Shown: positions 1-64,000 of the stretch, piece after piece
Layout: every line of letters starts with the position of its first letter
How positions within the stretch are numbered: the stretch's first letter is position 1
Origin: Candidatus Moraniibacteriota bacterium
GTDB taxonomy: Bacteria > Patescibacteriota > Minisyncoccia > Moranbacterales > JBBINP01
Assembly: GCA_037443825.1 (NCBI GenBank)
Contig: JBBINP010000001.1
Location: 1,430-65,429, forward strand
DNA length: 64,000 bases
Reading direction: 5' to 3'
Notes under the pieces: generated by a model
Told to the model about the DNA's origin: nothing
Database searches by the model: none
The model's input: only the letters and a program-made list of their open reading frames with translations
Program-made: the position numbers and the translations under genes

Positions 1-1
1 C

Positions 2-682
2 AGAATTATTCTCTGGACACCCGGAACAGGAACTGCTCCCCTTTATTCCGGTCAAACGGGTACAGTTGGGGCAACGGCTTCTCATCCTACGCCGGGAACA
101 GGAAGTCTGGGAGCGAGTTTGTCAAGGACTCAATTTACAACATCCACAACAGCAGGCAACGCATCCGGTTTGCGTTCGCCGCTGGCAACAGCTTTGATTG
201 GCAACGCGACGGCTAGAGGCGGATTTTTCTTTAACGCCAGGTTTAATCAAGGATCTTTGCATACGAACGGAGTGCAAAAAATGGTGGGACTTTCTTCTTC
301 CACCGCATTGTTGGCCGGCGAGCCTTCTTCGTCAATGGCGGATTTTATCGGCATGTGTTTGGATTCAACTGACACCACCTGGCAATTTACGCGAAGGACC
401 GGATCAGGCGCCGCAACCAAAGTCAATCTTGGCGTAACTCCCGCTGCCGACCAAGTATTTGAAATAACGATGTTTACTCCTCCGGGCGGCTCGGCGATAA
501 ATGTTAGAATTCTGCAACATGCAAACAATGGATCTTCGACAGTTTTGTTGGATGCTAGTTATAACACGTCTATTCCAGCTGCGACAACCTTTTTGGGAAT
601 GCACCTTCAAGTGCGCAATGGAGCATTGGCGGCAGCGCACAATATTGCGATGAGTCGTATGTACCTTGAATCGGATTTCTAA
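2..682 (+). CDS. 5'-truncated gene (runs off the window start), C-terminal ~225 aa of a larger secreted/surface protein; Gly/Thr/Ser/Ala-rich, beta-rich, lectin- or tail-fibre-like domain
   Basis: Frame 2 is open from nt 2 with no stop until 682; the ORF track only reports it from the first Met at 119. The region is visibly more GC-rich than the rest of the window. The fold assignment is a guess. Confidence 0.45.
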   Translation, partial: RIILWTPGTGTAPLYSGQTGTVGATASHPTPGTGSLGASLSRTQFTTSTTAGNASGLRSPLATALIGNATARGGFFFNARFNQGSLHTNGVQKMVGLSSSTALLAGEPSSSMADFIGMCLDSTDTTWQFTRRTGSGAATKVNLGVTPAADQVFEITMFTPPGGSAINVRILQHANNGSSTVLLDASYNTSIPAATTFLGMHLQVRNGALAAAHNIAMSRMYLESDF

Positions 683-705
683 TAAATTTAAAGTGCAAAA
701 TAAAA

Positions 706-1443
706 ATGAAAAAGACAATCGTAATTATAATATTCGCAACCATAGTCGGGTCTCCGTTTGAAGCCGGAGCTGCTTATGTCGCCGATATTTCACAGAACAA
801 AATAAAAATTGAAGGTGATTGCTTGTCTAAAGAAGCGACGGTCGCGTTGGCCAAGACGGAGCAGCCCGAAAAGATCGTTTATTCCGGTTCCGTTGCCTGT
901 GTTGAGTGGAGGTTCAATTTTGTTGATGATCTCTTATTGTGGAATATGGACGACGGCAGATATTACATATTGATTGACGGCCGCAAGTCGGGAAAGACCA
1001 TAGAGCGCAAAGAAGCGGTTATGAAAATTGGCGATGAAGATCCGGGGGTGGAAACTATCCGCGCATCATCTGTTGAAAGCGTTGTTCTAGAAGATGCGGC
1101 CGCCAATCCGGCGCCGGTGGAAGAATCAAGCTTGTCCGCGCCGGAAATTCAGTCCGCGGGCGACGGCTTTGGCGATGCCATGGCCAATTTCGGCGAAGGA
1201 ATAAATCAAATGAACCAGTCGCTTGATCAGATGGATTCAAACTATCCGAACTCCAAATACGCCGACAATATTTTTGTCAAGACGCTCATTGATCTTTTGC
1301 GCGACGCCCTGTCCGTTTTGGCGAATTTGTTCAGGCAATTGGTTGGCGATATCGGAGCGGCGGGAATTTCTCCATCGGGCGGCGACAAAAACGTTCCGGC
1401 CGGATCGGACAACGGACAATCCTCTTCGGACATTCAATCGTAA
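706..1443 (+). CDS. secreted hypothetical protein (N-terminal signal peptide)
   Basis: ATG at 706 followed by a hydrophobic N-terminal segment (MKKTIVIIIFATIVGSPFEAGAA). No recognisable catalytic motif. A terminator hairpin follows. Confidence 0.6.
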   Translation: MKKTIVIIIFATIVGSPFEAGAAYVADISQNKIKIEGDCLSKEATVALAKTEQPEKIVYSGSVACVEWRFNFVDDLLLWNMDDGRYYILIDGRKSGKTIERKEAVMKIGDEDPGVETIRASSVESVVLEDAAANPAPVEESSLSAPEIQSAGDGFGDAMANFGEGINQMNQSLDQMDSNYPNSKYADNIFVKTLIDLLRDALSVLANLFRQLVGDIGAAGISPSGGDKNVPAGSDNGQSSSDIQS

Positions 1444-1469
1444 AAAAAACAAAAGAAATTTTCAAAAAA

Positions 1470-1500
1470 ACCGAGACCGTCCCCGCTCTCGGTTTTTGAT
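1470..1500 (+). terminator. rho-independent terminator (ACCGAGA-loop-TCTCGGT plus T-run)
   Basis: 7-bp perfect stem at 1470-1476/1487-1493 followed by TTTTT; located 27 nt after the stop of 706..1443. Confidence 0.6.
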
Positions 1501-1555
1501 TTTTTCCGTTTTGTGGTATATTAATAAACAGGATAAGGAACTCTGCGAAAAAAAT

Positions 1556-2341
1556 ATGGAAAATGAAGAAAATAAAAATCCGGTCCAAAAATACGACAAA
1601 AAAAAATTCATAAAAATCGGAATATATACCCTGGCCGCGTTTTTGGTCGCGGGACTGGCTTTTTCCTCTTTTTATTTTTATCAGAAGTATAAAAAAGCGA
1701 GCGTCGTTCCTCCGCCGGAAGACAAGCGCGACGAGACGGCGAAAATCACGGATGAAATAAAAACTTTTATGCTCCTTCCGGACGAGACGCCGACATTGGC
1801 CACGGTAACGGACGCGGAGCAGGCTAAAAACCAGCCCTTTTTCGCGAAAGCGTTAAACGGAGACAAGGTGCTGATATACGTAAACGCCAAAAAAGCCATT
1901 CTTTACCGGCCGGCGGAAAGAAAAATAATTGAAGTGGCCAATGTTTCCGGCCTGGAAGAAAAACAAAGCGCCGATTTGCAGGTTGTGTCCCATGGACAGC
2001 CGGAAAATAACGGGGATTTAAAAAATTCGGTAGCCGGCGAGGAATCGGAGCAGTTGGCCGCGCCGAAAACCGTGAAAGCGGCGGTATATAACGGTTCAAA
2101 CACCAAGGGTTTGGCGGCCAAGCTGGCCGAAAAAATCAATAGTTTGGAAAACGTTGAAATTACGGAAAAATCAAACGCCAAAGGTTCGTATGACGTTACT
2201 TTCGTGATTGACTTGACCGGTGAAAACGCGGATATGTGCGAAAAGATAGCGCAAGCTGTCGGCGGAAGGATGAGTGTTTTTCCCGAAGATGAAATCAAGC
2301 CGGAAGGAGCGGATATTCTGGTGATTGGCGGAAAACAATAG
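1556..2341 (+). CDS. membrane-anchored protein with C-terminal LytR_C (LytR/CpsA/Psr C-terminal) domain
   Basis: The ORF track starts at 1223 and overlaps the upstream gene, so the start was moved to the in-frame ATG at 1556 (MENEENK...). One TM helix (IGIYTLAAFLVAGLAFSSFYFY). The C-terminal segment AAVYNGSNTKGLAAKLAEKINSLENVEI...DVTFVIDLTGENADMCEKIAQAVGG...ADILVIGG is typical of LytR_C. Confidence 0.6.
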   Translation: MENEENKNPVQKYDKKKFIKIGIYTLAAFLVAGLAFSSFYFYQKYKKASVVPPPEDKRDETAKITDEIKTFMLLPDETPTLATVTDAEQAKNQPFFAKALNGDKVLIYVNAKKAILYRPAERKIIEVANVSGLEEKQSADLQVVSHGQPENNGDLKNSVAGEESEQLAAPKTVKAAVYNGSNTKGLAAKLAEKINSLENVEITEKSNAKGSYDVTFVIDLTGENADMCEKIAQAVGGRMSVFPEDEIKPEGADILVIGGKQ

Positions 2342-2390
2342 CCGTTTTGCGCGGAACGCCGGACTTTGAAAAAACCGCGAAAAAAATATT

Positions 2391-3440
2391 ATGAAATTTG
2401 TTATTTCTTTCATTCAACAAAATGTGATTTGGAGCGATATCGTTTTGCTGTTTGGCGGGGCGGCGGCAGGTGCGGGATTTTGGTTTTTTTGGCGCGCGCG
2501 GAAAAAATACGATTCTTCCGGATGGATAAATTACACGGTGGAGGAGAAAGACAATCTCAAAAATCTTTCTGAAAAATTTTTTGTGGACTGGGAGGTTCTG
2601 GCCAGAATCAATCGCATCAAGCCGCCTTATGTTCTGGATGCCGGCAGTGTTATTTTGGTTCCGCCGTCCGGAGTTGTTCCGCGAAACGCGCAAACGCCCG
2701 CGGGCGAAACGACGGAAAATTTTTCAGGCGAAGCGGAAACAGAATCGCGCCTCTTTCCTTTTGTTGGGCAATCCGCTGAAAGTATGGACAAAAATTTTTC
2801 GGCGAATGAAAAAAACAAAACGAATTTGCCGGCGGAGCGTTCCGGACAAAAAGCGATGATTCAAACAATAACGGATTCCGCCGAATTTCAGCCGCGCCAA
2901 GCGAAAACTTTTCATCTGGCGAAATTGAAATGGCTGGCGGCAACCCTTGTTTTGGCGGTTGGATTGGCTGGAGGACTGTTTTTTATTTTTAAAACAAAAA
3001 GAAAAAGCGTTCAAAGCGAAAAAAGCGCGTCTATTGTTTCTTTGAGCGAAGACAAAGAAAACGCGGGCGGACCGGAAACGGAAAATCGCGAAATTGCTTT
3101 GCCTCCCGCGGAGGAAAAGGAAAAGAAATCGCAAGAAAATGATTTGACGGACAAGAATGAACTGGAAATTAAAGTGTTAAACGGCGGCGCGCCGGCCGGA
3201 ATGGCCGAGAAAACAAAAGATTATCTGATTGAAAGCGGTTACGCGAAAGCGGCGGCGGCTAACGCTGAAAAAGACGGCAAAAAAGGAAACACCGTTTTTT
3301 ATCAGGACAAAAAACTTGAAACATTCGCCCGGCAAATAAGCAGCGATCTTCTTAAAAACAGAAAAATAGCCGCCGATGTCAAAGAAGCTGTTTCGGCGGA
3401 AGAAAAAAGCGCGTCAATCGTGATTGTTCTCGGCCAATAA
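2391..3440 (+). CDS. membrane protein with LysM domain and C-terminal LytR_C domain
   Basis: N-terminal TM helix, then a LysM-like segment (YTVEEKDNLKNLSEKFFVDWEVLARINRIKPPYVLDAGSVILVP). The C-terminus (LEIKVLNGGAPAGMAEKTKDYLIESGYAKAAAANAEKDGKKGNTVFY...IVIVLGQ) is LytR_C-like and paralogous to the upstream gene. Confidence 0.6.
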   Translation: MKFVISFIQQNVIWSDIVLLFGGAAAGAGFWFFWRARKKYDSSGWINYTVEEKDNLKNLSEKFFVDWEVLARINRIKPPYVLDAGSVILVPPSGVVPRNAQTPAGETTENFSGEAETESRLFPFVGQSAESMDKNFSANEKNKTNLPAERSGQKAMIQTITDSAEFQPRQAKTFHLAKLKWLAATLVLAVGLAGGLFFIFKTKRKSVQSEKSASIVSLSEDKENAGGPETENREIALPPAEEKEKKSQENDLTDKNELEIKVLNGGAPAGMAEKTKDYLIESGYAKAAAANAEKDGKKGNTVFYQDKKLETFARQISSDLLKNRKIAADVKEAVSAEEKSASIVIVLGQ

Positions 3441-3558
3441 AAAAACAGAAACTGTGGATAAGAAGTGGATTAAAAGGATTTTTTTTCGCGGCGGAAGCGC
3501 AAGCGCGGTCAATCAAAAAATTTCTGATTGTGAAAAAAATATTTTAAATAAAGCGCAT

Positions 3559-3587
3559 TTGACATTTTTCAGGGAATCTGCTAATAT
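3559..3587 (+). promoter_or_regulatory. sigma70-like promoter upstream of rpoB (TTGACA-17-TAATAT)
   Basis: -35 TTGACA at 3559-3564, a 17-nt spacer, and -10 TAATAT at 3582-3587. Two hairpins (CCCCGCGATT...AATCGGCGGGG; CTCGCC-A7-GGCGAG) lie in the ~300-nt leader before rpoB. Confidence 0.4.
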
Positions 3588-3905
3588 AAAATTTGAAAAA
3601 ATATCAAATAAAACGCCCGACTTCTTGCTTTATTTTCTTATTGTCTGTATAATAGATAATGTTTGTCAACCCCGCGATTAAAAAATCGGCGGGGGTGTGG
3701 TGTCTTTACAAATAAAATTATCGCTTTTCCGGCATCCATTTAAAATAAAAATCATTGTTTTCTCGCCGAAAAAAAGGCGAGGCCGAGGGTGAATGGATTA
3801 TTTTTTTAAGAACAATTAAATATCTTTAATTAAAAAACTCATTGCAAATTTGCTTGTTTTCCAGACATTTAGCAAAACAAGAAATGTCAAATGAGGGTTG
3901 TTTTT

Positions 3906-6900
3906 ATGCTTTTACAACCGAAGACGCTTAAAGTCAGAGATTCTTTTGGCGCCGCATCTTCCCTTTCCAGGCGCAAATTTTTTAAAAAACGTTTAATAGT
4001 GTCTTTGCCGAATCTGATTGAAGCGCAAACCGGATCCTATCGCTGGTTTTTGGAAAAAGGACTCATGGAGTTGCTGGATGAAATTAATCCCATCGGCGAC
4101 TTTGCCGGCAAAGATCTGGAGCTTTCCATCTCTGATTATTATTTGGATGATCCCAAATATTCTGAAGCATTGGCGCGCGCCAAAAATGTTTCCTTTGAAG
4201 CCCCGCTTAGGGCCAAAGCGCGTCTCATTATCAAAAAAACCGGAGAAATAAAAGAACAGGAAATTTATTTAGGCGATTTTCCAATAATGACGGATCGCGG
4301 AACTTTCATTATTAATGGCGTGGAACGCGTGGTGGTTAGCCAACTTATTCGCAGTCCGGGGGTGTTTTTCACCATGGATTATCAAAAAGGCAAAAAACTT
4401 TTTGGAGCTAAAATCATTCCAAATCGCGGCGCTTGGCTGGAATTGGACACGGACTTGGATGGTGTGATTTCAGTTAAAATTGACAGGAAACGGAAAGTGC
4501 CCGCCACTTCTTTGTTGCGGGCGTTTGGTTATGGAACCGATGAAAAAATAAAAAACGCTTTCGCCGATGTTGACAAGGGGGAAATACAATACATTGAAGC
4601 GACACTGAATAAGGATCCGGCCAAAAATCAAGGCGATGGCTACAGGGAAGTTTACAAAAGAATACGTCCGGGAGATTTGGCGACTGAAGATAACGCCAAA
4701 CAAATGATAGATGCCATGTTTTTTAATTTTGAACGTTACGATTTCGGCAATGTGGGGCGCTATCGCCTTAACCAGCGATTGAATGTCAATCGCGATGATT
4801 CGGAAGAAAATCGGGTTTTGCTGGTGGATGATTTGATTCTTGTCATTAAGGAAATTATCGCTTTGAACAATAACCCTTTGGCGCAGGCGGATGATATTGA
4901 TCATCTGGGCAACAGGCGCGTCCGCTCCATGGGTGAATTGGTGCAAAATAAACTGCGCATCGGATTGGCTCGCTTGTCTCGCAATGTCAAAGACCGAATG
5001 AGTACTTGCGATGTTGCCACGGTATTGCCGGGACAATTGGTCAATTCGCGCCCGATCGCGGCGGCAATCAAAGAATTTTTTTCCAGTTCTCAACTCTCCC
5101 AGTTTATGGATCAGGTTAATCCATTGGCGGAACTGGAGCACAAGCGACGTTTTTCGGCTATGGGACCTGGCGGTCTCACGCGCGAACGCGCCGGTTTTGA
5201 AGTGCGCGACGTGCATCATTCCCACTACGGACGCATTTGTCCGGTGGAAACGCCGGAAGGTCCGAACATCGGCTTGGTCGGACATATGGCGAGTTACGCG
5301 CGCATAAACGACTATGGATTTTTAGAAACTCCTTATTTGAAAATAAGTCATTTTGTTGAAAATAAAAAAGACCGGCTGATCAACAGAATTTTAAATGAAA
5401 ATGTCGCCGGCATGAAAGCGGGAGAAAAAATCACTCCTGAAATCGCCGAGAAATTGACAACGGTTAAACAAAAAGAAATTCGCGTCAAGCCGTTTATTAT
5501 TCAAGAAGCGGAATATATGAATGCTACCGTGGAGGATCGCAATATTATCGCTCACGCGGGCATCAATACTGATGAAAATTACAATGTTACGGATGATTTT
5601 GTGGAAGCGCGGGTGAAAGGGCAGCCGGAAATTATTGAAGCGGAAAAATTGAATTATATTGATGTTTCCGCCAAACAATGCGTTTCCGTCGCGACCTCGC
5701 TCATTCCCTTTTTGGAACATGACGACGCCAATCGAGCATTGATGGGTTCTAATATGCAGCGCCAGGCGGTGCCTTGCATCGTTCCTCAGTCGCCGGTGGT
5801 GGGGACTGGCATTGAAGACAAGGCCGCGTCCGATTCGGGACAAGTCGTGCTGGCGGCGGAAGACGGAGAGGTTGTTGAAGTTGACGCCAGACATATCGTG
5901 ATTCGCGAAAAAGCCCCGATAGGATCCAAAAAAGATTATTATAACCGCGAATATCGCTTGCTTAATTTTGCCAAATCCAACGCTTTCACCAGCATGAGTC
6001 AGTCGCCACGAGTCAGTAAAGGACAGGTTGTCAAAAAAGGCGATCTGTTGGCGGACGGAGCGGCTACGGATAACGGAGAATTGGCTCTTGGCCAAAATGT
6101 TTTGGTGGCTTTTGCTCTTTGGGAGGGATTTAACTTTGAAGATGCCATCATAATTTCCGAGCGTCTTTTGCAGGATGACCGCTACAGTTCTATTCATATT
6201 GAAGATTTTTCCATTGACGTGCGCGACACCAAGCTCGGGCCGGAAGTGGTAACTCGCGATATTCCGAATATCGGAGAGGAGCGTCTCAGGAATCTTGACG
6301 AGACGGGTATTATTCACGTTGGCGCGGAAGTTTCTTCGGGCGACATTCTGGTTGGAAAAATAACTCCCAAGGGCGAAGGCGATCTCACTCCCGAAGAACG
6401 TCTTTTGCGCGCGATTTTTGGAGAAAAGTCCCGCGACGTAAAAGACAGCTCGCTCTATCTTCCGCACGGGGAACACGGCAAAGTGGTGGACATTAAAATT
6501 CTTTCCCGCGATCAGGGAGACAAGCTTTCAACCGGAGTCATTAAACAAATTCAAGTTTCAGTCGCCCAGCTTCGCAAAGTGGCCGTGGGCGATAAGTTGG
6601 CCGGGCGGCATGGCAACAAAGGAGTTATTTCCCGCATTGCGCCGGTGGAAGATATGCCGTATCTGGCCGACGGAATGCCGGTGGACGTTATTCTGAATCC
6701 GTTGGGAGTGGCCAGCCGTATGAATATCGGTCAAATTTTGGAAACTCATCTTGGTTGGGCGGCGAGCCGCCTTGGTTACACCGTCGCTTCTCCGGTGCTG
6801 GACGGAGTTAGTGAGGATGATATTAAACACGAATTGAAAAAGGCGGGTCTTCCAGACAGCGGAAAAGTCAAACTCATTGACGGTAAAACAGGGGAATATT

Positions 6901-7313
6901 TTAACGGAGAATCAACCGTCGGAATAATGTATATTATGAAACTCAATCATTTGGTGGATGACAAAATTCACATGCGTTCAATCGGTCCTTATTCTCTCAT
7001 CACTCAGCAACCATTGGGCGGCAAAGCCCAGTTTGGAGGACAACGCTTTGGAGAAATGGAAGTGTGGGCGCTGGAAGGGTACGGCGCGGCTCACACTCTT
7101 CAGGAAATGCTGACAATAAAATCAGACGATGTTTTGGGGCGATCTAAAGCTTATGAATCAATCATTAAGGGTGAAAAAATAAAGAGTCCCAATATTCCCG
7201 CTTCTTTTCATGTTTTGGTCAATGAACTGAAAGGTCTTTGTCTTAACATTGAGCTTGTTCAAAGCAAGATTCAAGATGAAAAAGAAGAGTCCAAAAAAGC
7301 GGATAAAAAATAA
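3906..7313 (+). CDS. rpoB: DNA-directed RNA polymerase subunit beta
   Basis: Unmistakable RpoB motifs throughout the 1135-1140 aa product, including PNLIEAQ, GTFIINGVERVVVSQL, and NMQRQAVP. The start was placed at ATG 3906 because a GAGGG motif lies 8 nt upstream; an alternative in-frame ATG is at 3891. Confidence 0.95.
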   Translation: MLLQPKTLKVRDSFGAASSLSRRKFFKKRLIVSLPNLIEAQTGSYRWFLEKGLMELLDEINPIGDFAGKDLELSISDYYLDDPKYSEALARAKNVSFEAPLRAKARLIIKKTGEIKEQEIYLGDFPIMTDRGTFIINGVERVVVSQLIRSPGVFFTMDYQKGKKLFGAKIIPNRGAWLELDTDLDGVISVKIDRKRKVPATSLLRAFGYGTDEKIKNAFADVDKGEIQYIEATLNKDPAKNQGDGYREVYKRIRPGDLATEDNAKQMIDAMFFNFERYDFGNVGRYRLNQRLNVNRDDSEENRVLLVDDLILVIKEIIALNNNPLAQADDIDHLGNRRVRSMGELVQNKLRIGLARLSRNVKDRMSTCDVATVLPGQLVNSRPIAAAIKEFFSSSQLSQFMDQVNPLAELEHKRRFSAMGPGGLTRERAGFEVRDVHHSHYGRICPVETPEGPNIGLVGHMASYARINDYGFLETPYLKISHFVENKKDRLINRILNENVAGMKAGEKITPEIAEKLTTVKQKEIRVKPFIIQEAEYMNATVEDRNIIAHAGINTDENYNVTDDFVEARVKGQPEIIEAEKLNYIDVSAKQCVSVATSLIPFLEHDDANRALMGSNMQRQAVPCIVPQSPVVGTGIEDKAASDSGQVVLAAEDGEVVEVDARHIVIREKAPIGSKKDYYNREYRLLNFAKSNAFTSMSQSPRVSKGQVVKKGDLLADGAATDNGELALGQNVLVAFALWEGFNFEDAIIISERLLQDDRYSSIHIEDFSIDVRDTKLGPEVVTRDIPNIGEERLRNLDETGIIHVGAEVSSGDILVGKITPKGEGDLTPEERLLRAIFGEKSRDVKDSSLYLPHGEHGKVVDIKILSRDQGDKLSTGVIKQIQVSVAQLRKVAVGDKLAGRHGNKGVISRIAPVEDMPYLADGMPVDVILNPLGVASRMNIGQILETHLGWAASRLGYTVASPVLDGVSEDDIKHELKKAGLPDSGKVKLIDGKTGEYFNGESTVGIMYIMKLNHLVDDKIHMRSIGPYSLITQQPLGGKAQFGGQRFGEMEVWALEGYGAAHTLQEMLTIKSDDVLGRSKAYESIIKGEKIKSPNIPASFHVLVNELKGLCLNIELVQSKIQDEKEESKKADKK

Positions 7314-7333
7314 CTTTTTTAGCCATAAACAAA

Positions 7334-10300
7334 ATGGAAAATATTACTAAAGTCAGTGATTTTGACAGCGTTCGTCTGAAATTAGCCAGTCCGGAAGAAA
7401 TTTTAAATTGGTCTCATGGAGAAGTAAGCAAACCGGAAACCATCAACTATCGCACTCAGCGGTATGAAAAGGAAGGCCTTTTTTGCGAAAAGATATTCGG
7501 TCCGGCTAAAGACTGGGAATGTTATTGCGGAAAATACAAACGCATCCGCTATAAAGGCATTGTTTGCGACAAGTGCGGCGTGGAAGTTACGCGTTCCATA
7601 GTACGACGTGAAAGACTGGGGCACATTAAATTGGCAGTGCCGGTTTCTCATATTTGGTTTTTGCGCGGAGTTCCGTCGCGTGTTGGTCTGGCCTTGGGAA
7701 TATCCGTTCAAGAAGCGGAGAAAGTTATTTATTTTTCTTCCTATATCATCAGCGAAGTGAATGAAAAAGAAAGGGAAAAAGCTCTGAGTCAGCTGGAACA
7801 GGAATACAAATCAAAACAAAAAGAAATACGCGACAAAAACGCCGGCAAGGACGATCGGGCGCTGGAGGCGATATTTGAAGAACTGAAAGATGCTTATCGT
7901 TCAACCAAAGATGAATTGAAAAACCTAAAGCCGTTGCGCATACTTTCGGAAATTGAATATTTCAATCTTTCCTCCCGTTTCGGACAAGTTTTTATGGCGG
8001 GAATCGGAGCGGAAACCATTCGCAAAATTCTGGAAAAAATCAATACCGACGAGATGATAAATAAAATAAGCGCGGAACTGGAAGAAAACAAGTCGGGAGA
8101 CAACAAAAAAGCGTTGCAGCGCATCAAACTTTTTCAGGGATTAAAAAAATCCAAAATCAAATTGGAATGGATGTTGCCGACTGTCATTCCTGTGATTCCT
8201 CCCGACTTGCGGCCGATGGTGGCGCTGGATGGCGGGCGTTTTGCCACCTCCGACCTCAACGATCTTTATCGCCGGATTATCAACCGCAACAATCGCCTGA
8301 AAAAATTAATTGAACTTGGAGCGCCGGAAGTGATAACGAGAAATGAAAAAAGAATGCTACAAGAAGCAGTGGACGCCCTTTTTGACAACAGCACCCGCCA
8401 TGGACAGGTTTCCGTGACGGCTTCCACTGGCCAAAAAAGAGCTCTGAAATCACTGGCTGATTCGCTTAAAGGCAAACAAGGACGTTTCCGCCAGAACTTG
8501 CTCGGAAAAAGAGTTGACTATTCGGGCCGCAGCGTGATTGTGGTGGGTCCGAAGCTTAAACTCCATCAAACCGGATTGCCGAAAAAAATGGCTCTGGAGC
8601 TTTTTAAGCCGTTTATTATCAACAAACTCATAGAGCGGGAATACGCGCACAATGTGCGCACGGCCGGAAGAATGGTGGATTCTGAAGCGGAGGAGGCGTA
8701 TGAAATTTTGGATGAAATAATTGAAAATCATTTTGTTTTGCTTAATCGCGCTCCGACTTTGCATCGTTTGTCCATTCAGGCTTTTCAGCCGGTTCTGATC
8801 GAAGGCAAGGCGATCCAGGTGCATCCGATGGTGTGTTCGGCGTTTAATGCCGATTTTGACGGAGATCAGATGGCGGTGCACGTTCCATTGACGGATCAGG
8901 CCCGCGAAGAAAGCGCTAATATTATGTTATCCGCCAAAAATCTTTTGAAACCGGCGACCGGCGATCCGATTACGACTCCTTCCCAGGATATCGTGTTGGG
9001 CATTTATTATCTTACTCATATTAAATCGGGCGCCAAAGGTGAAGGAAAAATTTTTTCCTCGGCGGACGAGGCGATTTTGGCGCATCAAAACAATTTTATT
9101 GACATCAATGCCGAAATTCAGGTTATGATCGGGAAAGAAATAAAGAAAACTTCGGCCGGACGGGTGATATTCAACGAGATGTTGCCCGAAGAACTGCGTT
9201 TTATCAACAACGAAATGATCAAAAAAGATCTCAAAACATTGATGGCCAAAGTGCTTGAAATAAAAGGACAGCAGGAAGCCGCCGAGCTGATTGATCATAT
9301 CAAGGATTTAGGTTTTCGCGCGGCAAGCAAATCCGGAATCAGCTGGGGAATGGACGATCTTACCGTTCCTGTCGAGAAAAAAGGAATTGTCGCCGCGGCT
9401 GAAAAAGAAGTGGAAACAATTAAAAACCAGTATAACATAGGACTTTTGACCAACGAAGAGCGTAAAAGCCGGATTATTGAAGTTTGGAATAACGCCAAAA
9501 ATAAAATTGCTGACGCGGTTAGCCGTTCTATTGATAAGGAGGGGCCGGTTTACTCAATGGTTTATTCCAAGGCGCGCGGATCGGAGTCGGTAGTGGTGCA
9601 GATGACCGGTATGAAAGGTTTGGTGGCTGGCCCGACGGGAGAAACAATTGAATTGCCGGTCAAGAGTTCGTTCAAGGAAGGTTTCAACGTGTTGGAATAT
9701 TTTATTTCCACTCATGGAGCCAGAAAAGGAATGGCCGATACGGCTTTGCGCACGGCAACAGCCGGTTATCTCACGCGTCGTTTGGTGGATGTGACTCAGG
9801 ATATTATTGTCCGGGAGGCGGATTGCAAGGAAAAAAACGGCGCTTATCTTTACAAAGCCGATTCGGATAAAATTGGACAGAGTTTTGCTTCCCGCGTAGA
9901 AGGGCGTTTTGCGCTGGAAGACATTGTTAATCCCAAAAACAAGAAAATCATTGCCGCCAAAGGCGAAATGATAGGCAAAGAGCAAGCCAATGAAATAGAA
10001 GAACTGAATATTGAAAAAATAAAAATTCGCAACGTGGTTTCTTGCAAAACCAGGCGCGGAGTATGCCAAAAATGTTATGGTAAAGATTTGGGGCGCAATG
10101 AGCTGGTTCAAATCGGTCAGGCGGTCGGCATTGTGGCGGCTCAAGCTATTGGCGAGCCGGGAACCCAGCTGACAATGCGCACCTTTCATGTCGGAGGAGT
10201 GGCCGGTTCGGATATTACGCAGGGTCTTCCGCGCGTGGAAGAAATTTTTGAAGCCCGTCCGCCCAAAGGCGAATCGGTGATTGCTGAAACAGACGGAAAA

Positions 10301-10927
10301 GTTACGGATGTTGTTAATGAAAATAAGAAAGTTATCACGATAAAAATTGAAAGCCAGGACAATGAAAAAACGGTGCGCGAATATCAGGTTTCAGCCGATA
10401 CCACGATCAGGGTGGAAAAAGGACAATTAATCGGCAAAGGAACCCAGCTTAACGAAGGCCACATAGACCTTAAAAAAATCTACGAGATTATGGGTATTGA
10501 AGAGTTTCATCGTTATATCCTCAGGGAAATCCAGGAAATTTATGCCGCGCAGGGCGAAGGCATCAATGACAAACACATTGAAATCATTATTAAACAAATG
10601 CTTTCCCGCATCAAAATTTCCGATCCCGGAAACACCTATCTTTTGCCGGGGGACATTGTTGAAAAGGACCAATTTGAAGAAGCTAACGCTGAGGCGAAAA
10701 AACAAGGCGGCAGGGCCGCGGCCGGCGATTGCGTGGTTATGGGAATTACCAAGGCGGCGCTTTCCACTGAATCTTTTCTTTCAGCGGCTTCCTTTCAGGA
10801 AACTACGCGGGTTTTGATCAACGCGGCGATTGTCGGCAAAGAAGACCGCTTGCGCGGACCCAAAGAAAACGTCATTATCGGACGCTTGATTCCGGCTGGA
10901 ACCGGTTTTCAAACCAGATCCGAGTAG
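7334..10927 (+). CDS. rpoC: DNA-directed RNA polymerase subunit beta'
   Basis: 1197 aa. A zinc finger at [21 protein letters not shown], the NADFDGD catalytic motif, and RpoC conservation throughout. Confidence 0.95.
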
Positions 10928-10950
10928 CCGCGATTTTTAAATTTGGTTTT

Positions 10951-10981
10951 CGCCCCGCCTGAAACGGCGGGGTTTTTTTAT
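10951..10981 (+). terminator. rho-independent terminator after rpoC (CCCCGCC-loop-GGCGGGG plus T7)
   Basis: GC-rich 7-bp stem at 10953-10959/10966-10972 followed by TTTTTTT. Confidence 0.7.
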
Positions 10982-11066
10982 TTCAAAATTGACTATTTGA
11001 TTGCGTCAAGATATTATAAAAAAAGACTTTCGGCGGACGCGACGCCTGCCGATTTTGTGTCCGTAT

Positions 11067-11137
11067 CGGAGCGTGGTGTAATGGCAGCACGAGTGCTTTG
11101 GGAGCATTTAGTCCGAGTTCGACTCTCGGCGCTCCGA
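11067..11137 (+). tRNA. tRNA-Pro (anticodon UGG), CCA not encoded
   Basis: Manually folded. Acceptor CGGAGCG pairs with CGCTCCG (with a G-U); D-stem GTGT/GCAC; anticodon stem AGTGC/GCATT with loop TTTGGGA (UGG, G37); T-arm CCGAG-TTCGACT-CTCGG; discriminator A. The ORF 10943..11167 overlapping it is spurious. Confidence 0.8.
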
Positions 11138-19206: not shown

Positions 19207-19686
19207 TTAAATAGTTTTTAAACCTTTATCCCAGAGCAAGTCAAAAATTGATCTCATCTGTTGGCTAAAAGTTTTGCTAGCAATGATGAAGCCGATGCCT
19301 TCTTCGTTAGGCGTAATCACCGCCACTTTGTCGTCATATATAAAAGTCATGCCGGGATAATCCATAGCTTTTGAAAGCAAACGAACCTCACGTAAGTCCT
19401 GCTGCTGATTTTCCAACCAGCCTTTTTTGAATTCATCATTTTCCGGACGCAAGCATCTGGAGAATATTTTCTTTTCCAAACGTCTAGAAGTGAAAGTGAT
19501 TTTACCATCAGAAGCTTTGCGAAGGTCTCTCATTGATCCGATAGATCGCACGATTTTTTCCCGGCAGGATAGTTCTTCCTCGGCAATCTGGCGCATACCC
19601 TCTTCGCCTTCAAATAATCTTAGTTTTGTGAATCTCTCCCGCACGATGGAAATTTTTTGCAGTTCCGGGAGTGACTTTTCAAACAT
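19207..19686 (-). CDS. hypothetical protein
   Basis: The ORF track starts at 19746, which is a TTG; the first ATG is at 19686 (MFEKSLPELQK). No assignable domain. Confidence 0.45.
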   Translation of the reverse strand: MFEKSLPELQKISIVRERFTKLRLFEGEEGMRQIAEEELSCREKIVRSIGSMRDLRKASDGKITFTSRRLEKKIFSRCLRPENDEFKKGWLENQQQDLREVRLLSKAMDYPGMTFIYDDKVAVITPNEEGIGFIIASKTFSQQMRSIFDLLWDKGLKTI

Positions 19687-19763
19687 GGCAATTTTGGCTT
19701 CGAGCAGCCCCTGTTGAAGTTGAATGGAATTTTCAGGATAAACCAAAAGTTAAAAAGGAGAAA

Positions 19764-20084
19764 ATGACGGAAAATGAGTTTTGGCAATGGGTCAAAACCG
19801 GAGGCGGCTTGGAAAAATTAAACATTTCCAGCGAGAAACGTCAAATAACCCTGGATTTCCTCGGGGCATGTATTGGAGAAACAGATAATATGTCTTGTTC
19901 GTGGGATAATCCGACAAAATTAGCCGGCTCTCTTTATGGAATGTTTTATCGGACAATAAAAAACAAGGGAGATATAGTGGAGCACATGGGGAAAAAGTAC
20001 AAAATAATAAGTAGTTACTTTTCTTCTGAATATAAAGAAAGTGATTTGGACAAACACGTTTTGGTTATAATAGAGGAGGAGTAA
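19764..20084 (+). CDS. hypothetical protein (106 aa)
   Basis: ATG at 19764 is preceded by AAAAGGAG. The ORF track start at 19671 overlaps the divergent gene. Confidence 0.5.
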   Translation: MTENEFWQWVKTGGGLEKLNISSEKRQITLDFLGACIGETDNMSCSWDNPTKLAGSLYGMFYRTIKNKGDIVEHMGKKYKIISSYFSSEYKESDLDKHVLVIIEEE

Positions 20085-20088
20085 AAAA

Positions 20089-20122
20089 TGGCCTGCTGAA
20101 TTTTCAGCAGGCCATTAAAATT
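20089..20122. terminator. strong hairpin GGCCTGCTGAA/TTCAGCAGGCC, likely terminator
   Basis: 11-bp perfect inverted repeat immediately after the stop codon at 20084; the T-run after it is weak. Confidence 0.45.
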
Positions 20123-20203
20123 GGATGAGCAAGTAATTTTGACATAAAACGGGAAAATTTATACAATTAAAAGACGCGACTAACTCCTGTCTTCAAATTC
20201 TTT

Positions 20204-21454
20204 ATGTTGTATAAATGTCTTCAAAAAAGCGATTTGCGGGCGTATCAGGCGGTTCTCGGAGAGATTTGCCGCCAGCGGGAGGGACTGGAAATGATTGCTT
20301 CGGAAAATTATGTTTCAGAAGCGGTTTTGGAAGCCATGGGGACGGTTTTTACAAACAAATACTCGGAAGGTTATCCGGGTCGCCGTTATTATGGCGGACA
20401 GATTTATACCGATGTCATTGAAAAGTTGGCTGTCGATCGCGCTAAAAAATTGTTTGGAGCAGAACATGTGAATGTCCAGCCGCTTTCCGGGGCGCCGGCC
20501 AACATGATTGCCTATAACGCCGTTTTGACGCCCGGCGATAAAGTTCTAGGAATGGACCTTTCGCACGGAGGGCATCTTACGCACGGGCATCCGGTAACAT
20601 TTTCGGCGCAAGTTTACAATTTCATAAGATATAAAACTGAAGCCGATGGCGAAATAGATTACGAAAAACTGGAAAAAATGGCGCTAAAAAACAAACCCAA
20701 ACTTATTTTAGCCGGTTTTTCCGCCTATACTCGCCAGTTGGATTATAAAAAATTTCAAATTATCGCCGAAAAATCCGGCGCTATTTCCATGATTGATATT
20801 GCTCATATCGCCGGTCTTATTGCTGGAAAAGCGCTGCCCAACCCTGTTCCTTATTTTGACATTGTGACAACCACGACGCACAAAACGCTCCGCGGTCCCA
20901 GGGGAGGAATGATTATGTGTAGAAAAAAATTCGCCTCTTCCGTTGATAAGGCGTGTTTTCCCGGTTTTCAGGGCGGTCCGCATATGCATCAGATTGTGGC
21001 CAAAGCCGTATGTTTTGGCGAAGCACTGAAACCATCCTTTCGCGCTTATGCCGGACAAGTTGTCAGGAACGCGAAAATATTGGAAAAAGAATTGCGCCGG
21101 CGCGGATTTAAAATAATGTTTGGCGGTACGGATAATCACATGGTTCTGGCGGATATTTTTGGAAGCAAGGGAATAAGCGGCAAGGAAGCGGAGGTTGCCC
21201 TGGATAAAATAGGAATCACGGTAAATAAAAATATAATTCCGGACGATTCGCGTCCGCCCATGGATCCGAGCGGCATTCGCATCGGCACGCCGGCGGCGAC
21301 TACTCGCGGAATGAGAGAAAAAGAAATGAAAATAATCGCTGGATGGATAAATGAAGCGGTTGAAAATCATAAAAACAATAAAGCGCTGCAACAAACAAAC
21401 AGGGAAGTAAAAAAGCTTTGCAAAAAATTTCCTTTATATTTAAGGTTAAAATAA
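20204..21454 (+). CDS. glyA: serine hydroxymethyltransferase
   Basis: IASENYVS, the PLP site TTTTHKTLRGPRGG, and overall SHMT conservation. Confidence 0.95.
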   Translation: MLYKCLQKSDLRAYQAVLGEICRQREGLEMIASENYVSEAVLEAMGTVFTNKYSEGYPGRRYYGGQIYTDVIEKLAVDRAKKLFGAEHVNVQPLSGAPANMIAYNAVLTPGDKVLGMDLSHGGHLTHGHPVTFSAQVYNFIRYKTEADGEIDYEKLEKMALKNKPKLILAGFSAYTRQLDYKKFQIIAEKSGAISMIDIAHIAGLIAGKALPNPVPYFDIVTTTTHKTLRGPRGGMIMCRKKFASSVDKACFPGFQGGPHMHQIVAKAVCFGEALKPSFRAYAGQVVRNAKILEKELRRRGFKIMFGGTDNHMVLADIFGSKGISGKEAEVALDKIGITVNKNIIPDDSRPPMDPSGIRIGTPAATTRGMREKEMKIIAGWINEAVENHKNNKALQQTNREVKKLCKKFPLYLRLK

Positions 21455-21460
21455 TCTTTT

Positions 21461-21955
21461 ATGGCTGAAGGAGAAAAATACCAAAGACTGACTTGGGATC
21501 AATATTTTTTAAATCTGGCGAAAGCGGTCGGCAAGAGAGGAACTTGCGATCGCGGGCGGGCGGGTTGCGCGATTGTGAAAGACAGGCGAATTTTGTCCAC
21601 TGGCTATGCCGGGTCGCCGATCGGCATTGTCCATTGCGATGATGTCGGGCATGAGATGCACACCGTGATTCATGAAAACGGCGAAAAAACGCGCCATTGC
21701 ATCCGCACGACGCACGCGGAACAAAACGCCATTGCCAACGCGGCCCGTTTCGGCGCGGCTTTGGAGGGCGCGACGCTCTATTGTCATATGACTCCCTGTT
21801 ACACTTGCGCCAAAATGATTATTAACGCCGGAATTAAAAGAGTGGTTTGCCACATGGATTATCACGCCGGAAAAAGATCCAAGGAAATTTTTCAAGAAGC
21901 GGGCGTGGCCTATGAATTGGTGAACGGCGAAATCCAAAAATACGACGATATGTAA
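21461..21955 (+). CDS. dCMP deaminase (cytidine/deoxycytidylate deaminase zinc-binding family)
   Basis: HAEQNAIANA...PCYTCAKMI zinc-binding motif (HAE...PC..C). Confidence 0.8.
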   Translation: MAEGEKYQRLTWDQYFLNLAKAVGKRGTCDRGRAGCAIVKDRRILSTGYAGSPIGIVHCDDVGHEMHTVIHENGEKTRHCIRTTHAEQNAIANAARFGAALEGATLYCHMTPCYTCAKMIINAGIKRVVCHMDYHAGKRSKEIFQEAGVAYELVNGEIQKYDDM

Positions 21956-22050
21956 ATCAATCGGCCATCATTTTTCAAACATTCGCGTCTATCGCGTTTT
22001 TTGCGTAATTGGAGCGCGCAAATTAATTATTGAAACAAAATATAAATTTT

Positions 22051-22605
22051 ATGCCCAATCTCATTCTGGGTCTGGCGGGGGAAATGGCTTCCGGCAAAGG
22101 CACGGCGGCTAAATATATTGAAAGCAAATACAACGGAAATTCCCACCGTTTTTCCACGCCCTTGCGCGATGTGCTGGATCGTTTGCGTTTGCAGCAAAAT
22201 CGTGAAAATCTGCAAAAACTTTCCACTTCAGTCCGCCAGGCGTTCGGGGAAGACATTTTGGCCAGAATAATTTTTCATGATGCCGAAAACGATCCCAAGG
22301 AAATCGCGGCTATTGACGGCGTGCGCCGATTGGGAGACATAAAATATTTGCGGAAACTGCCGCATTTTAAATTGATTTATATTAATACGGCAATGGAGAA
22401 ACGGTACGAACGCATTATCAGGCGGGCGGAAAACGCGGATGACCGGAACAAAACTTTTTTGGAATTTCAAAAAGAGCAAAATCAGGAATCGGAATCGCAA
22501 ATCCGCGGACTTGAGCCGATCTCCGATTTCATCGCGGACAACAACGGAACGTTGGAGGAATTTTTTAATCAACTTGACGTAATTGTTGAAAAGTGCCAAA
22601 GTTAA
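22051..22605 (+). CDS. P-loop nucleotide kinase, phage T4 Gp1 dNMP-kinase-like
   Basis: Walker A motif LGLAGEMASGKGT; collinear similarity (from memory) to T4 deoxynucleotide monophosphate kinase, including the C-terminal ADNNGTLEEFFNQL. The ORF track start at 22030 is a TTG; the ATG is at 22051. Confidence 0.5.
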   Translation: MPNLILGLAGEMASGKGTAAKYIESKYNGNSHRFSTPLRDVLDRLRLQQNRENLQKLSTSVRQAFGEDILARIIFHDAENDPKEIAAIDGVRRLGDIKYLRKLPHFKLIYINTAMEKRYERIIRRAENADDRNKTFLEFQKEQNQESESQIRGLEPISDFIADNNGTLEEFFNQLDVIVEKCQS

Positions 22606-22650
22606 AAATCTGGGAAGTGTTTTGTTTTGGCCTTTGAAAATTTAATAAGC

Positions 22651-23304
22651 ATGAAAGAAAAAAGCGTTAAAACAAAAGGAAAGTTTATTGTGCTGGAAGG
22701 CGGAGAAGGCAGCGGAAAGAGCAGTTGCATCCAATATCTGAAAAAAAAACTGGCCGGGCGCGACGATGTTGTTTTTACGCGCGAACCGGGCGGAACGCCG
22801 TTCGGATTGAAACTTCGCGAATTGTTGCTGCATAATCGAGAAAAAAGGTCCGGCCTGGCGGAGCTTATGGTTTTTTGCGCTGATCGGGCGGATCATTGCG
22901 AATCGTTCATTTATCCTTCCTTAAAAAAAGGAAAAATCGTGATTTGCGATCGTTTTGATTACTCAACTTACGCGTATCAAATTTTTGGCCGCCAGGAAAA
23001 AGCGCACGAGAACGATTTTAAAACAATAAACCGCGTGGCTAAAAATCCAGGGCGCGCGCGCGAAATCAAGCCCGATTTGGTCGTATTTCTGGATGTTGAT
23101 CCGAAAATCGGATTGACGAGAGTCAAAAATCGTCCCGACGACGACACGGTCTTTGATGCCGAGGAATTGTCTTTTCATCAAAGAGTGCGCGAGGGATATC
23201 GGAAACAAATTGGCTCGGAATGGATTGTTATTGACGCTGGCAAAAGAAAGGAGGATGTTCAGGAAGAAGTTTGGCGGGCGGCGCAAAAAATAATAAAAAA
23301 CTAA
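22651..23304 (+). CDS. tmk: thymidylate kinase
   Basis: FIVLEGGEGSGKSS P-loop, a DRFDYSTYAYQ-type motif, and the lid region. Confidence 0.85.
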   Translation: MKEKSVKTKGKFIVLEGGEGSGKSSCIQYLKKKLAGRDDVVFTREPGGTPFGLKLRELLLHNREKRSGLAELMVFCADRADHCESFIYPSLKKGKIVICDRFDYSTYAYQIFGRQEKAHENDFKTINRVAKNPGRAREIKPDLVVFLDVDPKIGLTRVKNRPDDDTVFDAEELSFHQRVREGYRKQIGSEWIVIDAGKRKEDVQEEVWRAAQKIIKN

Positions 23305-23318
23305 AAAGGAGGAAAAAT

Positions 23319-24722
23319 ATGATCAAAGTCAGATTAGTGTCCAACACAGATGCCGATCCGATAGTTTTAGCGCAATTCGGCGCCAATGTGTGCTACGACA
23401 AAGAAGCTGTTTTTGGGGAAAGCAATATTAATGTGGAAAAAGGCCTTTTTGACAAAGGTCATCACACTACTTTACAACACTGGTTCGCCACTTTTTTGGT
23501 GGAAGGCATCGCGGTTTCGGACATAACTTTCGGTTTTCACCTGACACACCCTTTTTATAATTCCGGACAAAGAAGCGGGCGGTATTGCGCGAGCATGTTC
23601 AATGACAAGGATTATGATGAAACAATCAAAAAATACGTAAGAAAATTTTGGCCGGAAATTTCCGAAATCCAGATGAAGAATGTCGCGGATTACGTGAAAT
23701 TCGGAGTGGAGACGTACAAAGCCAACATATCTCAGGCGGGCAATCTGACCCTTGATTACTTAATGAAAGAAAGGCCGAAAGTTCCGGCAGAAGTTTCGGC
23801 GGAACTGAAAAGAAAGGGTTTTAAGGGACACAAAGATAATGCTTTGAAAATCGCCCAGGAACAAATGAGGGTTTTTATTCCGACGATTTTTCCGACCGGA
23901 TTTCTGCACACGCTTAATCTGACGGCCCTGGCGGCTCTTTATGAAACTGCTTGGACGCCGGCGATGAAATACGCGACTGGCGAAATGGCGCGCCTGGTTT
24001 TGGAAAAATTTCCGCAACTTTCGTTTTTATTCAAAAAAAACAGAAGAAAAGACCATAAGTGGTCAATAAAAATTCCGCGCGTCAAACTTATTCCGATAGC
24101 CAGAAAACCTCGCCTGAAAAAAATGAAAATAAGCGGGGAAAGTAATTTTGTTTTTGCCGCCGCTGGCATGAAACACCCGCTGGATAAGCTGCATTTTAGT
24201 CCGGAAATGATGGACAATTCGGCAAGCGGCGCGGAAATGGAAATTGAAACGTCAGTGGCCACGATGGGACAGGATCAAAGACATAGAACGATTGGCAGAG
24301 GAAGCGCCAAATTTACCGGCGGTTTTTATATGCCGCCGATAATAAGCGAACTCGGTATGGAAAAGCAAGCGGAAATTTTGATGCGAAAATGGATAAATCT
24401 TTCCAGAGAAGTTCCAGAAACATTGGCGATGTGTCTGGCTCCCTACGGAGCGACTGTAAAATACAAAAAACGTGCTTCTTTCAACGCTTTTTTGCATGAG
24501 CAGGGCAAGCGGTCCTGTTGGCTGGCGCAAGAAGAAATCTATCACCTGAGCAGGTCCTTTCGTTTGGCTATTGCCAAAGAAAAAGGCAAAAACTCTCCGC
24601 TGCTGGCTATTTTTGATCCGCCCTGCCGCCAAACCGGCATTTGCGGAGAAGGCAGTCGTTATTGCGGGCGCGAGATCGGCGTTCGTTTGTCCGGCGATTA
24701 TTTTCCCAACAGAAAAATTTAA
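23319..24722 (+). CDS. thyX: flavin-dependent thymidylate synthase ThyX, tandem-duplicated (two ThyX folds in one 467-aa chain; N-terminal copy degenerate)
   Basis: N-terminal half aligns to ThyX (GHHTTLQHWFATFLVEG...SGQRSGRY), but RHR is replaced by THP and the R..AQ.EI motif is lost. C-terminal half retains QDQRHRTIGRGS and KRSCWLAQEEIYHLSRSFRLAIAKEK. The start was moved to ATG 23319, where an AAAGGAGG motif lies upstream; the ORF track starts at 23271 and overlaps tmk. Confidence 0.7.
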   Translation: MIKVRLVSNTDADPIVLAQFGANVCYDKEAVFGESNINVEKGLFDKGHHTTLQHWFATFLVEGIAVSDITFGFHLTHPFYNSGQRSGRYCASMFNDKDYDETIKKYVRKFWPEISEIQMKNVADYVKFGVETYKANISQAGNLTLDYLMKERPKVPAEVSAELKRKGFKGHKDNALKIAQEQMRVFIPTIFPTGFLHTLNLTALAALYETAWTPAMKYATGEMARLVLEKFPQLSFLFKKNRRKDHKWSIKIPRVKLIPIARKPRLKKMKISGESNFVFAAAGMKHPLDKLHFSPEMMDNSASGAEMEIETSVATMGQDQRHRTIGRGSAKFTGGFYMPPIISELGMEKQAEILMRKWINLSREVPETLAMCLAPYGATVKYKKRASFNAFLHEQGKRSCWLAQEEIYHLSRSFRLAIAKEKGKNSPLLAIFDPPCRQTGICGEGSRYCGREIGVRLSGDYFPNRKI

Positions 24723-24733
24723 AACAACCGCGC

Positions 24734-24777
24734 AAGCCGCCTGAAAATCGGGCGGCTTTATTTTTTGTTTTTTTGTG
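24734..24777 (+). terminator. rho-independent terminator after thyX (AAGCCGCC-loop-GGCGGCTT plus T-run)
   Basis: 8-bp stem followed by TTTATTTTTTGTTTTTTT. Confidence 0.65.
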
Positions 24778-24891
24778 ATAAAATAAAAAAATGCAATGCC
24801 GCCATAATTTTGATAAAATCGGGCGGAGATAAAATCAAGCGTTAAATAAAGTTTCCGCGTTTTTTTCAGCGGCCGGAAACTTTACGATAAA

Positions 24892-25221
24892 ATGAATTTT
24901 GAAGAATATCAGAAAAAATCGCGAATAACCGTTAAATATCCGCGAGCCGGAAAAAATTTTGTTTATCCGACTCTGGGATTGGCGGGAGAAGCCGGCGAAG
25001 TGGCGGAAAAAATCAAAAAAGTCATCCGCGACAAAAATGGAATCATTGATCCGGAAACAAAGAAAGCGATTAAAAAGGAATTGGGCGACGTGCTTTGGTA
25101 TGTTTCCCAGCTGGCGACGGAATTGAACGCGTCTCTTAATGAGATCGCCGAGAACAACATTAAAAAACTGTGTGACAGATTGGAGCGGGGTAAGTTAAAC
25201 GGAGAAGGAGACGACAGATAG
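24892..25221 (+). CDS. MazG-like nucleoside triphosphate pyrophosphohydrolase
   Basis: LGLAGEAGEVAEKIKK and ELGDVLWYV are MazG/NTP-PPase helices carrying the EExxE-type metal-binding pattern. Confidence 0.65.
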   Translation: MNFEEYQKKSRITVKYPRAGKNFVYPTLGLAGEAGEVAEKIKKVIRDKNGIIDPETKKAIKKELGDVLWYVSQLATELNASLNEIAENNIKKLCDRLERGKLNGEGDDR

Positions 25222-25389
25222 CAAAAAACGCGAATGTAAAATGCCAAATAGCGAAACTTTTGAAAAAATTTTCACTGAATTTTTTTAATGTCTCGCGCGC
25301 CAGTTGTTAAATTTTAAATTTATCGCAAAAAATTTTCGCCATCGGCGTTTCGCGTATGCCGCCGGGGCGAATCGCGGGGCAGGAAATGT

Positions 25390-26874
25390 ATGAGCAAATA
25401 TAAAGCGACAATCGGGATAGAAGCGCACATTGAACTCAAAAACGAGTCCAAGATGTTTTGTTGCTGCCGAAACGGAATGGGACTGGAAAAAACGCCGAAC
25501 ATTCATATTTGTCCGGTTTGCACCGGACAACCCGGAGCTTTGCCGGTACCCAACCGAAAAGCTATTGAATTTGTGCAGCTGGCTGGCCTGGCTTTGAATT
25601 GCAATCTGGCAAAAAATTCCAAATTTGACCGCAAAAATTATTTTTATCCGGATATTCCAAAAGGATATCAAATTTCGCAGTATGATCAGCCGCTGTGCCT
25701 TGACGGTATGATGAAAATCCCGAGTTTCAAATCCCAGTCTTCTAAAAAAATAGGCATAATTAGAATACACCTGGAAGAAGACACCGGAAAACTGATGCAT
25801 GCCAAGAACGCGGATTATTCCCTGGTGGATTTTAACCGCGCCGGCGTGCCACTGATGGAATTGGTGACCGAGCCAGACATTGAATCGGGAGCGGAAGCGC
25901 GCCTTTTTTGCCAGAAACTTCAGCAGATTTGCCGGTATCTGGAAATTTCAGACGCCGACATGGAAAAAGGGCATATGCGTTGCGAAGTCAATTTATCGCT
26001 CTACAGGGATGGCGAGGATAAACTAAACGGCACAAAAGTGGAAGTGAAAAATATAAACTCTTTTAAATTCGTGGAAAAAGCCATTGATTATGAAATCAAG
26101 CGGCAGACTGAAATTTTGGAAAAAGGCGGAAAAATAACGCAGGAAACGCGCGGATACGACAGCCGGCGCGACATTACGGTTTCGCAGAGAATCAAGGAAT
26201 CGGCGCACGATTATCGCTATTTTCCGGAGCCGGATATTCCGCCGCTGGAATTTTCAGAGGAATATTTTGCCAAGCTGGCGCTGGATGTTCCGGAATTGCC
26301 GGATGCCAAAAAAGCAAGATTAAAAGAACAATACGGTTTGTCGGAAGAGAATATTGAAATTATAACAAGCGAGCGTGATTTGTCGGAATATTTTGAAAAC
26401 GTTATTTCCGAATTGGATGAAAAAATAAAAAGCGGGGAAATTGCGGCTGTTCGGGAAAAATGCGTGAAACTAATCGCTAATTATATGTCCAGCGAACTCA
26501 AAAAACATCTGGTTGAACGAAAACAAAAAATTTCTGAAATTAAGATTACTCCGGAAAATTATGCCGAGTTTATCGGAATTTTAGCCGATGGCAAAATCAA
26601 TTCCAGCGCGGCGCAATCTTTGCTGGCTGAAATGTACGGAACCGGCGGCAATCCGTCGCGCATTGTCAGGGAAAAAAACCTTTCGCAAATAAACGACGAG
26701 AGAGAGCTGGAAAAAATCATCCGGGAAATAATCGGCAAAAATCCCAAATCGGCGGAGGATTACAAACAAGGCAAGCAAAACGCTTTGCAATTCCTGGTGG
26801 GCCAGGCGATGGCGGCGACTAAAGGAAAAGCCAATCCGAAAATAGCGGCGGAGTTGTTAAAAAAGAATCTTTGA
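25390..26874 (+). CDS. gatB: Asp-tRNA(Asn)/Glu-tRNA(Gln) amidotransferase subunit B
   Basis: IGIEAHIELK, the zinc ligands CCC...CPVCTGQPG, and the GatB C-terminal YqeY-like domain. Confidence 0.9.
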   Translation: MSKYKATIGIEAHIELKNESKMFCCCRNGMGLEKTPNIHICPVCTGQPGALPVPNRKAIEFVQLAGLALNCNLAKNSKFDRKNYFYPDIPKGYQISQYDQPLCLDGMMKIPSFKSQSSKKIGIIRIHLEEDTGKLMHAKNADYSLVDFNRAGVPLMELVTEPDIESGAEARLFCQKLQQICRYLEISDADMEKGHMRCEVNLSLYRDGEDKLNGTKVEVKNINSFKFVEKAIDYEIKRQTEILEKGGKITQETRGYDSRRDITVSQRIKESAHDYRYFPEPDIPPLEFSEEYFAKLALDVPELPDAKKARLKEQYGLSEENIEIITSERDLSEYFENVISELDEKIKSGEIAAVREKCVKLIANYMSSELKKHLVERKQKISEIKITPENYAEFIGILADGKINSSAAQSLLAEMYGTGGNPSRIVREKNLSQINDERELEKIIREIIGKNPKSAEDYKQGKQNALQFLVGQAMAATKGKANPKIAAELLKKNL

Positions 26875-26942
26875 CTGTCTCTATTCTGATTCATCGGGCA
26901 TGAGCTGAAGTATTTGTTTAATTTGCATTGCTAAATAAGCTT

Positions 26943-26971
26943 TTGACTTTCTATTTTCTTTCTATTATGTT
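26943..26971 (+). promoter_or_regulatory. putative promoter of lexA (TTGACT-17-TATGTT)
   Basis: -35 TTGACT at 26943-26948 and a -10-like TATGTT at 26966-26971. A weak call. Confidence 0.3.
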
Positions 26972-26975
26972 ATTA

Positions 26976-27012
26976 GCATAGAGTTAAGATAAAATAAGGT
27001 CAAACTCTATGC
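26976..27012 (+). promoter_or_regulatory. perfect 10-bp inverted repeat GCATAGAGTT-N17-AACTCTATGC overlapping the lexA start codon
   Basis: Arms at 26976-26985 and 27003-27012; the ATG at 27009-27011 lies inside the right arm. Confidence 0.45.
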
Positions 27013-27521
27013 TTACAAAAAGACAAAAACAAGTTTTAGACTTTATATCCTTGTATCACAACAAGAAAGGATATGCGCCCTCTTTGGAGGAAATACGCAA
27101 AAAATTTAAACTCGCATCTGTTTCTACCGCCCATTTTCATGTTAAAAAGTTGCAAGATTTGGGGTTCATAGGAAAACAAGATAATAGATCAAGATCAATC
27201 GATATTTACGAAAAAGAAAAAATGGTTAATATTCCACTGTTTGGTTTAATTGCCGCTGGTCAACCTATTGAGGCGATACAAAACAAAGAGATGATCGCCG
27301 TGCCAAAAAGCAAAGTATCGCGCATAGGTGAATTTTATGCTCTGCGAGTAGTTGGTGACAGTGTGATTGATGAAAATATAAATGACGGCGATTTGGTTTT
27401 GGTAAAACAGCAAGCCACTGCCGAAAACGGACAAAAAGTTGTTGCGCTCGTGGATAACTATAAGGCAACATTAAAAAAATTTTATAAGGAAAAAATATAT
27501 AAGATTACAACCAGCGAATAA
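27009..27521 (+). CDS. lexA: LexA-like repressor (winged-helix DNA-binding domain + S24 peptidase), C-terminus disrupted by a +1 frameshift at an A6 run
   Basis: LexA N-domain (LTKRQKQVLDFI...APSLEEI) and S24 motifs (AAGQPIEA, GDSV, VALVDNYKATLKKFYKE). The annotated frame ends ...KEKIYKITTSE*. The +1 frame from 27475 encodes the expected LexA C-terminus YIRLQPANKTIEPIIIKRDRELAIQGIVIDVIRNE, as in B. subtilis LexA ([31 protein letters not shown]). Confidence 0.75.
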   Translation: MLTKRQKQVLDFISLYHNKKGYAPSLEEIRKKFKLASVSTAHFHVKKLQDLGFIGKQDNRSRSIDIYEKEKMVNIPLFGLIAAGQPIEAIQNKEMIAVPKSKVSRIGEFYALRVVGDSVIDENINDGDLVLVKQQATAENGQKVVALVDNYKATLKKFYKEKIYKITTSE

Positions 27522-27708
27522 AACTATTGAACCGATTATTATAAAAAGAGACAGAGAGCTAGCAATACAAGGCATTGTTATTGATGTAATAAGGAACGAG
27601 GAAAATTTACAGGCGGAAAAACTTTTCAAGAGCAAGGAAATAAAAAGAAATAAAACACTCCCATTAAATAAGATTATTTTAGGCGATGCCGCAGAAGAAT
27701 TAAAAAAG

Positions 27709-28533
27709 TTGCCAAATGAAAGTTGCGATGTAGTTGTTGTTGATCCGCCATATAATATAGGAAAAGATTTCGGAAACAATATAGATAAGCGCGAATTGAA
27801 AGAATATATTGTTTGGTGTAAAGAATGGATAAATGAATCAATTCGCGTAATGAAGCCAACGGGGACAATGTTTATTTATGGATTCAGTGAGATACTTGCT
27901 TATTTATCAGTAGAAATTCCTATCAATAAACGCTGGTTTATTTGGCATTACACGAACAAAAATGTCGCTTCGTTAAATTTTTGGCAAAGAAGCCATGAAT
28001 CAATTATCTGTGCGTGGAAAGATAAACCAATTTTTAATAAAGATGATGTCAGAGAGCCATACACCGAAGGTTTTTTGAATGGAGCCGCCGGAAAAATCAG
28101 AAAAGGAACTGCTGGAAGATTCAGCAGTAGCGGAAAAGAAACGGTTTATAACGCTCATGCCGGCGGGGCCTTGCCTCGCGATGTAATAAAAATACCAGCT
28201 TTGGCTGGCGGGGCGGGAATGAATGAAAGATGGTTTATTTGTAAAACTTGCAAAGATCAAGTTTTTGAACCAAGAGAATTAAAAAATCATGCTAAACATG
28301 ACATAGTCAAACACCCGACACAAAAACCTATTGAATTGTCGCGAAAATTAGTAATGTCCGCGATGCCGAAAAAAGACGGAGTTGTGTTGGTGCCATTTGT
28401 TGGCACTGGCTCTGATTGCGTGGCAGCTAAGGAGTTAGGCCAATTTTATGTAGGGTTTGAAATAAACCCCGATTATATTAAACTGGCTGAAAAATATTTG
28501 GAAAAAAGTAAATACATTTCAAAACTATTTTAA
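27709..28533 (+). CDS. beta-class N4-cytosine/N6-adenine DNA methyltransferase (DPPY motif IV first, FVGTGSD motif I last). Its reading frame is open upstream to 27475 and contiguous with the shifted LexA C-terminus
   Basis: VVVVDPPYN, the PTQKP motif, and the C-terminal FVGTGSDCVAAKELG. 27709 is a TTG. No ATG or GTG occurs in frame between the stop at 27472 and 27709, although the conserved N-terminal region (ILGDAAEELKKLPNES) lies upstream of the TTG. Confidence 0.75.
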   Translation: MPNESCDVVVVDPPYNIGKDFGNNIDKRELKEYIVWCKEWINESIRVMKPTGTMFIYGFSEILAYLSVEIPINKRWFIWHYTNKNVASLNFWQRSHESIICAWKDKPIFNKDDVREPYTEGFLNGAAGKIRKGTAGRFSSSGKETVYNAHAGGALPRDVIKIPALAGGAGMNERWFICKTCKDQVFEPRELKNHAKHDIVKHPTQKPIELSRKLVMSAMPKKDGVVLVPFVGTGSDCVAAKELGQFYVGFEINPDYIKLAEKYLEKSKYISKLF

Positions 28534-28743
28534 AGAATTATCTATTTCTTTTTTCTTTGACAAAAAAGTATTTGGGGTAAAAACTGAGTATTTATCTTTT
28601 GAGTTCCAGTTAAATGATTCTTTAAACTCAAGCCAGCCACTTTCGCGCGAGATTATTCTGTCCGCGATTGTTTCGTGGAATAGAAATATCTTTTTGTATT
28701 CATCGCTTTTTAGAAAATCTGTATTCATAATAAAGCGGATAAA

Positions 28744-31743
28744 TTACTCTCCCCACACGCCCGCTAAAATTTCCTCAATTCGCTTTTGGGCTTCGGATTT
28801 AAGCAGTCGCACGCCTTCCAGCGCCTGCATTTGCTTGTCTAGTTTCTCCACGATTTGGTGTTGGGTTTCGAGGGGTGGAATTAGAAAAAATATGTTTTTT
28901 AGATCTTTTTCATAGATCGCTGCAATATTTGTTGAGGCTTTTTTTATTCCATTTAGCTGATCGGAAACATAATCAGACAAAAAACAATAATTCAAATAAT
29001 CGGGCAATATTTCAGGTTTTGTTTTGATTCTCATCAACATGTGATTAAACAAAACCGGTCTTTCATTATTTTTCTTAAATATTGCCGTTTTTCCTACTAA
29101 TTCAAAGCTGTTACGTGTATTAAACAGAAGGTCATTATCGTCCAGTTTAAATTTGTCTATTTCTTCATTACTAGCTTCAATCGTAACAATACTTGCTTGC
29201 TCAATAAAACCTGACTGAATATTGTTCATTTTGATATATTCAACATCTCCCTTGTCTGTTTCCTCTTTTGTTTTTACTAAGCCAATTTGGGTTGATTCAA
29301 CAATATTTTTAAAAAACTTTTTTTCACCGATAAACGAATGACTACTAATTGAAAAATTATCTTCAATCCTCTCCGCTCCATCAATAATCTGCTTTTGCTT
29401 TTCGATTTTTTCCACGATTTCGTTTTGGACTTCAAGCGGCGGGAGGGGAATTTGTAATGCTAAAATTTCTTCGGTTTTATAGGTTTCGCGACCGGTTGAA
29501 TCTTCAATGCCCAGTTTCGCAAAAGCCGGTTTTAAAAAAATCAACAAATAGTCAGGATTGATTTTTGTATCGTCAATCCTAAACGGAACAAAAGTACCCG
29601 TTGAAACATAATTTTTATCGGAAATCGCAAACGAGCCATTCTGAGTATGCATTTTCCCAATAACAAGATCATCTTTTTGAATAAGAAGTCGTTTTTTGAC
29701 TTTTAGCTCTACCCCCAAACATTCGTTGTTTGTAGAAATAGTATTTGTTTTTGTTGAGATTGTTGGCTCGCAATATATTTTTTCATCTTCAATTTCAATT
29801 TTTCTTTCATCCGACAAATCAATCAAAAATGTGCTCAACGGTTCAAATGTAAATTGCTTTGTTTCTTTCAAAATCTCAAAAAGCTTGGCAAGTTTTTCAT
29901 CTCCTTCTAAAGCATTTTTCTCCAATTTACTCAGAAATTCCCTTGCAATATCCATTTGCAAAGCGTCTTTGGGATTAAAAGAAGCGAGGATTTGTAAAAC
30001 GGTTTTTGGTTCAGCTTTTTGTAATTCTTGATAGCGTTTATCAATTTTTGAGCCGTTTTTTATTTCCACACCTTTTAGTGTTTCTTGCCAATCCTTGATC
30101 TGCTCAATGCTTAAATTACTGCGATAGTTTTGCAAGTTAAAATGGTAGCTATGCGCTTTTTCAATGGCTTTGGCAACTTCGTTGTCAATTTGTCCTTCCA
30201 CGATATTGTCAAACTGCCACAATTTCTCGTCATACATTTCCTTGCTGATTTTTTTGCTTTCCAGTTTTTTATCTAATTGTTCAATAAGTTTTTCTCGTTT
30301 TTTAGCGTTTTTCTCTTTGGTTTTTTCGCTAACCTCTTTTTTTATTCGCTCGGCAATGCGCGGATCAAGGGTTTCGATCTGTTCTTTGGAAATGCAAAAA
30401 CTGTGTTTGGTGTCTTGTGGCTTTTTACTTTGCTTAACTTCTGCAAATAGTTTTAAGAGTTCAGGAATTTGACTGCTTTCAATCGGTTTTCTGTTGGTTC
30501 CCATACTAAAGCCGTCATTTTCTATTTTGTAATACCAAACAAAATCTGTCGGTTCACCTTTTTCAAAATATAAAATCGAAGTTTTGGCTCCTTGCCCGCT
30601 CTTGCTCACAAACACGCCTTGCGGAAGTGAGATAACTGCTCGCAGATTGGTTTCATTCAGAAGTATTTTACGAAGCGCGCAAGCGCTATTTTGCCCCCAA
30701 GTTAAAAAGCCCTCGGAAACAACTACGGCACAACGCCCCTTATCTTTGAGTAAATCAAACATAAGTTTTACGAACAAAATCGTCGTTTCCGATTCCTTGG
30801 AGTATTCTTCCCAAACATTTGGATATGCCGGCTGGTCTCTCTCAGCACCAAAAGGGGGATTGGCAATTACCACGCTTTTGCTTCCGCCGTCTCTGGACGG
30901 ATCGTACATTTTGAGACTGTCGCCTTGATCAATGTTGTGCGGATTAAGTCCGCGAATATACATATTCACCGCCGCCATTTTGCGAATCATTCCCGCATAT
31001 TCAATTCCACCAATTCCGGTGCGATAAAACATATTGGCGATATTTTCGGCAGGAAATTGCCTTGTTTGGCGCGCTTTTTCTATCACATAATCATACGCAT
31101 CAAAAAGAAAACCAGCCGTACCGCAAGCGGGATCAAAAATCGTGTCCGTAAAATCCGGGTCAACCATCTCAACCATCATTTGGCGAATATGGTCTGGCGT
31201 TCGGTAAAGTCCCAAATCTTTTGTTCCGCCGGTTTCAGAAAGAGCGGATTCAATCGCATCGCCGAGTAAATCAGTTTTTAAAATATATTTTTCGTCAATT
31301 TCGTTTACCATGCCGATTACTTCAGCGATCACTCCGCCTTTGACATTATTGGTAAAGTTGGAATTGGCAAAAACTTCTTCCATTAAAACCAACTGATCTT
31401 GCATTTTTTTGGGTAGATTTCCGATGACGACTGTTCGCGCTTTGGAAAGAATGGTGGAGTAAAACGGAAAAATATTTTTATTGAGTTCTGATAAAATTTG
31501 CTCACCGTTCAAAGAAAGCAAATGCGAAAAAAGCAGGCGATAATTTTCACCCGAGAAAAGCTCGCGCAGCGGCTTGAATGATTCGTCTTGTTTGAGTTTG
31601 GCTTCGAAAATGCGAAGTAAACAGAGCTCAATAATATATTCAACACGCATAACCGGCGTGCCGGCAGGACGAAGCTTATTGTGAAGCCTTTTTAGAATAT
31701 TATTTGTTTCGCTATCTGCGTAATGTGTTGTTGATCTGCCCAT
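28744..31743 (-). CDS. Type I restriction-modification HsdM-HsdS fusion (N6-adenine MTase domain + coiled-coil linker + two target-recognition domains)
   Basis: MTase motifs DPACGTAGFL (motif I) and VVIANPPFG (motif IV). A long charged coiled-coil spans about aa 430-640. Two TRD modules each end with the conserved HsdS helices (LPPLEVQNEIVEKIE and IPPLETQHQIVEKLD). Confidence 0.8.
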   Translation of the reverse strand: MGRSTTHYADSETNNILKRLHNKLRPAGTPVMRVEYIIELCLLRIFEAKLKQDESFKPLRELFSGENYRLLFSHLLSLNGEQILSELNKNIFPFYSTILSKARTVVIGNLPKKMQDQLVLMEEVFANSNFTNNVKGGVIAEVIGMVNEIDEKYILKTDLLGDAIESALSETGGTKDLGLYRTPDHIRQMMVEMVDPDFTDTIFDPACGTAGFLFDAYDYVIEKARQTRQFPAENIANMFYRTGIGGIEYAGMIRKMAAVNMYIRGLNPHNIDQGDSLKMYDPSRDGGSKSVVIANPPFGAERDQPAYPNVWEEYSKESETTILFVKLMFDLLKDKGRCAVVVSEGFLTWGQNSACALRKILLNETNLRAVISLPQGVFVSKSGQGAKTSILYFEKGEPTDFVWYYKIENDGFSMGTNRKPIESSQIPELLKLFAEVKQSKKPQDTKHSFCISKEQIETLDPRIAERIKKEVSEKTKEKNAKKREKLIEQLDKKLESKKISKEMYDEKLWQFDNIVEGQIDNEVAKAIEKAHSYHFNLQNYRSNLSIEQIKDWQETLKGVEIKNGSKIDKRYQELQKAEPKTVLQILASFNPKDALQMDIAREFLSKLEKNALEGDEKLAKLFEILKETKQFTFEPLSTFLIDLSDERKIEIEDEKIYCEPTISTKTNTISTNNECLGVELKVKKRLLIQKDDLVIGKMHTQNGSFAISDKNYVSTGTFVPFRIDDTKINPDYLLIFLKPAFAKLGIEDSTGRETYKTEEILALQIPLPPLEVQNEIVEKIEKQKQIIDGAERIEDNFSISSHSFIGEKKFFKNIVESTQIGLVKTKEETDKGDVEYIKMNNIQSGFIEQASIVTIEASNEEIDKFKLDDNDLLFNTRNSFELVGKTAIFKKNNERPVLFNHMLMRIKTKPEILPDYLNYCFLSDYVSDQLNGIKKASTNIAAIYEKDLKNIFFLIPPLETQHQIVEKLDKQMQALEGVRLLKSEAQKRIEEILAGVWGE

Positions 31744-31746
31744 AAC

Positions 31747-34113
31747 TTATACCTTAAATGTTGATTGTAATTCCTCATAAACTTGAGGAAAGCGGTTATC
31801 AAAAACCTGATTTACTTCTTCATAATCCGCGCCAATAATTCTTATAAACACCGGATTATTAAATACTTCTTGCGGTGAAATGCGTTTTTTCTCGGCTATG
31901 TTTGCCGAAACAATATCTTTCATGTCGCGCAAGATTTGAATTTGCTTGTCGTTGAAATTATATGTCTTGATGTATGAATCAAAACCTCTTTCAACTCGTT
32001 CTTTCGGAGTAGGAATTTTTTTGATTTTTAAAGCGTGTAAAAAAAAGTCCCAAATTGATCCCTGTTCAAAATCGTAGGCTTTTTGCAATTGTCCCTCATC
32101 AAGATAAACGTTTGGGTTGCGCGACCAATTTTTAATCTCGTCAATTTCTTGCTCGCTTGGCTCGTAATTTTCATTCGATTTAACTTTCTCTTTAATCTCT
32201 ACGATTTCCGGAGCTTTATCCTTAGTGATCTCTTCTTCAAAAATTTCTTTGGCTTTTTCAATAGGGATATTGTCTATTACTTTTATGCTGTCGCCGTGAA
32301 GGTAAACCCTCTGAATAAGGTGCGCGGGATCTGGATTGTCAATTATACCTGGATTTACCCCACCCCCTCCGCCTCCACTGCCTCCAGTTTGTATTCCTGT
32401 TACAACTTTTTTGTTTTCCTTTACAGTGCCCTTGCCGTTATCTTCCATTTTTTTGCACAGACCAACAAAATCCAAAACTTTAAAACTGAATTTTCCAGTT
32501 TTCGGATCAAGACGAGTTCCACGCCCGAGCATTTGAATATACTTTCCGACTGATTTTGTAAGATTGGCAAAAGCAATATAGCGAACGCAAGGAATATCAA
32601 CGCCGGTACTCATAATATCCACAGAAACAGCGATAAACGGCTTATGATTTTGATCTTTGAACCATTTTTTAAACGTTGCGTTAAGCTCGTCGTTTTCTGA
32701 AATAATAGCTTCTGCATAGCGTGGTGATAATTCATCCTCGCTTGTTTTAAATACTTGATTGATTGCTTTGACGAGTTGAACGGCATGAGCTTGGCTGACG
32801 CCAAACAAAATTACCTTCTCGCCATATTCTGTATTGGCTTTCAGTTCTTCTGCAATTCTTAAGCAATTATCCCAAGCGATAAATTTTCTATTTAGTTGTT
32901 CTAGTTTTATCTTTTTTTCTTGATCCAGCTTAACCAATTCTTCGGTTTTCAAATCAAAGTAGTGATCAAAATTTATGCCAACCTCTCGCGCTGTTTTGGT
33001 AAGTTCTGTTTCAATGGATAAAACTTGATAGGGAGCCAAAAAACCCTCATCAATGCCACGCGTAAGGTCAAATTGATAATCTGGCTCGCCGGTTTCACAG
33101 CCAAAAAGCCGATAAGTATCCAAAATCGCCAAATCTTCATCTGGAATTTCTTTACCTTTTTTAGCAACCGCCGTTCTTGGAGTGGCGGTCAATCCAACAC
33201 GAGGGCACAAGAAATGATCAAAAATCAATTTGCGATTAATATTGATAGATCGGTGACATTCATCAACAATAATCAAATCATAAAAACTGTTTGGAATGTT
33301 TTGATAAATATTCTCTAGCGTGTCAATAACGACGACATGAATTTGTGTGTTTTTGTATTGTTTGTAATTGCCCGAAGTAATACGGATAGCAGAGTATTCC
33401 TTACTAATAAGTGAAAACCCGTCGTTGATAACTTGCTCGGCAAGCATAACTCTATCAACCACAAACAAAACACGCTTTGCCATGTTGTATTCAAATAGTG
33501 CTTTTGTGAAAGCAGCCATTGTTCTTGTCTTTCCAAGACCAGTTGCCATATGAACAAGCATTTTTTGTTTACCCTCTTTGTATTTTTGAATAAGCGCTTG
33601 AATACATTCGGTTTGATAATAGGTTTCTTTACCACAGCTTGGATTTATTCCACCCGCAATACCTTTATCAATCGTGATTACTCGATCAAGATTTATTTTT
33701 CTTGCCTGCTCGATTTTAAGTTGCATTTCTTCAAGTGTCATCAAGCTGTTGACTTGGCGAAATTCTCCCGCTTCAAGCCCTTTCCATTCGGTGTCATAAA
33801 AAAGGGTTCGCTCCGGAGAACAAGCATACAAAAAACGAGGTTTTAAAACTGAAGCGTAAAGTGTACGAAGTTTTGTTAGCGCCTTTTTCTCGTCTTCAAA
33901 TTTATTCTCAAAAATAGCAACAATATTATGATTCAAATCCAATAGCGTAATGTCCGGTTTTACACTTTCTCGACCTTCAAATAGCTTTTGTTGTTCTGGT
34001 GTAAGTGAATATTCTTGTTGGTACAACAAAGTATCGCCGACTTTCCAGCCGAGTTTTTTTAGGTCTTCAATTATTTTCAGATCTGTGTCCGTTGCTTCGT
34101 TAATTCTAGGCAT
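31747..34113 (-). CDS. Type I restriction enzyme R subunit-like (N-terminal PD-(D/E)xK nuclease + SF2 helicase)
   Basis: Nuclease motif KPDITLL...IFENK. Helicase motifs HMATGLGKT (Walker A), IIVDECHRS (Walker B), LTATP and QMLGRGTR. A poly-Gly tract (GGSGGGGGG) is present. Confidence 0.8.
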   Translation of the reverse strand: MPRINEATDTDLKIIEDLKKLGWKVGDTLLYQQEYSLTPEQQKLFEGRESVKPDITLLDLNHNIVAIFENKFEDEKKALTKLRTLYASVLKPRFLYACSPERTLFYDTEWKGLEAGEFRQVNSLMTLEEMQLKIEQARKINLDRVITIDKGIAGGINPSCGKETYYQTECIQALIQKYKEGKQKMLVHMATGLGKTRTMAAFTKALFEYNMAKRVLFVVDRVMLAEQVINDGFSLISKEYSAIRITSGNYKQYKNTQIHVVVIDTLENIYQNIPNSFYDLIIVDECHRSININRKLIFDHFLCPRVGLTATPRTAVAKKGKEIPDEDLAILDTYRLFGCETGEPDYQFDLTRGIDEGFLAPYQVLSIETELTKTAREVGINFDHYFDLKTEELVKLDQEKKIKLEQLNRKFIAWDNCLRIAEELKANTEYGEKVILFGVSQAHAVQLVKAINQVFKTSEDELSPRYAEAIISENDELNATFKKWFKDQNHKPFIAVSVDIMSTGVDIPCVRYIAFANLTKSVGKYIQMLGRGTRLDPKTGKFSFKVLDFVGLCKKMEDNGKGTVKENKKVVTGIQTGGSGGGGGGVNPGIIDNPDPAHLIQRVYLHGDSIKVIDNIPIEKAKEIFEEEITKDKAPEIVEIKEKVKSNENYEPSEQEIDEIKNWSRNPNVYLDEGQLQKAYDFEQGSIWDFFLHALKIKKIPTPKERVERGFDSYIKTYNFNDKQIQILRDMKDIVSANIAEKKRISPQEVFNNPVFIRIIGADYEEVNQVFDNRFPQVYEELQSTFKV

Positions 34114-34115
34114 AA

Positions 34116-34343
34116 TTAAATCTTTATTAAATCATCAATGGTAACCCCTAAACCATCCGCAATTTTCGTTATTGTCTGCAAGGAGGGATTTTTAATAACA
34201 TCACTTTCTATCTTGGCTAAAGTCGTATATGGAATATCCGCCTTTTTAGCTAAAGCGTCTTGAGTAATCTCTTTCTTTTTTCTCCACGCTTTGATTTTTT
34301 CGCCGATGGATTTGTCCTTTTTATTCATTTGCTTTTCTTCCAT
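34116..34343 (-). CDS. XRE-family HTH transcriptional regulator (controller/C-protein candidate of the R-M operon)
   Basis: IKAWRKKKEITQDALAKKADIPYTTLAKIESD...LQTITKIADGLGVTIDDLIK. It sits first in the operon, 2 nt upstream of hsdR. Confidence 0.75.
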   Translation of the reverse strand: MEEKQMNKKDKSIGEKIKAWRKKKEITQDALAKKADIPYTTLAKIESDVIKNPSLQTITKIADGLGVTIDDLIKI

Positions 34344-34361
34344 AAAATGATAGTATTAATA

Positions 34362-34391
34362 TGATGGTGTATGCATATCATCAGTATTATA
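34362..34391 (-). promoter_or_regulatory. operator-like pseudo-palindrome (TGATGGTGTATGCATATCATCA, core TATGCATA) adjacent to a minus-strand TATAAT, upstream of the HTH gene
   Basis: Imperfect 22-bp palindrome at 34362-34383. The -10 TATAAT is the reverse complement of 34386-34391. The arrangement is reminiscent of C-box operators. Confidence 0.35.
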
Positions 34392-34562
34392 CTAACAAAT
34401 ATAATGAAAGCAATCAATTTTTCAACTTTGTTATTAAAAATAAGGGAAGTCCGCTTTTGGCCAGACCCGCAGTAGCGGGGCAAAGATAAAAAATTCCAAT
34501 TTGCGCCTAAAATAGGCTGGCGAGCCCGCGTAGCGGGCGAGCCAATGCTTTCATTTCCCAAC

Positions 34563-34652
34563 TGGCGGAGGGTACAGGATTTGAACCTGTGAGGGGATTT
34601 CTCCCCAACCGCATTTCGAGTGCGGCGCATTAAACCGCTCTGCCAACCCTCC
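34563..34652 (-). tRNA. tRNA-Ser (anticodon CGA), class II with long variable arm, CCA encoded
   Basis: Reverse complement reads GGAGGGT..., with anticodon stem CCGCA/TGCGG, loop CTCGAAA, variable arm TGGGGAGAAATCCCCTCAC, and T-arm AGGTTCAAATCCTGT, ending ACCCTCC-G-CCA. Confidence 0.8.
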
Positions 34653-34832
34653 ATTGCTATAATCGCGAAAAAACATCATTTTTTCTGTTTGCGGATTTTT
34701 GTTTTTCACGCAATTTGCAACAAAATGCCATTTTGCCAAAATCGGATAATTTGTTTCGCGATTCAAATTTGCCACATTTCAGATTTTATTGTAAAATAGA
34801 ATTAGTTTAATGAAAAGGGCTGATTATTTTTT

Positions 34833-35381
34833 ATGCGCGAGGAAAAAAGTTTTGCGGTTCAATTTATTGATCCGGAATCCGTCTTAAATCAAATTGAAAT
34901 AAACCCTGAAAGCGTCGCGGCTGATTTTGGTTGCGGCAGCGGTTATTTTTCCATTCCAATGGCTAAAAAAATCAGTAAAGGAAAGCTTTACGCGCTTGAT
35001 ATCTTGCCGCAGGCGCTGGAATCGGTGCAGAGCCGCGCGAAAAAAGAGGGACTCGCGAATGTTGTCGCGCGGCGGGTTAATCTGGAAAAAAACGAAGGAT
35101 CAAAACTGGAGCGGGAAAGCGCGGATATGGTGATTGTCAAAGACATGCTTTTTCAGAATAAAGACAAAGATATTATTTTGAAAGAAGCTTATCGCGTGCT
35201 TAAGCGGGGCGGCAGGGCGTTGATTGTGGAATGGAACAAAAAAGAGAGTTCCGTTGGTCCGTCGGCGGACATAAGAATATCCCGGGAATCGCTGATTGAT
35301 TTGATTCAGGCGCAAGGTTTTTCCATTGAAAAGGAAGTCGTGGCCGGCGATTTCCACAATGCTTTTTTGGCGATCAAGTGA
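34833..35381 (+). CDS. class I SAM-dependent methyltransferase
   Basis: VADFGCGSGYFS glycine-rich SAM-binding motif and the acidic residue in LYALDI. Confidence 0.7.
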   Translation: MREEKSFAVQFIDPESVLNQIEINPESVAADFGCGSGYFSIPMAKKISKGKLYALDILPQALESVQSRAKKEGLANVVARRVNLEKNEGSKLERESADMVIVKDMLFQNKDKDIILKEAYRVLKRGGRALIVEWNKKESSVGPSADIRISRESLIDLIQAQGFSIEKEVVAGDFHNAFLAIK

Positions 35382-35424
35382 CTTCTTTGTAATTCTTTAT
35401 TATATTTGTTCGGTACAAACAGAA

Positions 35425-36852
35425 ATGAAAATAAAAATAAAAAAAATAAAAATTCAGCCGTTACTCGCGTTTTTTTTGATTATTGCAATGTTTCTTTTTT
35501 CGGGATGTTTGAAACAATCGTCTGTCGCGTATAAGGTTGATTTGGAGATCTGGGGGCCTTTTGACAGCGGGGATGTTTTTGACAGGATTATCGGCGATTA
35601 TAAAATGATCAATCCTTATGTCAGAGAAATAAAATACCGCAAATTTACGGTGGATGCCTATAAAAACGATCTAATCAACGCGCTGGCCACGGGACAGGGG
35701 CCGGATATTTTTCTGATTAACAACACTTGGACGCCTTCCTTTCAGGACAAAATAGAGCCGGCGCCCGAAGCAATCATCAAGGAATATGAATTCCGCAATA
35801 CTTTTGTGGATGTGGCAGTCGGCGATTTTTTGGAAAAGGGAAAAATATACGGTATTCCGCTTTCCGTTGATTCGCTGGCTCTTTATTACAACAAAGACAT
35901 GTTTAACGCCGCCGGCATCACTTCTCCGCCGAAAACATGGGAAGATTTTAATGATGCCGTGTATCGTCTGAATAGAGTGGATTCGTATGGAGAGTTTATT
36001 CAGTCGGGGGCGGCGCTGGGCACGGCCTACAATATCAACCGCGCCACGGATATTTTGGGTTTGCTCATGTTTCAGAACGGAACGCAAATGGTTAATCAGG
36101 AACGGACAGAAGCCATTTTTGACAGGCCGATAAACATCGGAAATGAAACTGTCAATGCCGGAGAAAGCGCGCTCAAATATTATACTGCTTTCGCCCAATC
36201 AAATAACTCTCTTTATAGTTGGAATCCGCGAATGCATTATTCCATTGATTCTTTTTACGAAGGAAAAACGGCGATGATGATCAATTATTCCTGGCATTAC
36301 GAAACCATTAAAAACAAAAATTCCAAACTGAATTTCGCGGTCGCTCCCGTTCCGCAAATTGACATTCATAATCCTGTGAACTTCGCCAATTATTGGGGGT
36401 TCGCGGTTTCCAAAAATAAAATTTCTTCCGCCGATCCGCAACAAAAAGCCGCGCAAAGCAAAATAGCATATGACAAAAACAAAACGCGCATACATGAATC
36501 CTGGCAATTTTTGCGTTATTTGGCGATGAAAAATGGCGGGCAGATAACGCTTATCAACGGCATTGCCGGCACTTTCAAAACCTTTCCTCTAAAATCCGAT
36601 CCGGCCGATGAATATCTTAAAATGACCAAAAGGCCGGCGGCAAGGCGTGATATAATAGAAAAGCAAAAAACCGATCCGATTCTCAATCCTTTTGCTTTTG
36701 GAAATTTAACCGCCAAAAGCTGGCATCAGAAAAATCCGGAAGCGGCGGAGCATGTTTTAAAAGAAATGATTGATTCAATAAATCGGGGAGACACAACCGC
36801 TTATGAAGCTTTAAAACTGGCGGCTGTTCGTGTTTCGCAAACAATGAGATGA
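35425..36852 (+). CDS. extracellular solute-binding lipoprotein (ABC transporter substrate-binding, family 1), orphan
   Basis: Lipobox LFSGC; SBP-like segments GPDIFLINNTW and YGIPLSVDSLALYYNKDMF. The start was moved to ATG 35425. No adjacent permease or ATPase. Confidence 0.65.
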   Translation: MKIKIKKIKIQPLLAFFLIIAMFLFSGCLKQSSVAYKVDLEIWGPFDSGDVFDRIIGDYKMINPYVREIKYRKFTVDAYKNDLINALATGQGPDIFLINNTWTPSFQDKIEPAPEAIIKEYEFRNTFVDVAVGDFLEKGKIYGIPLSVDSLALYYNKDMFNAAGITSPPKTWEDFNDAVYRLNRVDSYGEFIQSGAALGTAYNINRATDILGLLMFQNGTQMVNQERTEAIFDRPINIGNETVNAGESALKYYTAFAQSNNSLYSWNPRMHYSIDSFYEGKTAMMINYSWHYETIKNKNSKLNFAVAPVPQIDIHNPVNFANYWGFAVSKNKISSADPQQKAAQSKIAYDKNKTRIHESWQFLRYLAMKNGGQITLINGIAGTFKTFPLKSDPADEYLKMTKRPAARRDIIEKQKTDPILNPFAFGNLTAKSWHQKNPEAAEHVLKEMIDSINRGDTTAYEALKLAAVRVSQTMR

Positions 36853-36910
36853 AATCATTTTTATCAAAAATAAACAAAATTTGCAAAAATTTTTTAAATG
36901 ATGATTATTT

Positions 36911-37672
36911 ATGAAATACATAAAAGCAGAAAATAAAGTGTTTTTTTTGGTAATATTAACTTTTTTGTTATTTTTTGGAGTAGGCATCTTTTCTGCTAAC
37001 GGAAGTCAGGGGTCCGGAGGCATTGTGCCCTGCGGACGGTATATCGGCACCGCGGAGGAGCAAAAACCATGCACGCTTTGCCATTTAATAATAGGCATTT
37101 ATCGGATTATTGATTACGGAAGAAAAATTTTGACGTTTGTGGCTATCACGACGCTGGTGATCGGCGGCATAATTTATATTTTGAGCGCCGGCAATCAAAA
37201 TATGATAAATCTGGCCAAAAGCGTGATCTGGAAATCTTTGGCGGGTTTTGCCATTATTTTGGGCGCTTGGGTAATAATCAATTATGCGATGTTTTTGATC
37301 AGCACCAAAACCGATCTTGGCGTGGGGGCGACGAAATGGAATGAATTCAGTTGCAGAACCGATTCCACCACATCCATCGCGGTAGCGCCTCCCAGCAATA
37401 AAAAAGAAGAATGCGGAAAAATAGCGGGAATTAAATCTGCTTGTTTTAAACAGTGCCTAAGTCATACCAATAAATATTCCGCCGAATGTCCATCATCTGG
37501 CGAGGAGTGCTGTCAGTTTCAAAGCGGACCGGGTGATGCGTGCGGACCTGGACTGGGAGGTATTTGTTTTGTTTGCGAAGGAGCTTGTGTTTTTAATGCA
37601 TGTCCTGATCCTTATGGGCGTCTTATTGGGGGTACGGATTGTCCTGACGAGAAAATATGTTGCGGGCTATAG
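36911..37672 (+). CDS. VirB2/TrbC-like pilin candidate with a cysteine-rich (16 Cys) C-terminal domain
   Basis: Signal/TM segment, the motif IVPCGRY...CTLCHL, a second TM segment (ITTLVIGGIIYILSAG) shared with the next gene, then a ~100-aa C-terminus with 16 cysteines ending CCGL. Confidence 0.55.
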   Translation: MKYIKAENKVFFLVILTFLLFFGVGIFSANGSQGSGGIVPCGRYIGTAEEQKPCTLCHLIIGIYRIIDYGRKILTFVAITTLVIGGIIYILSAGNQNMINLAKSVIWKSLAGFAIILGAWVIINYAMFLISTKTDLGVGATKWNEFSCRTDSTTSIAVAPPSNKKEECGKIAGIKSACFKQCLSHTNKYSAECPSSGEECCQFQSGPGDACGPGLGGICFVCEGACVFNACPDPYGRLIGGTDCPDEKICCGL

Positions 37673-37768
37673 TCAAAAAATAGTGTTAAGTGTAATATTA
37701 AATTGATGTGATTTTATAAATTGTGAATAAGACAAAAAAATTGAATAAATAAAGTAAGTAATAAAAAA

Positions 37769-38413
37769 ATGAAAAAAATATTATTTTTTGTTGTCAGCAT
37801 AAGTTTTTTGTTTACATTAAGTGCGAGTGGCACATTTGGAAGCGATCCGCCACCCGGCGGTAATCCACCTGGCGCAACTACTCACGCCGTAAAATTTGAA
37901 AATCCGTTAAAATTTGACACAGTGGAAGATATTCTAACCAGCTTGCTTAACAGTTTGCGCGGGGTGATTGTGGTAATCTCGCTTGTTTTTATTGTTATCG
38001 GGGCGATTTTGTATATTACCTCGGCTGGCAGCGAAGAAAGAATTAAATCAGCCAAAAAGGCGATTACCGCTTCCATGATCGGACTGGCAATCGGGATTGC
38101 GGCGCCCTCATTCCTCAAGGAAATAGCCACTATCTTGGGTTGGACAAGCCAAGTTACCGATCCTAGCGGGCAAAATATTCTTACTATCAAACAAATCGCT
38201 CTCAATACTCTGGAATTTCTTTTGGGCATTGTCGGTATTTTTGCCATCATTATGCTGGTGGTGGGCGGAATTTCTTATTTCGGAGCGGGTTTAAATGAAA
38301 AACAAGCCGAATCTTCCAAAAAAATAATCTGGTTTTCCGTTTTGGGCATCCTGGTTGCCATGGCGGCGCTTGTTATAGTTAAGCAGATAGCCGCGTTTTT
38401 TGGCGTTTCATAA
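37769..38413 (+). CDS. VirB2/TrbC-like pilin candidate (paralog of the upstream gene; signal peptide + 3-4 TM helices)
   Basis: Shares the segment ISLVFIVIGAILYITSAGSEE with the upstream gene; hydrophobic helical hairpins throughout. Confidence 0.5.
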   Translation: MKKILFFVVSISFLFTLSASGTFGSDPPPGGNPPGATTHAVKFENPLKFDTVEDILTSLLNSLRGVIVVISLVFIVIGAILYITSAGSEERIKSAKKAITASMIGLAIGIAAPSFLKEIATILGWTSQVTDPSGQNILTIKQIALNTLEFLLGIVGIFAIIMLVVGGISYFGAGLNEKQAESSKKIIWFSVLGILVAMAALVIVKQIAAFFGVS

Positions 38414-38425
38414 AGCGTAAAATTT

Positions 38426-38902
38426 ATGATATTCGGAGTTCCGCAATTTATTAATATTGAAGACAAAGTGGCCGGCCCCTTGACTGGCAAGCAATTGCTT
38501 TGGATGATCGGCATGGGAGCGGCGCTCTTGGTATTGTGGAACACATTGGAAGACAACGCTTTTTTTGTCGCGGCTATTCCGGTAGTTTTGATTTTTTGCG
38601 CTTTTGCTTTCTATCGTCCGTATGAACAATCAATGGTTGAATTTGTGGGACATTCCGTGATTTTCTTGTTTCAGCCGAAAATTTACATATGGAAGAGAAC
38701 TGGAGAGCCGGAAATTTTGGCAAAAATCCAAAAAACAAAAATATCCTTTTCGGGGGAGGAAAAAAAATACACTTCGGACGATTTCGGATCTTTCGCTGAT
38801 CTTCTGGATTCGGATGGTGGCAGGCGCGGAGGAAAAATCATGAATCTTATCGATGAGCGGGAAAAAAAGAAACATAAAAAGAAATTTCCTTTTTTAATGT
38901 AA
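38426..38902 (+). CDS. PrgI-family / VirB3-like small membrane protein
   Basis: N-terminus ...DKVAGPLTGKQLLWMIGMGAALLV matches the PrgI-family signature (G-LT-RQ) from memory, followed by two TM helices; it sits directly upstream of VirB4. Confidence 0.55.
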   Translation: MIFGVPQFINIEDKVAGPLTGKQLLWMIGMGAALLVLWNTLEDNAFFVAAIPVVLIFCAFAFYRPYEQSMVEFVGHSVIFLFQPKIYIWKRTGEPEILAKIQKTKISFSGEEKKYTSDDFGSFADLLDSDGGRRGGKIMNLIDEREKKKHKKKFPFLM

Positions 38903-38904
38903 TT

Positions 38905-39585
38905 ATGGAAACATTGCATTCCAAAAAAAATATCGGGGGCGCGAGCACCCAAAAATACGTTGATATTGAAGAAATCAAGGATGGCGTTATTATGCTTAAA
39001 AACGGCGCTTTGCGCGCTGTGCTTTTGGTTTCCGCGGTTAATTTTGACCTCAAATCGTCGGAAGAGCAAGACGGGATTATCGGACAATATCAAAATTTTC
39101 TTAACTCCCTTGATTTTCCCTTGCAAATCATTGTCAGTTCCCGCAAACTAAATATTGAGCCGTATTTAAAATTTATTTCAGAGCACGAAAGAAGGCAAAC
39201 CAATGAGCTATTGCGGCTGCAAATATCCGAATATAAAAATTTTGTCCGCAACCTCACGGAAGTTTCCAATATTATGTCAAAATATTTTTACATCACGGTG
39301 CCTTTCGCGCCGGTGGAAAACAAGGAAAAAGGAATTTTCAGCCAATTATCAGGACTTCTTCGTCCGAAACAGGCGATTATTCAGAAACGGGAATTGTTTG
39401 AAACGTATAAAAGCCAGTTATGGCAGCGCGTGGATCATATTGTCGCCAGCCTTTCAGGCATCGGGCTCAAAATTGTTCCGCTCAAGACGGATGAAATTAT
39501 TGAACTTCTTTATAATTCATACAACCCGAGCATTTATAATAACGCGATTATCAGGGATAGTGAAAAAATTGAATTGGTAAAATAA
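38905..39585 (+). CDS. VirB4/TraC-family ATPase, N-terminal domain encoded as a separate ORF
   Basis: 226 aa matching the N-terminal domain that precedes the ATPase core in full-length VirB4. It is separated from the ATPase ORF by a stop plus frame change (TAA at 39583, next ATG at 39593). Confidence 0.55.
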   Translation: METLHSKKNIGGASTQKYVDIEEIKDGVIMLKNGALRAVLLVSAVNFDLKSSEEQDGIIGQYQNFLNSLDFPLQIIVSSRKLNIEPYLKFISEHERRQTNELLRLQISEYKNFVRNLTEVSNIMSKYFYITVPFAPVENKEKGIFSQLSGLLRPKQAIIQKRELFETYKSQLWQRVDHIVASLSGIGLKIVPLKTDEIIELLYNSYNPSIYNNAIIRDSEKIELVK

Positions 39586-39592
39586 AAAAATT

Positions 39593-41401
39593 ATGTTTGG
39601 ATGGCAAAATAAAAACAAGAAGGATGAGGTTTTAGAAGACGAGCGAATTTATCGGCAGGGCTTGGCGACCATAAAAGATCTTATTGCTCCGGCATCGGTG
39701 CGGGTGAATATTGATTATCTGCATGTCGGAGAAACTTTCGTCAAAACTCTTTTTGTTATTGCTTATCCGAGATTTCTTCATACTAACTGGTTTTCCACCA
39801 TTATTAATATGGACAATTCCATGGATATCGCGATGTTTGTGCATCCAATCAACACAAACGATGTTTTGAAGGAACTTCGCAAAAACGCGACAAGAGTGGA
39901 ATCGCAAATTCAGCTGGAAAGCGAAGGAGGAAAAGTTCGCGATCCCATTCTTGAAACGGCGATTCATGACATTGAGGAGTTGCGGGACAAATTGCAGCAA
40001 GGCACGGAAAAATTTTTTCGTTTCGGTTTGTACGTAAGTGTCTACGGGCAAACACTGGAAGAAGCCAGAAAAATCAGCCAGCAAATAGAAGCGATTCTGG
40101 AAGCCCAGCTGGTGTATGTCAAGCCGGCGGTAATGCGGGCGGAGAACGGCTTTTCTTCCACATTGCCACTGGGAAACGATGAATTGGATGTCGCCAACAA
40201 CCTCAATACATCTCCTCTTTCCACTACTTTTCCTTTTGTTTCGGCGGAATTATCATCCAATGATGGAATTCTTTACGGCATCAATCGGCACAACAATTCG
40301 CTGATTATTTTTGATCGGTTTAAAATGGAAAACGCCAATATGGTGATATTCGCTAAATCCGGCGCGGGCAAAAGTTACACTGTCAAGCTTGAAGTTTTTC
40401 GTTCCATGATGCTGGGAACAAATATCATTATCATAGATCCTGAAAATGAATACCATTATTTGTGCGAAAAAGTGGGAGGTACTTTTGTGAAAGTTTCGCT
40501 TAATTCTCATTTTCGCATAAATCCCTTTGATCTTCCCAAAATCAAAGAAGATGATGATCCGGAAGAAGTAATTCGCAACAATATCGCCAACCTAATCGGC
40601 CTTTTGCATATTATGCTGGGAACAGTGACTCCGGAAGAAGATTCTATCCTGGATCATGCCATCAGAGAAACATACAACATCCGCGACATAACAGTCCAGA
40701 GCAATTTTCAATCTTTCACTTCCAACTCTTTTCCGACTATGTCGGATTTGTATGAAGTTCTTTCCAATATGGAGGGAGCGGAATCGCTTGCCATGCGGCT
40801 GGCCAAATACACAGAAGGAATTTTTTCCGGATTTCTCAATCATCCCACCAACGTGAAAGTGGACAATCAAATGGTGGTATTTAACATCCGTGACTTGGAG
40901 GAAGAATTGCGTCCGGTGGCGATGTATATCGTGCTGCATTTCATTTGGAACGAAATGCGTTCGGAGCTTAAAAAAAGAATAGTCGTTGTTGACGAAGCAT
41001 GGGTAATGATGCAATATGAAGACGCGGCTTCTTTCATGTTCGGCATTGCCAAGCGTTGCCGAAAATATTACACCGGACTTACGACCATTACTCAGGACGT
41101 GAATGATTTTATGGGATCAAGATACGGAAAACCGATTGTCACCAATTCTTCCATGCAGCTGCTTTTGCGCCAATCGCCGGCTTCCATTGACATTCTGGTG
41201 GAAACTTTTTACTTGACTGATCAGGAAAAATTCCTGCTTTTGGAAAGCAGCGTCGGTGAAGGCATTTTTTTTGCCGGACTTAAGCATGCGGCCGTCAAGG
41301 TTGTGTCTTCTTACACCGAAGACCAGGTGATCACTTCGGATCCCAAACAGCTTCTGGAAATTGAACAAGCCAAAAAAGAATTTGAAGAGTTGGAAGGATA
41401 A
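39593..41401 (+). CDS. VirB4/TrbE/CagE-family T4SS ATPase, C-terminal ATPase domain
   Basis: Walker A VIFAKSGAGKSYTV, Walker B RIVVVDEAWVMM, and the FVHPINTNDVLKEL region typical of VirB4. Confidence 0.8.
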   Translation: MFGWQNKNKKDEVLEDERIYRQGLATIKDLIAPASVRVNIDYLHVGETFVKTLFVIAYPRFLHTNWFSTIINMDNSMDIAMFVHPINTNDVLKELRKNATRVESQIQLESEGGKVRDPILETAIHDIEELRDKLQQGTEKFFRFGLYVSVYGQTLEEARKISQQIEAILEAQLVYVKPAVMRAENGFSSTLPLGNDELDVANNLNTSPLSTTFPFVSAELSSNDGILYGINRHNNSLIIFDRFKMENANMVIFAKSGAGKSYTVKLEVFRSMMLGTNIIIIDPENEYHYLCEKVGGTFVKVSLNSHFRINPFDLPKIKEDDDPEEVIRNNIANLIGLLHIMLGTVTPEEDSILDHAIRETYNIRDITVQSNFQSFTSNSFPTMSDLYEVLSNMEGAESLAMRLAKYTEGIFSGFLNHPTNVKVDNQMVVFNIRDLEEELRPVAMYIVLHFIWNEMRSELKKRIVVVDEAWVMMQYEDAASFMFGIAKRCRKYYTGLTTITQDVNDFMGSRYGKPIVTNSSMQLLLRQSPASIDILVETFYLTDQEKFLLLESSVGEGIFFAGLKHAAVKVVSSYTEDQVITSDPKQLLEIEQAKKEFEELEG

Positions 41402-41476
41402 AACTGATATTTTCCTAAAGTCAGCCTTTGGGATTTTTCCTGAAGGTTTGCTTTATTTCAAGCAAAAATCATTTTT

Positions 41477-42136
41477 ATGCCAATAAGCGATTACGAAAAA
41501 CGCAAACAGCTTCAAGATGATCGAAGAAGGGAATGGGCGCAGAACAATGTTCCCTATCAGCGCATCATGCGTGGGCGGATAGCGGCTAATGTTGCGCGGA
41601 CGGCTAACAAAGAAGAAAGTTATGCGCAATGGAGAAATTCGCTAAAGGCAGCACAAAATAAGATTGATGAAATACAAAGGGACACATCATCAGTCCGGTC
41701 TGTTTTCAAAGGTAAAAAGGGAACAATGCCATTAAGGGCGGCTAAATTAGGATTTGAATTTAAAAAAAGAATTAAGGAACTAGACACAACACCTTTTAAA
41801 TTTTTATTTATAATAGCCATTTTTTCTGACTTGGGAGATTTTACATGGATCATAGGGTTTAGTCTAAAAGTTATTCTATTCATTGCTCTTTTGGGCCATG
41901 GGGCTTGGAAGAAAAAATTAGGCGCTAGAATCATCTACTGGCTATTAATAGTGCTTGACATAATTCCTTTCCTTGGAGCACTGCCACTAAGCACTATTGC
42001 AGTGTTACTTATTTGGCGGGATGTGAAAAAAGAAATCAAAGAAAATGAGGAAAAAATAAAGAAAATAGAAAAAAATCCTGAAGAATTTTGGGACGCCGAA
42101 TATGACGAAGACGAAGAAATGGACGAAGTGACGTAA
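41477..42136 (+). CDS. small membrane protein (2-3 TM helices, charged N- and C-terminal tails), T4SS-cluster associated
   Basis: Hydrophobic segments FKFLFIIAIF...WIIGFSLKVILFIALLG and IIYWLLIVLDIIPFLGALPLSTIAVLLIW; acidic C-terminus. Confidence 0.5.
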   Translation: MPISDYEKRKQLQDDRRREWAQNNVPYQRIMRGRIAANVARTANKEESYAQWRNSLKAAQNKIDEIQRDTSSVRSVFKGKKGTMPLRAAKLGFEFKKRIKELDTTPFKFLFIIAIFSDLGDFTWIIGFSLKVILFIALLGHGAWKKKLGARIIYWLLIVLDIIPFLGALPLSTIAVLLIWRDVKKEIKENEEKIKKIEKNPEEFWDAEYDEDEEMDEVT

Positions 42137-42205
42137 TTCAATCATCAACTAATGCTTCTTTAGTTTCATAAATTATAATTCTTAAATATTTTAAATCTTT
42201 AATCC

Positions 42206-43732
42206 ATGCCTTCTAAAATATTTTCTGCCGTAACTATCGGCCTTGACAGCGATTTGGTGGAAGTGGAGGTGGATGTTTTGGGTCAGGGACTTCATAATTT
42301 TACGATTGTCGGCCTTCCCGATACGGCCATTAAAGAATCCAGGGAGCGTGTCAGTTCGGCGCTCAAAAACAGCGGTTTTCGTCCGCCTCATCAATGCGGA
42401 CGAATTACCGTAAATTTGGCTCCGGCGGATATTCCCAAAATGGCGCCGATCTATGATTTGCCGATGGCGCTCGGGTTTTTGTTGGCGACGCGCCAGATAG
42501 ATTTTTTTCACGGCGACAAGCTTTTTGTCGGCGAGCTGGCTTTGGACGGACGGATTCGCCCCGTTCAGGGCGTTTTGCCGATCGCGATGTTTGCCGAAAA
42601 AAAAGGAATCGCGGAAATCTACGTTCCTCGCGAAAACTCTTCGGAAGCGAGCATGATGCGGAAAACTAAAGTCATTCCGGCGGAAAATCTGTATTCCTTG
42701 ATCAGTCATTTGACGGGAGAGTCAAAAATTGACGCTTATTCGGGCGAGGATATTAAAAAAATTTTTGAAAAAAACAAACCGCTTTCAGATATGGCGCATG
42801 TCCGCGGACAGGAACACGCCAAAAGATCTTTGGAGATAGCGGCGGCGGGAGGGCACAACGTTATTTTTAGCGGTCCGCCAGGTTCCGGAAAAACTCTTTT
42901 GGCCAAGACTGTGCCTTCTATTTTGCCAAAACTTGATTGCGAAGAAGCTTTGGAAATAACCAAAATATTTTCAGTTTCGGGAAAATTGGCGAAAAATGAG
43001 GCAATTGTCACTGTCCGGCCTTTTCGTTCTCCGCATCACAGCGCGAGTTCGGTGTCGCTTGTCGGGGGCGGGACTTATCCTAAGCCGGGCGAAATATCTC
43101 TGGCGCATCGCGGCGTGTTGTTTTTGGATGAATTTGCTGAATTTCCCCGGAGCGTTCTGGAAAATTTGCGGCAACCGCTGGAAGACGGCGTTATTACGGT
43201 TTCCCGCGCCAAAGGATCTTTGGAGTTTCCGGCCAGGTTTATTTTAATTGCGGCCATGAATCCATGTCCATGCGGCAACGCGACTGATCCGGAAAAAATT
43301 TGCTCTTGCGCTCCGTCGCAAATTATCAGATACCAGCGGAGAATTTCCGGGCCGATTTTGGACAGGATTGATCTTCATGTGGAAGTTCCGCGGTTAAAAT
43401 TTGAAAAAATTGAAGAAGAAACTCCTGGTGAAAAAAGCGCGGATATCAGAAAGAGGGTGGAATCCGCGCGAGCCATCCAAAAGAAACGTTTTCAAAAACT
43501 TCCTATTATGATTAACAGCGAAATGAATTCCCAGCAAATCAGAGAATTTTGCAAACTGGACAATGCCGGAGCGGAACTTCTTCGCAGGGCGGTTTCAACC
43601 ATGCGCTTAAGCGCGCGGGCTTATTATCGCATTATTAAAATTGCTCGCACTATTTCCGATTTGGCAAATGAAGAAAATATCGCGCCGGCGCATATTGCCG
43701 AAGCTATCCAGTACCGTTTTAAAAGCGAATAA
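42206..43732 (+). CDS. comM: ComM/YifB-family Mg-chelatase-like AAA+ ATPase
   Basis: N-terminal ChlI/YifB domain, AAA+ Walker A GPPGSGKTLLAK, and the zinc-finger-like CPCGNATDPEKICSC. Confidence 0.85.
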   Translation: MPSKIFSAVTIGLDSDLVEVEVDVLGQGLHNFTIVGLPDTAIKESRERVSSALKNSGFRPPHQCGRITVNLAPADIPKMAPIYDLPMALGFLLATRQIDFFHGDKLFVGELALDGRIRPVQGVLPIAMFAEKKGIAEIYVPRENSSEASMMRKTKVIPAENLYSLISHLTGESKIDAYSGEDIKKIFEKNKPLSDMAHVRGQEHAKRSLEIAAAGGHNVIFSGPPGSGKTLLAKTVPSILPKLDCEEALEITKIFSVSGKLAKNEAIVTVRPFRSPHHSASSVSLVGGGTYPKPGEISLAHRGVLFLDEFAEFPRSVLENLRQPLEDGVITVSRAKGSLEFPARFILIAAMNPCPCGNATDPEKICSCAPSQIIRYQRRISGPILDRIDLHVEVPRLKFEKIEEETPGEKSADIRKRVESARAIQKKRFQKLPIMINSEMNSQQIREFCKLDNAGAELLRRAVSTMRLSARAYYRIIKIARTISDLANEENIAPAHIAEAIQYRFKSE

Positions 43733-44701
43733 ATGTTTATGCCAAAAGGGGGCTTAAAAATAATTTTTATTTTCTTGTTTTTTTTGTCAATCGGATATCC
43801 ATCCGATGTCTTATCTTTTTGGCCAAAAAAGGATCCGTATTATTGGAAAGGCGCGGAACAAGAAAAGCTGATTAAGTTTATTGACGGAGAATCGCCGGTA
43901 TTTTTTCAAAAATCAAAAGCGGAAACGGCAGAGGATTTTTTGCGTGAACAAAAAATAAATTTTTCCGAACACGATTTAATTTTTCCGGCTTTGAAAACAA
44001 AGATTTATTCCGGATCCAATATCATAATTCAACGTTCCAAGGAAGTTGAAATTGAAGAGAGCGATCGGAAGATAAAAATAAACACGCTGGCTTTTTCCGT
44101 GGGAAGCGCTCTTTGGGAAAACAATTTTGTTTTGGGTGAATTTGACATAGTTGAGCCGCCTTTGTTGTCGCCGGTTAAAAATAAAACAGGCGTCATTGTG
44201 ACCAGGGTGGTTATCAAAGAAGAATTAACAAAAAAAAGCATTGATTTTAAGACTGTTGAGAATGAGGACGATAAATTGGGTTGGCGGGAAAAAAAGATAA
44301 AACAGAAAGGCGAAAAGGGCGAGCGCGAATTGACGCACAAAGTCGTGTATCACAACGGCAAAGAAATCGCCAGGCAGCTTTTAAAAAACGAAGTCGTGAA
44401 AGAGCCAATGGATGAGATTATTATCCGGGGAACGCATATGAAACTTGGCAAGGCCGATTCGGGGCAAGGGACATGGTATGTTTGGAAAAACGGGCTTTTT
44501 GCGGCCAGCCGGACTCTTCCGCGGGGATCTTATGCAAAAGTAACTAATACTGAAAACGGAAAATCAGTGGTGGTGCGGATTAACGATTACGGTCCGTTCG
44601 GCAATGAGCGCATCATTGATTTGGACAAGACTGCTTTTCAGAAAATTGCCAATCCAAGCCAGGGCGTTATTGGCGTGAAAGTGGAGCGCGTGTTGAATTA
44701 G
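43733..44701 (+). CDS. RlpA-like (double-psi beta-barrel) protein with G5 domain
   Basis: C-terminus GTWYVWKNGLFAASRTLPRGSYAKVTNTENGKSVVVRINDYGPF matches RlpA/DPBB. The middle region looks like a G5 domain. Confidence 0.6.
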   Translation: MFMPKGGLKIIFIFLFFLSIGYPSDVLSFWPKKDPYYWKGAEQEKLIKFIDGESPVFFQKSKAETAEDFLREQKINFSEHDLIFPALKTKIYSGSNIIIQRSKEVEIEESDRKIKINTLAFSVGSALWENNFVLGEFDIVEPPLLSPVKNKTGVIVTRVVIKEELTKKSIDFKTVENEDDKLGWREKKIKQKGEKGERELTHKVVYHNGKEIARQLLKNEVVKEPMDEIIIRGTHMKLGKADSGQGTWYVWKNGLFAASRTLPRGSYAKVTNTENGKSVVVRINDYGPFGNERIIDLDKTAFQKIANPSQGVIGVKVERVLN

Positions 44702-44760
44702 GACGCGCATTTTTTTAACTGTTTTAAAATCATGAACCGCATGAATTAAATTCAAAATTT

Positions 44761-45573
44761 ATGCCGCAAAAACTGGGACAAAATTTTTTGACTGATAAAA
44801 ATATCGCGAGAAAAATCACGGAAGCGTCCGGCCTGAAGCCAGGTGATTTTGTTTTGGAAATCGGTCCGGGCAGGGGTATTTTGACGGAAGAATTGGCAAA
44901 GAAAGCGGAAAAAGTTTTAGCGGTTGAAATAGACAAAAATTTGGTCATATTGCTGAAGAAAAAATTCAAAAATTGCAAAAACGTAAAAATTGCGGAAGGA
45001 GACGCGCTGAAAATTGATCTGAACCGTTTAATTTGCATTTTCCAAAATATCACGCGCGAAACATCGGGAGTGAAATACAAGGTTGTTTCCAATATCCCGT
45101 ATTACATAACCTCTTTTGTTATAAGATTGTTTCTGGAAAGCGATTGTCCTCCGGATGCAATGACGCTAATGGTTCAAAAAGAAGTAGCTGAGAGAATCAC
45201 AGCTAGGCCGGGAAAAATGAGCGTGTTGTCGGTGGCGGTCCAATATTACGCCCGGCCGGATATTTTGTTCCATGTCGGGCGGGAGAATTTTGATCCGGTG
45301 CCGGAAGTGGACAGCGCTGTAATAAGAATATCCGGAATAAAAAATAAAAAATCAAAATTGAACAGCAAAAAATTTTTTAGATTAGTGCGGGCCGGTTTTT
45401 GCGCCAAACGAAAAACTTTGGCGAACAATCTGGCTAACAGTTTTCATTTGGACAAAAAAGAAGTGGAAGAAAAAATAATTTCTTTGGGTTTTCAGCCGAC
45501 AATCAGGGCGCAGGAGTTGGATGTGGAGGGTTGGAAAAAATTTGAGGATTTGTTCGCGGCTAAAGAAAAATAA
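44761..45573 (+). CDS. rsmA: 16S rRNA (adenine1518/1519-N6) dimethyltransferase
   Basis: LGQNFLTD, SAM-binding segment VLEIGPGRGILT, and the NIPY-type segment. Confidence 0.85.
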   Translation: MPQKLGQNFLTDKNIARKITEASGLKPGDFVLEIGPGRGILTEELAKKAEKVLAVEIDKNLVILLKKKFKNCKNVKIAEGDALKIDLNRLICIFQNITRETSGVKYKVVSNIPYYITSFVIRLFLESDCPPDAMTLMVQKEVAERITARPGKMSVLSVAVQYYARPDILFHVGRENFDPVPEVDSAVIRISGIKNKKSKLNSKKFFRLVRAGFCAKRKTLANNLANSFHLDKKEVEEKIISLGFQPTIRAQELDVEGWKKFEDLFAAKEK

Positions 45574-47326
45574 TTTTTATCAAGACCAGTCCGTAAGCGG
45601 AGATGATCCCCAAAATCCACCAGAAAATATTGCGATAATTCAGCCATCGGTTTGCGGACGGTTTTTGCATCTGGTTGATGAGCCAAAAAGAAATACTGCC
45701 GCCGAGAAAAGCCCACCAGAAAAGGCGCGGCTCGTTGAGTAAAACGACACTGAGCAAGTATGAAATAAAAACGCCTGATCCGACAATAATTTTTCCCCAT
45801 TGCTCTCCGAAAAGAACGGGAATGGTATAAACCCCGTCTTTTTTGTCGCCTGCGATATCTTTGAAATCTTTAAGCGGCAGGGAAAGCGTGTAGCTTATTG
45901 CTAAAAGCCATATTATGGCGGCGGGAAGTTGGCTGATGTTCTGATTCGGAGCAACAAGAATAAAACCGGAAAAAAGTATTAAAAGTGAAGCGATGGAGCT
46001 GGCAAAAGTGGCAATAATCGGGAAACGTTTGAGGCGCAGCGGCCAGCCGGAATAAATCCAGGCTACCGCTTGATAGACAAGAAGAAGCAGTGCGACTTTG
46101 AAATTTACAATAGCGGAAAAAAGAAGGGAGCCGAAAAAAAATATCCAGCCTAATGTTTTATATTCATCAATGGTAAAAACTTTTTTGATTAACGGGCGAT
46201 CGGCGTTGGCAATGGCGTCGATTTCTTGATCTTGAATGTCATTGGCCACCACCGATGCCAGCCAAGCCAACCACACGGCTTCTGTCAGGAGAAGAAAACT
46301 CAATATGTTGAAAAAGCTTAATGTTAAAACAGATCCGGAAAATTTGATTCCCAGCGCCAATCCCACAGCCAGCAATCCGCTATGATATAATAATTGCGGC
46401 GGCCGAGCGTTTTTGACGATTGCTAAAAATTTTTTCTTAAAAAATATCCAGCTTCCTCCGACTAACAATAAAGTCAAAAATAAAGCGTAAACAAAGCTCA
46501 TTTTTATATTAAGCGCGCTGACTATATCCGGTATTTCGCGGGAGAAAAAAATAGCCGGCGACAAAAACATTTGGGCTGTGTTTATTTCAGTGACATTGAA
46601 AAATCCTTTGGTAAAGCCGTCAATGGCAATCGCGATCCAAGATGGAAATGTGCCCAAGACAAAGAATATCGCGTAAGAAACCAATGTGACGAATATGGAA
46701 TAAAGAAATATTTTTTGGAGCAATATTGCGCATGAATTTCCTATTTTTAATTTCAAATTTTTAAATAAACAGTAATTTTCCAAAAAATTACACTTGCCTT
46801 TGAATATGACAGGATATTTAGTTTCAAAATTTCTTTGCCCGTATGTTTTTATAAAACTGTAAATAAAAATAAAAAACAGCGCCAGAGCCACTTCTATTCG
46901 CACGCCGTAAGTTATGCCGATATCCGGCTTATCGCCAAAAAAAGTCAGGAATCTTTTCAATAATCCGGCCAGGGAATCAAATTTATAAAAACTCCAAAAT
47001 CCATTGCCACTCGAAATAATATGGTCAAGAAGCGGGGGAGCGAGTATGATCAGGTGTCCATACAGCATGACATTAGCCGCTGAACGAAACCTGGTTTTTA
47101 GCAGACGAGAAAGAGTGAAAACGAAAAGCAAATAAGCTGACAGAAAAAAAAGCAAGGTGTGGGTAAATTGGTAAAAAATATAGAGTCCGGATTTGAAACG
47201 GAAATCTTGCAGCCAGTTTTCAATCAACAGGCGGACCAAAATAATGCTCAAAAAAGACGCTCCCCAGAGAGTTAGAGAGAAGCGGCTGGATTCAATTTTT
47301 TCAATTATTTTCAAGAAAATTGACAT
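45560..47326 (-). CDS. polytopic membrane protein with C-terminal UbiA-family prenyltransferase domain
   Basis: Two aspartate-rich motifs, ANDIQDQEID and KDFKDIAGDKKDG, in the C-terminal half; an N-terminal ~280-aa multi-TM extension. Confidence 0.6.
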   Translation of the reverse strand: MSIFLKIIEKIESSRFSLTLWGASFLSIILVRLLIENWLQDFRFKSGLYIFYQFTHTLLFFLSAYLLFVFTLSRLLKTRFRSAANVMLYGHLIILAPPLLDHIISSGNGFWSFYKFDSLAGLLKRFLTFFGDKPDIGITYGVRIEVALALFFIFIYSFIKTYGQRNFETKYPVIFKGKCNFLENYCLFKNLKLKIGNSCAILLQKIFLYSIFVTLVSYAIFFVLGTFPSWIAIAIDGFTKGFFNVTEINTAQMFLSPAIFFSREIPDIVSALNIKMSFVYALFLTLLLVGGSWIFFKKKFLAIVKNARPPQLLYHSGLLAVGLALGIKFSGSVLTLSFFNILSFLLLTEAVWLAWLASVVANDIQDQEIDAIANADRPLIKKVFTIDEYKTLGWIFFFGSLLFSAIVNFKVALLLLVYQAVAWIYSGWPLRLKRFPIIATFASSIASLLILFSGFILVAPNQNISQLPAAIIWLLAISYTLSLPLKDFKDIAGDKKDGVYTIPVLFGEQWGKIIVGSGVFISYLLSVVLLNEPRLFWWAFLGGSISFWLINQMQKPSANRWLNYRNIFWWILGIISAYGLVLIKIIFL

Positions 47327-47400
47327 ACGTACACTTTAACACTAAATCTGAAAAAATCGCAAGTCGCGGCGTTGCCGCAATCATGTGTTACAATGAAAAT

Positions 47401-49626
47401 ATGAATTATCATCCCATTCTTGATTATCTGAACCCAAACCAACGCGAAGCCGTAACTCAATCGGAGGGGCCGATTTTGATTATTGCCGGAGCCGGTTCGG
47501 GCAAAACCAAGACGCTTGTCCACAGAGTGGCTTATTTGGTGGCGGAAAAAAGCATTCATTCGCGCAATATTTTGGCGGTGACTTTCACCAACAAGGCGGC
47601 GCAGGAAATGAAGGAAAGAATTGCGAGATTATTGCGAACAGTCTCTCCCTGCGTGGATTATGAATTGCCGATAATCGGAACTTTTCACGCTGTCTGCGTC
47701 AGAATTTTGCGGATGGAAATTGATAAATTGGGCTACAAAAAATCCTTTGGTATTTTTGACGAGCAGGATTCCGCGGCGCTTTTGAAAAAAGTTACCAAAA
47801 AATTGGAAATTGATCCAAAACAATTCAATTTCGGCGTTTTTGCTTATGCTATCAGCAAGGCCAAAAACGAACTTATCGGTTCGGAAGCATTTGTCCGCCA
47901 AGCTGACGGATATTTTGAAGAAACAGTCGCGCGAGTCTACGGAGAATATCAAAGATCGCTGAAAGAGAACAATAGTCTTGATTTTGACGATCTGGTCATG
48001 CTGACTGTTGATCTTTTCCAAAAATTTCCCGAAATATTGTCAAAATATCAAAATATTTTCCGTTATATTTTGGTGGACGAATATCAGGATACCAATCAAT
48101 CGCAGTATGTTTTGGTCAATTTATTGGCGAAAAAGCACCGCAATTTGTGCGTGGTGGGAGATGATTGGCAGTCAATTTACGGCTGGCGGCAAGCGGACAT
48201 CCGCAATATTTTGAATTTTGAAAAAGATTATCCTGAAGCGAAAGTCGTGAAACTGGAACAAAACTATCGTTCCACTCAAATAATTCTGGACGCGGCTTAC
48301 GGTGTAATTTCCAAAAATATCAACCGCAAAGACAAAAATCTTTGGACGCAGCGGCAAGGAGGGCATCTGATTGTTTCCTGCGAAGCCAAAGACGAAGCTG
48401 AAGAAGCGGAGTTTGTGGCGAAGGAAATTTACAAAATAACAAGCGGCAATAATCCAGCGATTTTCAGACGCGATCGGGACAAAAGGCGGCATTCTTTCTC
48501 TGATTGCGTGGTGCTTTATCGGACCAACGCGCAATCGCGCGTTTTGGAGGAATTTTTTTTGCGGCGTTCATTGCCTTATCGGATTATTGGAGGCGTAAAA
48601 TTTTATCAGCGCAAAGAGGTAAAAGATATTGTCGCTTATTTGCGTTTAATCAATAATTTTGATGATGCTGTCGCGCTGGCGAGAATAATTAACGAACCGT
48701 GCAGGGGTATTGGGGAAACAACAATGAATAAATGGATAAGTTTGGCCAAGGAAAATGGAAAAGATTTGATTAATAACTGGCTGGATATCAGCGCGAATCC
48801 AAAATTCCCGTCCGAACCGGATAAGACGGCCAGAATTCAAAACTCAAAAATTGATTCTATATTGAAATTTTGCGATTTTATTAAGCGCATGAAAGAAACT
48901 CAAGAGCATTTGTTGTTGGCTGATTTTATCAGTAAAGTGTTTCGGGAAAGCGGCTATGAAAAAAAAATACTGGATGGAACGCCTGAAGGAGAGACGCGCT
49001 GGGAAAATATCCAGGAGCTTTTAAGCGTAACAAAAAAATACGCCGATAAAAATTCGGCAGAAGCGCTGGCGGCTTTTTTAGAGGAAGCCGCTTTGTCTGC
49101 TGATACGGATAAAATCAACCAGAAAAAGGATGTCGTTCATTTAATGACATTGCATAGCGCCAAAGGATTGGAGTTTCCGTTTGTTTTTATTGTTGGGCTG
49201 GAAGAAGGCATTTTGCCGCATTCCCGCAGCATGCTTTCCGAACAAGAGATGGAAGAAGAAAGACGCCTTATGTATGTTGGAATTACGCGGGCGAAAGAAA
49301 GGGTTTATTTGCTGTTTACCCGCGAACGGACGATTTTCGGCTCCACCCAGATCAATCCGCCATCCAGGTTTTTGGAAGACATTCCATCCTGTTTAATCAA
49401 AACACACGAACCGGAAATTGCGGATCAAAAAGTTAAAATTCATGAAAAGGAAAAAAATAATTCAAAATCCGCGGCAATTGTTTTTAAAGACGGCGATCAG
49501 GTAAAGCATCTTCAATTTGGCGAGGGTTTGGTGGTTTCCGTTCAGGGCGATGAAGTCACGATTGCCTTCAAGAAATTTGGAATTAAGAAATTCTCCATAT
49601 CTTTCGCGCCGTTGGAGAAAGTTTAA
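47401..49626 (+). CDS. pcrA: ATP-dependent DNA helicase PcrA/UvrD
   Basis: Walker A AGAGSGKT and the typical UvrD motifs (TFHAVCVRIL, VDEYQDTN, LEQNYRST, VTLMTLHSAKGLEF). The start was moved to ATG 47401. Confidence 0.9.
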   Translation: MNYHPILDYLNPNQREAVTQSEGPILIIAGAGSGKTKTLVHRVAYLVAEKSIHSRNILAVTFTNKAAQEMKERIARLLRTVSPCVDYELPIIGTFHAVCVRILRMEIDKLGYKKSFGIFDEQDSAALLKKVTKKLEIDPKQFNFGVFAYAISKAKNELIGSEAFVRQADGYFEETVARVYGEYQRSLKENNSLDFDDLVMLTVDLFQKFPEILSKYQNIFRYILVDEYQDTNQSQYVLVNLLAKKHRNLCVVGDDWQSIYGWRQADIRNILNFEKDYPEAKVVKLEQNYRSTQIILDAAYGVISKNINRKDKNLWTQRQGGHLIVSCEAKDEAEEAEFVAKEIYKITSGNNPAIFRRDRDKRRHSFSDCVVLYRTNAQSRVLEEFFLRRSLPYRIIGGVKFYQRKEVKDIVAYLRLINNFDDAVALARIINEPCRGIGETTMNKWISLAKENGKDLINNWLDISANPKFPSEPDKTARIQNSKIDSILKFCDFIKRMKETQEHLLLADFISKVFRESGYEKKILDGTPEGETRWENIQELLSVTKKYADKNSAEALAAFLEEAALSADTDKINQKKDVVHLMTLHSAKGLEFPFVFIVGLEEGILPHSRSMLSEQEMEEERRLMYVGITRAKERVYLLFTRERTIFGSTQINPPSRFLEDIPSCLIKTHEPEIADQKVKIHEKEKNNSKSAAIVFKDGDQVKHLQFGEGLVVSVQGDEVTIAFKKFGIKKFSISFAPLEKV

Positions 49627-49638
49627 TTGCGAATATCC

Positions 49639-50529
49639 ATGGAAAACGCAGTTCATTTTTACCAAAATTTACCTGGACGCATTGATCCGGTTGTTTTTGC
49701 GGCGGGACCGATTTCTGTAAGATGGTACGCTCTGATGTACGTTTTGGCTTTTTTGACGATTTACATTCTTTTGATTTACAGAATCAAAAAAAAAGAATTT
49801 TTTTTCTATAAAATTTCTGGTTATGATTCGGCGGGAAGTTTTGTTATAAACCTTCTTTTTTTCGCTTTTTGGGGGATGTTTATCGGTGGTCGCTTGGGCT
49901 ATGTTTTTTTTTACGATCTTGCCTATTACGCGAAGCATCCATGGGAAGCATTGTTGCCGATTCAAATCATCAATGGCAACTGGCACTTCGTCGGTTATTA
50001 CGGAATGAGTTATTTTGGAGGACTTGTCGGAATTGTTATCGCCGGATTTTTGTTTGCGCGGGTCAATAGAATGAGCTTCCACCGCTTGGCTGAATTTGTC
50101 GTTCCAGCCGTTCCGGCGGGATATTTCTGGGGACGGATAGGCAATTTCTTAAACGGGGAACTTTACGGACGCGCAACTGAAAAATTTTGGGGGATGTATT
50201 TTTCGGCCGACGCGTTTGGTTTTTTGCGCCATCCGTCGCAGCTTTATGAAGCCTTTTTTGAGGGCCTGGTTTTGTTTACGATTCTTTGGCTGTTAAGAAA
50301 TAACAAAAAGCTTGTCATTCATGGTTTGCTATTCGCCGTTTACTTGTTTGGTTACGGTTTTTTTCGTTTTTGGATTGAATTTTGGCGCGAGCCGGATTCG
50401 CAAAACGGATTGTTTTTCGGTTTTCTTTCTTTGGGACAAATATTTTCTCTTTGTCTGATGTTGGCGGCGATCTTGCCGCATCTCGGGATTTTTAAAAGTT
50501 TTTTTTCAAAACATGAGATTTCAAAATAG
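49639..50529 (+). CDS. lgt: prolipoprotein diacylglyceryl transferase
   Basis: Lgt signature GRIGNFLNGELYG and a multi-TM topology. Confidence 0.8.
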   Translation: MENAVHFYQNLPGRIDPVVFAAGPISVRWYALMYVLAFLTIYILLIYRIKKKEFFFYKISGYDSAGSFVINLLFFAFWGMFIGGRLGYVFFYDLAYYAKHPWEALLPIQIINGNWHFVGYYGMSYFGGLVGIVIAGFLFARVNRMSFHRLAEFVVPAVPAGYFWGRIGNFLNGELYGRATEKFWGMYFSADAFGFLRHPSQLYEAFFEGLVLFTILWLLRNNKKLVIHGLLFAVYLFGYGFFRFWIEFWREPDSQNGLFFGFLSLGQIFSLCLMLAAILPHLGIFKSFFSKHEISK

Positions 50530-51979
50530 TATTTCTGAATATTTGGAAAAATTTTCTGTTCAGGCGGCGCTGGGTATTGTTTCCGCCGTTTTATATTTTT
50601 TTTCTACGCCGGCGCCGGATATTTATTATCATTGGGGACCGCTTATTTTTTTCGCTCTGCTCCCGGTTTTTTTGTCGCTGGCGTGCGTTAAAAGTGAAAC
50701 AAAAGGATTTTTGATTTTGTTTATATTTTCCTTTACGGTTTATCTTTTGTCCATGTACTGGCTTAAAAATTCGCACTGGATTATTTGGCTTTCTTTTTCT
50801 TTGCTTTACGCTCTCTACTATGCCTTTTTGGGACCTTTGTATGTCTTTCTTAATCGTCGATTGCCTTTTTTGAATCCCGTCTCCTTTCCTTTTCTTTGGA
50901 TTTTGGCTGATTGGGCAAGGGCGCAGGGTTGGTGGGGTCTTCCTTTTGGAAACGCCGCTCAATCACTTTTTAATTATCCTTATTTTATTCAGGCGGCTGA
51001 AATTGGAGGCGAGCTCTCCGTCACTTTTGTCATAGTTTCTCTTAATGCCGTTTGGGCGGCTCTGGCGATTTCTTTTTTCAAAAAAAGGAGAATGAAAAAA
51101 GGCGAATTGGCGGTTATATTTTTGTTGTTTGCGGTTTTTGTTGCTAGCTTCCTTTTCAGTTATTTTAGATTTAAGAGTTTCAAAAATCAATCTTCGCTTG
51201 AAACTCTGAGTGTTTTGGCGGTTAATCCGGATGTTGATGAAATTGACGAATCAGCAAGATTAAACGCTTATATTAATTTGAGCCAAAAAGGACTGGAAAG
51301 TTTTTGGAACGCGGATCTTTTGGTTTGGAATGAAGGTTCGGTTGTCAGCCATATTTTCTTAAAAGAAGGTCTGGGAGAAATTTTTTATAATTTTGACGAA
51401 CCAGACGTTTTTCGTCTCAGAAAGTTCATAATCAATTCGCAAAAACCGCTTTTGCTGGGAGGGTATGTGTATGATTATTCGGCAAAAAAGAGGATTATTT
51501 ACAACTGTTCCCTGTTGATTTCTTCCCGTGCGGAGATACTGGATTATTATTGCAAAAACCGTTTAATTTTTTTTGGCGAATATTTGCCCGAACAATTCAG
51601 CTTCCTTAATCGTTTCGCGGAAAATCTTTATTTGACGCAAAAAAAGCCGATGTCAAAAAAAACTGTTTTTGAAATAAATAATTGGCGCTTTATTGCGCCG
51701 ATTTGCAGTGAAAACGGATTTGGCGATTTGGTTGCCGGTTACGCGAAAAATAAAGACGTGGATTTTATGGTTAATTTATCCAATGACAATTTTCTGAAAA
51801 GTCGTAGAGCGTCATTTCAACATTTGGCGGCCAATGCTTTTCGGGCGGTGGAAAATCGCTTTCCTGTTGTTTTTTCAACCAATAGCGGTTACAGCGGAAT
51901 GATGGATGAAAAAGGCGTTATTGATGAAAAATCAATGCTTGAAAAAGCGGGATATGCGCTTTTCCGCTTGGAAAAATAA
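50513..51979 (+). CDS. lnt: apolipoprotein N-acyltransferase
   Basis: N-terminal polytopic membrane domain plus a C-terminal CN-hydrolase domain (ENRFPVVFSTNSGYSGMMDEKG). Confidence 0.7.
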   Translation: MRFQNSISEYLEKFSVQAALGIVSAVLYFFSTPAPDIYYHWGPLIFFALLPVFLSLACVKSETKGFLILFIFSFTVYLLSMYWLKNSHWIIWLSFSLLYALYYAFLGPLYVFLNRRLPFLNPVSFPFLWILADWARAQGWWGLPFGNAAQSLFNYPYFIQAAEIGGELSVTFVIVSLNAVWAALAISFFKKRRMKKGELAVIFLLFAVFVASFLFSYFRFKSFKNQSSLETLSVLAVNPDVDEIDESARLNAYINLSQKGLESFWNADLLVWNEGSVVSHIFLKEGLGEIFYNFDEPDVFRLRKFIINSQKPLLLGGYVYDYSAKKRIIYNCSLLISSRAEILDYYCKNRLIFFGEYLPEQFSFLNRFAENLYLTQKKPMSKKTVFEINNWRFIAPICSENGFGDLVAGYAKNKDVDFMVNLSNDNFLKSRRASFQHLAANAFRAVENRFPVVFSTNSGYSGMMDEKGVIDEKSMLEKAGYALFRLEK

Positions 51980-52059
51980 TTTTTTTTGAATTTATTCTTG
52001 TCAAAAAACAGAAATCGCGGTATAATAGCAAAGGAACAATACAAAGATAAAACAATTTA

Positions 52060-53133
52060 TTGATGAAAAAAGATAAAAATAGATCGTATTTCATGGACAG
52101 CGCCTGGGTTAAGCGGAAAACGAGTTGTTTTACCGATATTCCGAACATCAAAAAAAGCATTCAAAATTATAAATCAAAAAACACAAAACCCGTTCTTTTT
52201 TCGCGCGGAAAAAGAACAGTTTCTTTTTTTACCGAGGATTCCAAAAAATATCTTTCTCCTAGGGAAAAGATATGGCTGGAGAGAGGTCTGGTTGTAAATC
52301 GGGCGAGCAATCACATGGATAGTGTTGCGGAAAGAATCGCGCGAAATTATTTAACTTATTATCCCAGTCGTCGCGGCGGATTGGCGCTGTCTTTTTTAAA
52401 GCGATATGAAAAATTCAAAAACGACTTTCAATCAGAGTCTGTTTTGCGTTTGTGGCATATGAATCCGCAAAAAATTTGGAACGCTTCCATAATCGGAGCT
52501 TTGCTTCTGGGAATGATTTCCATGACATTGATTTACCGTTATTTGGGAGAAGGAGTGTTGGCCAAATCGAAAAATGTTCCGTTAGTTGTCAATGTTGATC
52601 AAAAACAGGACAGCCAAATATTGGGCGCTAATGATGCGATTGACCGGGATATTAAAGAAGAAGTGCAGTATATTGGCCGAATGTTTCAGGAAGCGGAAAA
52701 TAAAAAACAGGAAGAATTTGAGAAAGAAATCCTTTCTTTGGTCAAAGGATATCCGATTGAAAAAATGGTTCCGTATATTGCGGAAAAAGACAAGATTGTC
52801 GCGGCTTTTTTAGTGGCAATTGCCAAAAAAGAAAGTAATTGGGGCCGCCGCGTGCCGGTGCTTAACGGGCAAGATTGCCATAATTTTTGGGGTTATCGCG
52901 GGAAGCGAGCGCGCATGGGAACTGGTGAACATACCTGTTTTGACAGTCCTGAAGACGCGGTGGATACGGTGGCTAAAAGGATTCAATTTCTGGTTTCCAA
53001 CAAAAAACTTAATACTCCCGAGAAAATGGTGATTTGGAAATGCGGATCTGATTGCGAGGCGACTGGCGGCCGCGAGGCGGCGTTAAAATGGATAAGTGAC
53101 GTTAATTTGTATTTTCAGAAACTAAACTATTAA
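52060..53133 (+). CDS. membrane-anchored hypothetical protein (possible lysozyme/transglycosylase-like C-terminal domain)
   Basis: One TM helix (IIGALLLGMISMTLIY). AIAKKESNWG faintly resembles the SLT active-site region; this is a weak call. Confidence 0.45.
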   Translation: MMKKDKNRSYFMDSAWVKRKTSCFTDIPNIKKSIQNYKSKNTKPVLFSRGKRTVSFFTEDSKKYLSPREKIWLERGLVVNRASNHMDSVAERIARNYLTYYPSRRGGLALSFLKRYEKFKNDFQSESVLRLWHMNPQKIWNASIIGALLLGMISMTLIYRYLGEGVLAKSKNVPLVVNVDQKQDSQILGANDAIDRDIKEEVQYIGRMFQEAENKKQEEFEKEILSLVKGYPIEKMVPYIAEKDKIVAAFLVAIAKKESNWGRRVPVLNGQDCHNFWGYRGKRARMGTGEHTCFDSPEDAVDTVAKRIQFLVSNKKLNTPEKMVIWKCGSDCEATGGREAALKWISDVNLYFQKLNY

Positions 53134-53195
53134 AAAAGATTCGCGGAAATGATTATTCTTTCAAAAATAAATGAAAACATCTGTTTGTGTTGTTT

Positions 53196-54308
53196 ATGAG
53201 TAAGATTTTTGTTTTAATTGTTATTGTGGCCGGTATTTTCGGTATTGGAGCCGGCTTTTTTTATTATCCAAAATTTTTTCAAGTAGGAATTTCTTTTGCT
53301 AAAACGAAAGAAATAAATCCCCGCGAACCGTTGGTGGTTAATTTCGCGTATCCAATGGTTCGAGAAACAGTGGAAAAAAATACGGAAATCCGTCCGGCAA
53401 CGGAGGTTTTTTTCAAGTGGGAAAATTCAAACAAAAAACTTTCAATTATTCCGCGCGAATTATGGCGGCCGGGGGAGGCGTATTTTATAAAAATTAATGG
53501 AGGGAAAAACATAATGTTGGTGCGGGAGACCAAAAGCATTTCTTTTGAAACAATTCCTTATCCGTATATTAAAAATTTTTTTCCGGCATCGGGCGCCAAA
53601 GATGTTTTGGTTGGCATTGAGGATCCTATAATGGCGGAATTCAACAAGCCGCTGGGAGATTTTAAGGTGAAATTCGCGATTAATCCCGCCGCGGATTTGT
53701 TTCATGAAATCAGCGGTGACGGGAGTCAAATCAAACTGCTGCCGCGAAGCGATTTGCGGCGCGGAGCCAAGTACGCAGTTGAAATTTACGTCCAGCATAA
53801 AGCGGAAAAAAATAATTATCGCAAAATTTATGAAACCGCGTTTGAGACGTTGCCGCCGTTGCCCGAACAGTGGGAAAAAGATCTGGTTAAGCGTCTTGAA
53901 CAAGCGAAAAAATTTACTAACGCGAAAATAAAAGAAGGAAAATATATTGACATTAATTTAAAAATTCAGACAATGGTGATTTTTGAAAACGGCAGGGCAC
54001 TGGACGCTTTTCTTGTTTCCACGGGCAAGCGAGGTATGGAAACGCCGCAAGGATCTTTCGCGATTAGAAACAAATCGCCGCGTCCATGGTCAAAACGATA
54101 CAGTCTTTTCATGCCGTATTGGAACGCTATTGTCGCTGATGGCAAGTTTGGCATTCATGAACTTCCGGAATGGCCGGGTGGATACAAAGAGGGCGAAAAA
54201 CATTTGGGTATTCCGGTTTCTCACGGATGCGTCCGGTTGGGAATCGGTCCGGCGCAAAAGGTTTATGAATGGGCGCCCATCGGCACGCCGGTTATAATTC
54301 ATGATTAA
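53196..54308 (+). CDS. L,D-transpeptidase (YkuD domain) with N-terminal Ig-like domains
   Basis: Catalytic motif HG...SHGCVRL near the C-terminus. The start was moved to ATG 53196. Confidence 0.75.
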   Translation: MSKIFVLIVIVAGIFGIGAGFFYYPKFFQVGISFAKTKEINPREPLVVNFAYPMVRETVEKNTEIRPATEVFFKWENSNKKLSIIPRELWRPGEAYFIKINGGKNIMLVRETKSISFETIPYPYIKNFFPASGAKDVLVGIEDPIMAEFNKPLGDFKVKFAINPAADLFHEISGDGSQIKLLPRSDLRRGAKYAVEIYVQHKAEKNNYRKIYETAFETLPPLPEQWEKDLVKRLEQAKKFTNAKIKEGKYIDINLKIQTMVIFENGRALDAFLVSTGKRGMETPQGSFAIRNKSPRPWSKRYSLFMPYWNAIVADGKFGIHELPEWPGGYKEGEKHLGIPVSHGCVRLGIGPAQKVYEWAPIGTPVIIHD

Positions 54309-54604
54309 TTTTTAAGAATCGCCGGTTGTGTTGAAACTTTCTTTATGGTAAAATATAAGCAGATTTTAAAGAAACTTGTGATAACATAGAGCCAGTATTA
54401 GTGTTTAATTATGTTTTATGCCGCCTTTTTCGTGCGACGACGGCATCAACAATCCAGAATCCGTCTAATTGGGGCAGCAATTTTGATTGGAGGCGTGTTG
54501 AAAAGATACGCAGTTTATTTTAAGAAAAACAAAGCCGGATATATAATTTTTCGGAAAAAAGCCGGAATTCACGTTTTTTAATCACTTTTTTTGAGGCAAT
54601 AACG

Positions 54605-55321
54605 ATGAAAAAAAATAAAATCGCCGTTTTTGATGTTGACGGCACGATATTCAGAAAAAATCTGCACTTTGAGCTGATTGACGAATTGTCCTGGCTCAAG
54701 GTTTTTCCGCGCGAAGTTCGCAACAAACTGGTTAATTCTTACGTCCGCTGGATGGAACATCAAGGCACCTATGAAACATATCGCAAAGATCTAGTGGATT
54801 TATACGCCCAATATATTCGCGGCTGCCGCCAGGAAGATGTTTTCAAAGCCAGCAAGGTTGTTGTTCCTTTTTACGCACAGCGGACATATATTTTCGCCGA
54901 GAAATTAATCAGGAAATTAAAAAAAGAAAACTATTGCGTTATCGCGGTCTCCGGATCGCCTTCGGAAATCGTGGAGGAATATAATCGCAGTTATTTGAAA
55001 TTTGACGCCGCTTTCGGAAGCGTTTATGAAGCTGATAAAAAAGGCGTTTATACGGGAAAAGTTCTTTTTGAGCCGACAAAACACAAAGGCGCTTTGGTTA
55101 AGCAGTATTTGTATGAAAATAAATTAACACTTAAAGATTCATATGGCATCGGGGATACTGAGTCGGACGCGAGTTTTTTGGAAATAGTGGAGCATCCAAT
55201 TGCCTTCAATCCGAACCAAAATCTCAAAGAAATCGCGGAAAAAAAAGGATGGAGAATCGTTGTGGAGAAAAAAGATGTTATTTATGATATCTGTCCCGCT
55301 TTTTCGGATAACTGCCGCTAA
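54605..55321 (+). CDS. HAD-superfamily hydrolase (HAD-IB-like)
   Basis: Motif I AVFDVDGTI and the distal GIGDTESD-type motif. Confidence 0.65.
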   Translation: MKKNKIAVFDVDGTIFRKNLHFELIDELSWLKVFPREVRNKLVNSYVRWMEHQGTYETYRKDLVDLYAQYIRGCRQEDVFKASKVVVPFYAQRTYIFAEKLIRKLKKENYCVIAVSGSPSEIVEEYNRSYLKFDAAFGSVYEADKKGVYTGKVLFEPTKHKGALVKQYLYENKLTLKDSYGIGDTESDASFLEIVEHPIAFNPNQNLKEIAEKKGWRIVVEKKDVIYDICPAFSDNCR

Positions 55322-55418
55322 CGCAATGGTTTTTTGCTGATGCGGTTTGTCGGTTTGATCGGAATTGCAATCTATCCGGTTGGCGCAAATTTTAAAATAA
55401 TTTTTCAAACATAAATTC

Positions 55419-56420
55419 ATGAAATATTGCGCGTTTAATATGAGAATTTTCGCGATTCAAACAATGGCGGCGGTGTTGATAATTCTTGTCGGTTCCATGT
55501 TTTTTTTCGCGAAAACGGCAATCAGCCAAATTTTGGCTGGGGCGGCTTTTTTGCTCGCGGGCGGGGTAGGGTGGATGCTTGTGAAATTCGTAAAAATAGA
55601 GACGAGGGAAAAGGATGAATTGTCAATCACGTCAAAACGACTGGCGATAGTAAATGAACAAATAAGAAAATTGGACAGCGCCAAAAGCGAGTTTATTTCC
55701 ATCGCCTCTCATCAATTGCGCACGCCCCTGACCGCCATAAAGGGTTTTGTGTCGCTTCTTATGGAAGGAACTTACGGAAAATTGGGAACGCGCCAGCAGG
55801 AAGCGCTTGCCAAAGTGTATGCTTCCAACGAGCGGCTCGCGAATCTGGTGGAAGATCTTCTGAATATTTCGCGCATTGAATCGGGACGAATGGAGTTCAG
55901 GTTTCAACTTTGGAAAATTGAAGACATTTGCCGTGAAACGGCAGACGCTTTTGTTTTTCGCGCCCGCGAAAAAAAGTTAAAACTAGAATATAAAGCGCCG
56001 AAAGAACCGTTGCCGGAAATTTTAGTTGATGGCGCCAAAGTGCGCGAAGTCATTTCCAACTTAATGGATAACGCCATTAAATATACTTTAAAAGGCGGAG
56101 TGATTTTGCGTTCGGAGCTTGTGAACGGCGGAAAAAAACAATCGGAGAATGACGGGCAATTCATTAGAATTACGGTTAGCGATACCGGAATAGGAATTCC
56201 GGCGGATGAAATTCCGCATCTTTTCACCAAATTTTTCCGCGGAAAAAACACCAGTCGGATTTCTGCCGGCGGGACCGGATTGGGTCTTTATGTCGGCAAA
56301 TCAATAATTAAATCCAATGGCGGAAAGATATGGGCTGAAAGCCATGGGATTAACAGGGGATCGAAATTTTTCATTGAATTGCCGGTCAAACAAGAAAAAA
56401 ATCTGAAACATAGGGAATAA
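55419..56420 (+). CDS. sensor histidine kinase (orphan; no cognate response regulator in the window)
   Basis: Two N-terminal TM helices, the H-box SIASHQLRTPLTAIKGF, and HATPase_c motifs (DNAIKYT, GTGLGLYV). Confidence 0.8.
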   Translation: MKYCAFNMRIFAIQTMAAVLIILVGSMFFFAKTAISQILAGAAFLLAGGVGWMLVKFVKIETREKDELSITSKRLAIVNEQIRKLDSAKSEFISIASHQLRTPLTAIKGFVSLLMEGTYGKLGTRQQEALAKVYASNERLANLVEDLLNISRIESGRMEFRFQLWKIEDICRETADAFVFRAREKKLKLEYKAPKEPLPEILVDGAKVREVISNLMDNAIKYTLKGGVILRSELVNGGKKQSENDGQFIRITVSDTGIGIPADEIPHLFTKFFRGKNTSRISAGGTGLGLYVGKSIIKSNGGKIWAESHGINRGSKFFIELPVKQEKNLKHRE

Positions 56421-56567
56421 TCAGATAATAATTTTTTTCGGCGGCAAGGAAGCATATTTAATTTTGAAAAGAATGCTGAAAAAAATAGGCGCTAATATTG
56501 AAATCATATCGCGTGGACATCGGGCGCTTGCGTATGTTATAGTTGAAACACAACAAAACAAAAAATT

Positions 56568-56984
56568 ATGGACAAAAAATCAAAAATATTGTTCATTGTT
56601 TTGGGGATAATGATTGCCGGGTCAATCGCGTTGACCTATTGGCGGATAATGGTTAAAAAGGATTATATTATAGAGGGACAGGCGGACTGCGATCCGTATA
56701 TCAGCAGGTGTTTTGTGTGGGAATGCGATCCGGCGTCAAACGAGGAAGGAGAAAAATGCACTGGCAATCCGGATGAAGATGTATGGCACTATCAAGTAGT
56801 GAGAAGAAAAGCTTTTAATATTCCGCTTTGCGATCCGGAAAGGGATGAATCTTGCAATCCGTGGGATTGCGCGGAAGGAGAAATGGATTGCTCGGTTGAT
56901 TTTTGCGCCGAAGATCGGTTAGAAACGCAATACGCCGCCTATTGCAGTGATCCGGTTAAATATTCCGAAGAGAGAATCCATTAG
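56568..56984 (+). CDS. membrane-anchored Cys/Asp/Glu-rich small protein. An acidic Cys-containing repeat tail continues in the +2 frame (56987-57097), suggesting a frameshift
   Basis: TM helix followed by 12 cysteines. Downstream in another frame lies EEESVGCEEESVECETEDGNECDPNSEECRNSKETE, which contains a 21-nt tandem repeat, has no start codon, and matches the compositional theme. Confidence 0.55.
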   Translation: MDKKSKILFIVLGIMIAGSIALTYWRIMVKKDYIIEGQADCDPYISRCFVWECDPASNEEGEKCTGNPDEDVWHYQVVRRKAFNIPLCDPERDESCNPWDCAEGEMDCSVDFCAEDRLETQYAAYCSDPVKYSEERIH

Positions 56985-57154
56985 CAGAAGAAGAGAGTGT
57001 TGGATGCGAAGAAGAAAGCGTTGAATGCGAAACAGAAGACGGAAATGAATGCGATCCAAACAGCGAGGAGTGCCGAAACTCCAAAGAAACCGAGTAATTT
57101 TGATTTTTTTAAGTCGCTGTTAATTTTGTAAAAAATAAAAGATCTTTTCGGTTT

Positions 57155-57340
57155 ATGGCCACATTGATTATTTTAGGGATTGTTTTTTTGTTTATTTTTT
57201 ATCTCATCGTCGATCTTTTGGCTATCAGCCCCAATCCGAATGTTTTTTTTGACAAATGGCTCAGAAAGACGCTTTGGATCTGGCTGCCTTTTTACGCTTT
57301 ATGGAAACTGTCCAAAGAAATTATTGCTAAAAACAGATAA
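57155..57340 (+). CDS. small membrane protein (61 aa)
   Basis: A single hydrophobic helix; weak evidence. Confidence 0.35.
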   Translation: MATLIILGIVFLFIFYLIVDLLAISPNPNVFFDKWLRKTLWIWLPFYALWKLSKEIIAKNR

Positions 57341-57368
57341 AAAAAATCCCCTCGCGAGGGGGATTTAA
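57341..57368. terminator. bidirectional terminator (AAATCCCCTCG/CGAGGGGGATTT palindrome), chiefly for rplT on the minus strand
   Basis: 11-bp perfect palindrome flanked by A8 on one side, which gives a U-tract in the minus sense. Confidence 0.65.
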
Positions 57369-57382
57369 AGTTATTTGAAATT

Positions 57383-57739
57383 TTATTTTAATTCCTGCTT
57401 TGTTTTTTCAATAAAATTTGAAAATATTTCCGGATGCGAAACGGCCATTTGGGACATTGCTTTGCGGTTCAGTTGAATGTTTTTTTCTTTTAATGTTTTG
57501 ATAAAGGAGCTGTATTTCAAACCGTGTTCGCGCAATGCGTTGTTGAAACGCAGAATCCAAAGACCGCGTTGCTCCCGTTTTTTGTTGCGCCGGTCGCGAT
57601 AGGCGTATTTGCCGGCCTTAAGAAGGGCTTCTTTGGCGGCGCGAAAATTGGATTTTCTTCGCCATCGAAATCCTTTGGCCATTTTAATTATTTTTTTTCT
57701 TCTTTTGGATGCGGCCGCGCCGCGTTTAACGCGAGTCAT
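57383..57739 (-). CDS. rplT: 50S ribosomal protein L20
   Basis: MTRVKRGAAASKRRKKI... Confidence 0.9.
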   Translation of the reverse strand: MTRVKRGAAASKRRKKIIKMAKGFRWRRKSNFRAAKEALLKAGKYAYRDRRNKKREQRGLWILRFNNALREHGLKYSSFIKTLKEKNIQLNRKAMSQMAVSHPEIFSNFIEKTKQELK

Positions 57740-57934
57740 TCCGGTGATAGAATTTTGACATTTTTCGGTCCGTTTGATCTAAACGCCAAAGTTCTGAAAA
57801 TTAATTTATTTAAAAATGAAACTATTATTCTAATTTTCACTTTTCTTTTTTTTGGGATGAAAATAAACCAAATAATCGTTGTCTGCCGCAATATCAGTAA
57901 AATACGGCACGCGGAAATCATCGGAAAATGAATG

Positions 57935-58135
57935 TTATTTGGCGTAAGGAAGCGCCGCCAACACATTTTTTTCATCGGCGGAAAACAGCCGCCGGTCGCT
58001 TCTTTTTTTGCGTTTGAATTTTCCGGTTTCGCGGGAATTGAAATGGTTTTGTTTCGTGTAACGGCGAAGAACTTTCTTTTTTCCGCTTATTTTTACTTTT
58101 TTGGCGACCGATTTTCTGGTTTTGAGTTTAGGCAT
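57935..58135 (-). CDS. rpmI: 50S ribosomal protein L35
   Basis: MPKLKTRKSVAKKVKISGKKKVLRR... Confidence 0.85.
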   Translation of the reverse strand: MPKLKTRKSVAKKVKISGKKKVLRRYTKQNHFNSRETGKFKRKKRSDRRLFSADEKNVLAALPYAK

Positions 58136-58192
58136 ATGGTTATGGATTTTATAAAACGCAAATCAAAAATTTATCTTTCTCGTTACTGTTTT

Positions 58193-58735
58193 TTATTGCG
58201 GGGCGATTAAAACATTAAAACCGCCTGGAAAACGTTTGATTTCCTCCTCTATCTTAAAGGGCAGGGAAATTCCGTTAATAAAATTTTTCAAAATCTTTTT
58301 CCCCAGGTCGGCGTGCGCTTTTTCCCGTCCGTGCAAAATAATTTCTATTTTAACCTTGTCTCCATTTTTTAAAAATTTTTCCACCTGCGCTCGCTTGAAT
58401 TCCAAATCATGTTTTTCGGTGCGGAAGCCAATACGGATGCTTTTAACTTCAATTTTTTTCTGCTTGGCTTGGGTCGCGCGCTTTTGTTTGGATTGCTGGT
58501 ATTGGAATTTTCCGTGATCAATGATTTTGCAAACAGGGGGTCGGACGTTGGGGGCCACTTCCACCAAATCCAATTGTCTTTCTCTCGCTATGGCCAGCGC
58601 TTCAACATTACTCATTTCTCCCAGATTATTTCCTTTTTCATCAATAACCATCACCCGCGGCAAGCGGATGTGTTCGTTGACTCTATAGCGCGGAAGTTCA
58701 ACTTTCCGCGGCTGAAATTTAAATTTTCTGCGAAT
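58193..58735 (-). CDS. infC: translation initiation factor IF-3, probable non-AUG (AUU/AUC) start
   Basis: Body matches IF-3 (VRVIDEKG...LDLVEVAPNVRPPVCKIIDHGKF). The conserved N-terminal region (NEHIRLPRVMVIDE) extends upstream of the TTG reported by the ORF track. No in-frame ATG; candidate ATT at 58735 or ATC at 58744. A stop lies at 58756. Confidence 0.8.
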   Translation of the reverse strand: MRRKFKFQPRKVELPRYRVNEHIRLPRVMVIDEKGNNLGEMSNVEALAIARERQLDLVEVAPNVRPPVCKIIDHGKFQYQQSKQKRATQAKQKKIEVKSIRIGFRTEKHDLEFKRAQVEKFLKNGDKVKIEIILHGREKAHADLGKKILKNFINGISLPFKIEEEIKRFPGGFNVLIAPQ

Positions 58736-58773
58736 GTCAGCGATTTTTAATGATTATGTTTTTTTGGCGCGTG

Positions 58774-59182
58774 TGGAGTTGATGGGAATCGCACCCATGT
58801 CCAAATTATTTTTAAAACGCTTTCTACAAGATTAGTCTGTTTATTGTTTCGGTTTTTCCGAAAGCAGTTGTTTGCCTTGAAACAAACAAAAAAACAAACA
58901 ACTTTCTTTGGGCATTGCTTCGCCTTCCGCCGCCAAAGAACCGCGGTTGGCTATTCTGATAGTTGACACCGGAAATTGTTTATCAGAAATCAACAATCCG
59001 ATGGCCTGGCTGTTAAATTAAGCCAAGGCGGGAGCGAAAGCCGGCGTCATTGCTCGCGCAAAGGCCGCTTTCACTTTTGAGTATAAGTTTGCACTTATAA
59101 TTTTTCGGGAAGTTTGCGACTTTACCGAAATAGTCGGCTTGCGAACGTTTTAAGGAACAATTTGTCGAAACTGAACAACCCC
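58774..59182 (-). ncRNA. ssrA: tmRNA (ssrA), ~409 nt, CCA not encoded
   Basis: Reverse complement starts GGGGUUGUUCAGUUUCGACAAAUUG (compare E. coli GGGGCUGAUUCUGGAUUCGACGGGAUUUG). The acceptor stem GGGGUUG/CAACUCC has a G3-U70 pair. The 3' end is GGAC-AUGGG-UGCGAUU-CCCAU-CAACUCC-A (compare E. coli GGAC-GCGGG-UUCAACU-CCCGC-CAGCUCC-A-CCA). A tag-region-like AAGUCGCAAAC is present. It lies directly downstream of smpB. Confidence 0.8.
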
Positions 59183-59250
59183 GTCTCCGTTTCTGGCTGG
59201 AAATTTCCAGTTTCCAATTTCCGATATCTTTAAATATTGGAAATTGGATT

Positions 59251-59706
59251 CTAAAAACTTTTTAAAACTCTTTCCATTTTTCTTTTGAATTCTTTTTTTG
59301 CGATACTCTGGCGTTTGTCAAATTGCTTCTTGCCCCGTCCTACCGCAAATTCCAGTTTAATCAAGCGTTTTTTAGTATACACACGAAGCGGCACTAGTGT
59401 CAAGCCCCCCACGGCTATTTTTCCGATTAAATGTTTGATTTCCGAACTTTTGAGAAGAATTTTGCGCGGGCGCGTCGGATTGTGGTTGGCAATTTTGCCA
59501 GCCGGCTGATAAGGAGGAATATTGGTATTGATGAGATAAAATTCGCTGTCTTTGCGGGCGATAAAACTGTTTTTCAGGGAAATGTGGCCGGTTTTTATGG
59601 ATTTTACTTCCGGTCCATAAAGCACCAAGCCGGCCTCGTAGCGGTCTAAAATTTCATAATCAAAAGTAGCTTTTTTGTTGACAGCAATAATTTTCATAGT
59701 ATTCAT
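59251..59706 (-). CDS. smpB: SsrA-binding protein
   Basis: MNTMKIIAVNKKATFDYEILDRYEAGLVLYGPEVKSIK... The start was moved to ATG 59706 (or 59697); the ORF track extends 5'. Confidence 0.9.
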   Translation of the reverse strand: MNTMKIIAVNKKATFDYEILDRYEAGLVLYGPEVKSIKTGHISLKNSFIARKDSEFYLINTNIPPYQPAGKIANHNPTRPRKILLKSSEIKHLIGKIAVGGLTLVPLRVYTKKRLIKLEFAVGRGKKQFDKRQSIAKKEFKRKMERVLKSF

Positions 59707-59995
59707 AATAATAATAGCAAAAAATGAAGCTTTTGACGAATATGCCGATAATTTTTCCGCGTTAAAATTTGCGCATAACATAAACTTCCTCGCGACAAGA
59801 TGACAATGTGTTGGGGTCAATTTTTATATTCCTTACGTAACAAGCCACAGGGAATTAGCCCCATATGGAGTAAAAGTTGCTTTATTTTAAAGCATTTGCT
59901 ATTATCTCATCAGAAAATGCGATCTAAAAAGGGCTAGTATTTTTAAAAATTAGAATACATAAATAAGTCAGTTCAAAAAACAGGAGGATTAGACA

Positions 59996-61267
59996 ATGAC
60001 AAAAAACAAGGACATTGAAAGCAGAAAAACTTTTGTTTTGGACACAAATGTAATAATTCATGATCCTGAGGCCATCTTAAGTTTTAAGGATAATGAGGTT
60101 ATCATTCCAATTCAAGTAATTGAAGAACTGGACAGTTTAAAAAAAGGCCATGGAGAAATTCCTTATTCGGCGCGACAAGCGCTTAAAATTATTGATTCCT
60201 TCAGAGATCAAGGAAAAATAGGCAATGGCATTTTTTTTCCCAGAGGCGGAAGCATTCGCGTTGATCCGACAAAAAGCAATGGCAAAAAGGTTTTCAAAAA
60301 ACAATCCGTAGACAATGATGTTATTTCACTGGCGCTTTTTATGAAAAACAAAGGAATGAAAAAAGTCGTTGTTATTTCAAAAGACGCGGCGGTAAGAATT
60401 AAAGCCGAAGCGCTGGGGGTTGTTGCTCAAGACTATTGGAAAGATAAAACAACCGTATTTCAAAAATACGGGCGAATTCTAGAAGAAGGAGTCCTCTCTG
60501 ACGGTATTTTTTCTGTGCGTTATCAAATTTTCAATTCAAATGTATGGAGGGTTTTTGGAGAAAATAATTTTCAAGAAACACGAGAAAGGTCTGTTTTTGA
60601 AATTTTTCCAAAAAACATGGATCAGATGTGCGCTATTGATGCGCTGACTTGTCCAAGTATTCAAATCGTAGCGCTGACTGGTAATGCCGGTTCTGGCAAA
60701 ACTCTTTTGGCTTTAGCTTCAGGCCTTCATCAAACTACCAAAAAAGATCCGCTTTATGAGCAAGTTTTGGTAACCAGGCCAATCGTGCCTCTGGGAGGAA
60801 ATGATTTAGGTTTTTTGCCAGGAGATATTGAGGAAAAATTAAAACCATGGATGCAGCCGATATTTGACAATCTGGAAGTGATAGTCAAAACACCAAAACA
60901 TTTAAAAGATCGTATTGACGCTTCTAAATACAAGAGCTATCAATACTTAATTGAAGGAGGAATTGTTCAAATAGAAGCACTTTCTTACATTCGCGGCCGA
61001 ACTTTACCGAAAAGATATTTTATCGTTGATGAGGCGCAAAACCTTCGACCTCTGGATATCAAGACGATTATTACGCGCTGCGGAGAAGGAACAAAAATAG
61101 TTTTTACCGGAGATCTTGGACAAATTGATGCGCCTTATTTAGACGCTCAGTCAAATGGACTGGCTTATTTAATAAGTCGCTATATAAAGGAACCAGAATT
61201 TTGTTATTTGCATCTTTCAAAAAGTGCTCGTTCATCAATGGCGGATAAAGCATCGCGGCTGCTTTAA
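59996..61267 (+). CDS. PhoH2-like protein (N-terminal PIN domain + PhoH ATPase)
   Basis: PIN domain (FVLDTNVIIHD...IPIQVIEELD); PhoH Walker A GNAGSGKTLLALA and Walker B FIVDEAQNL. Confidence 0.8.
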   Translation: MTKNKDIESRKTFVLDTNVIIHDPEAILSFKDNEVIIPIQVIEELDSLKKGHGEIPYSARQALKIIDSFRDQGKIGNGIFFPRGGSIRVDPTKSNGKKVFKKQSVDNDVISLALFMKNKGMKKVVVISKDAAVRIKAEALGVVAQDYWKDKTTVFQKYGRILEEGVLSDGIFSVRYQIFNSNVWRVFGENNFQETRERSVFEIFPKNMDQMCAIDALTCPSIQIVALTGNAGSGKTLLALASGLHQTTKKDPLYEQVLVTRPIVPLGGNDLGFLPGDIEEKLKPWMQPIFDNLEVIVKTPKHLKDRIDASKYKSYQYLIEGGIVQIEALSYIRGRTLPKRYFIVDEAQNLRPLDIKTIITRCGEGTKIVFTGDLGQIDAPYLDAQSNGLAYLISRYIKEPEFCYLHLSKSARSSMADKASRLL

Positions 61268-61530
61268 GTCTTGCCATGTTCTTAACTTGCCCCTGAATTT
61301 CAAAAATTTGGGGGCTTTTATTAATAGACATGTTGCTTAATAAGGCATACCACAATATATGGTGTTTCAAATTTCATAATTACACTACATATTGTTGATT
61401 TTTGAAAATGAGCTTATAAAGCAACAACTCTAATATTTTTTAACGATTAAAATTGCCGGTTTTAAAAGTTGAACATTGCCGCCGATTGTGTTAAATTTAA
61501 AAACGTAATTCGCAAAAATACAATGAATTT

Positions 61531-62598
61531 ATGCAACTGAAAATCGGCATTGTCGGTCTTCCCAATGTTGGAAAATCAACTCTTTTTAAAGCACTGACCA
61601 AAACACCGGTCAATATCAATAATTATCCATTCTGCACCATTGATCCGAACATCGGTATCGTAAAAGTTCCGGACGAACGCCTTTTAAAATTGGCGGAATT
61701 GCCAAAATCGGCCAAAGTAATTCCGGCAGTAGTGGAATTTGTGGATATTGCCGGATTAGTCAAGGGCGCGTCGGTCGGCGAAGGATTGGGCAACAAGTTT
61801 TTGGCCAATATTCGCGAAGTCAACGCTATTGCGGAAGTGGTGCGGATTTTTCAAAATTCGAACATTACGCATGTGCATAACAAAATTGACCCGGCCGGCG
61901 ACATTGAGGTCATTAACACGGAACTTATTTTAGCCGATCTGGAAACGGCGGAAAAAACAAAAGCGCGGCTGGAAAAAATTGCCCGCGGCGCTTTGCATGG
62001 CGACGCGAACACAGACGCGCGGAAACAACTGGAAATTGTTGATAAAATACGCGAAACTTTAGAGACGGGAAAATTAGCCAATGAAACTGATTTGGATTGG
62101 GAAAACGAAAACGTAAAAATGGTTATGCGTGAAATGCCGCTTTTGACTGCGAAACCCTTTCTGTATGTTTATAACGTTGCGGATGTTCGGGAAAAACTGC
62201 CTCCGGAATTGGAAAAGAAAAATCATATCAAACTGGATGTTAAAATTGAAGAAGAGTTGATGGAAATGTCGGAAGCAGAAGCGAAGGATCTGGGAATGGA
62301 ATCAAATGTTGATTTGTTGATAAAAAAAGCGTACGAATTGCTCGGTCTCATAACTTATTTTACCACCGGACCTGATGAAACGCGCGCCTGGACGATAAAA
62401 AAAGGATCTTCGGCTCCATTGGCAGGCGCGGCTATCCACAATGATTTTAAAGAAAAATTCATCCGCGCCGAAGTTATTCAATGGAAAAAATTGCTGGAAG
62501 CGGGCGGCTGGCTTCAGTCCCGCGAAAAAGGATTTTTGCGCATAGAGGGCAAGGAATATGTTGTTCAAGACGGCGATGTCATGGAATTCAAGATCTGA
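61531..62598 (+). CDS. ychF: ribosome-binding ATPase YchF
   Basis: G1 motif GIVGLPNVGKSTLF and the C-terminal TGS domain. Confidence 0.9.
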   Translation: MQLKIGIVGLPNVGKSTLFKALTKTPVNINNYPFCTIDPNIGIVKVPDERLLKLAELPKSAKVIPAVVEFVDIAGLVKGASVGEGLGNKFLANIREVNAIAEVVRIFQNSNITHVHNKIDPAGDIEVINTELILADLETAEKTKARLEKIARGALHGDANTDARKQLEIVDKIRETLETGKLANETDLDWENENVKMVMREMPLLTAKPFLYVYNVADVREKLPPELEKKNHIKLDVKIEEELMEMSEAEAKDLGMESNVDLLIKKAYELLGLITYFTTGPDETRAWTIKKGSSAPLAGAAIHNDFKEKFIRAEVIQWKKLLEAGGWLQSREKGFLRIEGKEYVVQDGDVMEFKI

Positions 62599-62634
62599 AC
62601 GGGCATATTGACAAGAAAAAATAATTTAATAGAA

Positions 62635-62667
62635 TATAATTTAGCAGTCAAAGCACGAGAGTGCTAG
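62635..62667 (+). promoter_or_regulatory. CIRCE-like HrcA operator (TTAGCAGTC-N9-GAGTGCTAG) immediately after a TATAAT -10, upstream of groEL
   Basis: Consensus is TTAGCACTC-N9-GAGTGCTAA. Here the left arm is at 62641-62649 and the right arm at 62659-67. TATAAT is at 62635-62640, and a TTGACA lies 21 nt upstream (non-ideal spacing). Confidence 0.6.
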
Positions 62668-62704
62668 TGATAAAAAATAAATTGTTAAATCGTCGTATTG
62701 TTAA

Positions 62705-64000
<1,296 letters not shown>

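Follow-up and report, generated by a model that had tools for sequence, protein, structure and literature searches.

Does a ThyX protein of twice the usual length consist of one working enzyme fold and one dead one, or do its two halves share the work of a single active site? This question is raised by a gene in the window (the whole 64,000-nucleotide stretch of DNA analyzed here) that a first-pass annotation described as a tandem duplication, with a degenerate N-terminal ThyX fold joined to a motif-complete C-terminal one. ThyX is an antibacterial target with no human counterpart, and what is known of its mechanism comes from single-fold homotetramers. To our knowledge, no solved structure spans both halves of a two-domain ThyX, and how two such halves share catalysis seems little described so far.

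The canonical homotetrameric enzymes (ThyX, or FDTS) used for comparison are those of Thermotoga maritima (TM0449, PDB 1o26), Mycobacterium tuberculosis (Rv2754c, 2af6), Helicobacter pylori (3n3y) and PBCV-1 (4fzb). Each active site in the solved tetramers is drawn from three subunits (PMC6514825). Subunit A contributes the RHR motif, which contacts the phosphate and ribityl groups of FAD as well as dUMP, together with R199 in M. tuberculosis or R174 in T. maritima, and so binds FAD and dUMP; subunit B offers Ser71 (T. maritima T55) and Arg190 (R165) to FAD; and subunit C supplies S105, R107 and Y108 (S88, R90 and Y91) (PMC6514825). In the T. maritima enzyme, R174 activates dUMP, and methylene transfer becomes much slower in the S88A, R90A and Y91A mutants (PMC8316439).

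One continuous gene encodes the double-length protein

Direct reading of the forward strand reveals a single uninterrupted frame from a TTG at 23271 to the stop codon at 24720-24722. The true start is the ATG at 23319, since a strong Shine-Dalgarno sequence, AGGAGG (23307..23312, forward strand), lies 6 nt 5' of it and the homologues open with the same MIKV(K)L. The long, two-domain thyX gene (23319..24722, forward strand) therefore encodes 467 aa plus stop, and the open reading frame, its start and the lengths of the homologues all agree with the first-pass estimate of about twice the canonical size.

A protein database search returned 402 homologues of the window protein. The best 120 of these are all colinear with it, measure 441-491 aa and are 47-66% identical, and the named ones among them belong to the Patescibacteria (Parcubacteria, Moranbacteria and Paceibacteria). 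These sequences bear on the simplest alternative, namely that the double length arises from a frameshift or an assembly error that merged two adjacent thyX genes. A related metagenome contig (L083) does carry the gene, as protein P0182, split in two, and nothing comparable is seen in the window. The split falls at a short tandemly repeated segment and we read it as an assembly artefact, while a second short 'half' protein, P0186, is a contig-edge fragment; examination of these two proteins yielded no natural two-gene version. Against a merger stand the continuous frame, free of any frameshift, the hundreds of colinear full-length homologues from different sequencing projects, and an inter-half region modeled with pLDDT >80, all of which make this explanation exceedingly improbable.

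Both halves are predicted to be ThyX folds

Assignment of the N-terminal fold (aa 1-245; 23319..24053, forward strand) is based on Pfam, hhalign, HMM alignment to PDB ThyX chains and conservation counts. The Pfam Thy1 model (PF02511; gathering score 24.8 bits) matches the 467-aa protein in two stretches with 55.9 bits, and matches the N half alone with 41.6 bits (E 1.5e-10). Comparison of this half with T. maritima ThyX by hhalign gave a probability of 92% (E 6e-7), in keeping with the ThyX-like N half of the first-pass annotation. The C-terminal fold (aa 246-425; 24054..24593, forward strand) is recognized by other means. By itself the C half scores 18.1 bits against PF02511 (E 0.0025), under the 24.8-bit cut-off, and a colinear hhalign alignment to the single T. 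maritima sequence has a probability of 0.2. When the C half was modeled alone with AF2 (aa 246-467, 34 sequences), the model reached a pLDDT of 85, and all 50 of the 50 matches listed by Foldseek were ThyX-family chains, comprising ThyX and its homologue PolB (E ~1e-6, probability 1.00, TM ~0.54). The N-terminal helices of the C half are trimmed.

In the models, both halves adopt the alpha/beta fold that characterizes ThyX, and the pTM of 0.90 for the whole protein points to a confident prediction of how they pack against each other. Pfam, the models and the fold search thus support the proposal that two ThyX folds have been fused covalently. The protein is nevertheless distant from its canonical counterparts by sequence, scoring 44 bits against the thyX equivalog model TIGR02170, for which the cut-off is 87.9, and matching ThyX only weakly, and through the N half only, in a search of PDB sequences. 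An HMM of the C half retrieved no ThyX from the PDB sequences, its relationship being visible by fold search only. Profile comparison of the two halves with hhalign returned no match (probability 0.5%), and BLASTP aligned them over an 18-residue chance match only. Given these negative results, both between the halves and between the C half and PDB sequences, the duplication is old and the C half strongly diverged. The case for an internal duplication itself comes from the match of each half to ThyX, not from similarity between the two.

Catalytic residues are divided between the halves

Next, we located the counterparts of the canonical catalytic residues. Positions in the N half were assigned from HMM and hhalign alignments to T. 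maritima ThyX, the T. maritima sequence used with hhalign being checked only in part against the PDB-chain HMM alignment. Those in the C half come from the colinear, low-confidence hhalign alignment combined with the fold match, and are anchored at RHR, FY-x-PP and R-x5-Q-E-E-I. Conservation was counted in the subfamily of the window protein (62 species genomes) and in 142 full-length sequences across the whole two-domain class, the window protein included.

The residues assigned to subunit A in the tetramers are found in the C half. Its RHR motif, R321-H322-R323 (24279..24287, forward strand), aligns with T. maritima R78-H79-R80 and is preceded by Q318, the invariant equivalent of Q75. Further along, R398 corresponds to T. 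maritima R174 and M. tuberculosis R199 and opens the segment R398-S-C400-W-L-A-Q-E-E-I (24510..24539, forward strand), in which the dUMP-activating arginine motif R-x5-Q-x-E-I is present as R398...Q404-E-E-I, with Q404 at the position of Q180. In the N half, Q75 is not kept, the site of the canonical RHR reads G72-F73-H74 (23532..23540, forward strand) and A211 occupies the R174 position. The first-pass annotation was thus right that the N half has lost both RHR and the arginine of R...AQ.EI, although the 'THP' it named as the replacement is not the triplet that the HMM alignment places there. It was likewise correct in reading RHRTIGRGS (from R321) and KRSCWLAQEEI (from K397) in the C half, and SGRY at residues 86-89.

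The N half presents the reciprocal set. H48 and T50 align with T. maritima H53 and T55, N81 with N85, Q84 with E86, and E181 with E144. The substrate or 'lid' loop S88-G-R90-Y91 corresponds to S86-G87-R88-Y89 (23574..23585, forward strand) and is present in the N half only, and R147 is matched by R184 (23868..23870, forward strand), which lies inside an IAQEQMR motif. In the C half, E86 through R90 fall within a five-residue deletion that removes the loop, the position of R147 is M371 in the window protein and M/T/L/A/Q across the 62 species, and the positions matching H53 and T55 are not conserved among the 142 class-wide sequences. As a result, the contiguous ThyX motif, RHR-x(7-8)-S followed by R-Y, does not occur within either fold and exists only as a composite, with RHR in the C half and S86-G-R88-Y89 in the N half.

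Conservation follows this division closely. Within the subfamily, H48, T50, G72, H74, S86 and R184 of the N half are each found in 62/62 genomes, with R88 in 60/62, Y or F89 in 61/62 and A211 in 58/62, and R321, H322, R323, H393 and R398 of the C half are likewise each present in 62/62. Across the class, H48, H74, S86, R88, R184, R321, R323, H393 and R398 are kept in 142/142 sequences and H322 in 141/142. Expressed in T. maritima numbering, the N-half equivalents of H53, S88, R90, E144 and R147 are invariant, and those of T55 and Y91 are close to invariant, the latter as either Tyr or Phe. Two canonical arginines depart from this pattern. The equivalent of T. maritima R165 (M. tuberculosis R190) is gone from both halves, with T202 (T/S/I/V among homologues) in one and N389 in the other, and FAD binding must therefore differ in detail; and the equivalent of M. 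tuberculosis R87, which is V66 in the window protein, is an arginine in 58/142 sequences class-wide.

These residues allow two readings of the protein to be weighed. The first, adopted by the first-pass annotation, holds that a self-sufficient, motif-complete C half forms the active sites from C halves alone, with the N half serving as a dead scaffold or as an FAD or folate module. The confinement of RHR and R...AQEEI to the C half and the absence of RHR and the R174 arginine from the N half are what such a model predicts. However, the C half is not motif-complete, having lost the S-G-R-Y loop and R147 (M/T/L/A at this position), both of which are invariant in the N half class-wide. In T. maritima ThyX, the residues of the missing loop matter for the reaction kinetics (PMC8316439), and in solved structures the loop and RHR come from different subunits (PMC6514825). 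Nor does the N half look dead, as it keeps H48, T50, S86, R88, Y/F89 and R184, and a scaffold would not be expected to preserve S86, R88 and R184 in 142/142 sequences. We therefore regard a dead N half as improbable. In a canonical site, the residues kept in the N half and those kept in the C half are supplied by different subunits. The alignments therefore suggest two halves that complement each other, neither being complete and both being needed, rather than a live half joined to a dead one.

A proposed pseudo-tetrameric assembly

The architecture we consider probable is one of two complementary sites per assembly, with the catalytic residues divided between the halves. In this model, an ancient internal duplication would have placed two ThyX folds in each chain, packed as an intramolecular pseudo-dimer. 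The C half would take the role of subunit A through its equivalents of Q75, R78-H79-R80 and R174, holding FAD and activating dUMP, while the N half would take the roles of both neighboring subunits, contributing the equivalents of the S88-G-R90-Y91 loop (subunit C) and of H53 and T55 (subunit B). The R147 equivalent, also supplied by the N half, is assumed to be a subunit C contribution. A full site would then require contact between a C half and N halves. Because the subunit A residues are confined to the C half and those of subunits B and C to the N half, the simplest assembly is a dimer of fusions that mimics the tetramer. Two polypeptides would make up a pseudo-tetramer in which C halves fill positions A and D while N halves fill B and C; two of its FAD/dUMP sites (A,B,C and D,C,B) would be complete and the other two degenerate. 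The analyses establish the pair of ThyX folds, the reciprocal conservation, the conservation of the fusion and the synteny with pathway genes; we infer the dimer-of-fusions assembly, its number of sites and the activity of the enzyme, with one composite site per polypeptide, and thus two per dimer as opposed to four per canonical tetramer. The halving of active sites anticipated by the first-pass annotation remains a likely consequence.

A conserved cysteine-rich tail

Beyond the C-terminal fold, the protein ends in a tail (aa 426-467; 24594..24719, forward strand) in which conservation counts identify C436, C442, E444 and C449 as invariant. The subfamily motif is PPC-x5-C-x-E-G-x-R-Y-C-G-R, and the class-wide pattern, C-x(5-11)-C-x-E-G-x2-3-C-G accompanied by C400, is present in the window protein. 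C436, C442 and C449 each occur in 142/142 class-wide sequences and C400 in 141/142; the last of these lies two residues past R398. The spacing of the first two tail cysteines separates the subfamily, where it is x5 in 110/120 members, from the 528-aa relatives, among which x11 was recorded in 119 matches. No canonical ThyX chain aligned over aa 426-467, and the tail has a pLDDT of 72-85 in the whole-protein model. The Pfam family Chitin_bind_1 also gave a match to the tail (E 0.14-0.26), which fell under the cut-off and was set aside as compositional.

As a first guess, the four cysteines would bind a structural zinc and so anchor the tail to the helix of the active site; they may instead hold an Fe-S cluster or form disulfides. 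A broader proposal, in which the long form of ThyX is obligately asymmetric, with two of its four pseudo-sites catalytic, and C400, C436, C442 and C449 bind a metal beside the active-site helix, is speculative and we rate it as doubtful. Were the metal a redox-active Fe-S cluster rather than zinc, it could offer a point of electron entry, with FAD reduced by a ferredoxin-like donor and not by NAD(P)H, and would thus bear on what reduces ThyX in cells.

The window protein belongs to a very large two-domain class

Far from being an unusual solution, as the first-pass annotation had supposed, the double-length form is widespread. When one genome was scanned for each GTDB species, 117 genomes proved to encode a relative, so that the other double-length ThyX proteins it had proposed to seek are represented both here and by the 402 database homologues. 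The 80 loci kept from these 117 are mostly from Patescibacteria; they also include a set at 37-42% identity from gut and rumen MAGs labeled Alphaproteobacteria/Rickettsiales, 'Candidatus Enterousia' among them. Searching 1.84 billion representatives with a profile gave 826 50%-identity representatives at E <= 1e-3, some of which are distant two-domain proteins of full length (440-528 aa). With one such relative (P0258, 522 aa) as the query, at least 4,595 90%-identity clusters were recovered with a modal length of 528 aa, and matches annotated as 'FAD-dependent thymidylate synthase' came from Omnitrophica, Thermoanaerobaculia, Deltaproteobacteria and an archaeal MAG. Phage genomes searched with the window protein gave no match.

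The features of the class, whose members run to about 450-530 aa, are all found in the window protein, that is, an N half without RHR but with S-x-R-Y/F and the R147 equivalent, and a C half with Q-x-Q-RHR and R-x-C-x3-Q-E-E-I. The protein is thus a member of a compact, more diverged subfamily of about 455 aa, mostly from Patescibacteria, within this very large class. The class of about 528 aa (for example, P0258, P0266 and P0252) has the same architecture, the same four invariant cysteines and the same split of motifs, with HSH-PFYN-x-Q-SQRY and KKAQE-ARY-LP in its N half and SQ-QRHR and RLC-NAQEEI in its C half. In comparison, the subfamily is some 70 aa shorter, owing to a shorter linker and C-half start, and is further distinguished by the x5 rather than x11 spacing in its tail and by V/I at the M. 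tuberculosis R87 position. It is also further removed from canonical ThyX, the window protein's TIGR02170 score comparing with 71-120 bits for two-domain relatives. Five of six tested relatives of 459-528 aa pass the TIGR02170 cut-off (98.6-120.5 bits), and all six match the model in two stretches. The two-domain architecture is therefore already annotated and very common, and the gene itself is ordinary. The open-access literature that was searched, recent ThyX phylogeny papers included, yielded no account of the two-domain form, of the split in residues or of the cysteine motif; subscription papers fell mostly outside this scope, making the absence weak evidence.

Relationship to characterized ThyX proteins

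Relative to canonical ThyX, the window protein differs in having two folds per chain with each catalytic residue in one half only, in lacking the R165/R190 equivalent, in the N-terminal trimming of its C half, in its added cysteine-bearing tail and in its score below the TIGR02170 cut-off. By the residue assignments, it would hold at most one complete site per polypeptide, as opposed to one per fold in the canonical enzymes. Two other proteins retrieved by the fold searches, Thermus thermophilus Thy1 (6j61), which has an extra C-terminal domain, and the UMP/dUMP methylase PolB (4p5a), show that the ThyX fold can carry additions or altered specificity, but both have one ThyX fold per chain and neither the reciprocal motif split nor the cysteine tail.

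A possible link to a studied enzyme is provided by Chlamydia trachomatis. Its ThyX (CT632), about 529 aa long, matches the modal length of the long class, and its membership is a lead. Griffin et al. reportedly described it in J Biol Chem in 2005 as an active FAD/NADPH-dependent thymidylate synthase. If a two-domain member, the chlamydial protein would be only distantly related to the one in the window. An NADPH-oxidation assay has been carried out with it (PMC3498832), and chlamydial ThyX was left out of early phylogenies because its sequence identity was too low (PMC6171736).

A very large proportion of the ThyX sequences from the environment are of the two-domain form, among them the whole Patescibacteria subfamily, and the chlamydial enzyme would be a further example if it belongs to the class. 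Two halves that are not equivalent appear to build the active site of this form, which would have half the number of sites and carries a conserved element of four cysteines. Should this be confirmed, it would represent a clean natural case of subfunctionalization after internal duplication in an oligomeric enzyme, and what is learned about inhibitors and mechanism from the short form could not be transferred blindly to it.

Gene neighborhood and probable function

The gene is the last of a same-strand cluster, ordered SHMT, dCMP deaminase, kinase, Tmk and ThyX. Pfam assigns the upstream part (20204..23304, forward strand) to the dTMP/dTTP pathway, with glyA/SHMT at 20204-21454, a dCMP deaminase at 21461-21955, a P-loop kinase that is weakly dNMP-kinase-like at 22030-22605 and thymidylate kinase (Tmk) at 22627-23304, all on the forward strand. 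Downstream of thyX, a MazG-type pyrophosphatase (24892-25221, also from Pfam) is followed by gatB. Similar neighbors recur within 6 kb of homologues at the 80 loci, namely dCMP deaminase in 25/80, the kinase in 22/80, GatB in 20/80, Tmk in 18/80 and SHMT in 10/80.

This operon context supports a role in dTMP synthesis, in which the adjacent dCMP deaminase would provide dUMP, the adjacent SHMT would provide methylene-tetrahydrofolate, and the dTMP product would pass to the adjacent thymidylate kinase. An alternative is that the protein is a ThyX-fold flavoenzyme with another substrate or chemistry, such as a UMP/dUMP methylase like PolB or a hydroxymethylase, and is not the thymidylate synthase of the cell. 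Four observations count against it: the equivalents of the dUMP-binding and catalytic residues, that of M. tuberculosis R87 excepted, are present once per polypeptide (PMC6514825, PMC8316439); the gene is situated between dCMP deaminase/Tmk and MazG with SHMT upstream, an arrangement that recurs in other genomes; those two-domain relatives closer to canonical ThyX pass the thyX equivalog cut-off; and neither thyA nor a second thyX was seen among those genes of the window that were scanned. A different chemistry thus appears unlikely. Thymidylate synthase activity of the window protein is, by comparison, very likely, and the gene is predicted to encode the thymidylate synthase of this organism.

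Direct reading of the sequence also places an intrinsic-terminator-like hairpin at 24736..24766 (forward strand), in which GCCGCC ... GGCGGC is followed by the T-run TTTATTTTTT. This GC-rich hairpin and its T-run are positioned immediately 3' of the thyX stop codon.

A conserved cysteine set in two-domain ThyX proteins

Four cysteines stand out in the alignment of the long flavin-dependent thymidylate synthase, as C400, C436, C442 and C449 are each retained in 141 or 142 of the 142 full-length two-domain ThyX proteins. The first of these (window 24516-24518) lies two residues beyond the catalytic arginine, while the remaining three (24624-24626, 24642-24644 and 24663-24665, respectively) belong to a C-terminal tail with no aligned counterpart in any canonical ThyX chain. 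C436 and C442, the first two tail cysteines, are separated by five residues (x5) in the subfamily represented in the window, compared with x11 in the 528-aa relatives. C400 and the three tail cysteines may together form a metal site, either Zn or Fe-S.

Distribution of ThyX homologues and an apparently split gene

Relatives of the compact, Patescibacteria-type two-domain ThyX that share 37-42% identity are encoded in MAGs from gut and rumen assigned to Alphaproteobacteria/Rickettsiales (loci L063-L080), including 'Candidatus Enterousia' (L080) and two Rickettsiales MAGs (L069 and L073). The dCMP deaminase and Tmk neighbours are absent beside the ThyX gene at these loci, the occurrence of which could reflect either horizontal transfer among small-genome lineages or mislabelled taxonomy.

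One further homologue, on metagenome contig FWPV01054661.1 (L083), appears as separate N-half and C-half open reading frames. The interruption is caused by a tandem repeat of a short segment of the gene (positions 900-1000), such that the peptide MFKAEKRRKEDLVFNLPKSFILTKS is present twice. We interpret this arrangement as an assembly artefact, one that might be taken for a naturally split gene.

Nucleotide metabolism genes flanking thyX

Between the dCMP deaminase and Tmk genes of the window lies a gene for a 191-aa P-loop kinase (22030-22605, + strand) that matches AAA_17 and scores slightly below the cut-off for the deoxynucleotide monophosphate kinase family (DNMK). Of the 80 related loci, 22 carry such a kinase gene no more than 6 kb from the one for ThyX, mostly immediately after dCMP deaminase, and the protein is probably a second dNMP kinase. 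Directly 3' of thyX, a 109-aa MazG-type nucleotide pyrophosphohydrolase (24892-25221, + strand) is encoded, a candidate dUTP/dCTP pyrophosphatase that could supply dUMP; a MazG-type gene is near the ThyX gene in just 5 of the 80 loci.

Wider genomic setting

The genes rpoB and rpoC (3891-10927, + strand) are located upstream of thyX, and the window as a whole is unremarkable chromosomal sequence from a bacterium with a small genome, which agrees with an origin in Patescibacteria. It also carries tRNA-Pro(TGG) at 11066-11141, tRNA-Ser(CGA) at 34563-34652 and a tmRNA gene (58773-59182, - strand) with the predicted tag peptide ANLYSKVKAAFARAMTPAFAPALA. A type I restriction-modification unit occupies 28744-34113 on the opposite (-) strand, and consists of two proteins: one of 999 aa, in which an N6 methylase is joined to specificity (Methylase_S) domains, and an HsdR-like helicase/nuclease of 788 aa. 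This region may be an acquired island, since its GC content (0.35-0.40) is below that of the flanks and its GC skew is inverted relative to them.

Follow-up and report, generated by a model that had tools for sequence, protein, structure and literature searches.

A restriction-modification block beside tRNA-Ser(CGA) in Candidatus Moraniibacteriota: a frameshifted LexA-methyltransferase fusion and the probable overwriting of a Type II system by a Type I cassette

Between gatB and the gene for tRNA-Ser(CGA) in an uncultured CPR bacterium lies a block of restriction-modification (R-M) genes in which a LexA-like reading frame and a DNA methyltransferase frame face a Type I system on the opposite strand. 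The locus raises the question of why a LexA repressor stands beside a methylase, and of how the two convergent gene sets came together. The window is the whole stretch of DNA that was analysed, 64,000 nt from Candidatus Moraniibacteriota bacterium (GCA_037443825.1 JBBINP010000001.1:1430-65429); its features are listed in Table 1.

An earlier note on this DNA had placed gatB and tRNA-Ser(CGA) at the borders of the block, and gene calls and ARAGORN agree. Its minus-strand HTH gene, HsdR and HsdM-HsdS fusion are likewise borne out by Pfam, PADLOC and PDB matches. The 2-nt gap that it gave between the HTH gene and hsdR is correct, while its 4-nt overlap of hsdR with hsdM~S is really a 3-nt gap (31744-31746).

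The reading favoured here, with a probability of about 0.6, is that the block at 26.9-34.6 kb is a defence hotspot 3' of tRNA-Ser(CGA) with two generations of R-M cassettes. The anatomy itself, namely one frameshifted fusion gene, an endonuclease (REase) stub, an overwriting Type I cassette and a horizontal origin, is put forward with high confidence.

Table 1. Position, strand and basis of the features in and around the R-M block
Feature	Position	Strand	Basis
gatB	25390-26874	+	Pfam-level annotation; borders R-M block
lexA-methylase promoter, -35 TTGACT, 17-nt spacer, -10 TATGTT	26943-26971	+	Consensus scan
Putative LexA operator, direct repeat TTCTAT-N5-TTCTAT, 11-bp period	26949-26965	+	Inside promoter spacer
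lexA-methyltransferase fusion, frameshifted	27009-28533	+	ORFs, Pfam, full-length relatives
2-nt deletion site splitting the fusion	27490-27501	+	A6-TATATA in window vs A7-TTATATA in relatives
TaqI-family REase gene remnant, last 21 codons and stop	28525-28590	-	17/21 residues identical to C-terminus of L004 REase
AlbA_2/Schlafen-like 5' stub, about 46-48 codons, last gene of Type I cassette	28591-28728	-	In-frame joint to REase remnant
hsdM~S, full length, 999 aa	28744-31743	-	N6_Mtase 1.2e-42 and two Methylase_S stretches; PADLOC MTase_I, Specificity_I
hsdR, full length, 788 aa	31747-34113	-	ResIII, Helicase_C, EcoEI_R_C; PADLOC; PDB 3h1t HsdR E=4.5e-36
HTH_3 regulator (Xre/C-protein-like), 75 aa, heads Type I operon	34116-34343	-	Pfam HTH_3 1.3e-15; PADLOC HTH_VI, CapH, Control_protein
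Promoter-like site of HTH-hsdR-hsdM~S operon, TTGAAA-16-TATATT	34398-34425	-	Consensus scan, 10/12; pattern match only
tRNA-Ser(CGA)	34563-34652	-	ARAGORN; 3' end toward R-M block

A frameshifted fusion gene and its family

The LexA-like and methyltransferase ORFs had been described as two genes. Comparison with relatives indicates that they are the halves of one gene broken by a 2-nt deletion: the gene is continuous in relatives, which have exactly 2 nt more at the break. The gene encodes, in order, a LexA DNA-binding domain, an S24 peptidase, a linker of ~25 aa and a beta-class N6_N4 methyltransferase with DPPY and FVGTGS motifs and a CxxC...HxxH insert. In the window it runs in frame 0 at 27009-27494 and in frame +1 at 27496-28533. 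DNA alignment with four related loci (L001, L004, L006 and L008) places the missing nucleotides between 27495 and 27496 (AAAAAAATTATATA -> AAAAAATATATA). LexA_DNA_bind and Peptidase_S24 are both found in the window ORF, the latter split by the frameshift, and the catalytic DPPY and AdoMet FxGxG motifs are present in the methylase, with the reading frame broken upstream of them. Read across the break, the conceptual protein departs from 2 of 210 columns invariant in relatives, which is within the relatives' own range, and retains AAG, GDSV (M -> V beside the Ser) and TLKK. An AlphaFold2 model of the fusion from a 22-sequence alignment had a mean pLDDT of 46, too low for use.

A separate, functional LexA-like repressor and an orphan or SOS-controlled beta-class methylase beside an unrelated Type I system would agree with the two ORFs annotated in the source MAG and with the genuinely split lexA and methylase operon found elsewhere (L180), but the reading frames make this very improbable. 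The 170-aa 'LexA' ORF (27009-27521) matches Pfam Peptidase_S24 over 1-86 of 116 only, and the missing C-terminal third of the domain (YIRLQPANKTIEPIII...IQGIVIDVIR), with the linker, is encoded in the methylase frame upstream of 27709. That frame is open from 27475 and has no ATG, GTG or TTG before 27709, where a TTG start, giving the 'MTase' ORF 27709-28533, would cut off a conserved N-terminal segment (LPLNKIILGDA..ELKKL).

The deletion might instead be an error of sequencing or assembly, or be confined to a minority allele, with an intact LexA-methylase kept as orphan methylase and regulator after loss of the endonuclease. Such an explanation would suit the otherwise undecayed state of the gene and the existence of fusions without a neighbouring REase (L025-L028, L032). 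It is nevertheless unlikely, since two assemblies made with different software, the source MAG contig (L009) and one from Logan (L010), show the same split, though both may stem from the same reads, and since two-base deletions are not the typical homopolymer error. The -10 element is also degraded, with TATGTT in the window against TATACT or TATAAT in relatives, as is the upstream TGTGGATAA box when compared with close relatives. The position of the break within an A-rich tract (A6-TATATA) could further suggest a programmed or phase-variable frameshift toggling fused and split LexA and methylase. This would require a shift of +1/-2 rather than the usual -1 in a tract of only 6-7 A, and as the frame is unbroken in each of the four aligned relatives and in more than 120 related proteins it is the least credible of the explanations considered.

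The conceptual fusion has more than 120 full-length protein matches of 505-510 aa (74-89% identical, 100% coverage) and is carried by about 36 GTDB species representatives, nearly all labelled CPR and a few otherwise. Solved LexA structures (PDB 3k2z, E=3e-32, and 1jhh) match its LexA part over the full length. Pfam LexA_DNA_bind and Peptidase_S24 were found in 49 of 49 diverse fusions, across which A84-G85, S122 and K160 are invariant at a mean column identity of only 14%, as they also are in another alignment of the family. An Ala-Gly scissile bond and a Ser-Lys dyad are the defining features of S24 (PMC8565304). Members also exist that have no S24 domain (L038) or no Ala-Gly bond (L180), so cleavage is not essential to the R-M system. 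The same promoter and LexA module are joined in CPR to beta, alpha (D12), gamma and C5 methylases, and in another arrangement lexA is a gene of its own that lies 12 nt ahead of a methylase gene.

NCBI labels these proteins 'transcriptional repressor LexA'. Descriptions of LexA-methylase fusions were not found in the searchable literature; a study of the Patescibacteria SOS network (Sanchez-Osuna, Barbe and Erill 2017, Environ Microbiol 19:3465) may be relevant. A scan of IMG/VR for the fusion on viral contigs returned only unfused methylase homologues, many of them in giant-virus MAGs, which disfavours a phage-repressor origin.

The promoter block TTGACTTTCTATTTTCTTTCTATTATACT is conserved among relatives, and 30 of 34 related promoters have in their spacer a direct repeat comparable to that in the window. 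Across 514 kb of CPR loci, scanned over 4-10 kb around each gene, the repeat is confined to lexA-methylase promoters. The 64-kb window, searched for further copies as a sign of a regulon, holds one perfect copy only, and matches with 2 mismatches occur at chance level. Half-site and recognition helix vary together, TTCTAT occurring with HFH, TTCGGT with HQH or HEH and TTCTAG with SHY or DFY, in counts that are not phylogenetically independent. The pattern suggests that the fusion probably represses its own synthesis through the direct repeat. Some operators read literally GTTC-N7-GTTC (L030, L031), the alphaproteobacterial SOS box, whose direct-repeat geometry is identical to that of the fusion operator (PMC8565304).

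That likeness, the NCBI name and a LexA part that appears complete and cleavage-competent would all fit a fusion serving as the cell's master SOS repressor. Methylase and endonuclease would then be attached to an essential regulator and loss of the cassette would be costly, as in an addiction strategy. However, the cassette has different neighbours from one genome to another, and across lineages its conservation far exceeds that of the housekeeping protein GatB. In the 514 kb scanned the operator is seen at the fusion's own promoter only, and the present organism lives with a frameshift in the gene. Most stand-alone LexAs also group in a clade of their own in a rough NJ tree, two of them tracing to non-CPR sources. 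A master SOS role is therefore considered improbable.

The same tree contains several sequences of ~200 aa among the fusions that come from very short contigs. One ~200-aa sequence among the fusions is labelled partial, and its cluster includes a 624-aa member.

Endonuclease remnant and Type I cassette

Intact fusions are common in Patescibacteria/CPR, where a TaqI-family endonuclease gene that converges on and overlaps the fusion gene completes a Type II R-M cassette. The cognate REase stands next to the methylase in most related loci examined, and the unfused methylase is paired with the same REase in archaea and other phyla. A C protein, a small HTH_3 protein preceding the REase and associated with a palindromic C-box, is often present; the REase comes with a C protein and C-box of its own and lacks the LexA repeat. 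The REase of L004 has 229 aa and matches Pfam RE_TaqI (E=5.9e-30), while a search of PDB gave no sequence relative.

In the window, 21 C-terminal codons of this endonuclease survive and nothing more. Their overlap with the 3' end of the methylase gene is 9 nt, matching the arrangement of the intact genes in relatives, and they belong to a chimeric ORF of 67 aa (28525-28728, minus strand) that had been overlooked and that contains the junction of the two R-M cassettes. The other part of the chimera is the beginning of a gene for an AlbA_2 protein, with 44 of 48 residues identical to the N-terminus of a 346-aa SLFN_AlbA_2 protein encoded after hsdM~S in L091; an AlbA_2 gene follows hsdM~S in L092 as well. 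DNA alignment places the joint within 28585-28590.

Two guesses about the second methyltransferase can be judged from this junction. That it belongs to a lost Type II partner is borne out by the TaqI-family stub overlapping its 3' end, whereas a role in protection against the Type I system does not hold, class and partner both being different. Nor is the convergent architecture a design, as had been thought: it is better seen as a scar, left when the Type I cassette took the place of the REase and C genes that had faced the older methylase.

The Type II system probably recognised TCGA, with m6A as the predicted modification, judging from RE_TaqI membership and from k-mer depletion, a signal that can also arise in other ways. 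Among the 4-mer palindromes of the window TCGA is the most depleted (37 observed against 165 expected, O/E 0.22), and in pooled CPR loci its O/E is 0.56. Nine of the 37 sites lie inside the 5.75-kb Type I cassette (binomial P=0.005).

There is nothing unusual in the Type I part. HsdR motor domains, a gamma-class HsdM and an HsdS with two target recognition domains (TRDs) are all present. Separate M and S subunits (M2S1) are absent; a single chain of 999 aa joins a gamma-class N6-adenine methylase (NPPF) to the two-TRD specificity subunit. Its PDB-type matches are EcoKI and StySJI HsdM and EcoKI HsdS, and the S-encoding part contains a 54-nt internal repeat with a spacing of 564 nt. More than 120 full-length homologues of about 1000 aa carry M and S in one chain, so this fused family is common in databases and not new as a sequence family. 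The hsdR homologues in L091 and L092 encode 792 aa. The small HTH gene was considered as a surviving Type II C gene. Its similarity to the C protein of the Type II cassette is weak, at 38% identity over 32 aa, and it was therefore assigned to the Type I cassette; the same gene stands ahead of hsdR in L091. The complete cassette in relatives terminates with AlbA_2 and adjoins a tRNA. Judged by sequence the Type I system appears complete, and of the two it is presumably the one in action.

Origin of the block

A horizontal acquisition of the R-M DNA between gatB and tRNA-Ser is supported by several comparisons. The best identity to another organism is 74% for GatB, 89% for the LexA-methylase and 92% for HsdM~S. 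G+C is 0.33-0.40 across 27-35 kb and about 0.41-0.45 in the flanks. In the two nearest gatB relatives the NusG...Thy1-gatB synteny is kept upstream, and gatB is followed by miaA/miaB with no R-M genes. The block therefore lies directly 3' of a tRNA, has foreign composition and is absent from relatives. It had also been proposed that gatB and tRNA-Ser might be neighbours where the island is missing. In the available relatives, the nearest ~72% identical, they are not adjacent; there is no empty site, and synteny is just lost after gatB.

The tRNA linkage described for both islands of the window stands and recurs in relatives. A tRNA 3' end is abutted by 11 of 25 related Type II cassettes, by all three Type I cassettes examined and by the second island of the window. 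The 11 linkages are all in one orientation and far commoner than chance. tRNA-Ser(CGA) itself flanks an intact Type II cassette in L004 and L008 and a Type I cassette in L092.

These linkages, together with the lower G+C of the block, might point to a decayed, integrase-bearing island inserted site-specifically into the 3' end of tRNA-Ser, close to the old tRNA-targeted integration that had been suggested. An integrase is indeed missing from the ORFs of the window, as the earlier note said, and one was found in 0 of about 40 loci, which argues against integration of this kind. Many different tRNAs are used, and a search at the far border in the window and in 10 relatives (11 loci in all) gave no att-like direct repeat of the tRNA 3' end. 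The sole resolvable border is an illegitimate in-frame joint between two genes, not an att site. An integrase-bearing island is thus unlikely. Recombination anchored at the tRNA is a somewhat better candidate for the entry route, though still a doubtful one. Alignments of tRNA-Ser and spacer from the window, L092, L004 and L008 contained no donor-like tract and were uninformative.

The history proposed for the block starts from a first generation typical of CPR, a Type II system that would have comprised the lexA-methylase fusion on the plus strand, a convergent TaqI-family endonuclease and probably a C protein on the minus strand, and the tRNA. A second generation, the Type I cassette HTH-hsdR-hsdM~S-AlbA_2, would then have been recombined in from the tRNA side, ending in the illegitimate joint. 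This joint would have fused AlbA_2 codon ~48 to endonuclease codon ~209, at the cost of 90% of the endonuclease gene and all of the C gene. The methylase, having lost its endonuclease, would be dispensable, and a recent 2-nt deletion would have split its gene into the 'LexA' and 'MTase' ORFs. We infer this order, loss of the REase before frameshift, from how lightly the gene has decayed.

Proposed regulation and known systems

The best reading of the intact fusion, we infer, is a self-cleaving autorepressor that links methylase supply to DNA damage. The N-terminal LexA module would bind the 11-bp-spaced direct repeat in its own promoter, probably as an S24-mediated dimer, and hold methylase synthesis at a set level. 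DNA breaks, including cuts made by its own endonuclease at under-methylated sites, would give rise to RecA filaments; a recA gene was not found within the 64-kb window. The filaments would induce self-cleavage at the conserved Ala-Gly bond, by which the DNA-binding domain is removed and the promoter derepressed, and the S24-methylase fragment would be free to methylate. The result would be a feedback loop that increases protection once self-restriction begins. Such a damage-triggered loop in the intact fusion family is a tentative proposal, with somewhat less than even odds.

DNA-binding domains at the N-terminus of Type II methyltransferases are known from M.SsoII, M.EcoRII and M.MspI, in which an HTH domain is autoregulatory. 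The fusions resemble these in the place of the domain, in the operator in the methylase's own promoter and in the adjacent partner endonuclease, and members with a DNA-binding domain only (L038) have exactly the M.SsoII-type architecture. The family differs in its complete LexA, with an S24 peptidase retaining Ala-Gly, Ser and Lys, in its 11-bp direct-repeat operator and in its four methylase classes. With the LexA of the SOS response in E. coli and Thermotoga it shares full-length similarity to solved structures, the S24 residues and an autoregulatory operator overlapping the promoter. Unlike that LexA it shares one polypeptide with a DNA methyltransferase and moves as part of an R-M cassette, and no regulon was seen beyond its own promoter.

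C proteins control Type II systems of the PvuII and Esp1396I type, and the TaqI system recognises TCGA. The relatives of the window are similar in that many have an REase preceded by an HTH_3 C protein and palindromic C-box, the REase belongs to RE_TaqI and TCGA is depleted. However, the fusion methylase is beta-class (DPPY) whereas M.TaqI is gamma-class, and control in these cassettes appears dual, by a C protein for R and by LexA for M; in the window R and C are both gone. DNA-damage-responsive regulators of defence include CapH/CapP of CBASS and the WYL/BrxR type, which similarly couple defence-gene expression to DNA damage via a cleavable or ligand-sensing repressor. They belong to other protein families and their repressor is not fused to the effector enzyme. 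For the Type I part, HsdM and a two-TRD S in one chain resemble the C-terminal two-thirds of AloI and CjeI, single-chain M~S relatives of Type I (PMC3874165). In the window M and S are fused, with R as a protein of its own, which leaves no room for the classical M2S1 stoichiometry as such.

A broader and slightly less secure proposal is that CPR have a portable LexA module, fused or operonic with methylases of every class and equipped with its own direct-repeat operator and a conserved DnaA-box-like element, which would make methylase expression damage-responsive and act as an autoimmunity brake. The integrase-free cassettes would be exchanged preferentially at tRNA 3' flanks, perhaps by illegitimate recombination anchored in homology, in cells with natural competence.

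The very small genomes of CPR are believed to be defended mainly by R-M systems, and the balance of endonuclease and methylase is a classic problem. A methylase carrying a complete, apparently cleavage-competent LexA suggests that self-inflicted DNA damage may be sensed and answered with more protection. Because recognition helix and half-site change together, the fusion family is a natural series for the evolution of LexA specificity. Annotation at present calls the fusions either 'LexA' or 'adenine methyltransferase', and breaks a frameshifted copy such as the one in the window into two genes that mislead. The locus would also record one defence cassette overwriting another at a tRNA-flank hotspot, with a datable scar and a lingering depletion of TCGA.

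One frameshifted gene between gatB and tRNA-Ser

The two plus-strand ORFs 3' of gatB were taken for separate LexA and methylase genes in the earlier note, but they are instead one broken gene, with the end of the S24 domain encoded in the methylase frame. Of the 116 positions of the S24 profile, the 'LexA' ORF covers 1-86 only, and it ends in KKFYKEKIYKITTSE before its stop codon. Open from 27475 onward, the methylase frame has its first start codon, a TTG, at 27709. Its upstream part reads YIRLQPANKTIEPIIIKRDRELAIQGIVIDVIR, which is the S24 end missing from the 'LexA' ORF, followed by a linker and the conserved methylase N-terminus LPLNKIILGDAAEELKKLP..DPPYN. The two frames joined give a protein of 507 amino acids with more than 120 matches of 505-510 amino acids (74-89% identity, 100% coverage) in Minisyncoccales, Nealson-, Jorgensen- and Kaiserbacteria and other Patescibacteria, all of which have LexA_DNA_bind, Peptidase_S24 and N6_N4_Mtase.

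Alignment of the DNA with four relatives shows that the window is short of exactly 2 nt between 27495 and 27496 (AAAAAAATTATATA -> AAAAAATATATA). The split gene is also found in the source contig CAZEGU010000001.1 (NCBI GCA_964511735.1) and in the Logan assembly of SRR11582139. The fusion in the window alters 2 of the 210 columns that are invariant among 22 relatives, one of them from M to V beside the catalytic Ser; the relatives themselves alter 0-6. Such slight decay apart from the loss of 2 nt suggests that the break is recent, an artefact being the less likely explanation, within the certainty that the MAG origin allows for a frameshift. The fusion in the window appears to be a dead copy. 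An invariant CxxC-x12-HxxH motif (CKTCKDQVFEPRELKNHAKHD), possibly a zinc-binding insert, is located inside the methylase at 28240-28310, just before the HPTQKP motif, and is conserved in 22 of 22 aligned relatives.

Features of the gatB to tRNA-Ser block and of the tRNA-Pro island, with the tmRNA gene
Feature	Position	Strand	Remarks
tRNA-Pro(TGG)	11066-11141	plus	island starts 117 nt after its end
EcoRI-family adenine methylase	11258-12340		tRNA-Pro island gene 1; Pfam E=1.8e-123
Bro-N protein	12342-13193		tRNA-Pro island gene 2
GmrSD_N+HNH Type IV-like endonuclease	13195-14364		tRNA-Pro island gene 3
gatB	25390-26874	plus	
'LexA' ORF	27009-27521	plus	170 aa; 3' of gatB
'MTase' ORF	27709-28533	plus	3' of 'LexA' ORF
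Chimeric ORF	28525-28728	minus	67 aa; overlaps methylase 3' end
HsdM~S fusion	28744-31743	minus	999 aa; N6_Mtase and two Methylase_S stretches
HsdR	31747-34113	minus	788 aa; ResIII, Helicase_C, EcoEI_R_C domains
HTH_3 regulator	34116-34343	minus	75 aa
tRNA-Ser(CGA)	34563-34652	minus	ARAGORN
tmRNA gene	58773-59182	minus	long tag peptide ANLYSKVKAAFARAMTPAFAPALA

The HTH_3, hsdR and hsdM~S genes lie closely packed 3' of tRNA-Ser(CGA). The spacing of 2 nt between the HTH gene and hsdR is as first described, and the supposed 4-nt overlap of hsdR and hsdM~S is in fact a 3-nt gap. The G+C content is 0.33-0.40 at 27-35 kb compared with approximately 0.41-0.45 in both flanks. HsdR matches the solved HsdR 3h1t (E=4.5e-36), and HsdM~S, with M and S in a single chain, matches HsdM of EcoKI and StySJI and HsdS of EcoKI, with a IIG match in PADLOC. 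Such a chain, with two TRDs, does not follow the classical M2S1 subunit scheme and is like the M~S portion of the AloI/CjeI-type enzymes, whose stoichiometry is unresolved according to a Type I review (PMC3874165). HsdM~S proteins of about 1000 amino acids make up a large known sequence family, with more than 120 full-length matches (61-92% identity) from CPR as well as other phyla, and the Type I part is ordinary. HTH, HsdR and HsdM~S are all full length compared with their homologues, which points to a Type I system that is presumably active.

The Type II cassette and its replacement

In every close relative examined, a convergent gene encoding 229 amino acids is found 3' of the fusion and overlaps it by its 3' end, and beyond it there is often an HTH_3 gene of 72-106 amino acids. 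The 229-amino-acid protein is a match to Pfam RE_TaqI (E=5.9e-30). Searches with tBLASTn in 90 loci show the pairing of methylase and REase in most CPR loci, while in Woesearchaeota, Alphaproteobacteria and other groups the same REase is paired with a LexA-less form of the methylase; the addition of LexA is confined almost entirely to CPR-labelled genomes. The pairing shared with and without LexA makes this a bona fide R-M family, in which the fusion is the methylase of a Type II cassette. The C gene is served by a palindromic C-box of its own, ATAACCTATT-N14-AATAGGATAT, and the genes flanking the cassette vary between genomes. No other 4-mer palindrome is as depleted as the TaqI site TCGA, either in the window (37 observed and 165 expected, O/E 0.22) or in the pooled CPR loci (O/E 0.56); the depletion may have causes other than restriction.

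The REase gene is absent from the window. In its place is an ORF of 67 amino acids whose overlap with the methylase 3' end matches that of the REase in relatives. The C-terminal 21 residues of the ORF have 81% identity to the REase C-terminus, and its first 48 residues have 92% identity to the N-terminus of a 346-amino-acid SLFN_AlbA_2 protein, with the switch point at 28585-28590 in the DNA alignment. In the related loci L091 and L092, the same Type I cassette, HTH-hsdR-hsdM~S-AlbA_2, ends with this AlbA_2 gene. This composition indicates an overwrite by an incoming Type I cassette, which took the place of the C gene and of some 90% of the REase gene and stopped at an illegitimate joint that is in frame. 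Of the 37 TCGA sites in the window, nine are located in the 5.75-kb Type I cassette (P=0.005), an excess that fits a donor not under TCGA restriction. The cassette of L092 has a Bro-N gene between hsdR and hsdM~S (L092:6172-6999) and no HTH gene.

The best non-self match of GatB has 74% identity and most others 68-72%, from Moranbacteria-like organisms, compared with up to 89% for the fusion and 92% for HsdM~S, which points to a horizontal origin of the R-M block. The two nearest gatB relatives keep the order NusG-L11-L1-SHMT-...-Thy1-gatB, followed by miaA/miaB. Neither R-M genes nor tRNA-Ser are present there, and an adjacency of gatB and tRNA-Ser was not seen in these relatives.

Of the 25 loci with sufficient flanking sequence, 11 have a tRNA gene at most 450 nt from the R/C end of the Type II cassette, and the tRNA 3' end points toward the cassette in every case. 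These tRNAs include Ser, Asp, Ala, Lys, Leu and Glu, and a rough binomial estimate places the adjacency many orders of magnitude beyond chance. The Type I cassette adjoins tRNA-Lys in L091 and tRNA-Ser(CGA) in L092. The placement of the islands at tRNA 3' ends was correctly noticed earlier, but integrase-type integration at a tRNA is not borne out: no integrase is present, and the far border of the cassette, in the window as in 10 related loci, shows no copy of the tRNA 3' end. We infer that integrase-free exchange may have occurred with the conserved tRNA as homology anchor; alignments of tRNA-Ser speak neither for nor against this.

A CPR-type T4SS/conjugation gene set (TraG-like ATPase, TraC-like, PrgI, T4SS pilin) is found a few kb past tRNA-Ser, at about 37.5-44.5 kb (L009:1-4833). 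In the tRNA-Pro island (11066-14364), a second defence island beside a tRNA, no EcoRI-like REase was found; GAATTC has an O/E of 0.60 in the window. An ORF at 14918-15784 joins an Ogt-type DNA_binding_1 domain and a Sua5/YciO/YrdC domain, an unusual pairing.

Promoter, operator and proposed regulation

Solved LexA proteins align with the full length of the LexA part of the fusion. In 49 diverse fusions with a mean column identity of 14%, the features that define self-cleaving S24 repressors (PMC8565304), namely the Ala-Gly bond, the Ser and the Lys, are invariant. The conserved promoter reads TTGAC-TTTCTAT-TTTC-TTTCTAT-TATACT, and a hexamer repeat with an 11-bp period is found inside the promoter spacer at 30 of 34 loci. 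Its geometry is that of the alphaproteobacterial LexA box GTTC-N7-GTTC (PMC8565304), and some loci read GTTCGGT-N4-GTTCGGT exactly. Half-site and recognition helix covary, in counts that ignore phylogenetic kinship: TTCTAT or TTCTAC is found with ..STAHFH.., TTCGGT with ..HQH.. or ..HEH.., and TTCTAG with SHY or DFY. The motif is present once in the window and, in 514 kb from CPR loci that cover 4-10 kb about each homologue, was not found outside these promoters; farther away the genomes may hold a wider regulon or a second lexA.

Together, the LexA features, the operator, the covariation and the restriction of the motif lead us to propose autorepression relieved by self-cleavage. The LexA module would bind and repress its own promoter, DNA damage, including cuts by the cassette's own endonuclease, would relieve repression through LexA self-cleavage, and the remaining S24-methylase fragment would stay active. 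LexA binding, cleavage and RecA dependence are what we infer from sequence.

The element TGTGGATAAC is a candidate DnaA-binding site. The perfect DnaA-box-like 9-mer TGTGGATAA (complement of TTATCCACA) stands in either orientation 10-25 nt upstream of the -35 element of lexA-methylase promoters, at L004:9917-9925 and in the corresponding place at about 30 related loci; of the 26 perfect copies in 257 kb, 19 are at this position. It is absent at 26925-26935 in the window.

LexA-methylase combinations

A profile-free scan of 1.84 billion representatives rendered many proteins of 300-890 amino acids with a LexA N-terminus. All 49 selected proteins carry LexA_DNA_bind and S24, joined to N6_N4 (30), Eco57I or N6_Mtase/TaqI_C gamma-class (approximately 7), D12/Dam-class (5) or C5 DNA_methylase (3) parts. 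Proteins P0177, P0187, P0190, P0193, P0198, P0229, P0247, P0253 and P0259 have a complete LexA N-terminal to D12, gamma-class and C5 methylases. A gamma-class fusion (L093), from Nealsonbacteria, is preceded by the same promoter, TGTGAATAAC-TTTCGGT-TTTC-TTTCGGT-...TATAAT, and has a convergent 302-amino-acid gene, within a defence island; a C5 example also has an overlapping convergent gene. Fusions of the same R-M family as that in the window but with only the DNA-binding domain (about 75 amino acids), S24 missing, were found at L038:4001-5170 (389 amino acids), L041 and L043. A split form (L180:3728-6066) consists of a 198-amino-acid lexA, a 12-nt gap, a 289-amino-acid N6_N4 methylase and a convergent 277-amino-acid gene; it keeps the promoter, TTGACT/TTCGAT-N5-TTCTAT/TATACT, with the same operator and has AAKK in place of the Ala-Gly site.

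In a rough NJ tree, LexA domains of different methylase classes interleave and most stand-alone LexAs form a separate clade, two members of which trace to non-CPR sources, one named Gemmatimonadales. Several sequences of about 200 amino acids that group with the fusions are from very short contigs, and one, labelled partial, has a 624-amino-acid member in its cluster; they are likely fragments. IMG/VR viral contigs yielded no fusion. The closest viral methylase homologues there (L100-L179, 50-59% identity) lack LexA and are mostly from giant-virus MAG contigs.

Methylases with N-terminal regulatory HTH domains of the SsoII type are known. The LexA-methylases differ in that a complete, apparently cleavage-competent LexA takes the place of the HTH, with all methylase classes. 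No description of a LexA-methylase fusion was found in the searchable full text; the paper on the Patescibacteria SOS network by Sanchez-Osuna et al. 2017 may hold relevant observations. Attachment of a complete LexA to all methylase classes is a general phenomenon, and the LexA-methylase would represent a new form of regulatory-domain methylase.

Follow-up and report, generated by a model that had tools for sequence, protein, structure and literature searches.

The window, by which we mean the whole 64,000-nt stretch of a Candidatus Moraniibacteriota contig that was analysed, probably carries a recently inactivated mobile type II restriction-modification (R-M) cassette of the Patescibacteria, in whose intact relatives a LexA–methyltransferase fusion may serve as a damage-cleavable autorepressor. 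The methyltransferase of the intact cassette is a single polypeptide of ~507 aa, whose N-terminal 200 residues constitute a complete LexA, with the winged-helix DNA-binding domain, an Ala-Gly site for cleavage and an S24 domain for Ser/Lys autoproteolysis and dimerisation. The window copy is broken after codon 162 by a 2-nt deletion and has lost the endonuclease and C genes. The break of the window gene is ordinary; the protein family behind it is the interesting part.

The broken gene of the window

The first-pass annotation had described a lexA gene frameshifted at a run of six A (27490-27495), with a shifted frame that yields a textbook LexA C-terminus and continues without stop or start codon into a methyltransferase. 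All of this holds. Frame 0 reads ...ATLKKFYKEKIYKITTSE* and stops early at 27519-27521, while the +1 frame is open from 27472 to 28533, where it reads KNFIRKKYIRLQPANKTIEPIIIKRDRELAIQGIVIDVIRNE, the expected LexA C-terminus, and then ENLQAEKLFKSKEIKRNKTLPLNKIILGDAAEELKKLPNES...DPPY. No start or stop codon interrupts this frame through the LexA C-terminus and the linker into the beta-class methyltransferase, the first ATG, GTG or TTG being the TTG at 27709, within the conserved methyltransferase N-terminus. The features of the gene are as follows.

27009..27521, + strand: truncated lexA reading frame of 170 aa, with the winged-helix domain, the S24 domain to residue 162, 8 out-of-frame residues and a stop codon
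27255-27260, 27360-27362 and 27474-27476, + strand: codons of Ala83-Gly84, Ser118 and Lys156 in the truncated lexA
27490..27496, + strand: lesion site, A6T against A7TT in orthologs (2-nt deletion, one Asn codon lost, +1 shift)
27496..28533, + strand: what follows of the ancestral fusion gene, read in the +1 frame, with the end of S24, the linker and the beta-class methyltransferase
up to ~27600, + strand: last three S24 beta-strands
~27601-27660, + strand: variable linker
27742-27753 and 28396-28413, + strand: methyltransferase motifs DPPY and FxGxG (FVGTGS)

When one A is removed, the gene encodes 507 aa with the domains LexA_DNA_bind (2-62), Peptidase_S24 (76-191) and N6_N4_Mtase (240-495). 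The DNA-binding domain (PF01726 match at residues 2-62, E = 9e-15) precedes the lesion and is intact in the window. The repaired protein also matches PF01555 with 120.4 bits (cut-off 26.7), and the order of its methyltransferase motifs, DPPY (residues 245-248) before FVGTGS (463-468), is that of the beta class; the nearest solved structures of this half are M.MboIIA, M.RsrI and CcrM. The 170-aa fragment scores 146.2 bits against the lexA profile TIGR00498 over profile positions 4-166 of 203 only: the translated product keeps A83-G84, S118 and K156 and loses everything past residue 162 (profile positions 167-203). The predicted 274-aa ORF that opens at TTG 27709 is devoid of the conserved LNKIILGD...LKKLP segment. 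The window copy is predicted to yield a misfolded 170-aa LexA fragment and probably no methyltransferase; ahead of the catalytic domain there is neither a start codon that could be used nor a ribosome-binding site. Neither a second lexA nor a recA was found within the 64-kb window, a span small enough for this to say little.

The lesion had been attributed to an extra A in a run of five. When orthologs (loci L002-L007) were aligned at the DNA level, their FYKEK-N-YIRLQ was encoded by AAGGAAAAAAATTATATAAGA, where the window has AAGGAAAAAATATATAAGA; locus L088 likewise has a run of seven A at this position, and in neither protein alignment (A1, A2) is any ortholog gapped at the lesion column. 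The orthologs carry A7TT, in a single open frame from lexA into the methyltransferase, so that the simplest reading of A6T in the window is a 2-nt deletion and not a 1-nt insertion into A5. The independent Logan re-assembly of SRR11582139 (L001) reproduces the lesion and agrees with the window at every position of 6513 nt, although the NCBI and Logan assemblies may share the same source reads.

Sequence comparison indicates that the fusion is under strong purifying selection, with dN/dS (Nei-Gojobori) of 0.04-0.07 and values for the window copy against orthologs as low as those among intact copies. At columns that are otherwise invariant the window copy has just two changes of its own (M119V and E469D), and its promoter and operator are intact, which together suggest that the break is very recent; the lesion may be a strain polymorphism. 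The dN/dS and private-substitution tests gave no decay signal, a result for which a mutation and a read error would look alike.

A family of LexA–methyltransferase fusions

More than 120 clusters, with proteins of 505-510 aa, match the repaired protein over 100% of its length at 74-89% identity, with E-values down to 0. All of them combine LexA_DNA_bind, Peptidase_S24 and N6_N4_Mtase, and the ~507-aa fusion proteins taken together with those of the genomes are 74-90% identical to it. The fusion is carried by ~27 species-level Patescibacteria genomes, and each ortholog examined encodes it in a single frame. On these comparisons, the LexA–methyltransferase fusion, a possibility that the first-pass annotation had raised, is a genuine protein and no chance resemblance. 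Its novelty, also proposed there, agrees with the literature searched, in which no description of such a fusion was found; the family is thus apparently a widespread, undescribed bacterial protein.

The LexA part is complete in the orthologs. Its residues 2-199 can be aligned over their whole length with LexA proteins of known structure (3k2z, E = 4e-35; E. coli LexA residues 4-200), and the fusion ortholog P0002 scores 189.8 bits, above the NCBIfam TIGR00498 equivalog cut-off of 110.95. The Ala-Gly, Ser and Lys residues are invariant in both protein alignments and kept in all 43 diverse fusion representatives. A complete S24 domain with cleavage site and Ser/Lys dyad is present in the orthologs but not in the window product. 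An AlphaFold2 model of an intact ortholog, built from a 26-sequence alignment, reached a mean pLDDT of 52 and a pTM of 0.33, with the methyltransferase half below 50, and lends weak support to the positions of the last S24 strands only.

Full-length LexA modules are fused to methyltransferases of four Pfam families: N6_N4_Mtase, the Dam-like D12 class, the N6_Mtase/Eco57I/TaqI_C type and the C5 DNA_methylase. Natural fusions of the DNA-binding domain only (379-395 aa, no S24) and methyltransferase-only versions occur as well (L035, L038, L040, L036, L037, L042).

Promoter region and restriction-modification partners

Three elements precede or overlap the start of the gene, the first of them located by a consensus scan.

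26943..26971, + strand: promoter-like site, TTGACT and TATGTT with a 17-nt spacer
26949..26964, + strand: candidate operator within the promoter spacer, direct repeat TTCTA-N6-TTCTA with an 11-bp period
26975..27013, + strand: 11-bp perfect inverted repeat (AGCATAGAGTT...AACTCTATGCT), predicted RNA leader hairpin

At the promoter position orthologs have TTGACT or TTGATT with TATACT or TATAAT. The TTCTA-N6-TTCTA repeat has a single exact match in the 64-kb window, with 0.07 expected by chance, and 29 of 31 related loci have a repeat of this kind at -40 to -65. The half-site covaries with the recognition helix: where the helix is H-F/Y-H the repeat is TTCTA, and where it is H-E/Q-H the repeat is TTCGG. 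TTCTA-type repeats accompany all 21 F/Y helices, and T/CTCGG accompanies 10 of 11 E/Q helices. The position of the repeat, its conservation and this covariation point to binding of the candidate operator in the R-M promoter region by the fused LexA domain, and the covariation suggests that the fusion is a damage-cleavable autorepressor. What counts against this model is that LexA dimers usually bind inverted, not direct, repeats. The element conserved in these promoters is direct and not palindromic, with one exact copy in the 64-kb window, the span that was scanned. As RNA, the leader hairpin (-15.6 kcal/mol, z = -6.4) would hide the Shine-Dalgarno sequence and the AUG, and only weak versions of it (-4.8 to -6.4 kcal/mol) are found at loci L008, L009, L010 and L024.

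The methyltransferase had also been taken for an orphan, a view that the orthologs contradict, since they are part of a type II R-M system that also comprises an endonuclease of the TaqI family and a C protein. At intact loci (L002-L009, L088 and others) the fusion is followed immediately by the RE_TaqI endonuclease gene and an HTH_3 C-protein gene. The fusion and endonuclease genes are convergent with 3' ends that overlap by 8 nt, and the 72-aa HTH_3 gene immediately precedes the endonuclease gene in the same orientation, with a C-box-like palindrome ahead of it. RE_TaqI is present at ~20 of 27 orthologous loci. At those with no TaqI homologue (L021, L023, L024, L027 and L029), the convergent downstream ORFs have no Pfam match. 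The window has no adjacent endonuclease gene and no C-protein gene; DNA homology to the orthologous cassettes extends from ~26945 to ~28584, and its downstream end holds two features.

28528..28590, - strand: remnant of a TaqI-family endonuclease gene, last 21 codons, detected by tblastn
28525..28728, - strand: chimeric 67-aa ORF, an unrelated N-terminus joined to the endonuclease 3' remnant, marking a deletion/rearrangement junction

With the 229-aa endonuclease of locus L005 as tblastn query, the only match in the window was to residues 209-229, with 81% identity. The chimeric ORF returned no Pfam match, and an AlbA_2-type likeness of its N-terminus, a mere impression, was dropped. With only 21 endonuclease codons left and the C gene gone, the window copy is most likely a decaying R-M remnant. 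TCGA is the most depleted 4-nt palindrome, with an observed/expected ratio of 0.22 in the window and 0.55 in the pooled intact loci; this depletion and the TaqI-family partner point indirectly to TCGA as the methyltransferase target.

In the working model that we draw from these sequences, the LexA domain of the intact fusion would bind TTCTA-N6-TTCTA in its own promoter and repress methyltransferase synthesis. Once activated by DNA damage, of which self-restriction at under-methylated sites would be one source, RecA would trigger self-cleavage at Ala83-Gly84. With the DNA-binding domain cut off, the methyltransferase gene would be de-repressed and protection restored.

Recent pseudogenisation fits best among the three earlier readings of the lesion, given that the window has lost the partner genes for the endonuclease and the C protein too; what did not survive is the insertion then proposed as its cause. 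Another of these readings, a sequencing or assembly error, would make the 2-nt loss an artefact in an organism that holds an intact in-frame LexA–methyltransferase gene. The low-complexity A7TT/TATATA stretch in which the lesion lies, the otherwise full constraint on the gene with its two private substitutions, and the intact promoter and operator would suit such an error. Nevertheless, two bases are missing across two adjacent runs, unlike the miscalled length of a single run, and the raw-read re-assembly agrees with the window over 6.5 kb. Moreover, neighbouring genes are long and uninterrupted, so that the assembly is not riddled with indels, and the partner genes are truly deleted, so that loss of function at the locus is not isolated. 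We consider an error unlikely.

The third earlier reading was programmed +1 frameshifting that doses the fusion against a truncated repressor; transcriptional slippage in the run of A is considered along with it. The sequence AAA_A followed by an ATA codon could conceivably allow +1 slippage of tRNA-Lys, and the +1 frame is open over its whole length. Frameshifting is rejected here because all orthologs are in a single frame and need no shift at the lesion or elsewhere; the two-frame layout is seen solely in the window sequence and its re-assembly, and six A are below the run lengths known for efficient transcriptional slippage, which leaves this reading barely credible. A functional split after endonuclease loss, into a 170-aa non-cleavable mini-repressor and a separate methyltransferase started at TTG 27709, could draw on the natural methyltransferase-only versions and the fusions with the DNA-binding domain alone, whose existence indicates that the modules can function in other combinations. 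Yet a start at TTG 27709 drops the invariant methyltransferase N-terminus (fusion residues L217 to P235) and has no purine-rich ribosome-binding site ahead of it, the 170-aa product should neither fold nor dimerise since the last three S24 beta-strands are missing, and the arrangement is seen at no other locus examined. Such a split is very unlikely, and a recently inactivated cassette remains our preferred account of the window.

Implications and comparison with known systems

Type II R-M systems are controlled by C proteins, by antisense RNA and by short repressor domains borne on methyltransferases, and to our knowledge none senses DNA damage directly. If the proposed model is true, a complete LexA on the methyltransferase would make the balance of restriction and modification responsive to the SOS signal (RecA filaments), giving a type II system with a built-in restriction-alleviation feedback loop and a natural instance of LexA reading a direct repeat. 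We extend this only tentatively to the possibility that cleavage-competent LexA–methyltransferases are a general and as yet undescribed control device of the Patescibacteria, with direct-repeat autorepression, relief by RecA-dependent cleavage, and modules that are apparently exchanged between cassettes along with matching operators. The puzzling gene pair of the window, for its part, is explained as a probable decaying R-M remnant. Annotation pipelines label the 507-aa fusions 'transcriptional repressor LexA', and the apparent number of SOS regulators in candidate-phyla genomes is thereby inflated.

The cassettes resemble the TaqI system (TCGA) in that the partner endonuclease of the orthologs belongs to Pfam RE_TaqI and TCGA is the 4-nt palindrome most avoided in these genomes, but M.TaqI is a gamma-class enzyme while the fusion methyltransferase is beta-class and nearest to M.MboIIA and M.RsrI. 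With C-protein R-M systems (PvuII and relatives; PMC2175313) the orthologs share the co-oriented 72-aa HTH_3 gene and the C-box-like palindrome; unlike these systems, they have a second regulator, the LexA module, on the methyltransferase, and the window has no C gene.

The N-terminal repressor domains of M.SsoII, M.Ecl18kI and M.EcoRII repress methyltransferase synthesis (PMC12707154, PMC2760811, PMC3978073). Like them, the fusion has an N-terminal DNA-binding domain flexibly linked to a modification methyltransferase and a candidate operator in the methyltransferase gene's own promoter, and methyltransferase expression is expected to follow the level of the methyltransferase protein. The N-terminus of the fusion is, however, a complete ~200-aa LexA with S24 autopeptidase and cleavage site instead of a ~70-aa helix-turn-helix, the methyltransferase is a beta-class amino-methyltransferase instead of a C5 enzyme, and the cassettes have convergent R and M genes, a separate C protein and a direct-repeat candidate operator.

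Finally, the fusion shares with SOS LexA (E. coli 1jhh, Thermotoga 3k2z; TIGR00498) an end-to-end alignment, a score above the equivalog cut-off and the Ala-Gly, Ser and Lys residues, and it likely autoregulates its own promoter as LexA does. It differs in its covalent link to a DNA methyltransferase and its location on a mobile R-M cassette, and its candidate operator is a direct repeat of 11-bp period where that of SOS LexA is a palindrome. With one operator copy in 64 kb, it looks like a dedicated and not a global regulator.

The LexA-methyltransferase fusion and its spread

In the window, the lexA frame begins at 27009 and reads ...ATLKKFYKEKIYKITTSE up to a stop codon at 27519-27521. From 27472 onward the +1 frame stays open until it ends at 28533; it encodes KNFIRKKYIRLQPANKTIEPIIIKRDRELAIQGIVIDVIRNE, a normal LexA C-terminus, followed by a stretch of about 20 residues and then by LNKIILGDAAEELKKLPNESCDVVVVDPPYN and the remainder of a DNA methyltransferase. 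By the start-codon definition of the ORF list, the earliest ATG, GTG or TTG in this frame is TTG 27709, which falls within the conserved methyltransferase N-terminus. The first-pass annotation was thus right that lexA is frameshifted and runs into a methyltransferase without an intervening stop or start codon. If the A6 run (27490-27495) is shortened by one A, the repaired protein has 507 aa and three Pfam domains:

residues 2-62, LexA_DNA_bind
residues 76-191, Peptidase_S24
residues 240-495, N6_N4_Mtase

The LexA-methyltransferase fusion is genuine and common. With the repaired protein as query, more than 120 clusters (90% identity level) of 505-510-aa proteins were retrieved, all with the same three domains and with 74-89% identity across 100% of its length, which bears out the fusion suspected to underlie the broken frame. 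Their sources are Minisyncoccales, Nealsonbacteria, Jorgensenbacteria, Kaiserbacteria and other Patescibacteria; when one genome was scanned for each species, about 27 Patescibacteria genomes turned out to encode the full fusion. Databases name these proteins 'transcriptional repressor LexA' or 'site-specific DNA-methyltransferase', names explained by the fact that the N-terminal module (189.8 bits) passes the NCBI LexA equivalog cut-off of 110.95. Residues 2-199 match solved LexA structures end to end (Thermotoga 3k2z, E = 4e-35; E. coli LexA residues 4-200), and the C-terminal half matches the structures of M.MboIIA, M.RsrI and CcrM.

In a wider search, the window's 170-aa LexA fragment was compared with 1.84 billion representatives and the 150 top-ranking clusters (50% identity level) were considered. 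Long LexA-module proteins account for 44 of these 150, the module being N-terminal in all but one, and 19 of the 20 scanned with Pfam combine LexA_DNA_bind, Peptidase_S24 and a DNA methyltransferase. The methyltransferase partners belong to N6_N4_Mtase (several subtypes), the D12/Dam class, N6_Mtase/Eco57I/TaqI_C and C5 DNA_methylase. Among the related loci there are also variants in which the DNA-binding domain alone is fused to the methyltransferase (L035, L038, L040) or the methyltransferase stands alone (L036, L037, L042), and stand-alone homologues with 50-62% identity adjoin TaqI-family genes in other phyla. Besides, the methyltransferase contains an invariant C-x2-C...H-x2-H insertion (CKTCKDQVFEPRELKNHAKHD; C411, C414, H427 and H430 in the columns of protein alignment A1), at residues ~411-431 of the corrected fusion and ~28240-28305 of the window, which resembles a small zinc-binding element and could be a target-recognition element.

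A mobile restriction-modification cassette and its remnant

In the orthologous loci a 229-aa gene matching Pfam RE_TaqI (104.8 bits) lies convergent to the fusion gene, with an 8-nt overlap between the two, and after it comes a 72-aa HTH_3 gene in the usual position of C (controller) proteins. In about 20 of the 27 full-fusion loci, the gene immediately downstream is a TaqI homologue. Thus the methyltransferase, taken at first for an orphan enzyme, belongs to a type II restriction-modification system as its M subunit. The flanking genes differ among loci (gatB in the window, acylphosphatase and truB in L005, ThsB-TIR and GIY-YIG in L002), and the cassette is therefore mobile. DNA homology of the window to the orthologous cassettes is confined to ~26945-~28584; the C gene is absent from the window, and past the homology end there follow a chimeric ORF of 67 aa and then an unrelated restriction-modification gene:

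28528-28590, endonuclease codons 209-229, the only ones retained
28744-31743 (-), 999-aa protein with N6_Mtase/Eco57I methyltransferase and type I specificity (Methylase_S) domains
31747-34113 (-), 788-aa ORF that comes after the 999-aa gene

Judged by the domains of the 999-aa protein, the decayed cassette thus borders directly on another, unrelated restriction-modification system, an arrangement like that of a defence island. No 4-nt palindrome is more depleted than the TaqI site TCGA, either in the window (37 observed, 165 expected, ratio 0.22) or in the pooled loci with intact systems (ratio 0.55); this is indirect evidence, consistent with a long history under a TCGA-specific system.

Damaged endonuclease genes also occur beside intact fusions in L011 (two tblastn pieces) and L020 (endonuclease residues 156-229 only), so that loss of the endonuclease before the methyltransferase seems to be a recurrent path of decay. 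In L021, L023 and L027 (204-205 aa), L024 (269 aa) and L029 (227 aa), the convergent ORF directly downstream of the fusion is not a TaqI homologue and has no Pfam match; these ORFs may be unrelated endonucleases paired with a methyltransferase of ~80% identity. Finally, the C gene is preceded by a conserved palindrome, ACCTATTttgggATATACTACAATAGGAT (L005, 7429-7480, with equivalents in L009 and L002), which is likely the C-box operator of the C/endonuclease operon.

Nature and origin of the lesion

At the lesion, the protein alignments show FYKEK-N-YIRLQ in the orthologs, none of which has a gap in that column. At the DNA level, AAGGAAAAAAATTATATAAGA is present in 6/6 orthologous loci compared (L002-L007) versus AAGGAAAAAATATATAAGA in the window, and an A7 run also occurs at this site in L088 (Logan SRR27584552), which carries a different LexA module. 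The simplest reading of this comparison is a 2-nt deletion (A7TT to A6T), by which an Asn codon would be lost and the frame shifted, rather than the single extra A originally proposed; the orthologs bear out the in-frame fusion, their run being A7TT and not A5. When the repaired window gene is compared pairwise with six orthologs, dN/dS is 0.04-0.07 (dS 0.85-1.3), equal to the values among intact copies, and at otherwise invariant columns the window copy has two private changes only, M119V and E469D. Hence, until very recently, selection fully constrained this gene as an in-frame fusion.

Over 6513 nt, which include the lesion, the window is matched exactly by L001, a 14.8-kb contig from a Logan re-assembly of SRA run SRR11582139; the truncated 170-aa product was found solely in the window's NCBI record and in this re-assembly. 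We consider it probable that a genuine mutation has recently inactivated the window gene, in a cassette already without its toxic partner, since the endonuclease and C genes have indeed been deleted, the lesion recurs in an independent assembly and the change affects 2 nt, which is not a single-run miscall. A read-level artefact behind the lesion appears unlikely. A functional split, in which the 170-aa fragment would be made alongside a separate methyltransferase from TTG 27709, is harder still to credit, as this start would drop an invariant N-terminal methyltransferase segment and is preceded by no ribosome-binding site, while the fragment lacks the last three S24 strands. Programmed +1 frameshifting, which the first-pass annotation had entertained, has the least to commend it because the two-frame arrangement occurs in no ortholog. 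The window copy is most likely an ordinary, recently broken restriction-modification cassette remnant.

Candidate operator, proposed regulation and known analogues

Upstream of the fusion gene, the window displays a promoter-like site with a repeat in its spacer:

26943-26971, promoter-like site (TTGACT, 17 nt, TATGTT)
26949-26964, TTCTATTTTCTTTCTA in the promoter spacer, two TTCTA units exactly 11 bp apart

This is the one exact match of the TTCTA repeat in the 64-kb window (0.07 expected by chance), and in 29/31 related loci a repeat of this type precedes the start codon by 40-65 nt, with four tandem units of the same 11-bp period in L043. Other loci have a second version, TTCGG-N6-TTCGG. 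The repeat type tracks the recognition helix: ST[AIV]H-F/Y-H helices occur with TTCTA-type repeats in 21/21 proteins and STxH-E/Q-H helices with T/CTCGG repeats in 10/11, the varying residue being, as we read the alignment, presumably Glu45 of E. coli LexA. In L088 the methyltransferase is >90% identical to that of the window, but the LexA is of the other type (HQH helix) and the promoter has the matching operator, TTCGG-N6-TTCGG. LexA module and operator therefore move together, which implies recombinational swapping of a regulator-plus-operator unit between near-identical cassettes. We infer that the promoter repeat is the operator of the fused LexA domain.

Two other elements were observed near this promoter. 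The consensus DnaA box, as a perfect 9-mer (TGTGGATAA / TTATCCACA), is situated shortly before the -35 element of the fusion promoter in 23/31 fusion loci (L002, L005, L008-L012, L014, L017-L019, L021-L025, L027, L028, L030-L033, L035), 50-89 nt upstream of the start and in either orientation; by chance it is expected in a 100-nt stretch in <1 per 1000 loci. Through this box, methyltransferase expression could be tied to DnaA and replication; alternatively, another protein may bind there. The box is absent from the window fusion promoter (nearest copy 23.5 kb away), where homology to the cassette starts just downstream of its position. A perfect 11-bp inverted repeat (26975-27013, +) is predicted by folding to form a leader RNA hairpin (-15.6 kcal/mol, z = -6.4) that would bury the Shine-Dalgarno sequence and AUG of the fusion gene; the same pairing is weak in the closest orthologs (-4.8 to -6.4 kcal/mol).

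The Ala-Gly site, catalytic Ser and Lys are invariant in the orthologs and kept in 43/43 diverse fusion representatives, a conservation that argues for self-cleavage being in use, beyond mere dimerisation. In the intact protein, the LexA domain at the promoter repeat would autorepress the methyltransferase gene; upon DNA damage or self-restriction, activated RecA would induce self-cleavage between the DNA-binding domain and the remainder, so that repression would be lifted and more methyltransferase made.

No description of a LexA-methyltransferase fusion was found in the literature, an earlier mention in a Patescibacteria SOS-network paper or in REBASE being possible, and a 2025 restriction-modification review with a section on dual-function methyltransferase-repressors nowhere mentions LexA. 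The fusion family, rather than the window copy, is the point of interest and is worth an experiment. Its working analogues are the dual-function methyltransferase-repressors M.SsoII, M.Ecl18kI and M.EcoRII (PMC12707154, PMC2760811, PMC3978073).

Follow-up and report, generated by a model that had tools for sequence, protein, structure and literature searches.

A probable Patescibacteria-type type IV secretion core beside comM on a Moranbacteria chromosome

A seven-gene plus-strand locus

When genes resembling VirB2, VirB3 and VirB4 occur next to comM on a Moranbacteria chromosome, do they encode a machine for DNA uptake or transfer, a surface filament, or the remains of a conjugative element? 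We addressed this question for a 64,000-nucleotide stretch of Candidatus Moraniibacteriota DNA (hereafter, the window), in which a first-pass annotation had placed seven consecutive plus-strand genes and had recognized in them the VirB2–VirB3–VirB4 core of monoderm and CPR type IV secretion systems (T4SSs). ORF translation recovers all seven ORFs on the plus strand at 36911–43732, where they had been placed, with the families backed by profile searches; matches to PF18895, PF12666 and NF045971 support the core itself. The features of the locus are as follows:

36911..37672, plus strand: pilin 1, 253 aa (sub-threshold match to PF18895 and BLASTP to pilin 2)
37769..38413, plus strand: pilin 2, a tandem double T4SS pilin, 214 aa (PF18895)
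38426..38902, plus strand: PrgI-family (VirB3-like) small membrane protein, 158 aa (PF12666)
38905..39585, plus strand: TrsD/TraC-like protein, the VirB4 N-terminal domain as its own gene, 226 aa (PF26593)
39593..41401, plus strand: VirB4 ATPase, C-terminal two-thirds, 602 aa (NF045971)
41413..41448, plus strand: terminator-like hairpins with a U-rich tail (consensus scan, folding)
41477..42136, plus strand: small membrane protein of an unannotated family, 219 aa (hhalign, locus context)
42206..43732, plus strand: ComM/YifB AAA+ protein, 508 aa (TIGR00368)

Gaps of only 2 to 12 bp separate the four tightly spaced genes from pilin 2 through VirB4, and it is from gene spacing and the hairpins alone that we infer the operon structure; a promoter scan returned 28 sites versus 20.9 ± 5.5 in shuffled sequence, no clear excess.

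This system is already in the literature, and the window locus is an ordinary further example of it. The same gene set is found in 2,407 of 3,035 CPR genomes (≈80%), and the Patescibacteria T4SS has been described as comprising TrsD, PrgI and arrays of VirB2-like pilins, with no relaxase and a location near ksgA (Quiñonero-Coronel et al. 2025, PMC12102498). In Southlakia epibionticum, the T4SS genes, pilin array included, are essential by Tn-seq (Wang et al. 2023, PMC10633639; PMC12857230), and homologs of TrsD, PrgI and VirB6 are listed as essential in this organism (PMC12102498). Calling such systems barely characterized, as was done at first, is no longer apt: one paper (PMC12102498) is devoted to their comparison, and essentiality has been assayed by Tn-seq (PMC10633639). 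The machinery is among the few gene sets common to nearly all Patescibacteria and is essential in the one species tested.

PrgI, TrsD and VirB4 form a conserved triad

The third gene matches the PrgI family PF12666 with 32.4 bits (cutoff 27), which bears out its assignment as VirB3-like; neither the VirB2 nor the PrgI assignment was rejected by HMM searches, with PF18895 (for pilin 2) and PF12666 both above cutoff. The fourth gene is TraC-like (PF26593) in the precomputed family list and gives sub-threshold matches to TrsD (NF041427) and to positions 2–120 of VirB4 profiles, including CD1110. The fifth gene matches profile positions 178–728 of the VirB4-like CD1110 family NF045971 with 369.7 bits (cutoff 325), P-loop_TraG (PF19044) with 96.5 bits and, among PDB sequences, the VirB4 of 4AG5 (E 1e-50) and TrwK (E 4e-7). 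Its Walker A (GAGKS) and Walker B (VVVDEAW) motifs are intact as read from the translation.

VirB4 had been annotated as split, and there are indeed two genes; what they represent is no local break but a conserved TrsD and VirB4 pair. Such a gene pair is known from pGO1-type and from Patescibacteria systems. TrsD is present in 82 loci, and PrgI lies upstream of TrsD–VirB4, with the order of the triad kept, in 75 of the 81 related species loci. The relative reading frame of TrsD and VirB4 takes all three values across 79 related species loci (31/27/21), and more than 120 VirB4 homologs at 73 to 80% identity are nearly all 593 to 618 aa long. On the strength of these ≈600-residue homologs and the use of all three frames, we rejected a frameshift or pseudogene origin of the two-gene arrangement.

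The locus is embedded among core genes

Among 80 GTDB species representatives, VirB4 identity is 70 to 80%. Wherever the record credibly names a lineage, the top 120 VirB4 homologs and the 80 species loci come from Moranbacteria, Paceibacteria or Patescibacteria. The flanking core genes are rpoBC, nusG, L11/L1, ksgA, uvrD and lgt, and synteny with core genes is conserved in relatives. This level of identity across species, together with the core-gene flanks, speaks for vertical inheritance. No mobility genes occur in the window or in the 10 kb beyond it. These sequence comparisons lead us to a reading that we regard as quite likely, namely, that the locus is a vertically inherited, chromosomal T4SS core of the Patescibacteria type in Moranbacteria (Paceibacteria), which derives from a monoderm MPF-FATA system and is no longer a conjugation system.

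A decaying integrated conjugative element would have a different history, one in which the two-part VirB4 and the missing components reflect pseudogenization. Such a remnant would fit the lack of a relaxase, a coupling protein (T4CP), VirB6 and VirB8, the two VirB4 ORFs in different frames, and the restriction-modification islets near the cluster. However, the two-gene layout is kept in 79 loci and in all three relative frames, the more than 120 VirB4 homologs remain near 600 aa, the Walker motifs of the window's VirB4 are intact, core-gene synteny is maintained, and no integrase or repeat boundaries are seen. The restriction-modification islet is independent of the cluster, since it is absent from syntenic genomes. 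On conservation and core-gene synteny, we rejected this origin and attach hardly any probability to it.

Two pilin paralogs, one of them double

Pilin 2 matches the T4SS_pilin family PF18895 with 64.3 bits (cutoff 26.6) in two stretches, and its two halves are 30% identical to each other (E 1e-10); against NF045849, the Mbov_0395 pilin-like family, it reaches 31.9 bits, under the cutoff of 40. The protein has two pilin domains, four TM helices, zero cysteines and a predicted Sec-type leader. Pilin 1 falls below the PF18895 cutoff of 26.6 with 19.3 bits and aligns with both halves of pilin 2 by BLASTP (E 1e-7 and 1e-6). The two are thus paralogs, as first proposed, with the amendment that the second is itself a tandem double pilin. 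They do share a motif, which reads YI[LT]SAG (IIYILSAG and ILYITSAG) and not IYI(L/T)SAG.

In pilin 1, a predicted Sec-type leader is followed by a VirB2-like two-helix core (approximately residues 37–150) with four family-invariant cysteines (C41, C54, C57 and C148) and, at the C-terminal end, by two cysteine-rich modules, each with a terminal CC (residues 168–201 and 222–251). Homologs comprise 3,166 cluster representatives at E ≤ 1e-3, with coverage mainly of residues ≈30–155. Cysteine-rich modules are overrepresented among pilin ORFs (16/87 versus 7/2,334), and they shift position in pilins from species to species. An AF2 model of pilin 1 contains a helical hairpin (H56–91/H96–131, pLDDT 81–90) and is of low confidence in the C-terminal cysteine-rich part. 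Structure prediction, which had been suggested for the pair, yields for pilin 1 the hairpin but no match to solved pilins: Foldseek of the model against the PDB returned generic helical hairpins only (E > 1), and the pilin sequence profile retrieved no pilin among PDB sequences. The putative pilin assignment draws on one Pfam family, PF18895, with no link to solved VirB2/TraA structures.

A hairpin and a conserved small membrane protein follow VirB4

Directly 3′ of VirB4, the consensus scan identifies a hairpin whose stem of 11 pairs leads into a T-rich stretch, and the spacer has a folding energy of −20.4 kcal/mol (z −3.2); transcription may be ended or attenuated at these hairpins. The next gene encodes a protein with a charged helical N-terminal part, an acidic tail and three to four predicted TM helices, instead of the two to three annotated at first. 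A word-indexed homology search with this 219-aa protein finds only itself, a profile from 65 locus-derived relatives finds 17 proteins, all “hypothetical,” and searches against Pfam and PDB sequences give no meaningful match. By hhalign, its subfamily aligns with the main family at 98.7% probability (E 2e-16). The protein is a divergent member of a conserved family without annotation, which in both locus layouts is encoded immediately after VirB4. It carries a conserved A..KD..D motif and an (E/D)...FLPxET motif. Its AF2 model is all-helical (pLDDT 73.5, pTM 0.32), and Foldseek against the PDB gives nothing significant and no fold-based assignment. We consider it a candidate T4SS subunit.

Accessory genes of distant relatives and the filament-only reading

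A profile scan of ORFs of at least 110 aa in the 64-kb window detects no VirD4, relaxase, VirB6 or VirB8, and neither do the precomputed family lists, which include the next 10 kb; the absence of these genes, part of the original annotation, accordingly holds over ≈74 kb. The window also contains no member of the VirB6-like (PrgH/CD415), VirB8-like or VirB1-like families, and no coupling protein (VirD4/TcpA) with a relaxase is found in the ≈74 kb. More distant Moranbacteria loci harbor seven VirB4-linked accessory genes, each in 25 to 52 of those loci; none of the seven is in the window, and they occur in 0 loci of the window's sub-lineage within ±10 kb of VirB4. The accessory set includes a 795-aa polytopic membrane protein with no Pfam match, which its topology, and that only, suggests may be VirB6-like. 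A metagenome scan for homologs of this protein yields 80 loci, nearly all beside PrgI–TrsD–VirB4 or pilin arrays, and none of those 80 is from a contig of the window's sub-lineage.

Lacking a VirB6-like gene in ≈74 kb, the machine may be incomplete, completed elsewhere in the genome, or filament-only. In the last case, a reduced VirB2–VirB3–TrsD–VirB4 module would build an adhesive fiber with swappable cysteine-rich modules and carry out no translocation, a reading favored by the absence of all seven accessory genes from the vicinity of VirB4 and by the enrichment and shifting position of the cysteine-rich modules in pilins. However, VirB4 sequence conservation in the window's sub-lineage is as high as in full clusters, and the accessory genes may sit elsewhere in a genome of which only ≈74 kb is covered; we consider this reading unlikely, although well short of negligible. 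The same rather low likelihood applies to a six-gene, minimal VirB4-driven filament machine, in which the small membrane protein would replace the missing VirB6/VirB8 as a new core subunit and the interchangeable disulfide-rich modules of the pilins would be host-recognition surfaces.

ComM probably belongs to a neighboring block

The seventh gene encodes a YifB/ComM protein (TIGR00368, 620 bits, cutoff 362) with the full-length YifB set of ChlI, Mg_chelatase and C-terminal domains (PF13541, PF01078 and PF13335). Its start lies 70 bp past the small membrane protein gene, and this adjacency had been taken as a hint of DNA uptake or transfer. A DNA-uptake or -export machine of this kind would resemble Helicobacter pylori ComB or archaeal Ced, with the channel importing DNA and ComM processing it for recombination. 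ComB and Ced are T4SS-derived and relaxase-free, as is the window locus, and both move DNA inward; conjugation is, moreover, unlikely here because there is no relaxase or T4CP in the window. A weak match of VirB4 to CedB (NF041017, 51.8 bits), the position of comM directly after VirB4 in 24 related species, and the frequent association of T4SS loci with comF, recG and radA in the ABY1 class (PMC12102498) point the same way.

Those 24 species, however, are drawn from 73 related species loci, and in the other 49 the adjacency is missing, with a ComM–G5–KsgA block ≈10 kb upstream or ComM on the other strand. The CedB match is far under its cutoff of 700 (CedD, 21 bits, cutoff 600), and whereas ComB has VirB6–10 homologs and Ced has CedA/CedB, the window locus is without VirB6–10 homologs. 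A stable hairpin with a U-tail intervenes after VirB4. The stop codon of comM directly adjoins the start of the next gene, which encodes a G5-domain (G5/DPBB) protein, an arrangement that links ComM to the block downstream; in relatives, too, ComM stays together with this G5/DPBB gene and with ksgA. Transformation of S. epibionticum needs comEC and type IV pili, and deletion of comEC abolishes it and leaves the cells viable, so that the essentiality of the T4SS in this organism is not via ComEC (PMC12857230). Type IV pilus genes are also found just past the end of the window. No functional or conserved genomic link of the cluster to competence genes was found, and we see little prospect that the locus is a DNA-uptake or -export machine. 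We judge ComM to be an adjacent housekeeping gene outside the secretion module. It is part of the reading favored above, and shares the probability given to that reading as a whole, that ComM, the G5/DPBB gene and ksgA constitute a separate housekeeping block that stands beside the cluster by chance in this sub-lineage.

Relationship to characterized systems

Like the Patescibacteria T4SS (PMC12102498; S. epibionticum SEML1_0006–0019, PMC10633639), the window locus is chromosomal, has a separate TrsD and a PrgI/VirB3, carries VirB2-like pilin paralogs beside virB4 with ksgA and core genes close, has no relaxase or coupling protein nearby, and finds its nearest homologs exclusively in Patescibacteria. 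Unlike S. epibionticum, where a VirB6-like and a VirB1-like gene are both present and essential, the sub-lineage of the window has neither near virB4, and two pilin genes, one a fused double pilin, take the place of an array of six. Two further features differ from the Patescibacteria T4SS as described, namely, the C-terminal cysteine-rich modules of one pilin and the conserved small membrane protein encoded 3′ of virB4, for which the libraries searched gave no match to a named component.

By analogy with the known behavior of VirB3, VirB4 and VirB2, PrgI would hold VirB4 and TrsD at the membrane, and VirB4/TrsD would pull mature pilins out of the membrane and polymerize them into a surface filament or a conduit through the monoderm envelope, on the surface of which the cysteine-rich C-terminal modules of pilin 1 might be displayed. 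Saccharibacteria genetics suggests that such a machine could serve host-cell contact or exchange in episymbiosis, not plasmid transfer. We know of no filament, substrate or host for any Moranbacteria. The window locus alone adds little on what the machine transports or builds. Within one order, the PrgI–TrsD–VirB4 triad and the small membrane protein are the invariant core around which pilins, large accessory proteins and neighbors such as comM are reshuffled, and one sub-lineage retains only the minimal set near virB4; this pattern helps define the core parts for future structural or genetic work.

Beyond Patescibacteria, the staphylococcal MPF-FATA systems of pGO1 and pSK41 (TrsC–TrsD–TrsE) likewise encode a VirB3-like protein, TrsD and VirB4 consecutively. 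Those systems are plasmid-borne and have a relaxase, a coupling protein, a VirB1 hydrolase and a VirB8-like protein, none of which is found here, whereas the pilins of the window locus have no VirB2-like counterpart in them. Mycoplasma ICE genes (Mbov_0395 and Mbov_0397) resemble the window locus in that a pilin-like gene accompanies a monoderm VirB4, with family matches below cutoffs (for Mbov_0397, 34 bits to TrsD and 292 bits to VirB4, both below the cutoff of 590); unlike the window genes, they reside on mobile ICEs and include a single full-length VirB4.

Composition of the gene cluster

The first-pass annotation had described a T4SS-like cluster at 36911-43732, and the seven plus-strand ORFs that it listed were all found in translation. 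The T4SS reading is borne out by profile matches for pilin 2, PrgI, and VirB4, with PF18895 (gene 2), PF12666 (gene 3), and an NF045971-type CD1110 VirB4 profile (gene 5) all scoring above their cutoffs. The two pilin genes do behave as paralogues, since the core of gene 1 aligns with both halves of gene 2.

Genes of the cluster in order, with their profile matches
36911-37672, plus strand: gene 1, pilin; PF18895 below threshold at 19.3 bits; core aligned with the two halves of gene 2 at E 1e-7 and 1e-6
37769-38413, plus strand: gene 2, pilin; PF18895 at 64.3 bits (cutoff 26.6), in two stretches
plus strand: gene 3, PrgI; PF12666 at 32.4 bits (cutoff 27)
plus strand: gene 4, TraC-like, 226 aa; PF26593 matched; VirB4 profiles (positions 2-120) and TrsD matched as well, these below cutoff
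plus strand: gene 5, VirB4, 602 aa; CD1110 VirB4 profile positions 178-728 at 369.7 bits (cutoff 325)
plus strand: gene 6, small membrane protein; no family assigned by profile searches
plus strand: gene 7, ComM/YifB; TIGR00368 at 620 bits

Gene 5 aligns as well with the solved structure of the C-terminal domain of VirB4 (4AG5, E 1e-50), and its translation reads through intact Walker A (GAGKS) and Walker B (VVVDEAW) motifs. A profile scan of window ORFs of at least 110 aa, together with the precomputed family lists, returned no VirD4, relaxase, VirB6, or VirB8 family, in agreement with the absences noted at first reading.

We infer that the window locus is an ordinary member of the chromosomal T4SS described in Patescibacteria, which it resembles in gene content, in its chromosomal position near ksgA, and in lacking a relaxase (PMC12102498). 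In that survey, a Patescibacteria-clade VirB4 was present in 2,407 of 3,035 genomes, TrsD was the most abundant T4SS component reported, with 2,272 homologues counted against 1,649 for VirB3, and pilin arrays numbered 441 (PMC12102498). The T4SS genes of Southlakia epibionticum, including the pilins, are essential, and protein export or another nonconjugative role has been suggested (PMC10633639, Wang et al. 2023); a 2025 review puts forward a pilus-like conduit that would serve exchange with the host (PMC12857230). The local peculiarities of the window locus are its minimal layout, the double pilin, the pilin with cysteine-rich modules at its C terminus, and an unannotated conserved membrane protein.

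TrsD and VirB4 as separate genes

VirB4 had been described as split, and the two pieces are indeed there, but the pair corresponds to a conserved TrsD plus VirB4 arrangement known from pGO1-type systems. The best 120 homologues of the 602-aa VirB4 (73-80% identity) are nearly always 593 to 618 aa long. Among 79 related loci with both genes, the TrsD-like gene and virB4 occur in all three relative frames (31, 27, and 21 loci), which rules out a frameshift as the origin of the split and argues that these are two separate genes.

Two layouts among related loci

The locus is carried by 80 GTDB species representatives, whose titles name Moranbacteria, Paceibacteria, Parcubacteria, or Patescibacteria, the remainder being mislabelled or without a label. 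Many MAGs titled "uncultured Bdellovibrionales bacterium" (loci L009, L010, L012, L015, L030, and others) carry a Moranbacteria-type locus with VirB4 identity of 70-77%; the label of these third-party assemblies is probably wrong.

The order PrgI-TrsD-VirB4 is found in 75 of 81 loci, in two settings. Layout A, that of the window's sub-lineage (VirB4 identity of at least 73%), runs methyltransferase, solute-binding protein, pilin 1, pilin 2, PrgI, TrsD, VirB4, small membrane protein, ComM, G5/DPBB protein, KsgA, UvrD. In layout B (VirB4 identity ~70-72%), ComM-G5-KsgA lies ~10 kb upstream; a TSP3-repeat protein, a 320-aa protein, a 795-aa polytopic membrane protein, and a 451-aa protein precede PrgI-TrsD-VirB4, and the small membrane protein, a CAAX-protease-like protein, a 930-aa protein, pilins, and a 385-aa protein follow 3′ of VirB4. 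The seven accessory genes are present in 25 to 52 loci of layout B and absent within ±10 kb from every locus of layout A, and none lies within the window.

In more distant Moranbacteria, the T4SS cluster comprises 12 to 14 genes (locus L036 3010-18466; also L089, L097, L106, and ~50 others), with these seven conserved genes (TSP3-repeat, 320-aa, 795-aa, 451-aa, CAAX-protease-like, 930-aa, and 385-aa) flanking PrgI-TrsD-VirB4. The 795-aa protein has no Pfam match and is a candidate VirB6 analogue by topology only; in a metagenome scan, its family again lies beside a T4SS core or pilin arrays. A third arrangement (L127, L128, L132, L144, and L149) has the 795-aa and 451-aa genes and, directly behind them (~3-6 kb after the 795-aa gene), an array of four to five short pilin genes in place of PrgI-TrsD-VirB4.

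ComM and the small membrane protein

The adjacency of ComM had been taken as a hint of DNA uptake or transfer. ComM is directly 3′ of VirB4 in 24 of the 73 loci with enough flank, all of layout A, and the G5/DPBB gene and ksgA stay partnered with ComM in both layouts; the comM stop codon abuts the start codon of the next gene. In Bacillus, too, a DUF348-G5 cell-wall protein adjoins ksgA (yabE ... ksgA), which fits ComM-G5-ksgA as a housekeeping block. The spacer between VirB4 and gene 6 folds stably (-20.4 kcal/mol, z -3.2) into hairpins and a U-rich tail; the one between gene 6 and comM shows no structure. In S. epibionticum, transformation requires comEC, whose deletion is viable, whereas the T4SS is essential (PMC12857230). 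Given the limited adjacency, the G5/ksgA partnership, the hairpins after VirB4, and this comEC result, the DNA-uptake reading is not supported.

The NCBI record of the contig (CAZEGU010000001.1, GCA_964511735.1; L001 12614-12823) has a 100-N scaffold gap at the comM start, flanked by a duplicated 55-bp overlap that is collapsed to continuous sequence at window 42206-42260. In the public record, the passage from the T4SS genes to comM thus crosses an assembly join, which is supported by synteny in 24 other species.

In both layouts, the ORF right behind VirB4 belongs to one family in most of the 78 loci that have such an ORF, and the gene 6 product, although hard to detect by sequence search, is part of it. 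An hhalign comparison of the gene 6 subfamily with the main family (probability 98.7%, E 2e-16) identifies gene 6 as a divergent member of this VirB4-downstream family, in which A114, K117, D118, D121, and P170 are near-invariant. No Pfam or PDB relatives of the family were found, and the predicted structure is helical, with packing that is not confident. Because it is a companion of VirB4 and not of ComM, the gene 6 product is best read as a predicted T4SS-associated subunit.

Features of the pilins

Gene 2 encodes a fused double pilin, as its halves share 30% identity (E 1e-10). The pilin 1 family is large, with 3,166 cluster representatives at E≤1e-3, whose matches fall mainly at residues ~30-155. 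Cysteines C41, C54, C57, and C148 are invariant in the aligned subset and could link the N-terminal end of the pilin core to its C-terminal end. In the AF2 model of pilin 1, a helical hairpin is predicted with confidence (pLDDT 81-90) and the C-terminal part is poorly resolved; structure and profile searches of the pilins against solved pilins were uninformative.

C-terminal to its core, pilin 1 carries two cysteine-rich modules ending in CC (residues 168-201 and 222-251; window 37412-37666 for residues 168-251). Pilin ORFs are enriched in such modules (16 of 87 versus 7 of 2,334), which in other species stand at the N terminus of pilin 1 or pilin 2. Each spans ~30-40 residues with six cysteines and the CC end, in one to three copies per pilin, and the module also occurs in pilin ORFs of loci L002, L017, L020, L022-L025, and L029. 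Placement is N-terminal in most species and C-terminal on pilin 1 only in the window and L029, both of which have a cysteine-free pilin 2.

Some pilins of layout-B species carry a fused SLT lytic transglycosylase domain. C-terminal fusions are found at L063 16050-17024 (SLT PF01464, E 8e-16) and L043 16564-18003 (SLT_3), with further C-terminal fusions at L047 15671-16627 and L075 15913-16860. These ORFs are in effect VirB2-VirB1 fusions, in which the pilin would bear a cell-wall hydrolase.

Genomic surroundings

Outside the cluster, and leaving aside restriction-modification and defence genes, profile scans assign the window to the core chromosome, with genes for transcription and translation (rpoB/rpoC, nusG, L11, L1, gatB, tmRNA/smpB, and ychF), nucleotide and one-carbon metabolism (SHMT and thymidylate genes), repair and regulation (lexA, uvrD, and phoH), and envelope lipoproteins (lgt and lnt). 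The tmRNA gene (tag ANLYSKVKAAFARAMTPAFAPALA) adjoins smpB on the minus strand at 58773-59820 and is ordinary.

A low-GC (35-40%) block occupies 28744-34652 on the minus strand and comprises a type I restriction-modification system (999-aa methylase/specificity fusion plus 788-aa restriction subunit) together with a small HTH gene and tRNA-Ser(CGA). L002 and L003 lack this block in their syntenic regions, so it resembles a defence islet inserted immediately upstream of the T4SS neighbourhood. Another small islet, of a defence or mobile kind, lies at 11066-14364, with rpoC on one side and housekeeping genes on the other; it contains tRNA-Pro and then genes for an EcoRI-like adenine methylase, a protein with a Bro-N domain, and a GmrSD-N plus HNH endonuclease.

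The next 10 kb past the window carry GroEL and type IV pilus genes. The latter (L086 13036-21068, starting ~1.5 kb past the window end) encode a PilB/MshE ATPase, PilC, PilM, and PilN along with unannotated genes, and come after groEL, ~24 kb downstream of the T4SS cluster.

Follow-up and report, generated by a model that had tools for sequence, protein, structure and literature searches.

A predicted VirB2-like T4SS pilin with two tandem cysteine modules in its C-terminal tail

The gene at positions 36911..37672 (+) of the window, which is the whole 64,000-nucleotide stretch of DNA analyzed here, encodes a putative VirB2-like conjugative/T4SS pilin (PF18895 superfamily) with four conserved core cysteines and a cysteine-rich C-terminal tail. 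This assignment is based on the ORF, its orthologs, PF18895, and hhalign. The tail is best read as a set of pilus-displayed modules that would engage the envelope of a host bacterium, and the probability of this reading is estimated at about one half. Surface display of an adhesin domain was already proposed in the initial annotation, and this proposal remains the most plausible one, as the modules were found on pilins only and at exposed termini. A VirB2-like pilin bearing a module family that was not previously described is rated here as the new element. In the literature on patescibacterial VirB2-like pilin arrays, no description of pilins with fused domains was found.

The ORF was recovered at exactly the coordinates given in the initial annotation. 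It is located on the + strand and encodes 253 aa, and its ATG is the earliest possible start downstream of the preceding stop. The whole protein contains 18 cysteines: C41, C54, and C57, all found before the first membrane helix; C148, located directly past the second membrane helix; and 14 cysteines in the last 86 residues. The latter form two sets, at positions 168, 178, 182, 193, 200, and 201 and at positions 211, 219, 222, 226, 231, 244, 250, and 251. Counted from C148, the tail has 106 aa and 15 cysteines (14%), compared with 0.94% cysteine in the 14,969 residues of 36 window genes. The binomial probability of such an enrichment (15/106 vs. the window rate) is P ~1e-13, so the enrichment is not due to chance. 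The C-terminal string was quoted correctly in the initial annotation, but its cysteines were miscounted as 16. The CC and CxxxC spacings mentioned there were found (two of each), together with one CxxC. Without the core C148, the number of cysteines in the tail is even (6 + 8 = 14), as it also is in most other tails of the family.

Alternatively, the tail could result from an error of sequencing or assembly, or it could be an extension that belongs to a decaying pseudogene. Only two close orthologs are known, a 99%-identical one (P0001) and an identical one (P0022), both in other assemblies, and the tails of the homologs are very variable. However, this explanation is extremely improbable: the frame and the length of the tail are the same in three independent assemblies, including that of the window, the module occurs in 35 copies across different MAGs, and all the framework cysteines are kept. 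The frameshift or low-complexity artefact considered in the initial annotation was not seen and is ruled out, because the reading frame is kept in the two other assemblies and module B (see below) is recognized by an HMM built without it. A scan for promoters and terminators around the pilin gene gave results no better than those for shuffled sequence.

The predicted protein begins with a signal peptide at residues 1 to ~31 (36911..37003, +), corresponding to a hydrophobic segment at residues 4-32 in the hydropathy profile and to an AF2 helix at residues 6-30. Cleavage of this peptide may occur near FSA-NG|S, as judged by eye. The next segment (37004..37087, +) is the N-terminal part of the putative ectodomain and includes, according to the columns of alignment A2, the invariant P40-C41 and C54-T-L-C57-H58, the latter being a CXXCH string. 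Two membrane helices with a short polar loop, SAGNQNM, between them occupy positions 37088..37303 (+), as delimited by AF2, hydropathy, and the region matched by PF18895 and hhalign. Hydropathy places these helices at residues ~70-95 and 104-133, and the corresponding AF2 helices of the full-length pilin span residues 55-91 and 96-133, with pLDDT ~80 for the membrane helices. The second helix is followed by the junction W143-x2-F146-x-C148-x-T-x-S (37304..37366, +), detected in A2 and in the locus homologs, in which C148 is the fourth core cysteine. In A2, W143, F146, and C148 are invariant, and T150 and S152 are near-invariant. The low-complexity linker (TTSIAVAPPSNKKEE; 37367..37411, +) was read from the sequence, and the homologs are S/T/G/P-rich at the same place.

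The Pfam family PF18895 (T4SS_pilin) matches the two helices weakly (19.3 bits, E 1.2e-3; the gathering score is 26.6 bits). Precomputed matches to this family are available for the homologs P0003, P0005, and P0007-P0010. Comparison of the pilin family alignment with the adjacent PF18895 pilin by hhalign resulted in a probability of 96% and E 2.6e-9. This match to the neighbor and the T4SS genes located downstream argue for a VirB2-like pilin and not for a pilin of type IV pili. A Foldseek search with the full-length AF2 model retrieved generic helical hairpins, with the A. pernix conjugation pilin 8dfu at rank 7 (TMt 0.59, E 4). A type IV pilin with a class III signal peptide was rejected: the protein has a classical long signal peptide and two later helices but no G-F-x3-E motif, and none of the T4P Pfam families matched it. 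Thus, the pilin-like protein with two helices and an extracellular C-terminus, as described in the initial annotation, stands as a predicted two-helix pilin with an extracytoplasmic, cysteine-rich, conserved domain, but not as a type IV pilin.

The gene for the cysteine-core pilin is part of a T4SS locus. Directly upstream of it, a gene for an SBP_bac_1 solute-binding lipoprotein was found (35425..36852, +; Pfam; a 475-aa gene call in the second assembly, L001). The genes downstream encode a tandem double T4SS pilin with two PF18895 units, four helices, and no cysteines (37769..38413, +; Pfam E 1.1e-17, two stretches), the PrgI (VirB3-like) T4SS membrane protein (38426..38902, +; Pfam PF12666, E 1.3e-7), a TraC-like T4SS protein (38905..39585, +; precomputed PF26593 on the identical L001 gene, conserved synteny), and a VirB4-type T4SS ATPase (39593..41401, +; Pfam P-loop_TraG 1.8e-27, AAA_10, and DUF87). 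According to tblastn synteny, the order SBP lipoprotein, cysteine-core pilin(s), double pilin, PrgI, TraC-like protein, and VirB4 is strict in more than 25 loci, and in all of them the SBP_bac_1 lipoprotein is found immediately 5' of the cysteine-core pilin. The second pilin was considered to be the major subunit in the initial annotation. It has indeed neither a tail nor cysteines, but it is a tandem double pilin, and the idea is weakened because the double-pilin orthologs in the loci L002 and L016 carry a cysteine module at the N-terminus.

No relaxase or coupling protein was found near the T4SS cluster, and the remaining part of the window carries ordinary chromosomal genes (rpoB, nusG, L11, L1, SHMT, gatB, uvrD, lgt, lnt, and smpB). 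Chromosomal relaxase-less T4SSs with VirB2-like pilin arrays are known in Patescibacteria (PMC12102498), and the locus in the window fits this type. Southlakia epibionticum cannot grow epibiotically without the T4SS and the VirB2-like pilin arrays (PMC12857230), and the patescibacterial T4SS and VirB2-like pilins are believed to connect to the host by forming a pilus or conduit (PMC12102498; PMC12857230). Ribosomal protein L1 of the window has 68-78% identity to proteins named Moranbacteria, Parcubacteria, or Patescibacteria, and the organism is a Moranbacteria/Patescibacteria (CPR) bacterium. Given this affiliation, the episymbiont context suggested in the initial annotation is reasonable.

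Only ten homologs of the cysteine-core pilin were found in an index of 5.8 billion proteins, and when a single genome was scanned for each GTDB species, 62 homologous loci were revealed, mostly in Moranbacteria. All members of the family have the same layout: a signal peptide, P-C-G…C-T-L-C-H, two helices, and W-x2-F-x-C-x-T-x-S, with four invariant core cysteines (C41, C54, C57, and C148). The C.LCH motif is present in 34/34 locus homologs. The protein P0012 has CTLCD in place of CTLCH, so the histidine of the CXXCH string is dispensable. Attachment of haem at this string was judged unlikely on the basis of the His-to-Asp replacement in P0012 and of the window, in which no cytochrome c maturation genes were seen.

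Past the junction, the sequence is polymorphic among the family members, and some of them have no tail at all. Tails with cysteine modules were found in the window and in the loci L002, L004, L016, L019, L022, and L047. The tail in L021 contains an SLT_3 lysozyme-like domain (E 6e-6), the tail in L029 a BD-FAE/abhydrolase esterase (E 5e-36), and the tail of P0009 has weak matches to CHAP/NlpC. The tails in L008 and L018 have an HExxH motif, with only weak matches to metalloproteases. For the tails of nine further proteins, the only PDB sequence matches were Hedgehog N-domains (E 0.025-0.5), aligned on the H…D/HxH zinc motif; these nine tails may be similar to the LAS peptidase fold.

The tail in the window was described in the initial annotation as one 16-cysteine knot domain. 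Instead, it comprises C148, which belongs to the pilin core, and two tandem modules with a six-cysteine framework. Module A (residues 168-201; 37412..37513, +) was delimited by the spacing of its 6 cysteines, C-x9-C-x3-C-x10-CP-x5-CC. Module B (residues 211-251; 37541..37663, +) was delimited as a member of the module family; it has 8 cysteines in the pattern CG-x6-C-x2-C-x3-C-x4-CP-x11-CP-x4-CC, including one extra pair within the C2-C3 loop. The module alignment A3 consists of 35 related copies with the consensus C1-G-x4-G-x-C2 … C3-P-x-G-[YW] … G … C4-x-S-G-x2-C5-C6. In this alignment, C2, C4, C5, and C6 are invariant, C1 and C3 are present in at least 90% of the copies, and the G, P, and aromatic positions are conserved. 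Cysteine spacing in homologs, to which the initial annotation had pointed as a check, thus agrees with a real domain in that the framework cysteines are conserved in the 35 copies.

The affiliation of the two modules was assessed with an HMM built without the modules of the window, with 2000 shuffles as a control. Module B scored 21.1 bits, above the shuffle maximum of 14.5, and is therefore considered a secure member of the family by its sequence. Module A scored only 1.4 bits and is probably a divergent copy of uncertain affiliation; it may relate instead to the 'EEC..C..C..CC' region of P0005, L002, and P0018. Module A also includes the only differences between the window and the assembly GCA_964511735.1 (L001), which is 99.98% identical over 20.7 kb (blastn). 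These are three nucleotide differences clustered within 21 nt (37438..37458, +), one synonymous and two resulting in F179Y and L183P. The window allele of module A was seen again in an independent run. The cluster is a possible sign of selection and points to either an exposed loop that varies or a short patch of recombination, although three sites do not allow a decision. A diversity-generating retroelement, considered because of this cluster, was rejected, as no template-like repeat of the tail was found anywhere in the window.

An exhaustive profile search in 1.84 billion (1.84e9) representative proteins resulted in 14 matches at E <= 1e-3, 12 of them genuine. All 12 genuine matches are T4SS-pilin fusions with 1-5 tandem copies of the module. 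The window and 63 loci, 64 sequences in total, contain 4,154 ORFs; the module was found in 11 of them, all of which encode pilins. The modules are located at the C-terminus or at the mature N-terminus of the pilins, in several cases following the signal peptide and preceding the pilin domain. For example, the double pilin in L002 has an N-terminal unit C-x6-C-x4-C-x10-C-x5-CC, as recognized by eye. Thus, in these searches the module family was found only in predicted CPR T4SS pilins, at either terminus. A word-index homology search with an alignment of 7 modules found nothing, and searches of PDB sequences with the tail and with the module profile yielded no informative match (a hydrophobin had E 0.1) and no defensin. 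The net charge of the 35 modules is +0.2 on average (range -3 to +4), with -3 and +1 for the two modules in the window.

In the full-length AF2 model, the tail has pLDDT 22-41 and is uninformative. Module B alone, modelled on a 26-row module alignment, forms a small beta-sheet with pLDDT 76.7 and pTM 0.56. AlphaFold prediction, as recommended in the initial annotation, was thus of no help for the full-length tail but pointed to a beta-defensin-like structure for module B alone. AF2 is possibly biased toward a known six-cysteine fold, and the model of module B rests on 26 rows. The top eight Foldseek matches of this model among 350,542 chains were AvBD3, three mutants of hBD1, anthopleurin-B, SCRiP1, APETx1, and Ueq 12-1. 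Each of these matches is weak (E ~1), although such scores are usual for 40-residue domains. The oyster big defensin C-domain, sea-anemone neurotoxin I, hBD2, and SCRiP1 were also among the fold matches. Two independent structure-comparison programs gave only one fold class, and it is this unanimity, not the individual scores, on which the predicted beta-defensin-like fold of module B is based. The predicted sheet is three-stranded and antiparallel, as in the beta-defensin fold.

Sequence comparisons point in the same direction at a lower level. The Pfam family PF00711 (Defensin_beta) is touched by 5 of the 35 modules, more than any other family, with the best E 0.27 and no match for the module of the window. 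Comparison of the modules with a hand-typed beta-defensin profile by hhalign resulted in scores of 16.7-16.9 (P 1.5e-3, probability 17%); in the PDB, this profile retrieves only beta-defensins, crotamine, and spheniscin. It had the best score of eight cysteine-rich families tested, and 0/250 column-shuffled controls reached the observed score (mean 7.6, sd 1.7, max 13.5). Beta-defensins have the six-cysteine framework C-x4-8-C-x3-5-C-x9-13-C-x4-7-CC, with G-x-C before Cys2, and their disulfides pair C1-C5, C2-C4, and C3-C6. The spacing in the module family is C-x6-13-C-x3-11-C-x10-15-C-x5-6(11)-CC, with G-x-C in more than 90% of the copies and with loops often beyond these canonical ranges; it is 9/3/10/6/0 in module A and 7/(2,3,4)/12/5/0 with two extra cysteines in module B. 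Since the beta-defensin profile is the best of eight families and above all column shuffles, and the fold class is unanimous, the resemblance to beta-defensins in framework and predicted fold appears to be real, with sequence similarity below significance. Knottin, EGF, WAP, hevein, alpha-defensin, and plant defensin were rejected, having hhalign scores of 11.2 or less and being absent from the fold-search matches. The Pfam matches to EGF_Teneurin (3.7e-3) and Granulin (0.017) were weak and limited to one of the 35 modules each, and an affiliation with granulins was rejected. Therefore, the EGF-, knottin-, or granulin-like profiles named in the initial annotation found no support in either profile or fold comparison.

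In an alternative reading, the cysteines bind metal (Zn, Fe-S, or haem via the core CXXCH) or form some other disulfide scaffold acting as a rigid spacer, and the likeness to defensins is an artefact of AlphaFold. Many CPR organisms live without oxygen, no gene for a disulfide-forming enzyme (Dsb or VKOR) was seen within the 64-kb window, the pilin core contains the CXXCH string, and the fold-search statistics are weak. Nevertheless, this reading is considered very unlikely: the tail is extracytoplasmic and has an even number of cysteines (14, the 15th, C148, being part of the core), it contains only one histidine and few other typical metal ligands, and the CTLCD of P0012 makes the core histidine dispensable. 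The single fold class given by both structure-comparison programs and the failure of all 250 column shuffles to reach the beta-defensin profile score also stand against it.

In the proposed mechanism of display, the pilin would be exported by Sec and its signal peptide removed, leaving two helices in the membrane and both termini outside, as in VirB2/TraA pilins. In VirB2/TraA pilins, both ends lie beyond the membrane and, once the pilus has been assembled, on its outer face, so an N- or C-terminal appendage would decorate the filament. C41, C54, C57, and C148 probably tie the N- and C-terminal stubs of the ectodomain together by two putative disulfides. After entry of the subunit into the T4SS pilus or conduit, the 100-aa tail would project from the outer surface as two small modules, presumably disulfide-stabilized, on a flexible linker. 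These modules would most likely serve as rigid, protease-resistant binding heads for a component of the host envelope, and by binding it they may favor, or determine the specificity of, the contact that the T4SS of the epibiont uses. Packing of the pilus might suffer if every subunit carried such a large tail, and the protein could therefore be a minor or non-polymerising one. The display reading is the best one for four reasons: the modules are exclusive to pilins, they are attached by flexible linkers to one or the other of the exposed termini, they are neutral in charge, and envelope-directed enzyme domains occupy the same slot in the paralogs. The charge values of the modules also argue for a binding rather than a lytic role.

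The modules may alternatively act as a pilus-tethered warhead, binding lipid II or membrane lipids, weakening or permeabilising the host envelope, and helping the T4SS to breach the wall. Under this reading, their function would be equivalent to that of the tails with peptidoglycan hydrolase and esterase domains in the paralogous pilins. Binding of lipid II is known for several defensins, among them hBD3 and those of oysters, and this, together with the beta-defensin-like fold predicted for module B and the envelope-degrading domains otherwise held by the tail slot (SLT_3, weak CHAP/NlpC, LAS-like, and esterase), favors such a role. However, the modules are neutral to acidic, unlike the strongly cationic membrane-active beta-defensins; they do not resemble defensins significantly in sequence (best E of 0.27 in Pfam; probability of 17% in hhalign); and the beta-defensin fold serves also as a toxin, an enzyme inhibitor, or a plain binding scaffold (PMC6339383; PMC6835510). 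A lytic role is thus possible but rather unlikely. Trans-defensins are known only from animals, and the bacterial defensins described to date are cis-defensins (PMC11561630). A wider proposal is that the modules represent a prokaryotic branch of the trans-defensin superfamily, the first outside animals, used by CPR epibionts as pilus-tethered envelope-targeting heads, and that VirB2-like pilins form a polymorphic platform, not described before, for display or delivery of domains attacking the host envelope (defensin-like, lysozyme-like, LAS peptidase, CHAP, esterase, and protease); taken as a whole, this proposal is regarded as quite doubtful.

Finally, the pilin core may be only a carrier, with the tail being cut at the W..F.C.T.S junction or in the linker and released as a free defensin-like peptide or inhibitor. 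The strictly conserved junction motif followed by a low-complexity linker, present in all family members, is consistent with such processing, and the enzyme payloads of the paralogs could act as free proteins. TrbC-type pilins undergo C-terminal processing, and TrbC of RP4 loses its C-terminus during maturation. The tick carboxypeptidase inhibitor is a precedent for tandem beta-defensin-like repeats acting as a soluble protease inhibitor (PMC6339383). On the other hand, no TraF-like or other maturation protease was seen beside the T4SS cluster, and the position of the modules in other pilins, after the signal peptide and ahead of the pilin domain, fits display better than release. Moreover, the joint conservation of the junction C148 and the N-terminal cysteines points to a structural role. 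Release is therefore held improbable, and display of the modules on the pilus remains the preferred reading.

In the one Patescibacterium tested genetically, the T4SS and the VirB2-like pilin arrays are essential for its epibiotic life (PMC12857230). A swappable exposed slot on a pilin provides concrete hypotheses and reagents for studying how ultrasmall bacteria recognize and breach their hosts. In the genome analyzed here, this slot contains disulfide-rich modules with a predicted binding role, and in its relatives cell-wall hydrolase-like domains. Should a structure confirm a bacterial beta-defensin-like fold, the origins of defensins would be reopened, with deep ancestry, transfer, or convergence to be considered. 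In that case, protein engineering would also gain a scaffold that is compact, neutral, and based on disulfides.

The closest known systems are T4SS pilins of the VirB2/TrbC type, specifically the PF18895 pilins and the VirB2-like pilins found in arrays in Patescibacteria (PMC12102498; Wang et al., 2023, as cited in PMC12857230). The pilin in the window shares with them the signal peptide, the two helices, and the short polar loop 'YI.SAG'. As in the VirB2-like pilin arrays of Patescibacteria, its gene is chromosomal and located next to further pilins, PrgI/VirB3, and VirB4, with no relaxase or coupling protein nearby. In contrast to these pilins, it has four conserved core cysteines, including those of the CXXCH string, and a cysteine-rich tail of ~100 aa, and its subfamily has a polymorphic C-terminal slot.

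The modules were also compared with trans-defensins such as hBD4 (5ki9), hBD2 (1fd3), AvBD3 (7lzl), Cg-BigDef1 (6qbk), Sh1 (2sh1), and SCRiP1 (7lx4). With beta-defensins, the C-terminal domain of big defensins, and the cnidarian peptides of the beta-defensin fold they share a six-cysteine framework ending in CC, G-x-C before Cys2, C-P past the second loop, and a glycine before Cys4, and the predicted small beta-sheet fold superposes at 1.4-3 Å. Unlike beta-defensins, the modules are bacterial, tethered to a membrane pilin, arranged in 1-5 tandem copies, and neutral or acidic instead of cationic; their C2-C3 and C3-C4 loops are longer, and module B has an extra cysteine pair. Two consecutive beta-defensin-like modules per polypeptide are also found in the tick carboxypeptidase inhibitor and in ascidian rusticalin (PMC6339383). 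In rusticalin, such repeats occur together with a peptidase of the LAS type (Hedgehog/DD-peptidase fold) (PMC6339383); tails with either type of domain are present in the pilin family of the window. The tick inhibitor and rusticalin are soluble animal proteins, whereas here the two domain types are found on different paralogs and fused to pilins.

In concept, the predicted arrangement is similar to modular type IV pilins and to T4SS pilus adhesins of the VirB5/CagL type, in which a subunit of the filament bears or exposes an adhesive module at the surface of the pilus. PilB and PilC of Streptococcus sanguinis are reportedly type IV pilins with a grafted functional module. The system described here differs from PilB and PilC, which belong to another pilin superfamily, the type IV pilins with a class III signal peptide, and from VirB5, which is a separate tip protein, in that the module is fused directly to a putative VirB2-like subunit.

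The C-terminal slot of the Cys-core pilin subfamily, to which the VirB2-like pilin of the window belongs, is variable, and in some relatives other domains replace the Cys modules. Such tails, located after the conserved W..F.C.T.S junction, were found in the related loci L008, L009, L013, L015, L017, L018, L021, L026, L028, L029, L031, and L036, as well as in the homologous protein P0009. The domains found in these tails include SLT_3 lysozyme-like, LAS/Hedgehog-fold peptidase-like, and BD-FAE esterase domains; other tail domains in the slot have only weak matches to CHAP/NlpC or HExxH metalloprotease. This polymorphism points to a pilin-based platform that displays or delivers domains directed against the envelope.

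Several relatives have in common another, distinct Cys-rich stretch, 'W.C..G.C…S.EECE.SPTC…C.DY…C…PCC…C', located between the junction and the defensin-like module (homologous proteins P0005 and P0018; locus L002, 5977-7203). Module A of the window protein, the divergent one of its two Cys modules, may be related to this stretch and not to the defensin-like module. In comparison with L001, the corresponding locus of a second assembly (GCA_964511735.1), the window has only 3 nucleotide differences over 20.7 kb aligned, all of them within module A and clustered in 21 nt (37438-37458). One of these differences is synonymous and the others result in F179Y and L183P. The window allele of module A was also found in the Logan run SRR11582139.

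The second pilin gene (37769-38413) encodes a tandem double PF18895 pilin with four helices and no Cys. In its orthologs from L002 (11524-12273) and L016 (6635-7537), the mature N-terminus bears a defensin-like module with six Cys, spaced C-x6-C-x4-C-x10-C-x5-CC in L002; thus, the module is not limited to the first pilin type.

Directly upstream of the Cys-core pilin and in the same orientation, an SBP_bac_1 solute-binding lipoprotein with the lipobox LFSGC is encoded (35425-36852). This linkage is kept in more than 25 related loci; no ABC permease gene is adjacent to the lipoprotein gene in the window. Directly after VirB4 lies a 219-aa ORF (41477-42136) whose N-terminal half is charged and whose tail is acidic; it also contains three hydrophobic helices. 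Pfam gave no hit for this ORF, and tblastn found it only in the near-identical L001 and in no other related locus. L001 also contains a 100-N scaffold gap (15351-15450; window about 42206-42260), on whose flanks 55 nt from the beginning of the ComM/Mg-chelatase-like gene are duplicated; the gap and duplication were rejected as a biological difference and attributed to assembly artefact.

A further candidate disulfide-rich surface protein is a 138-aa protein (56568-56984) with an N-terminal membrane anchor, an acidic ectodomain holding 10 cysteines, and no Pfam match. The region is flanked by genes for defence and DNA modification (11258-14364 and 27009-34113). These encode an EcoRI-like adenine methylase together with a Bro-N protein and GmrSD-HNH; a LexA-like repressor with an N4/N6 methylase; and a type I R-M system, in which M and S are fused (999 aa) and the R subunit has 788 aa.

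Four core cysteines are invariant in the Cys-core pilin: C41, C54, C57, and C148; they may serve in disulfides or in metal binding. Two of them form, outside the membrane, the CXXCH string C54-T-L-C57-H58 of the conserved pilin core (37070-37084). This string recurs in P0001-P0010 and in every one of the 34 locus homologs, but P0012 has CTLCD in its place. CXXCH is known as the haem-c attachment signature.
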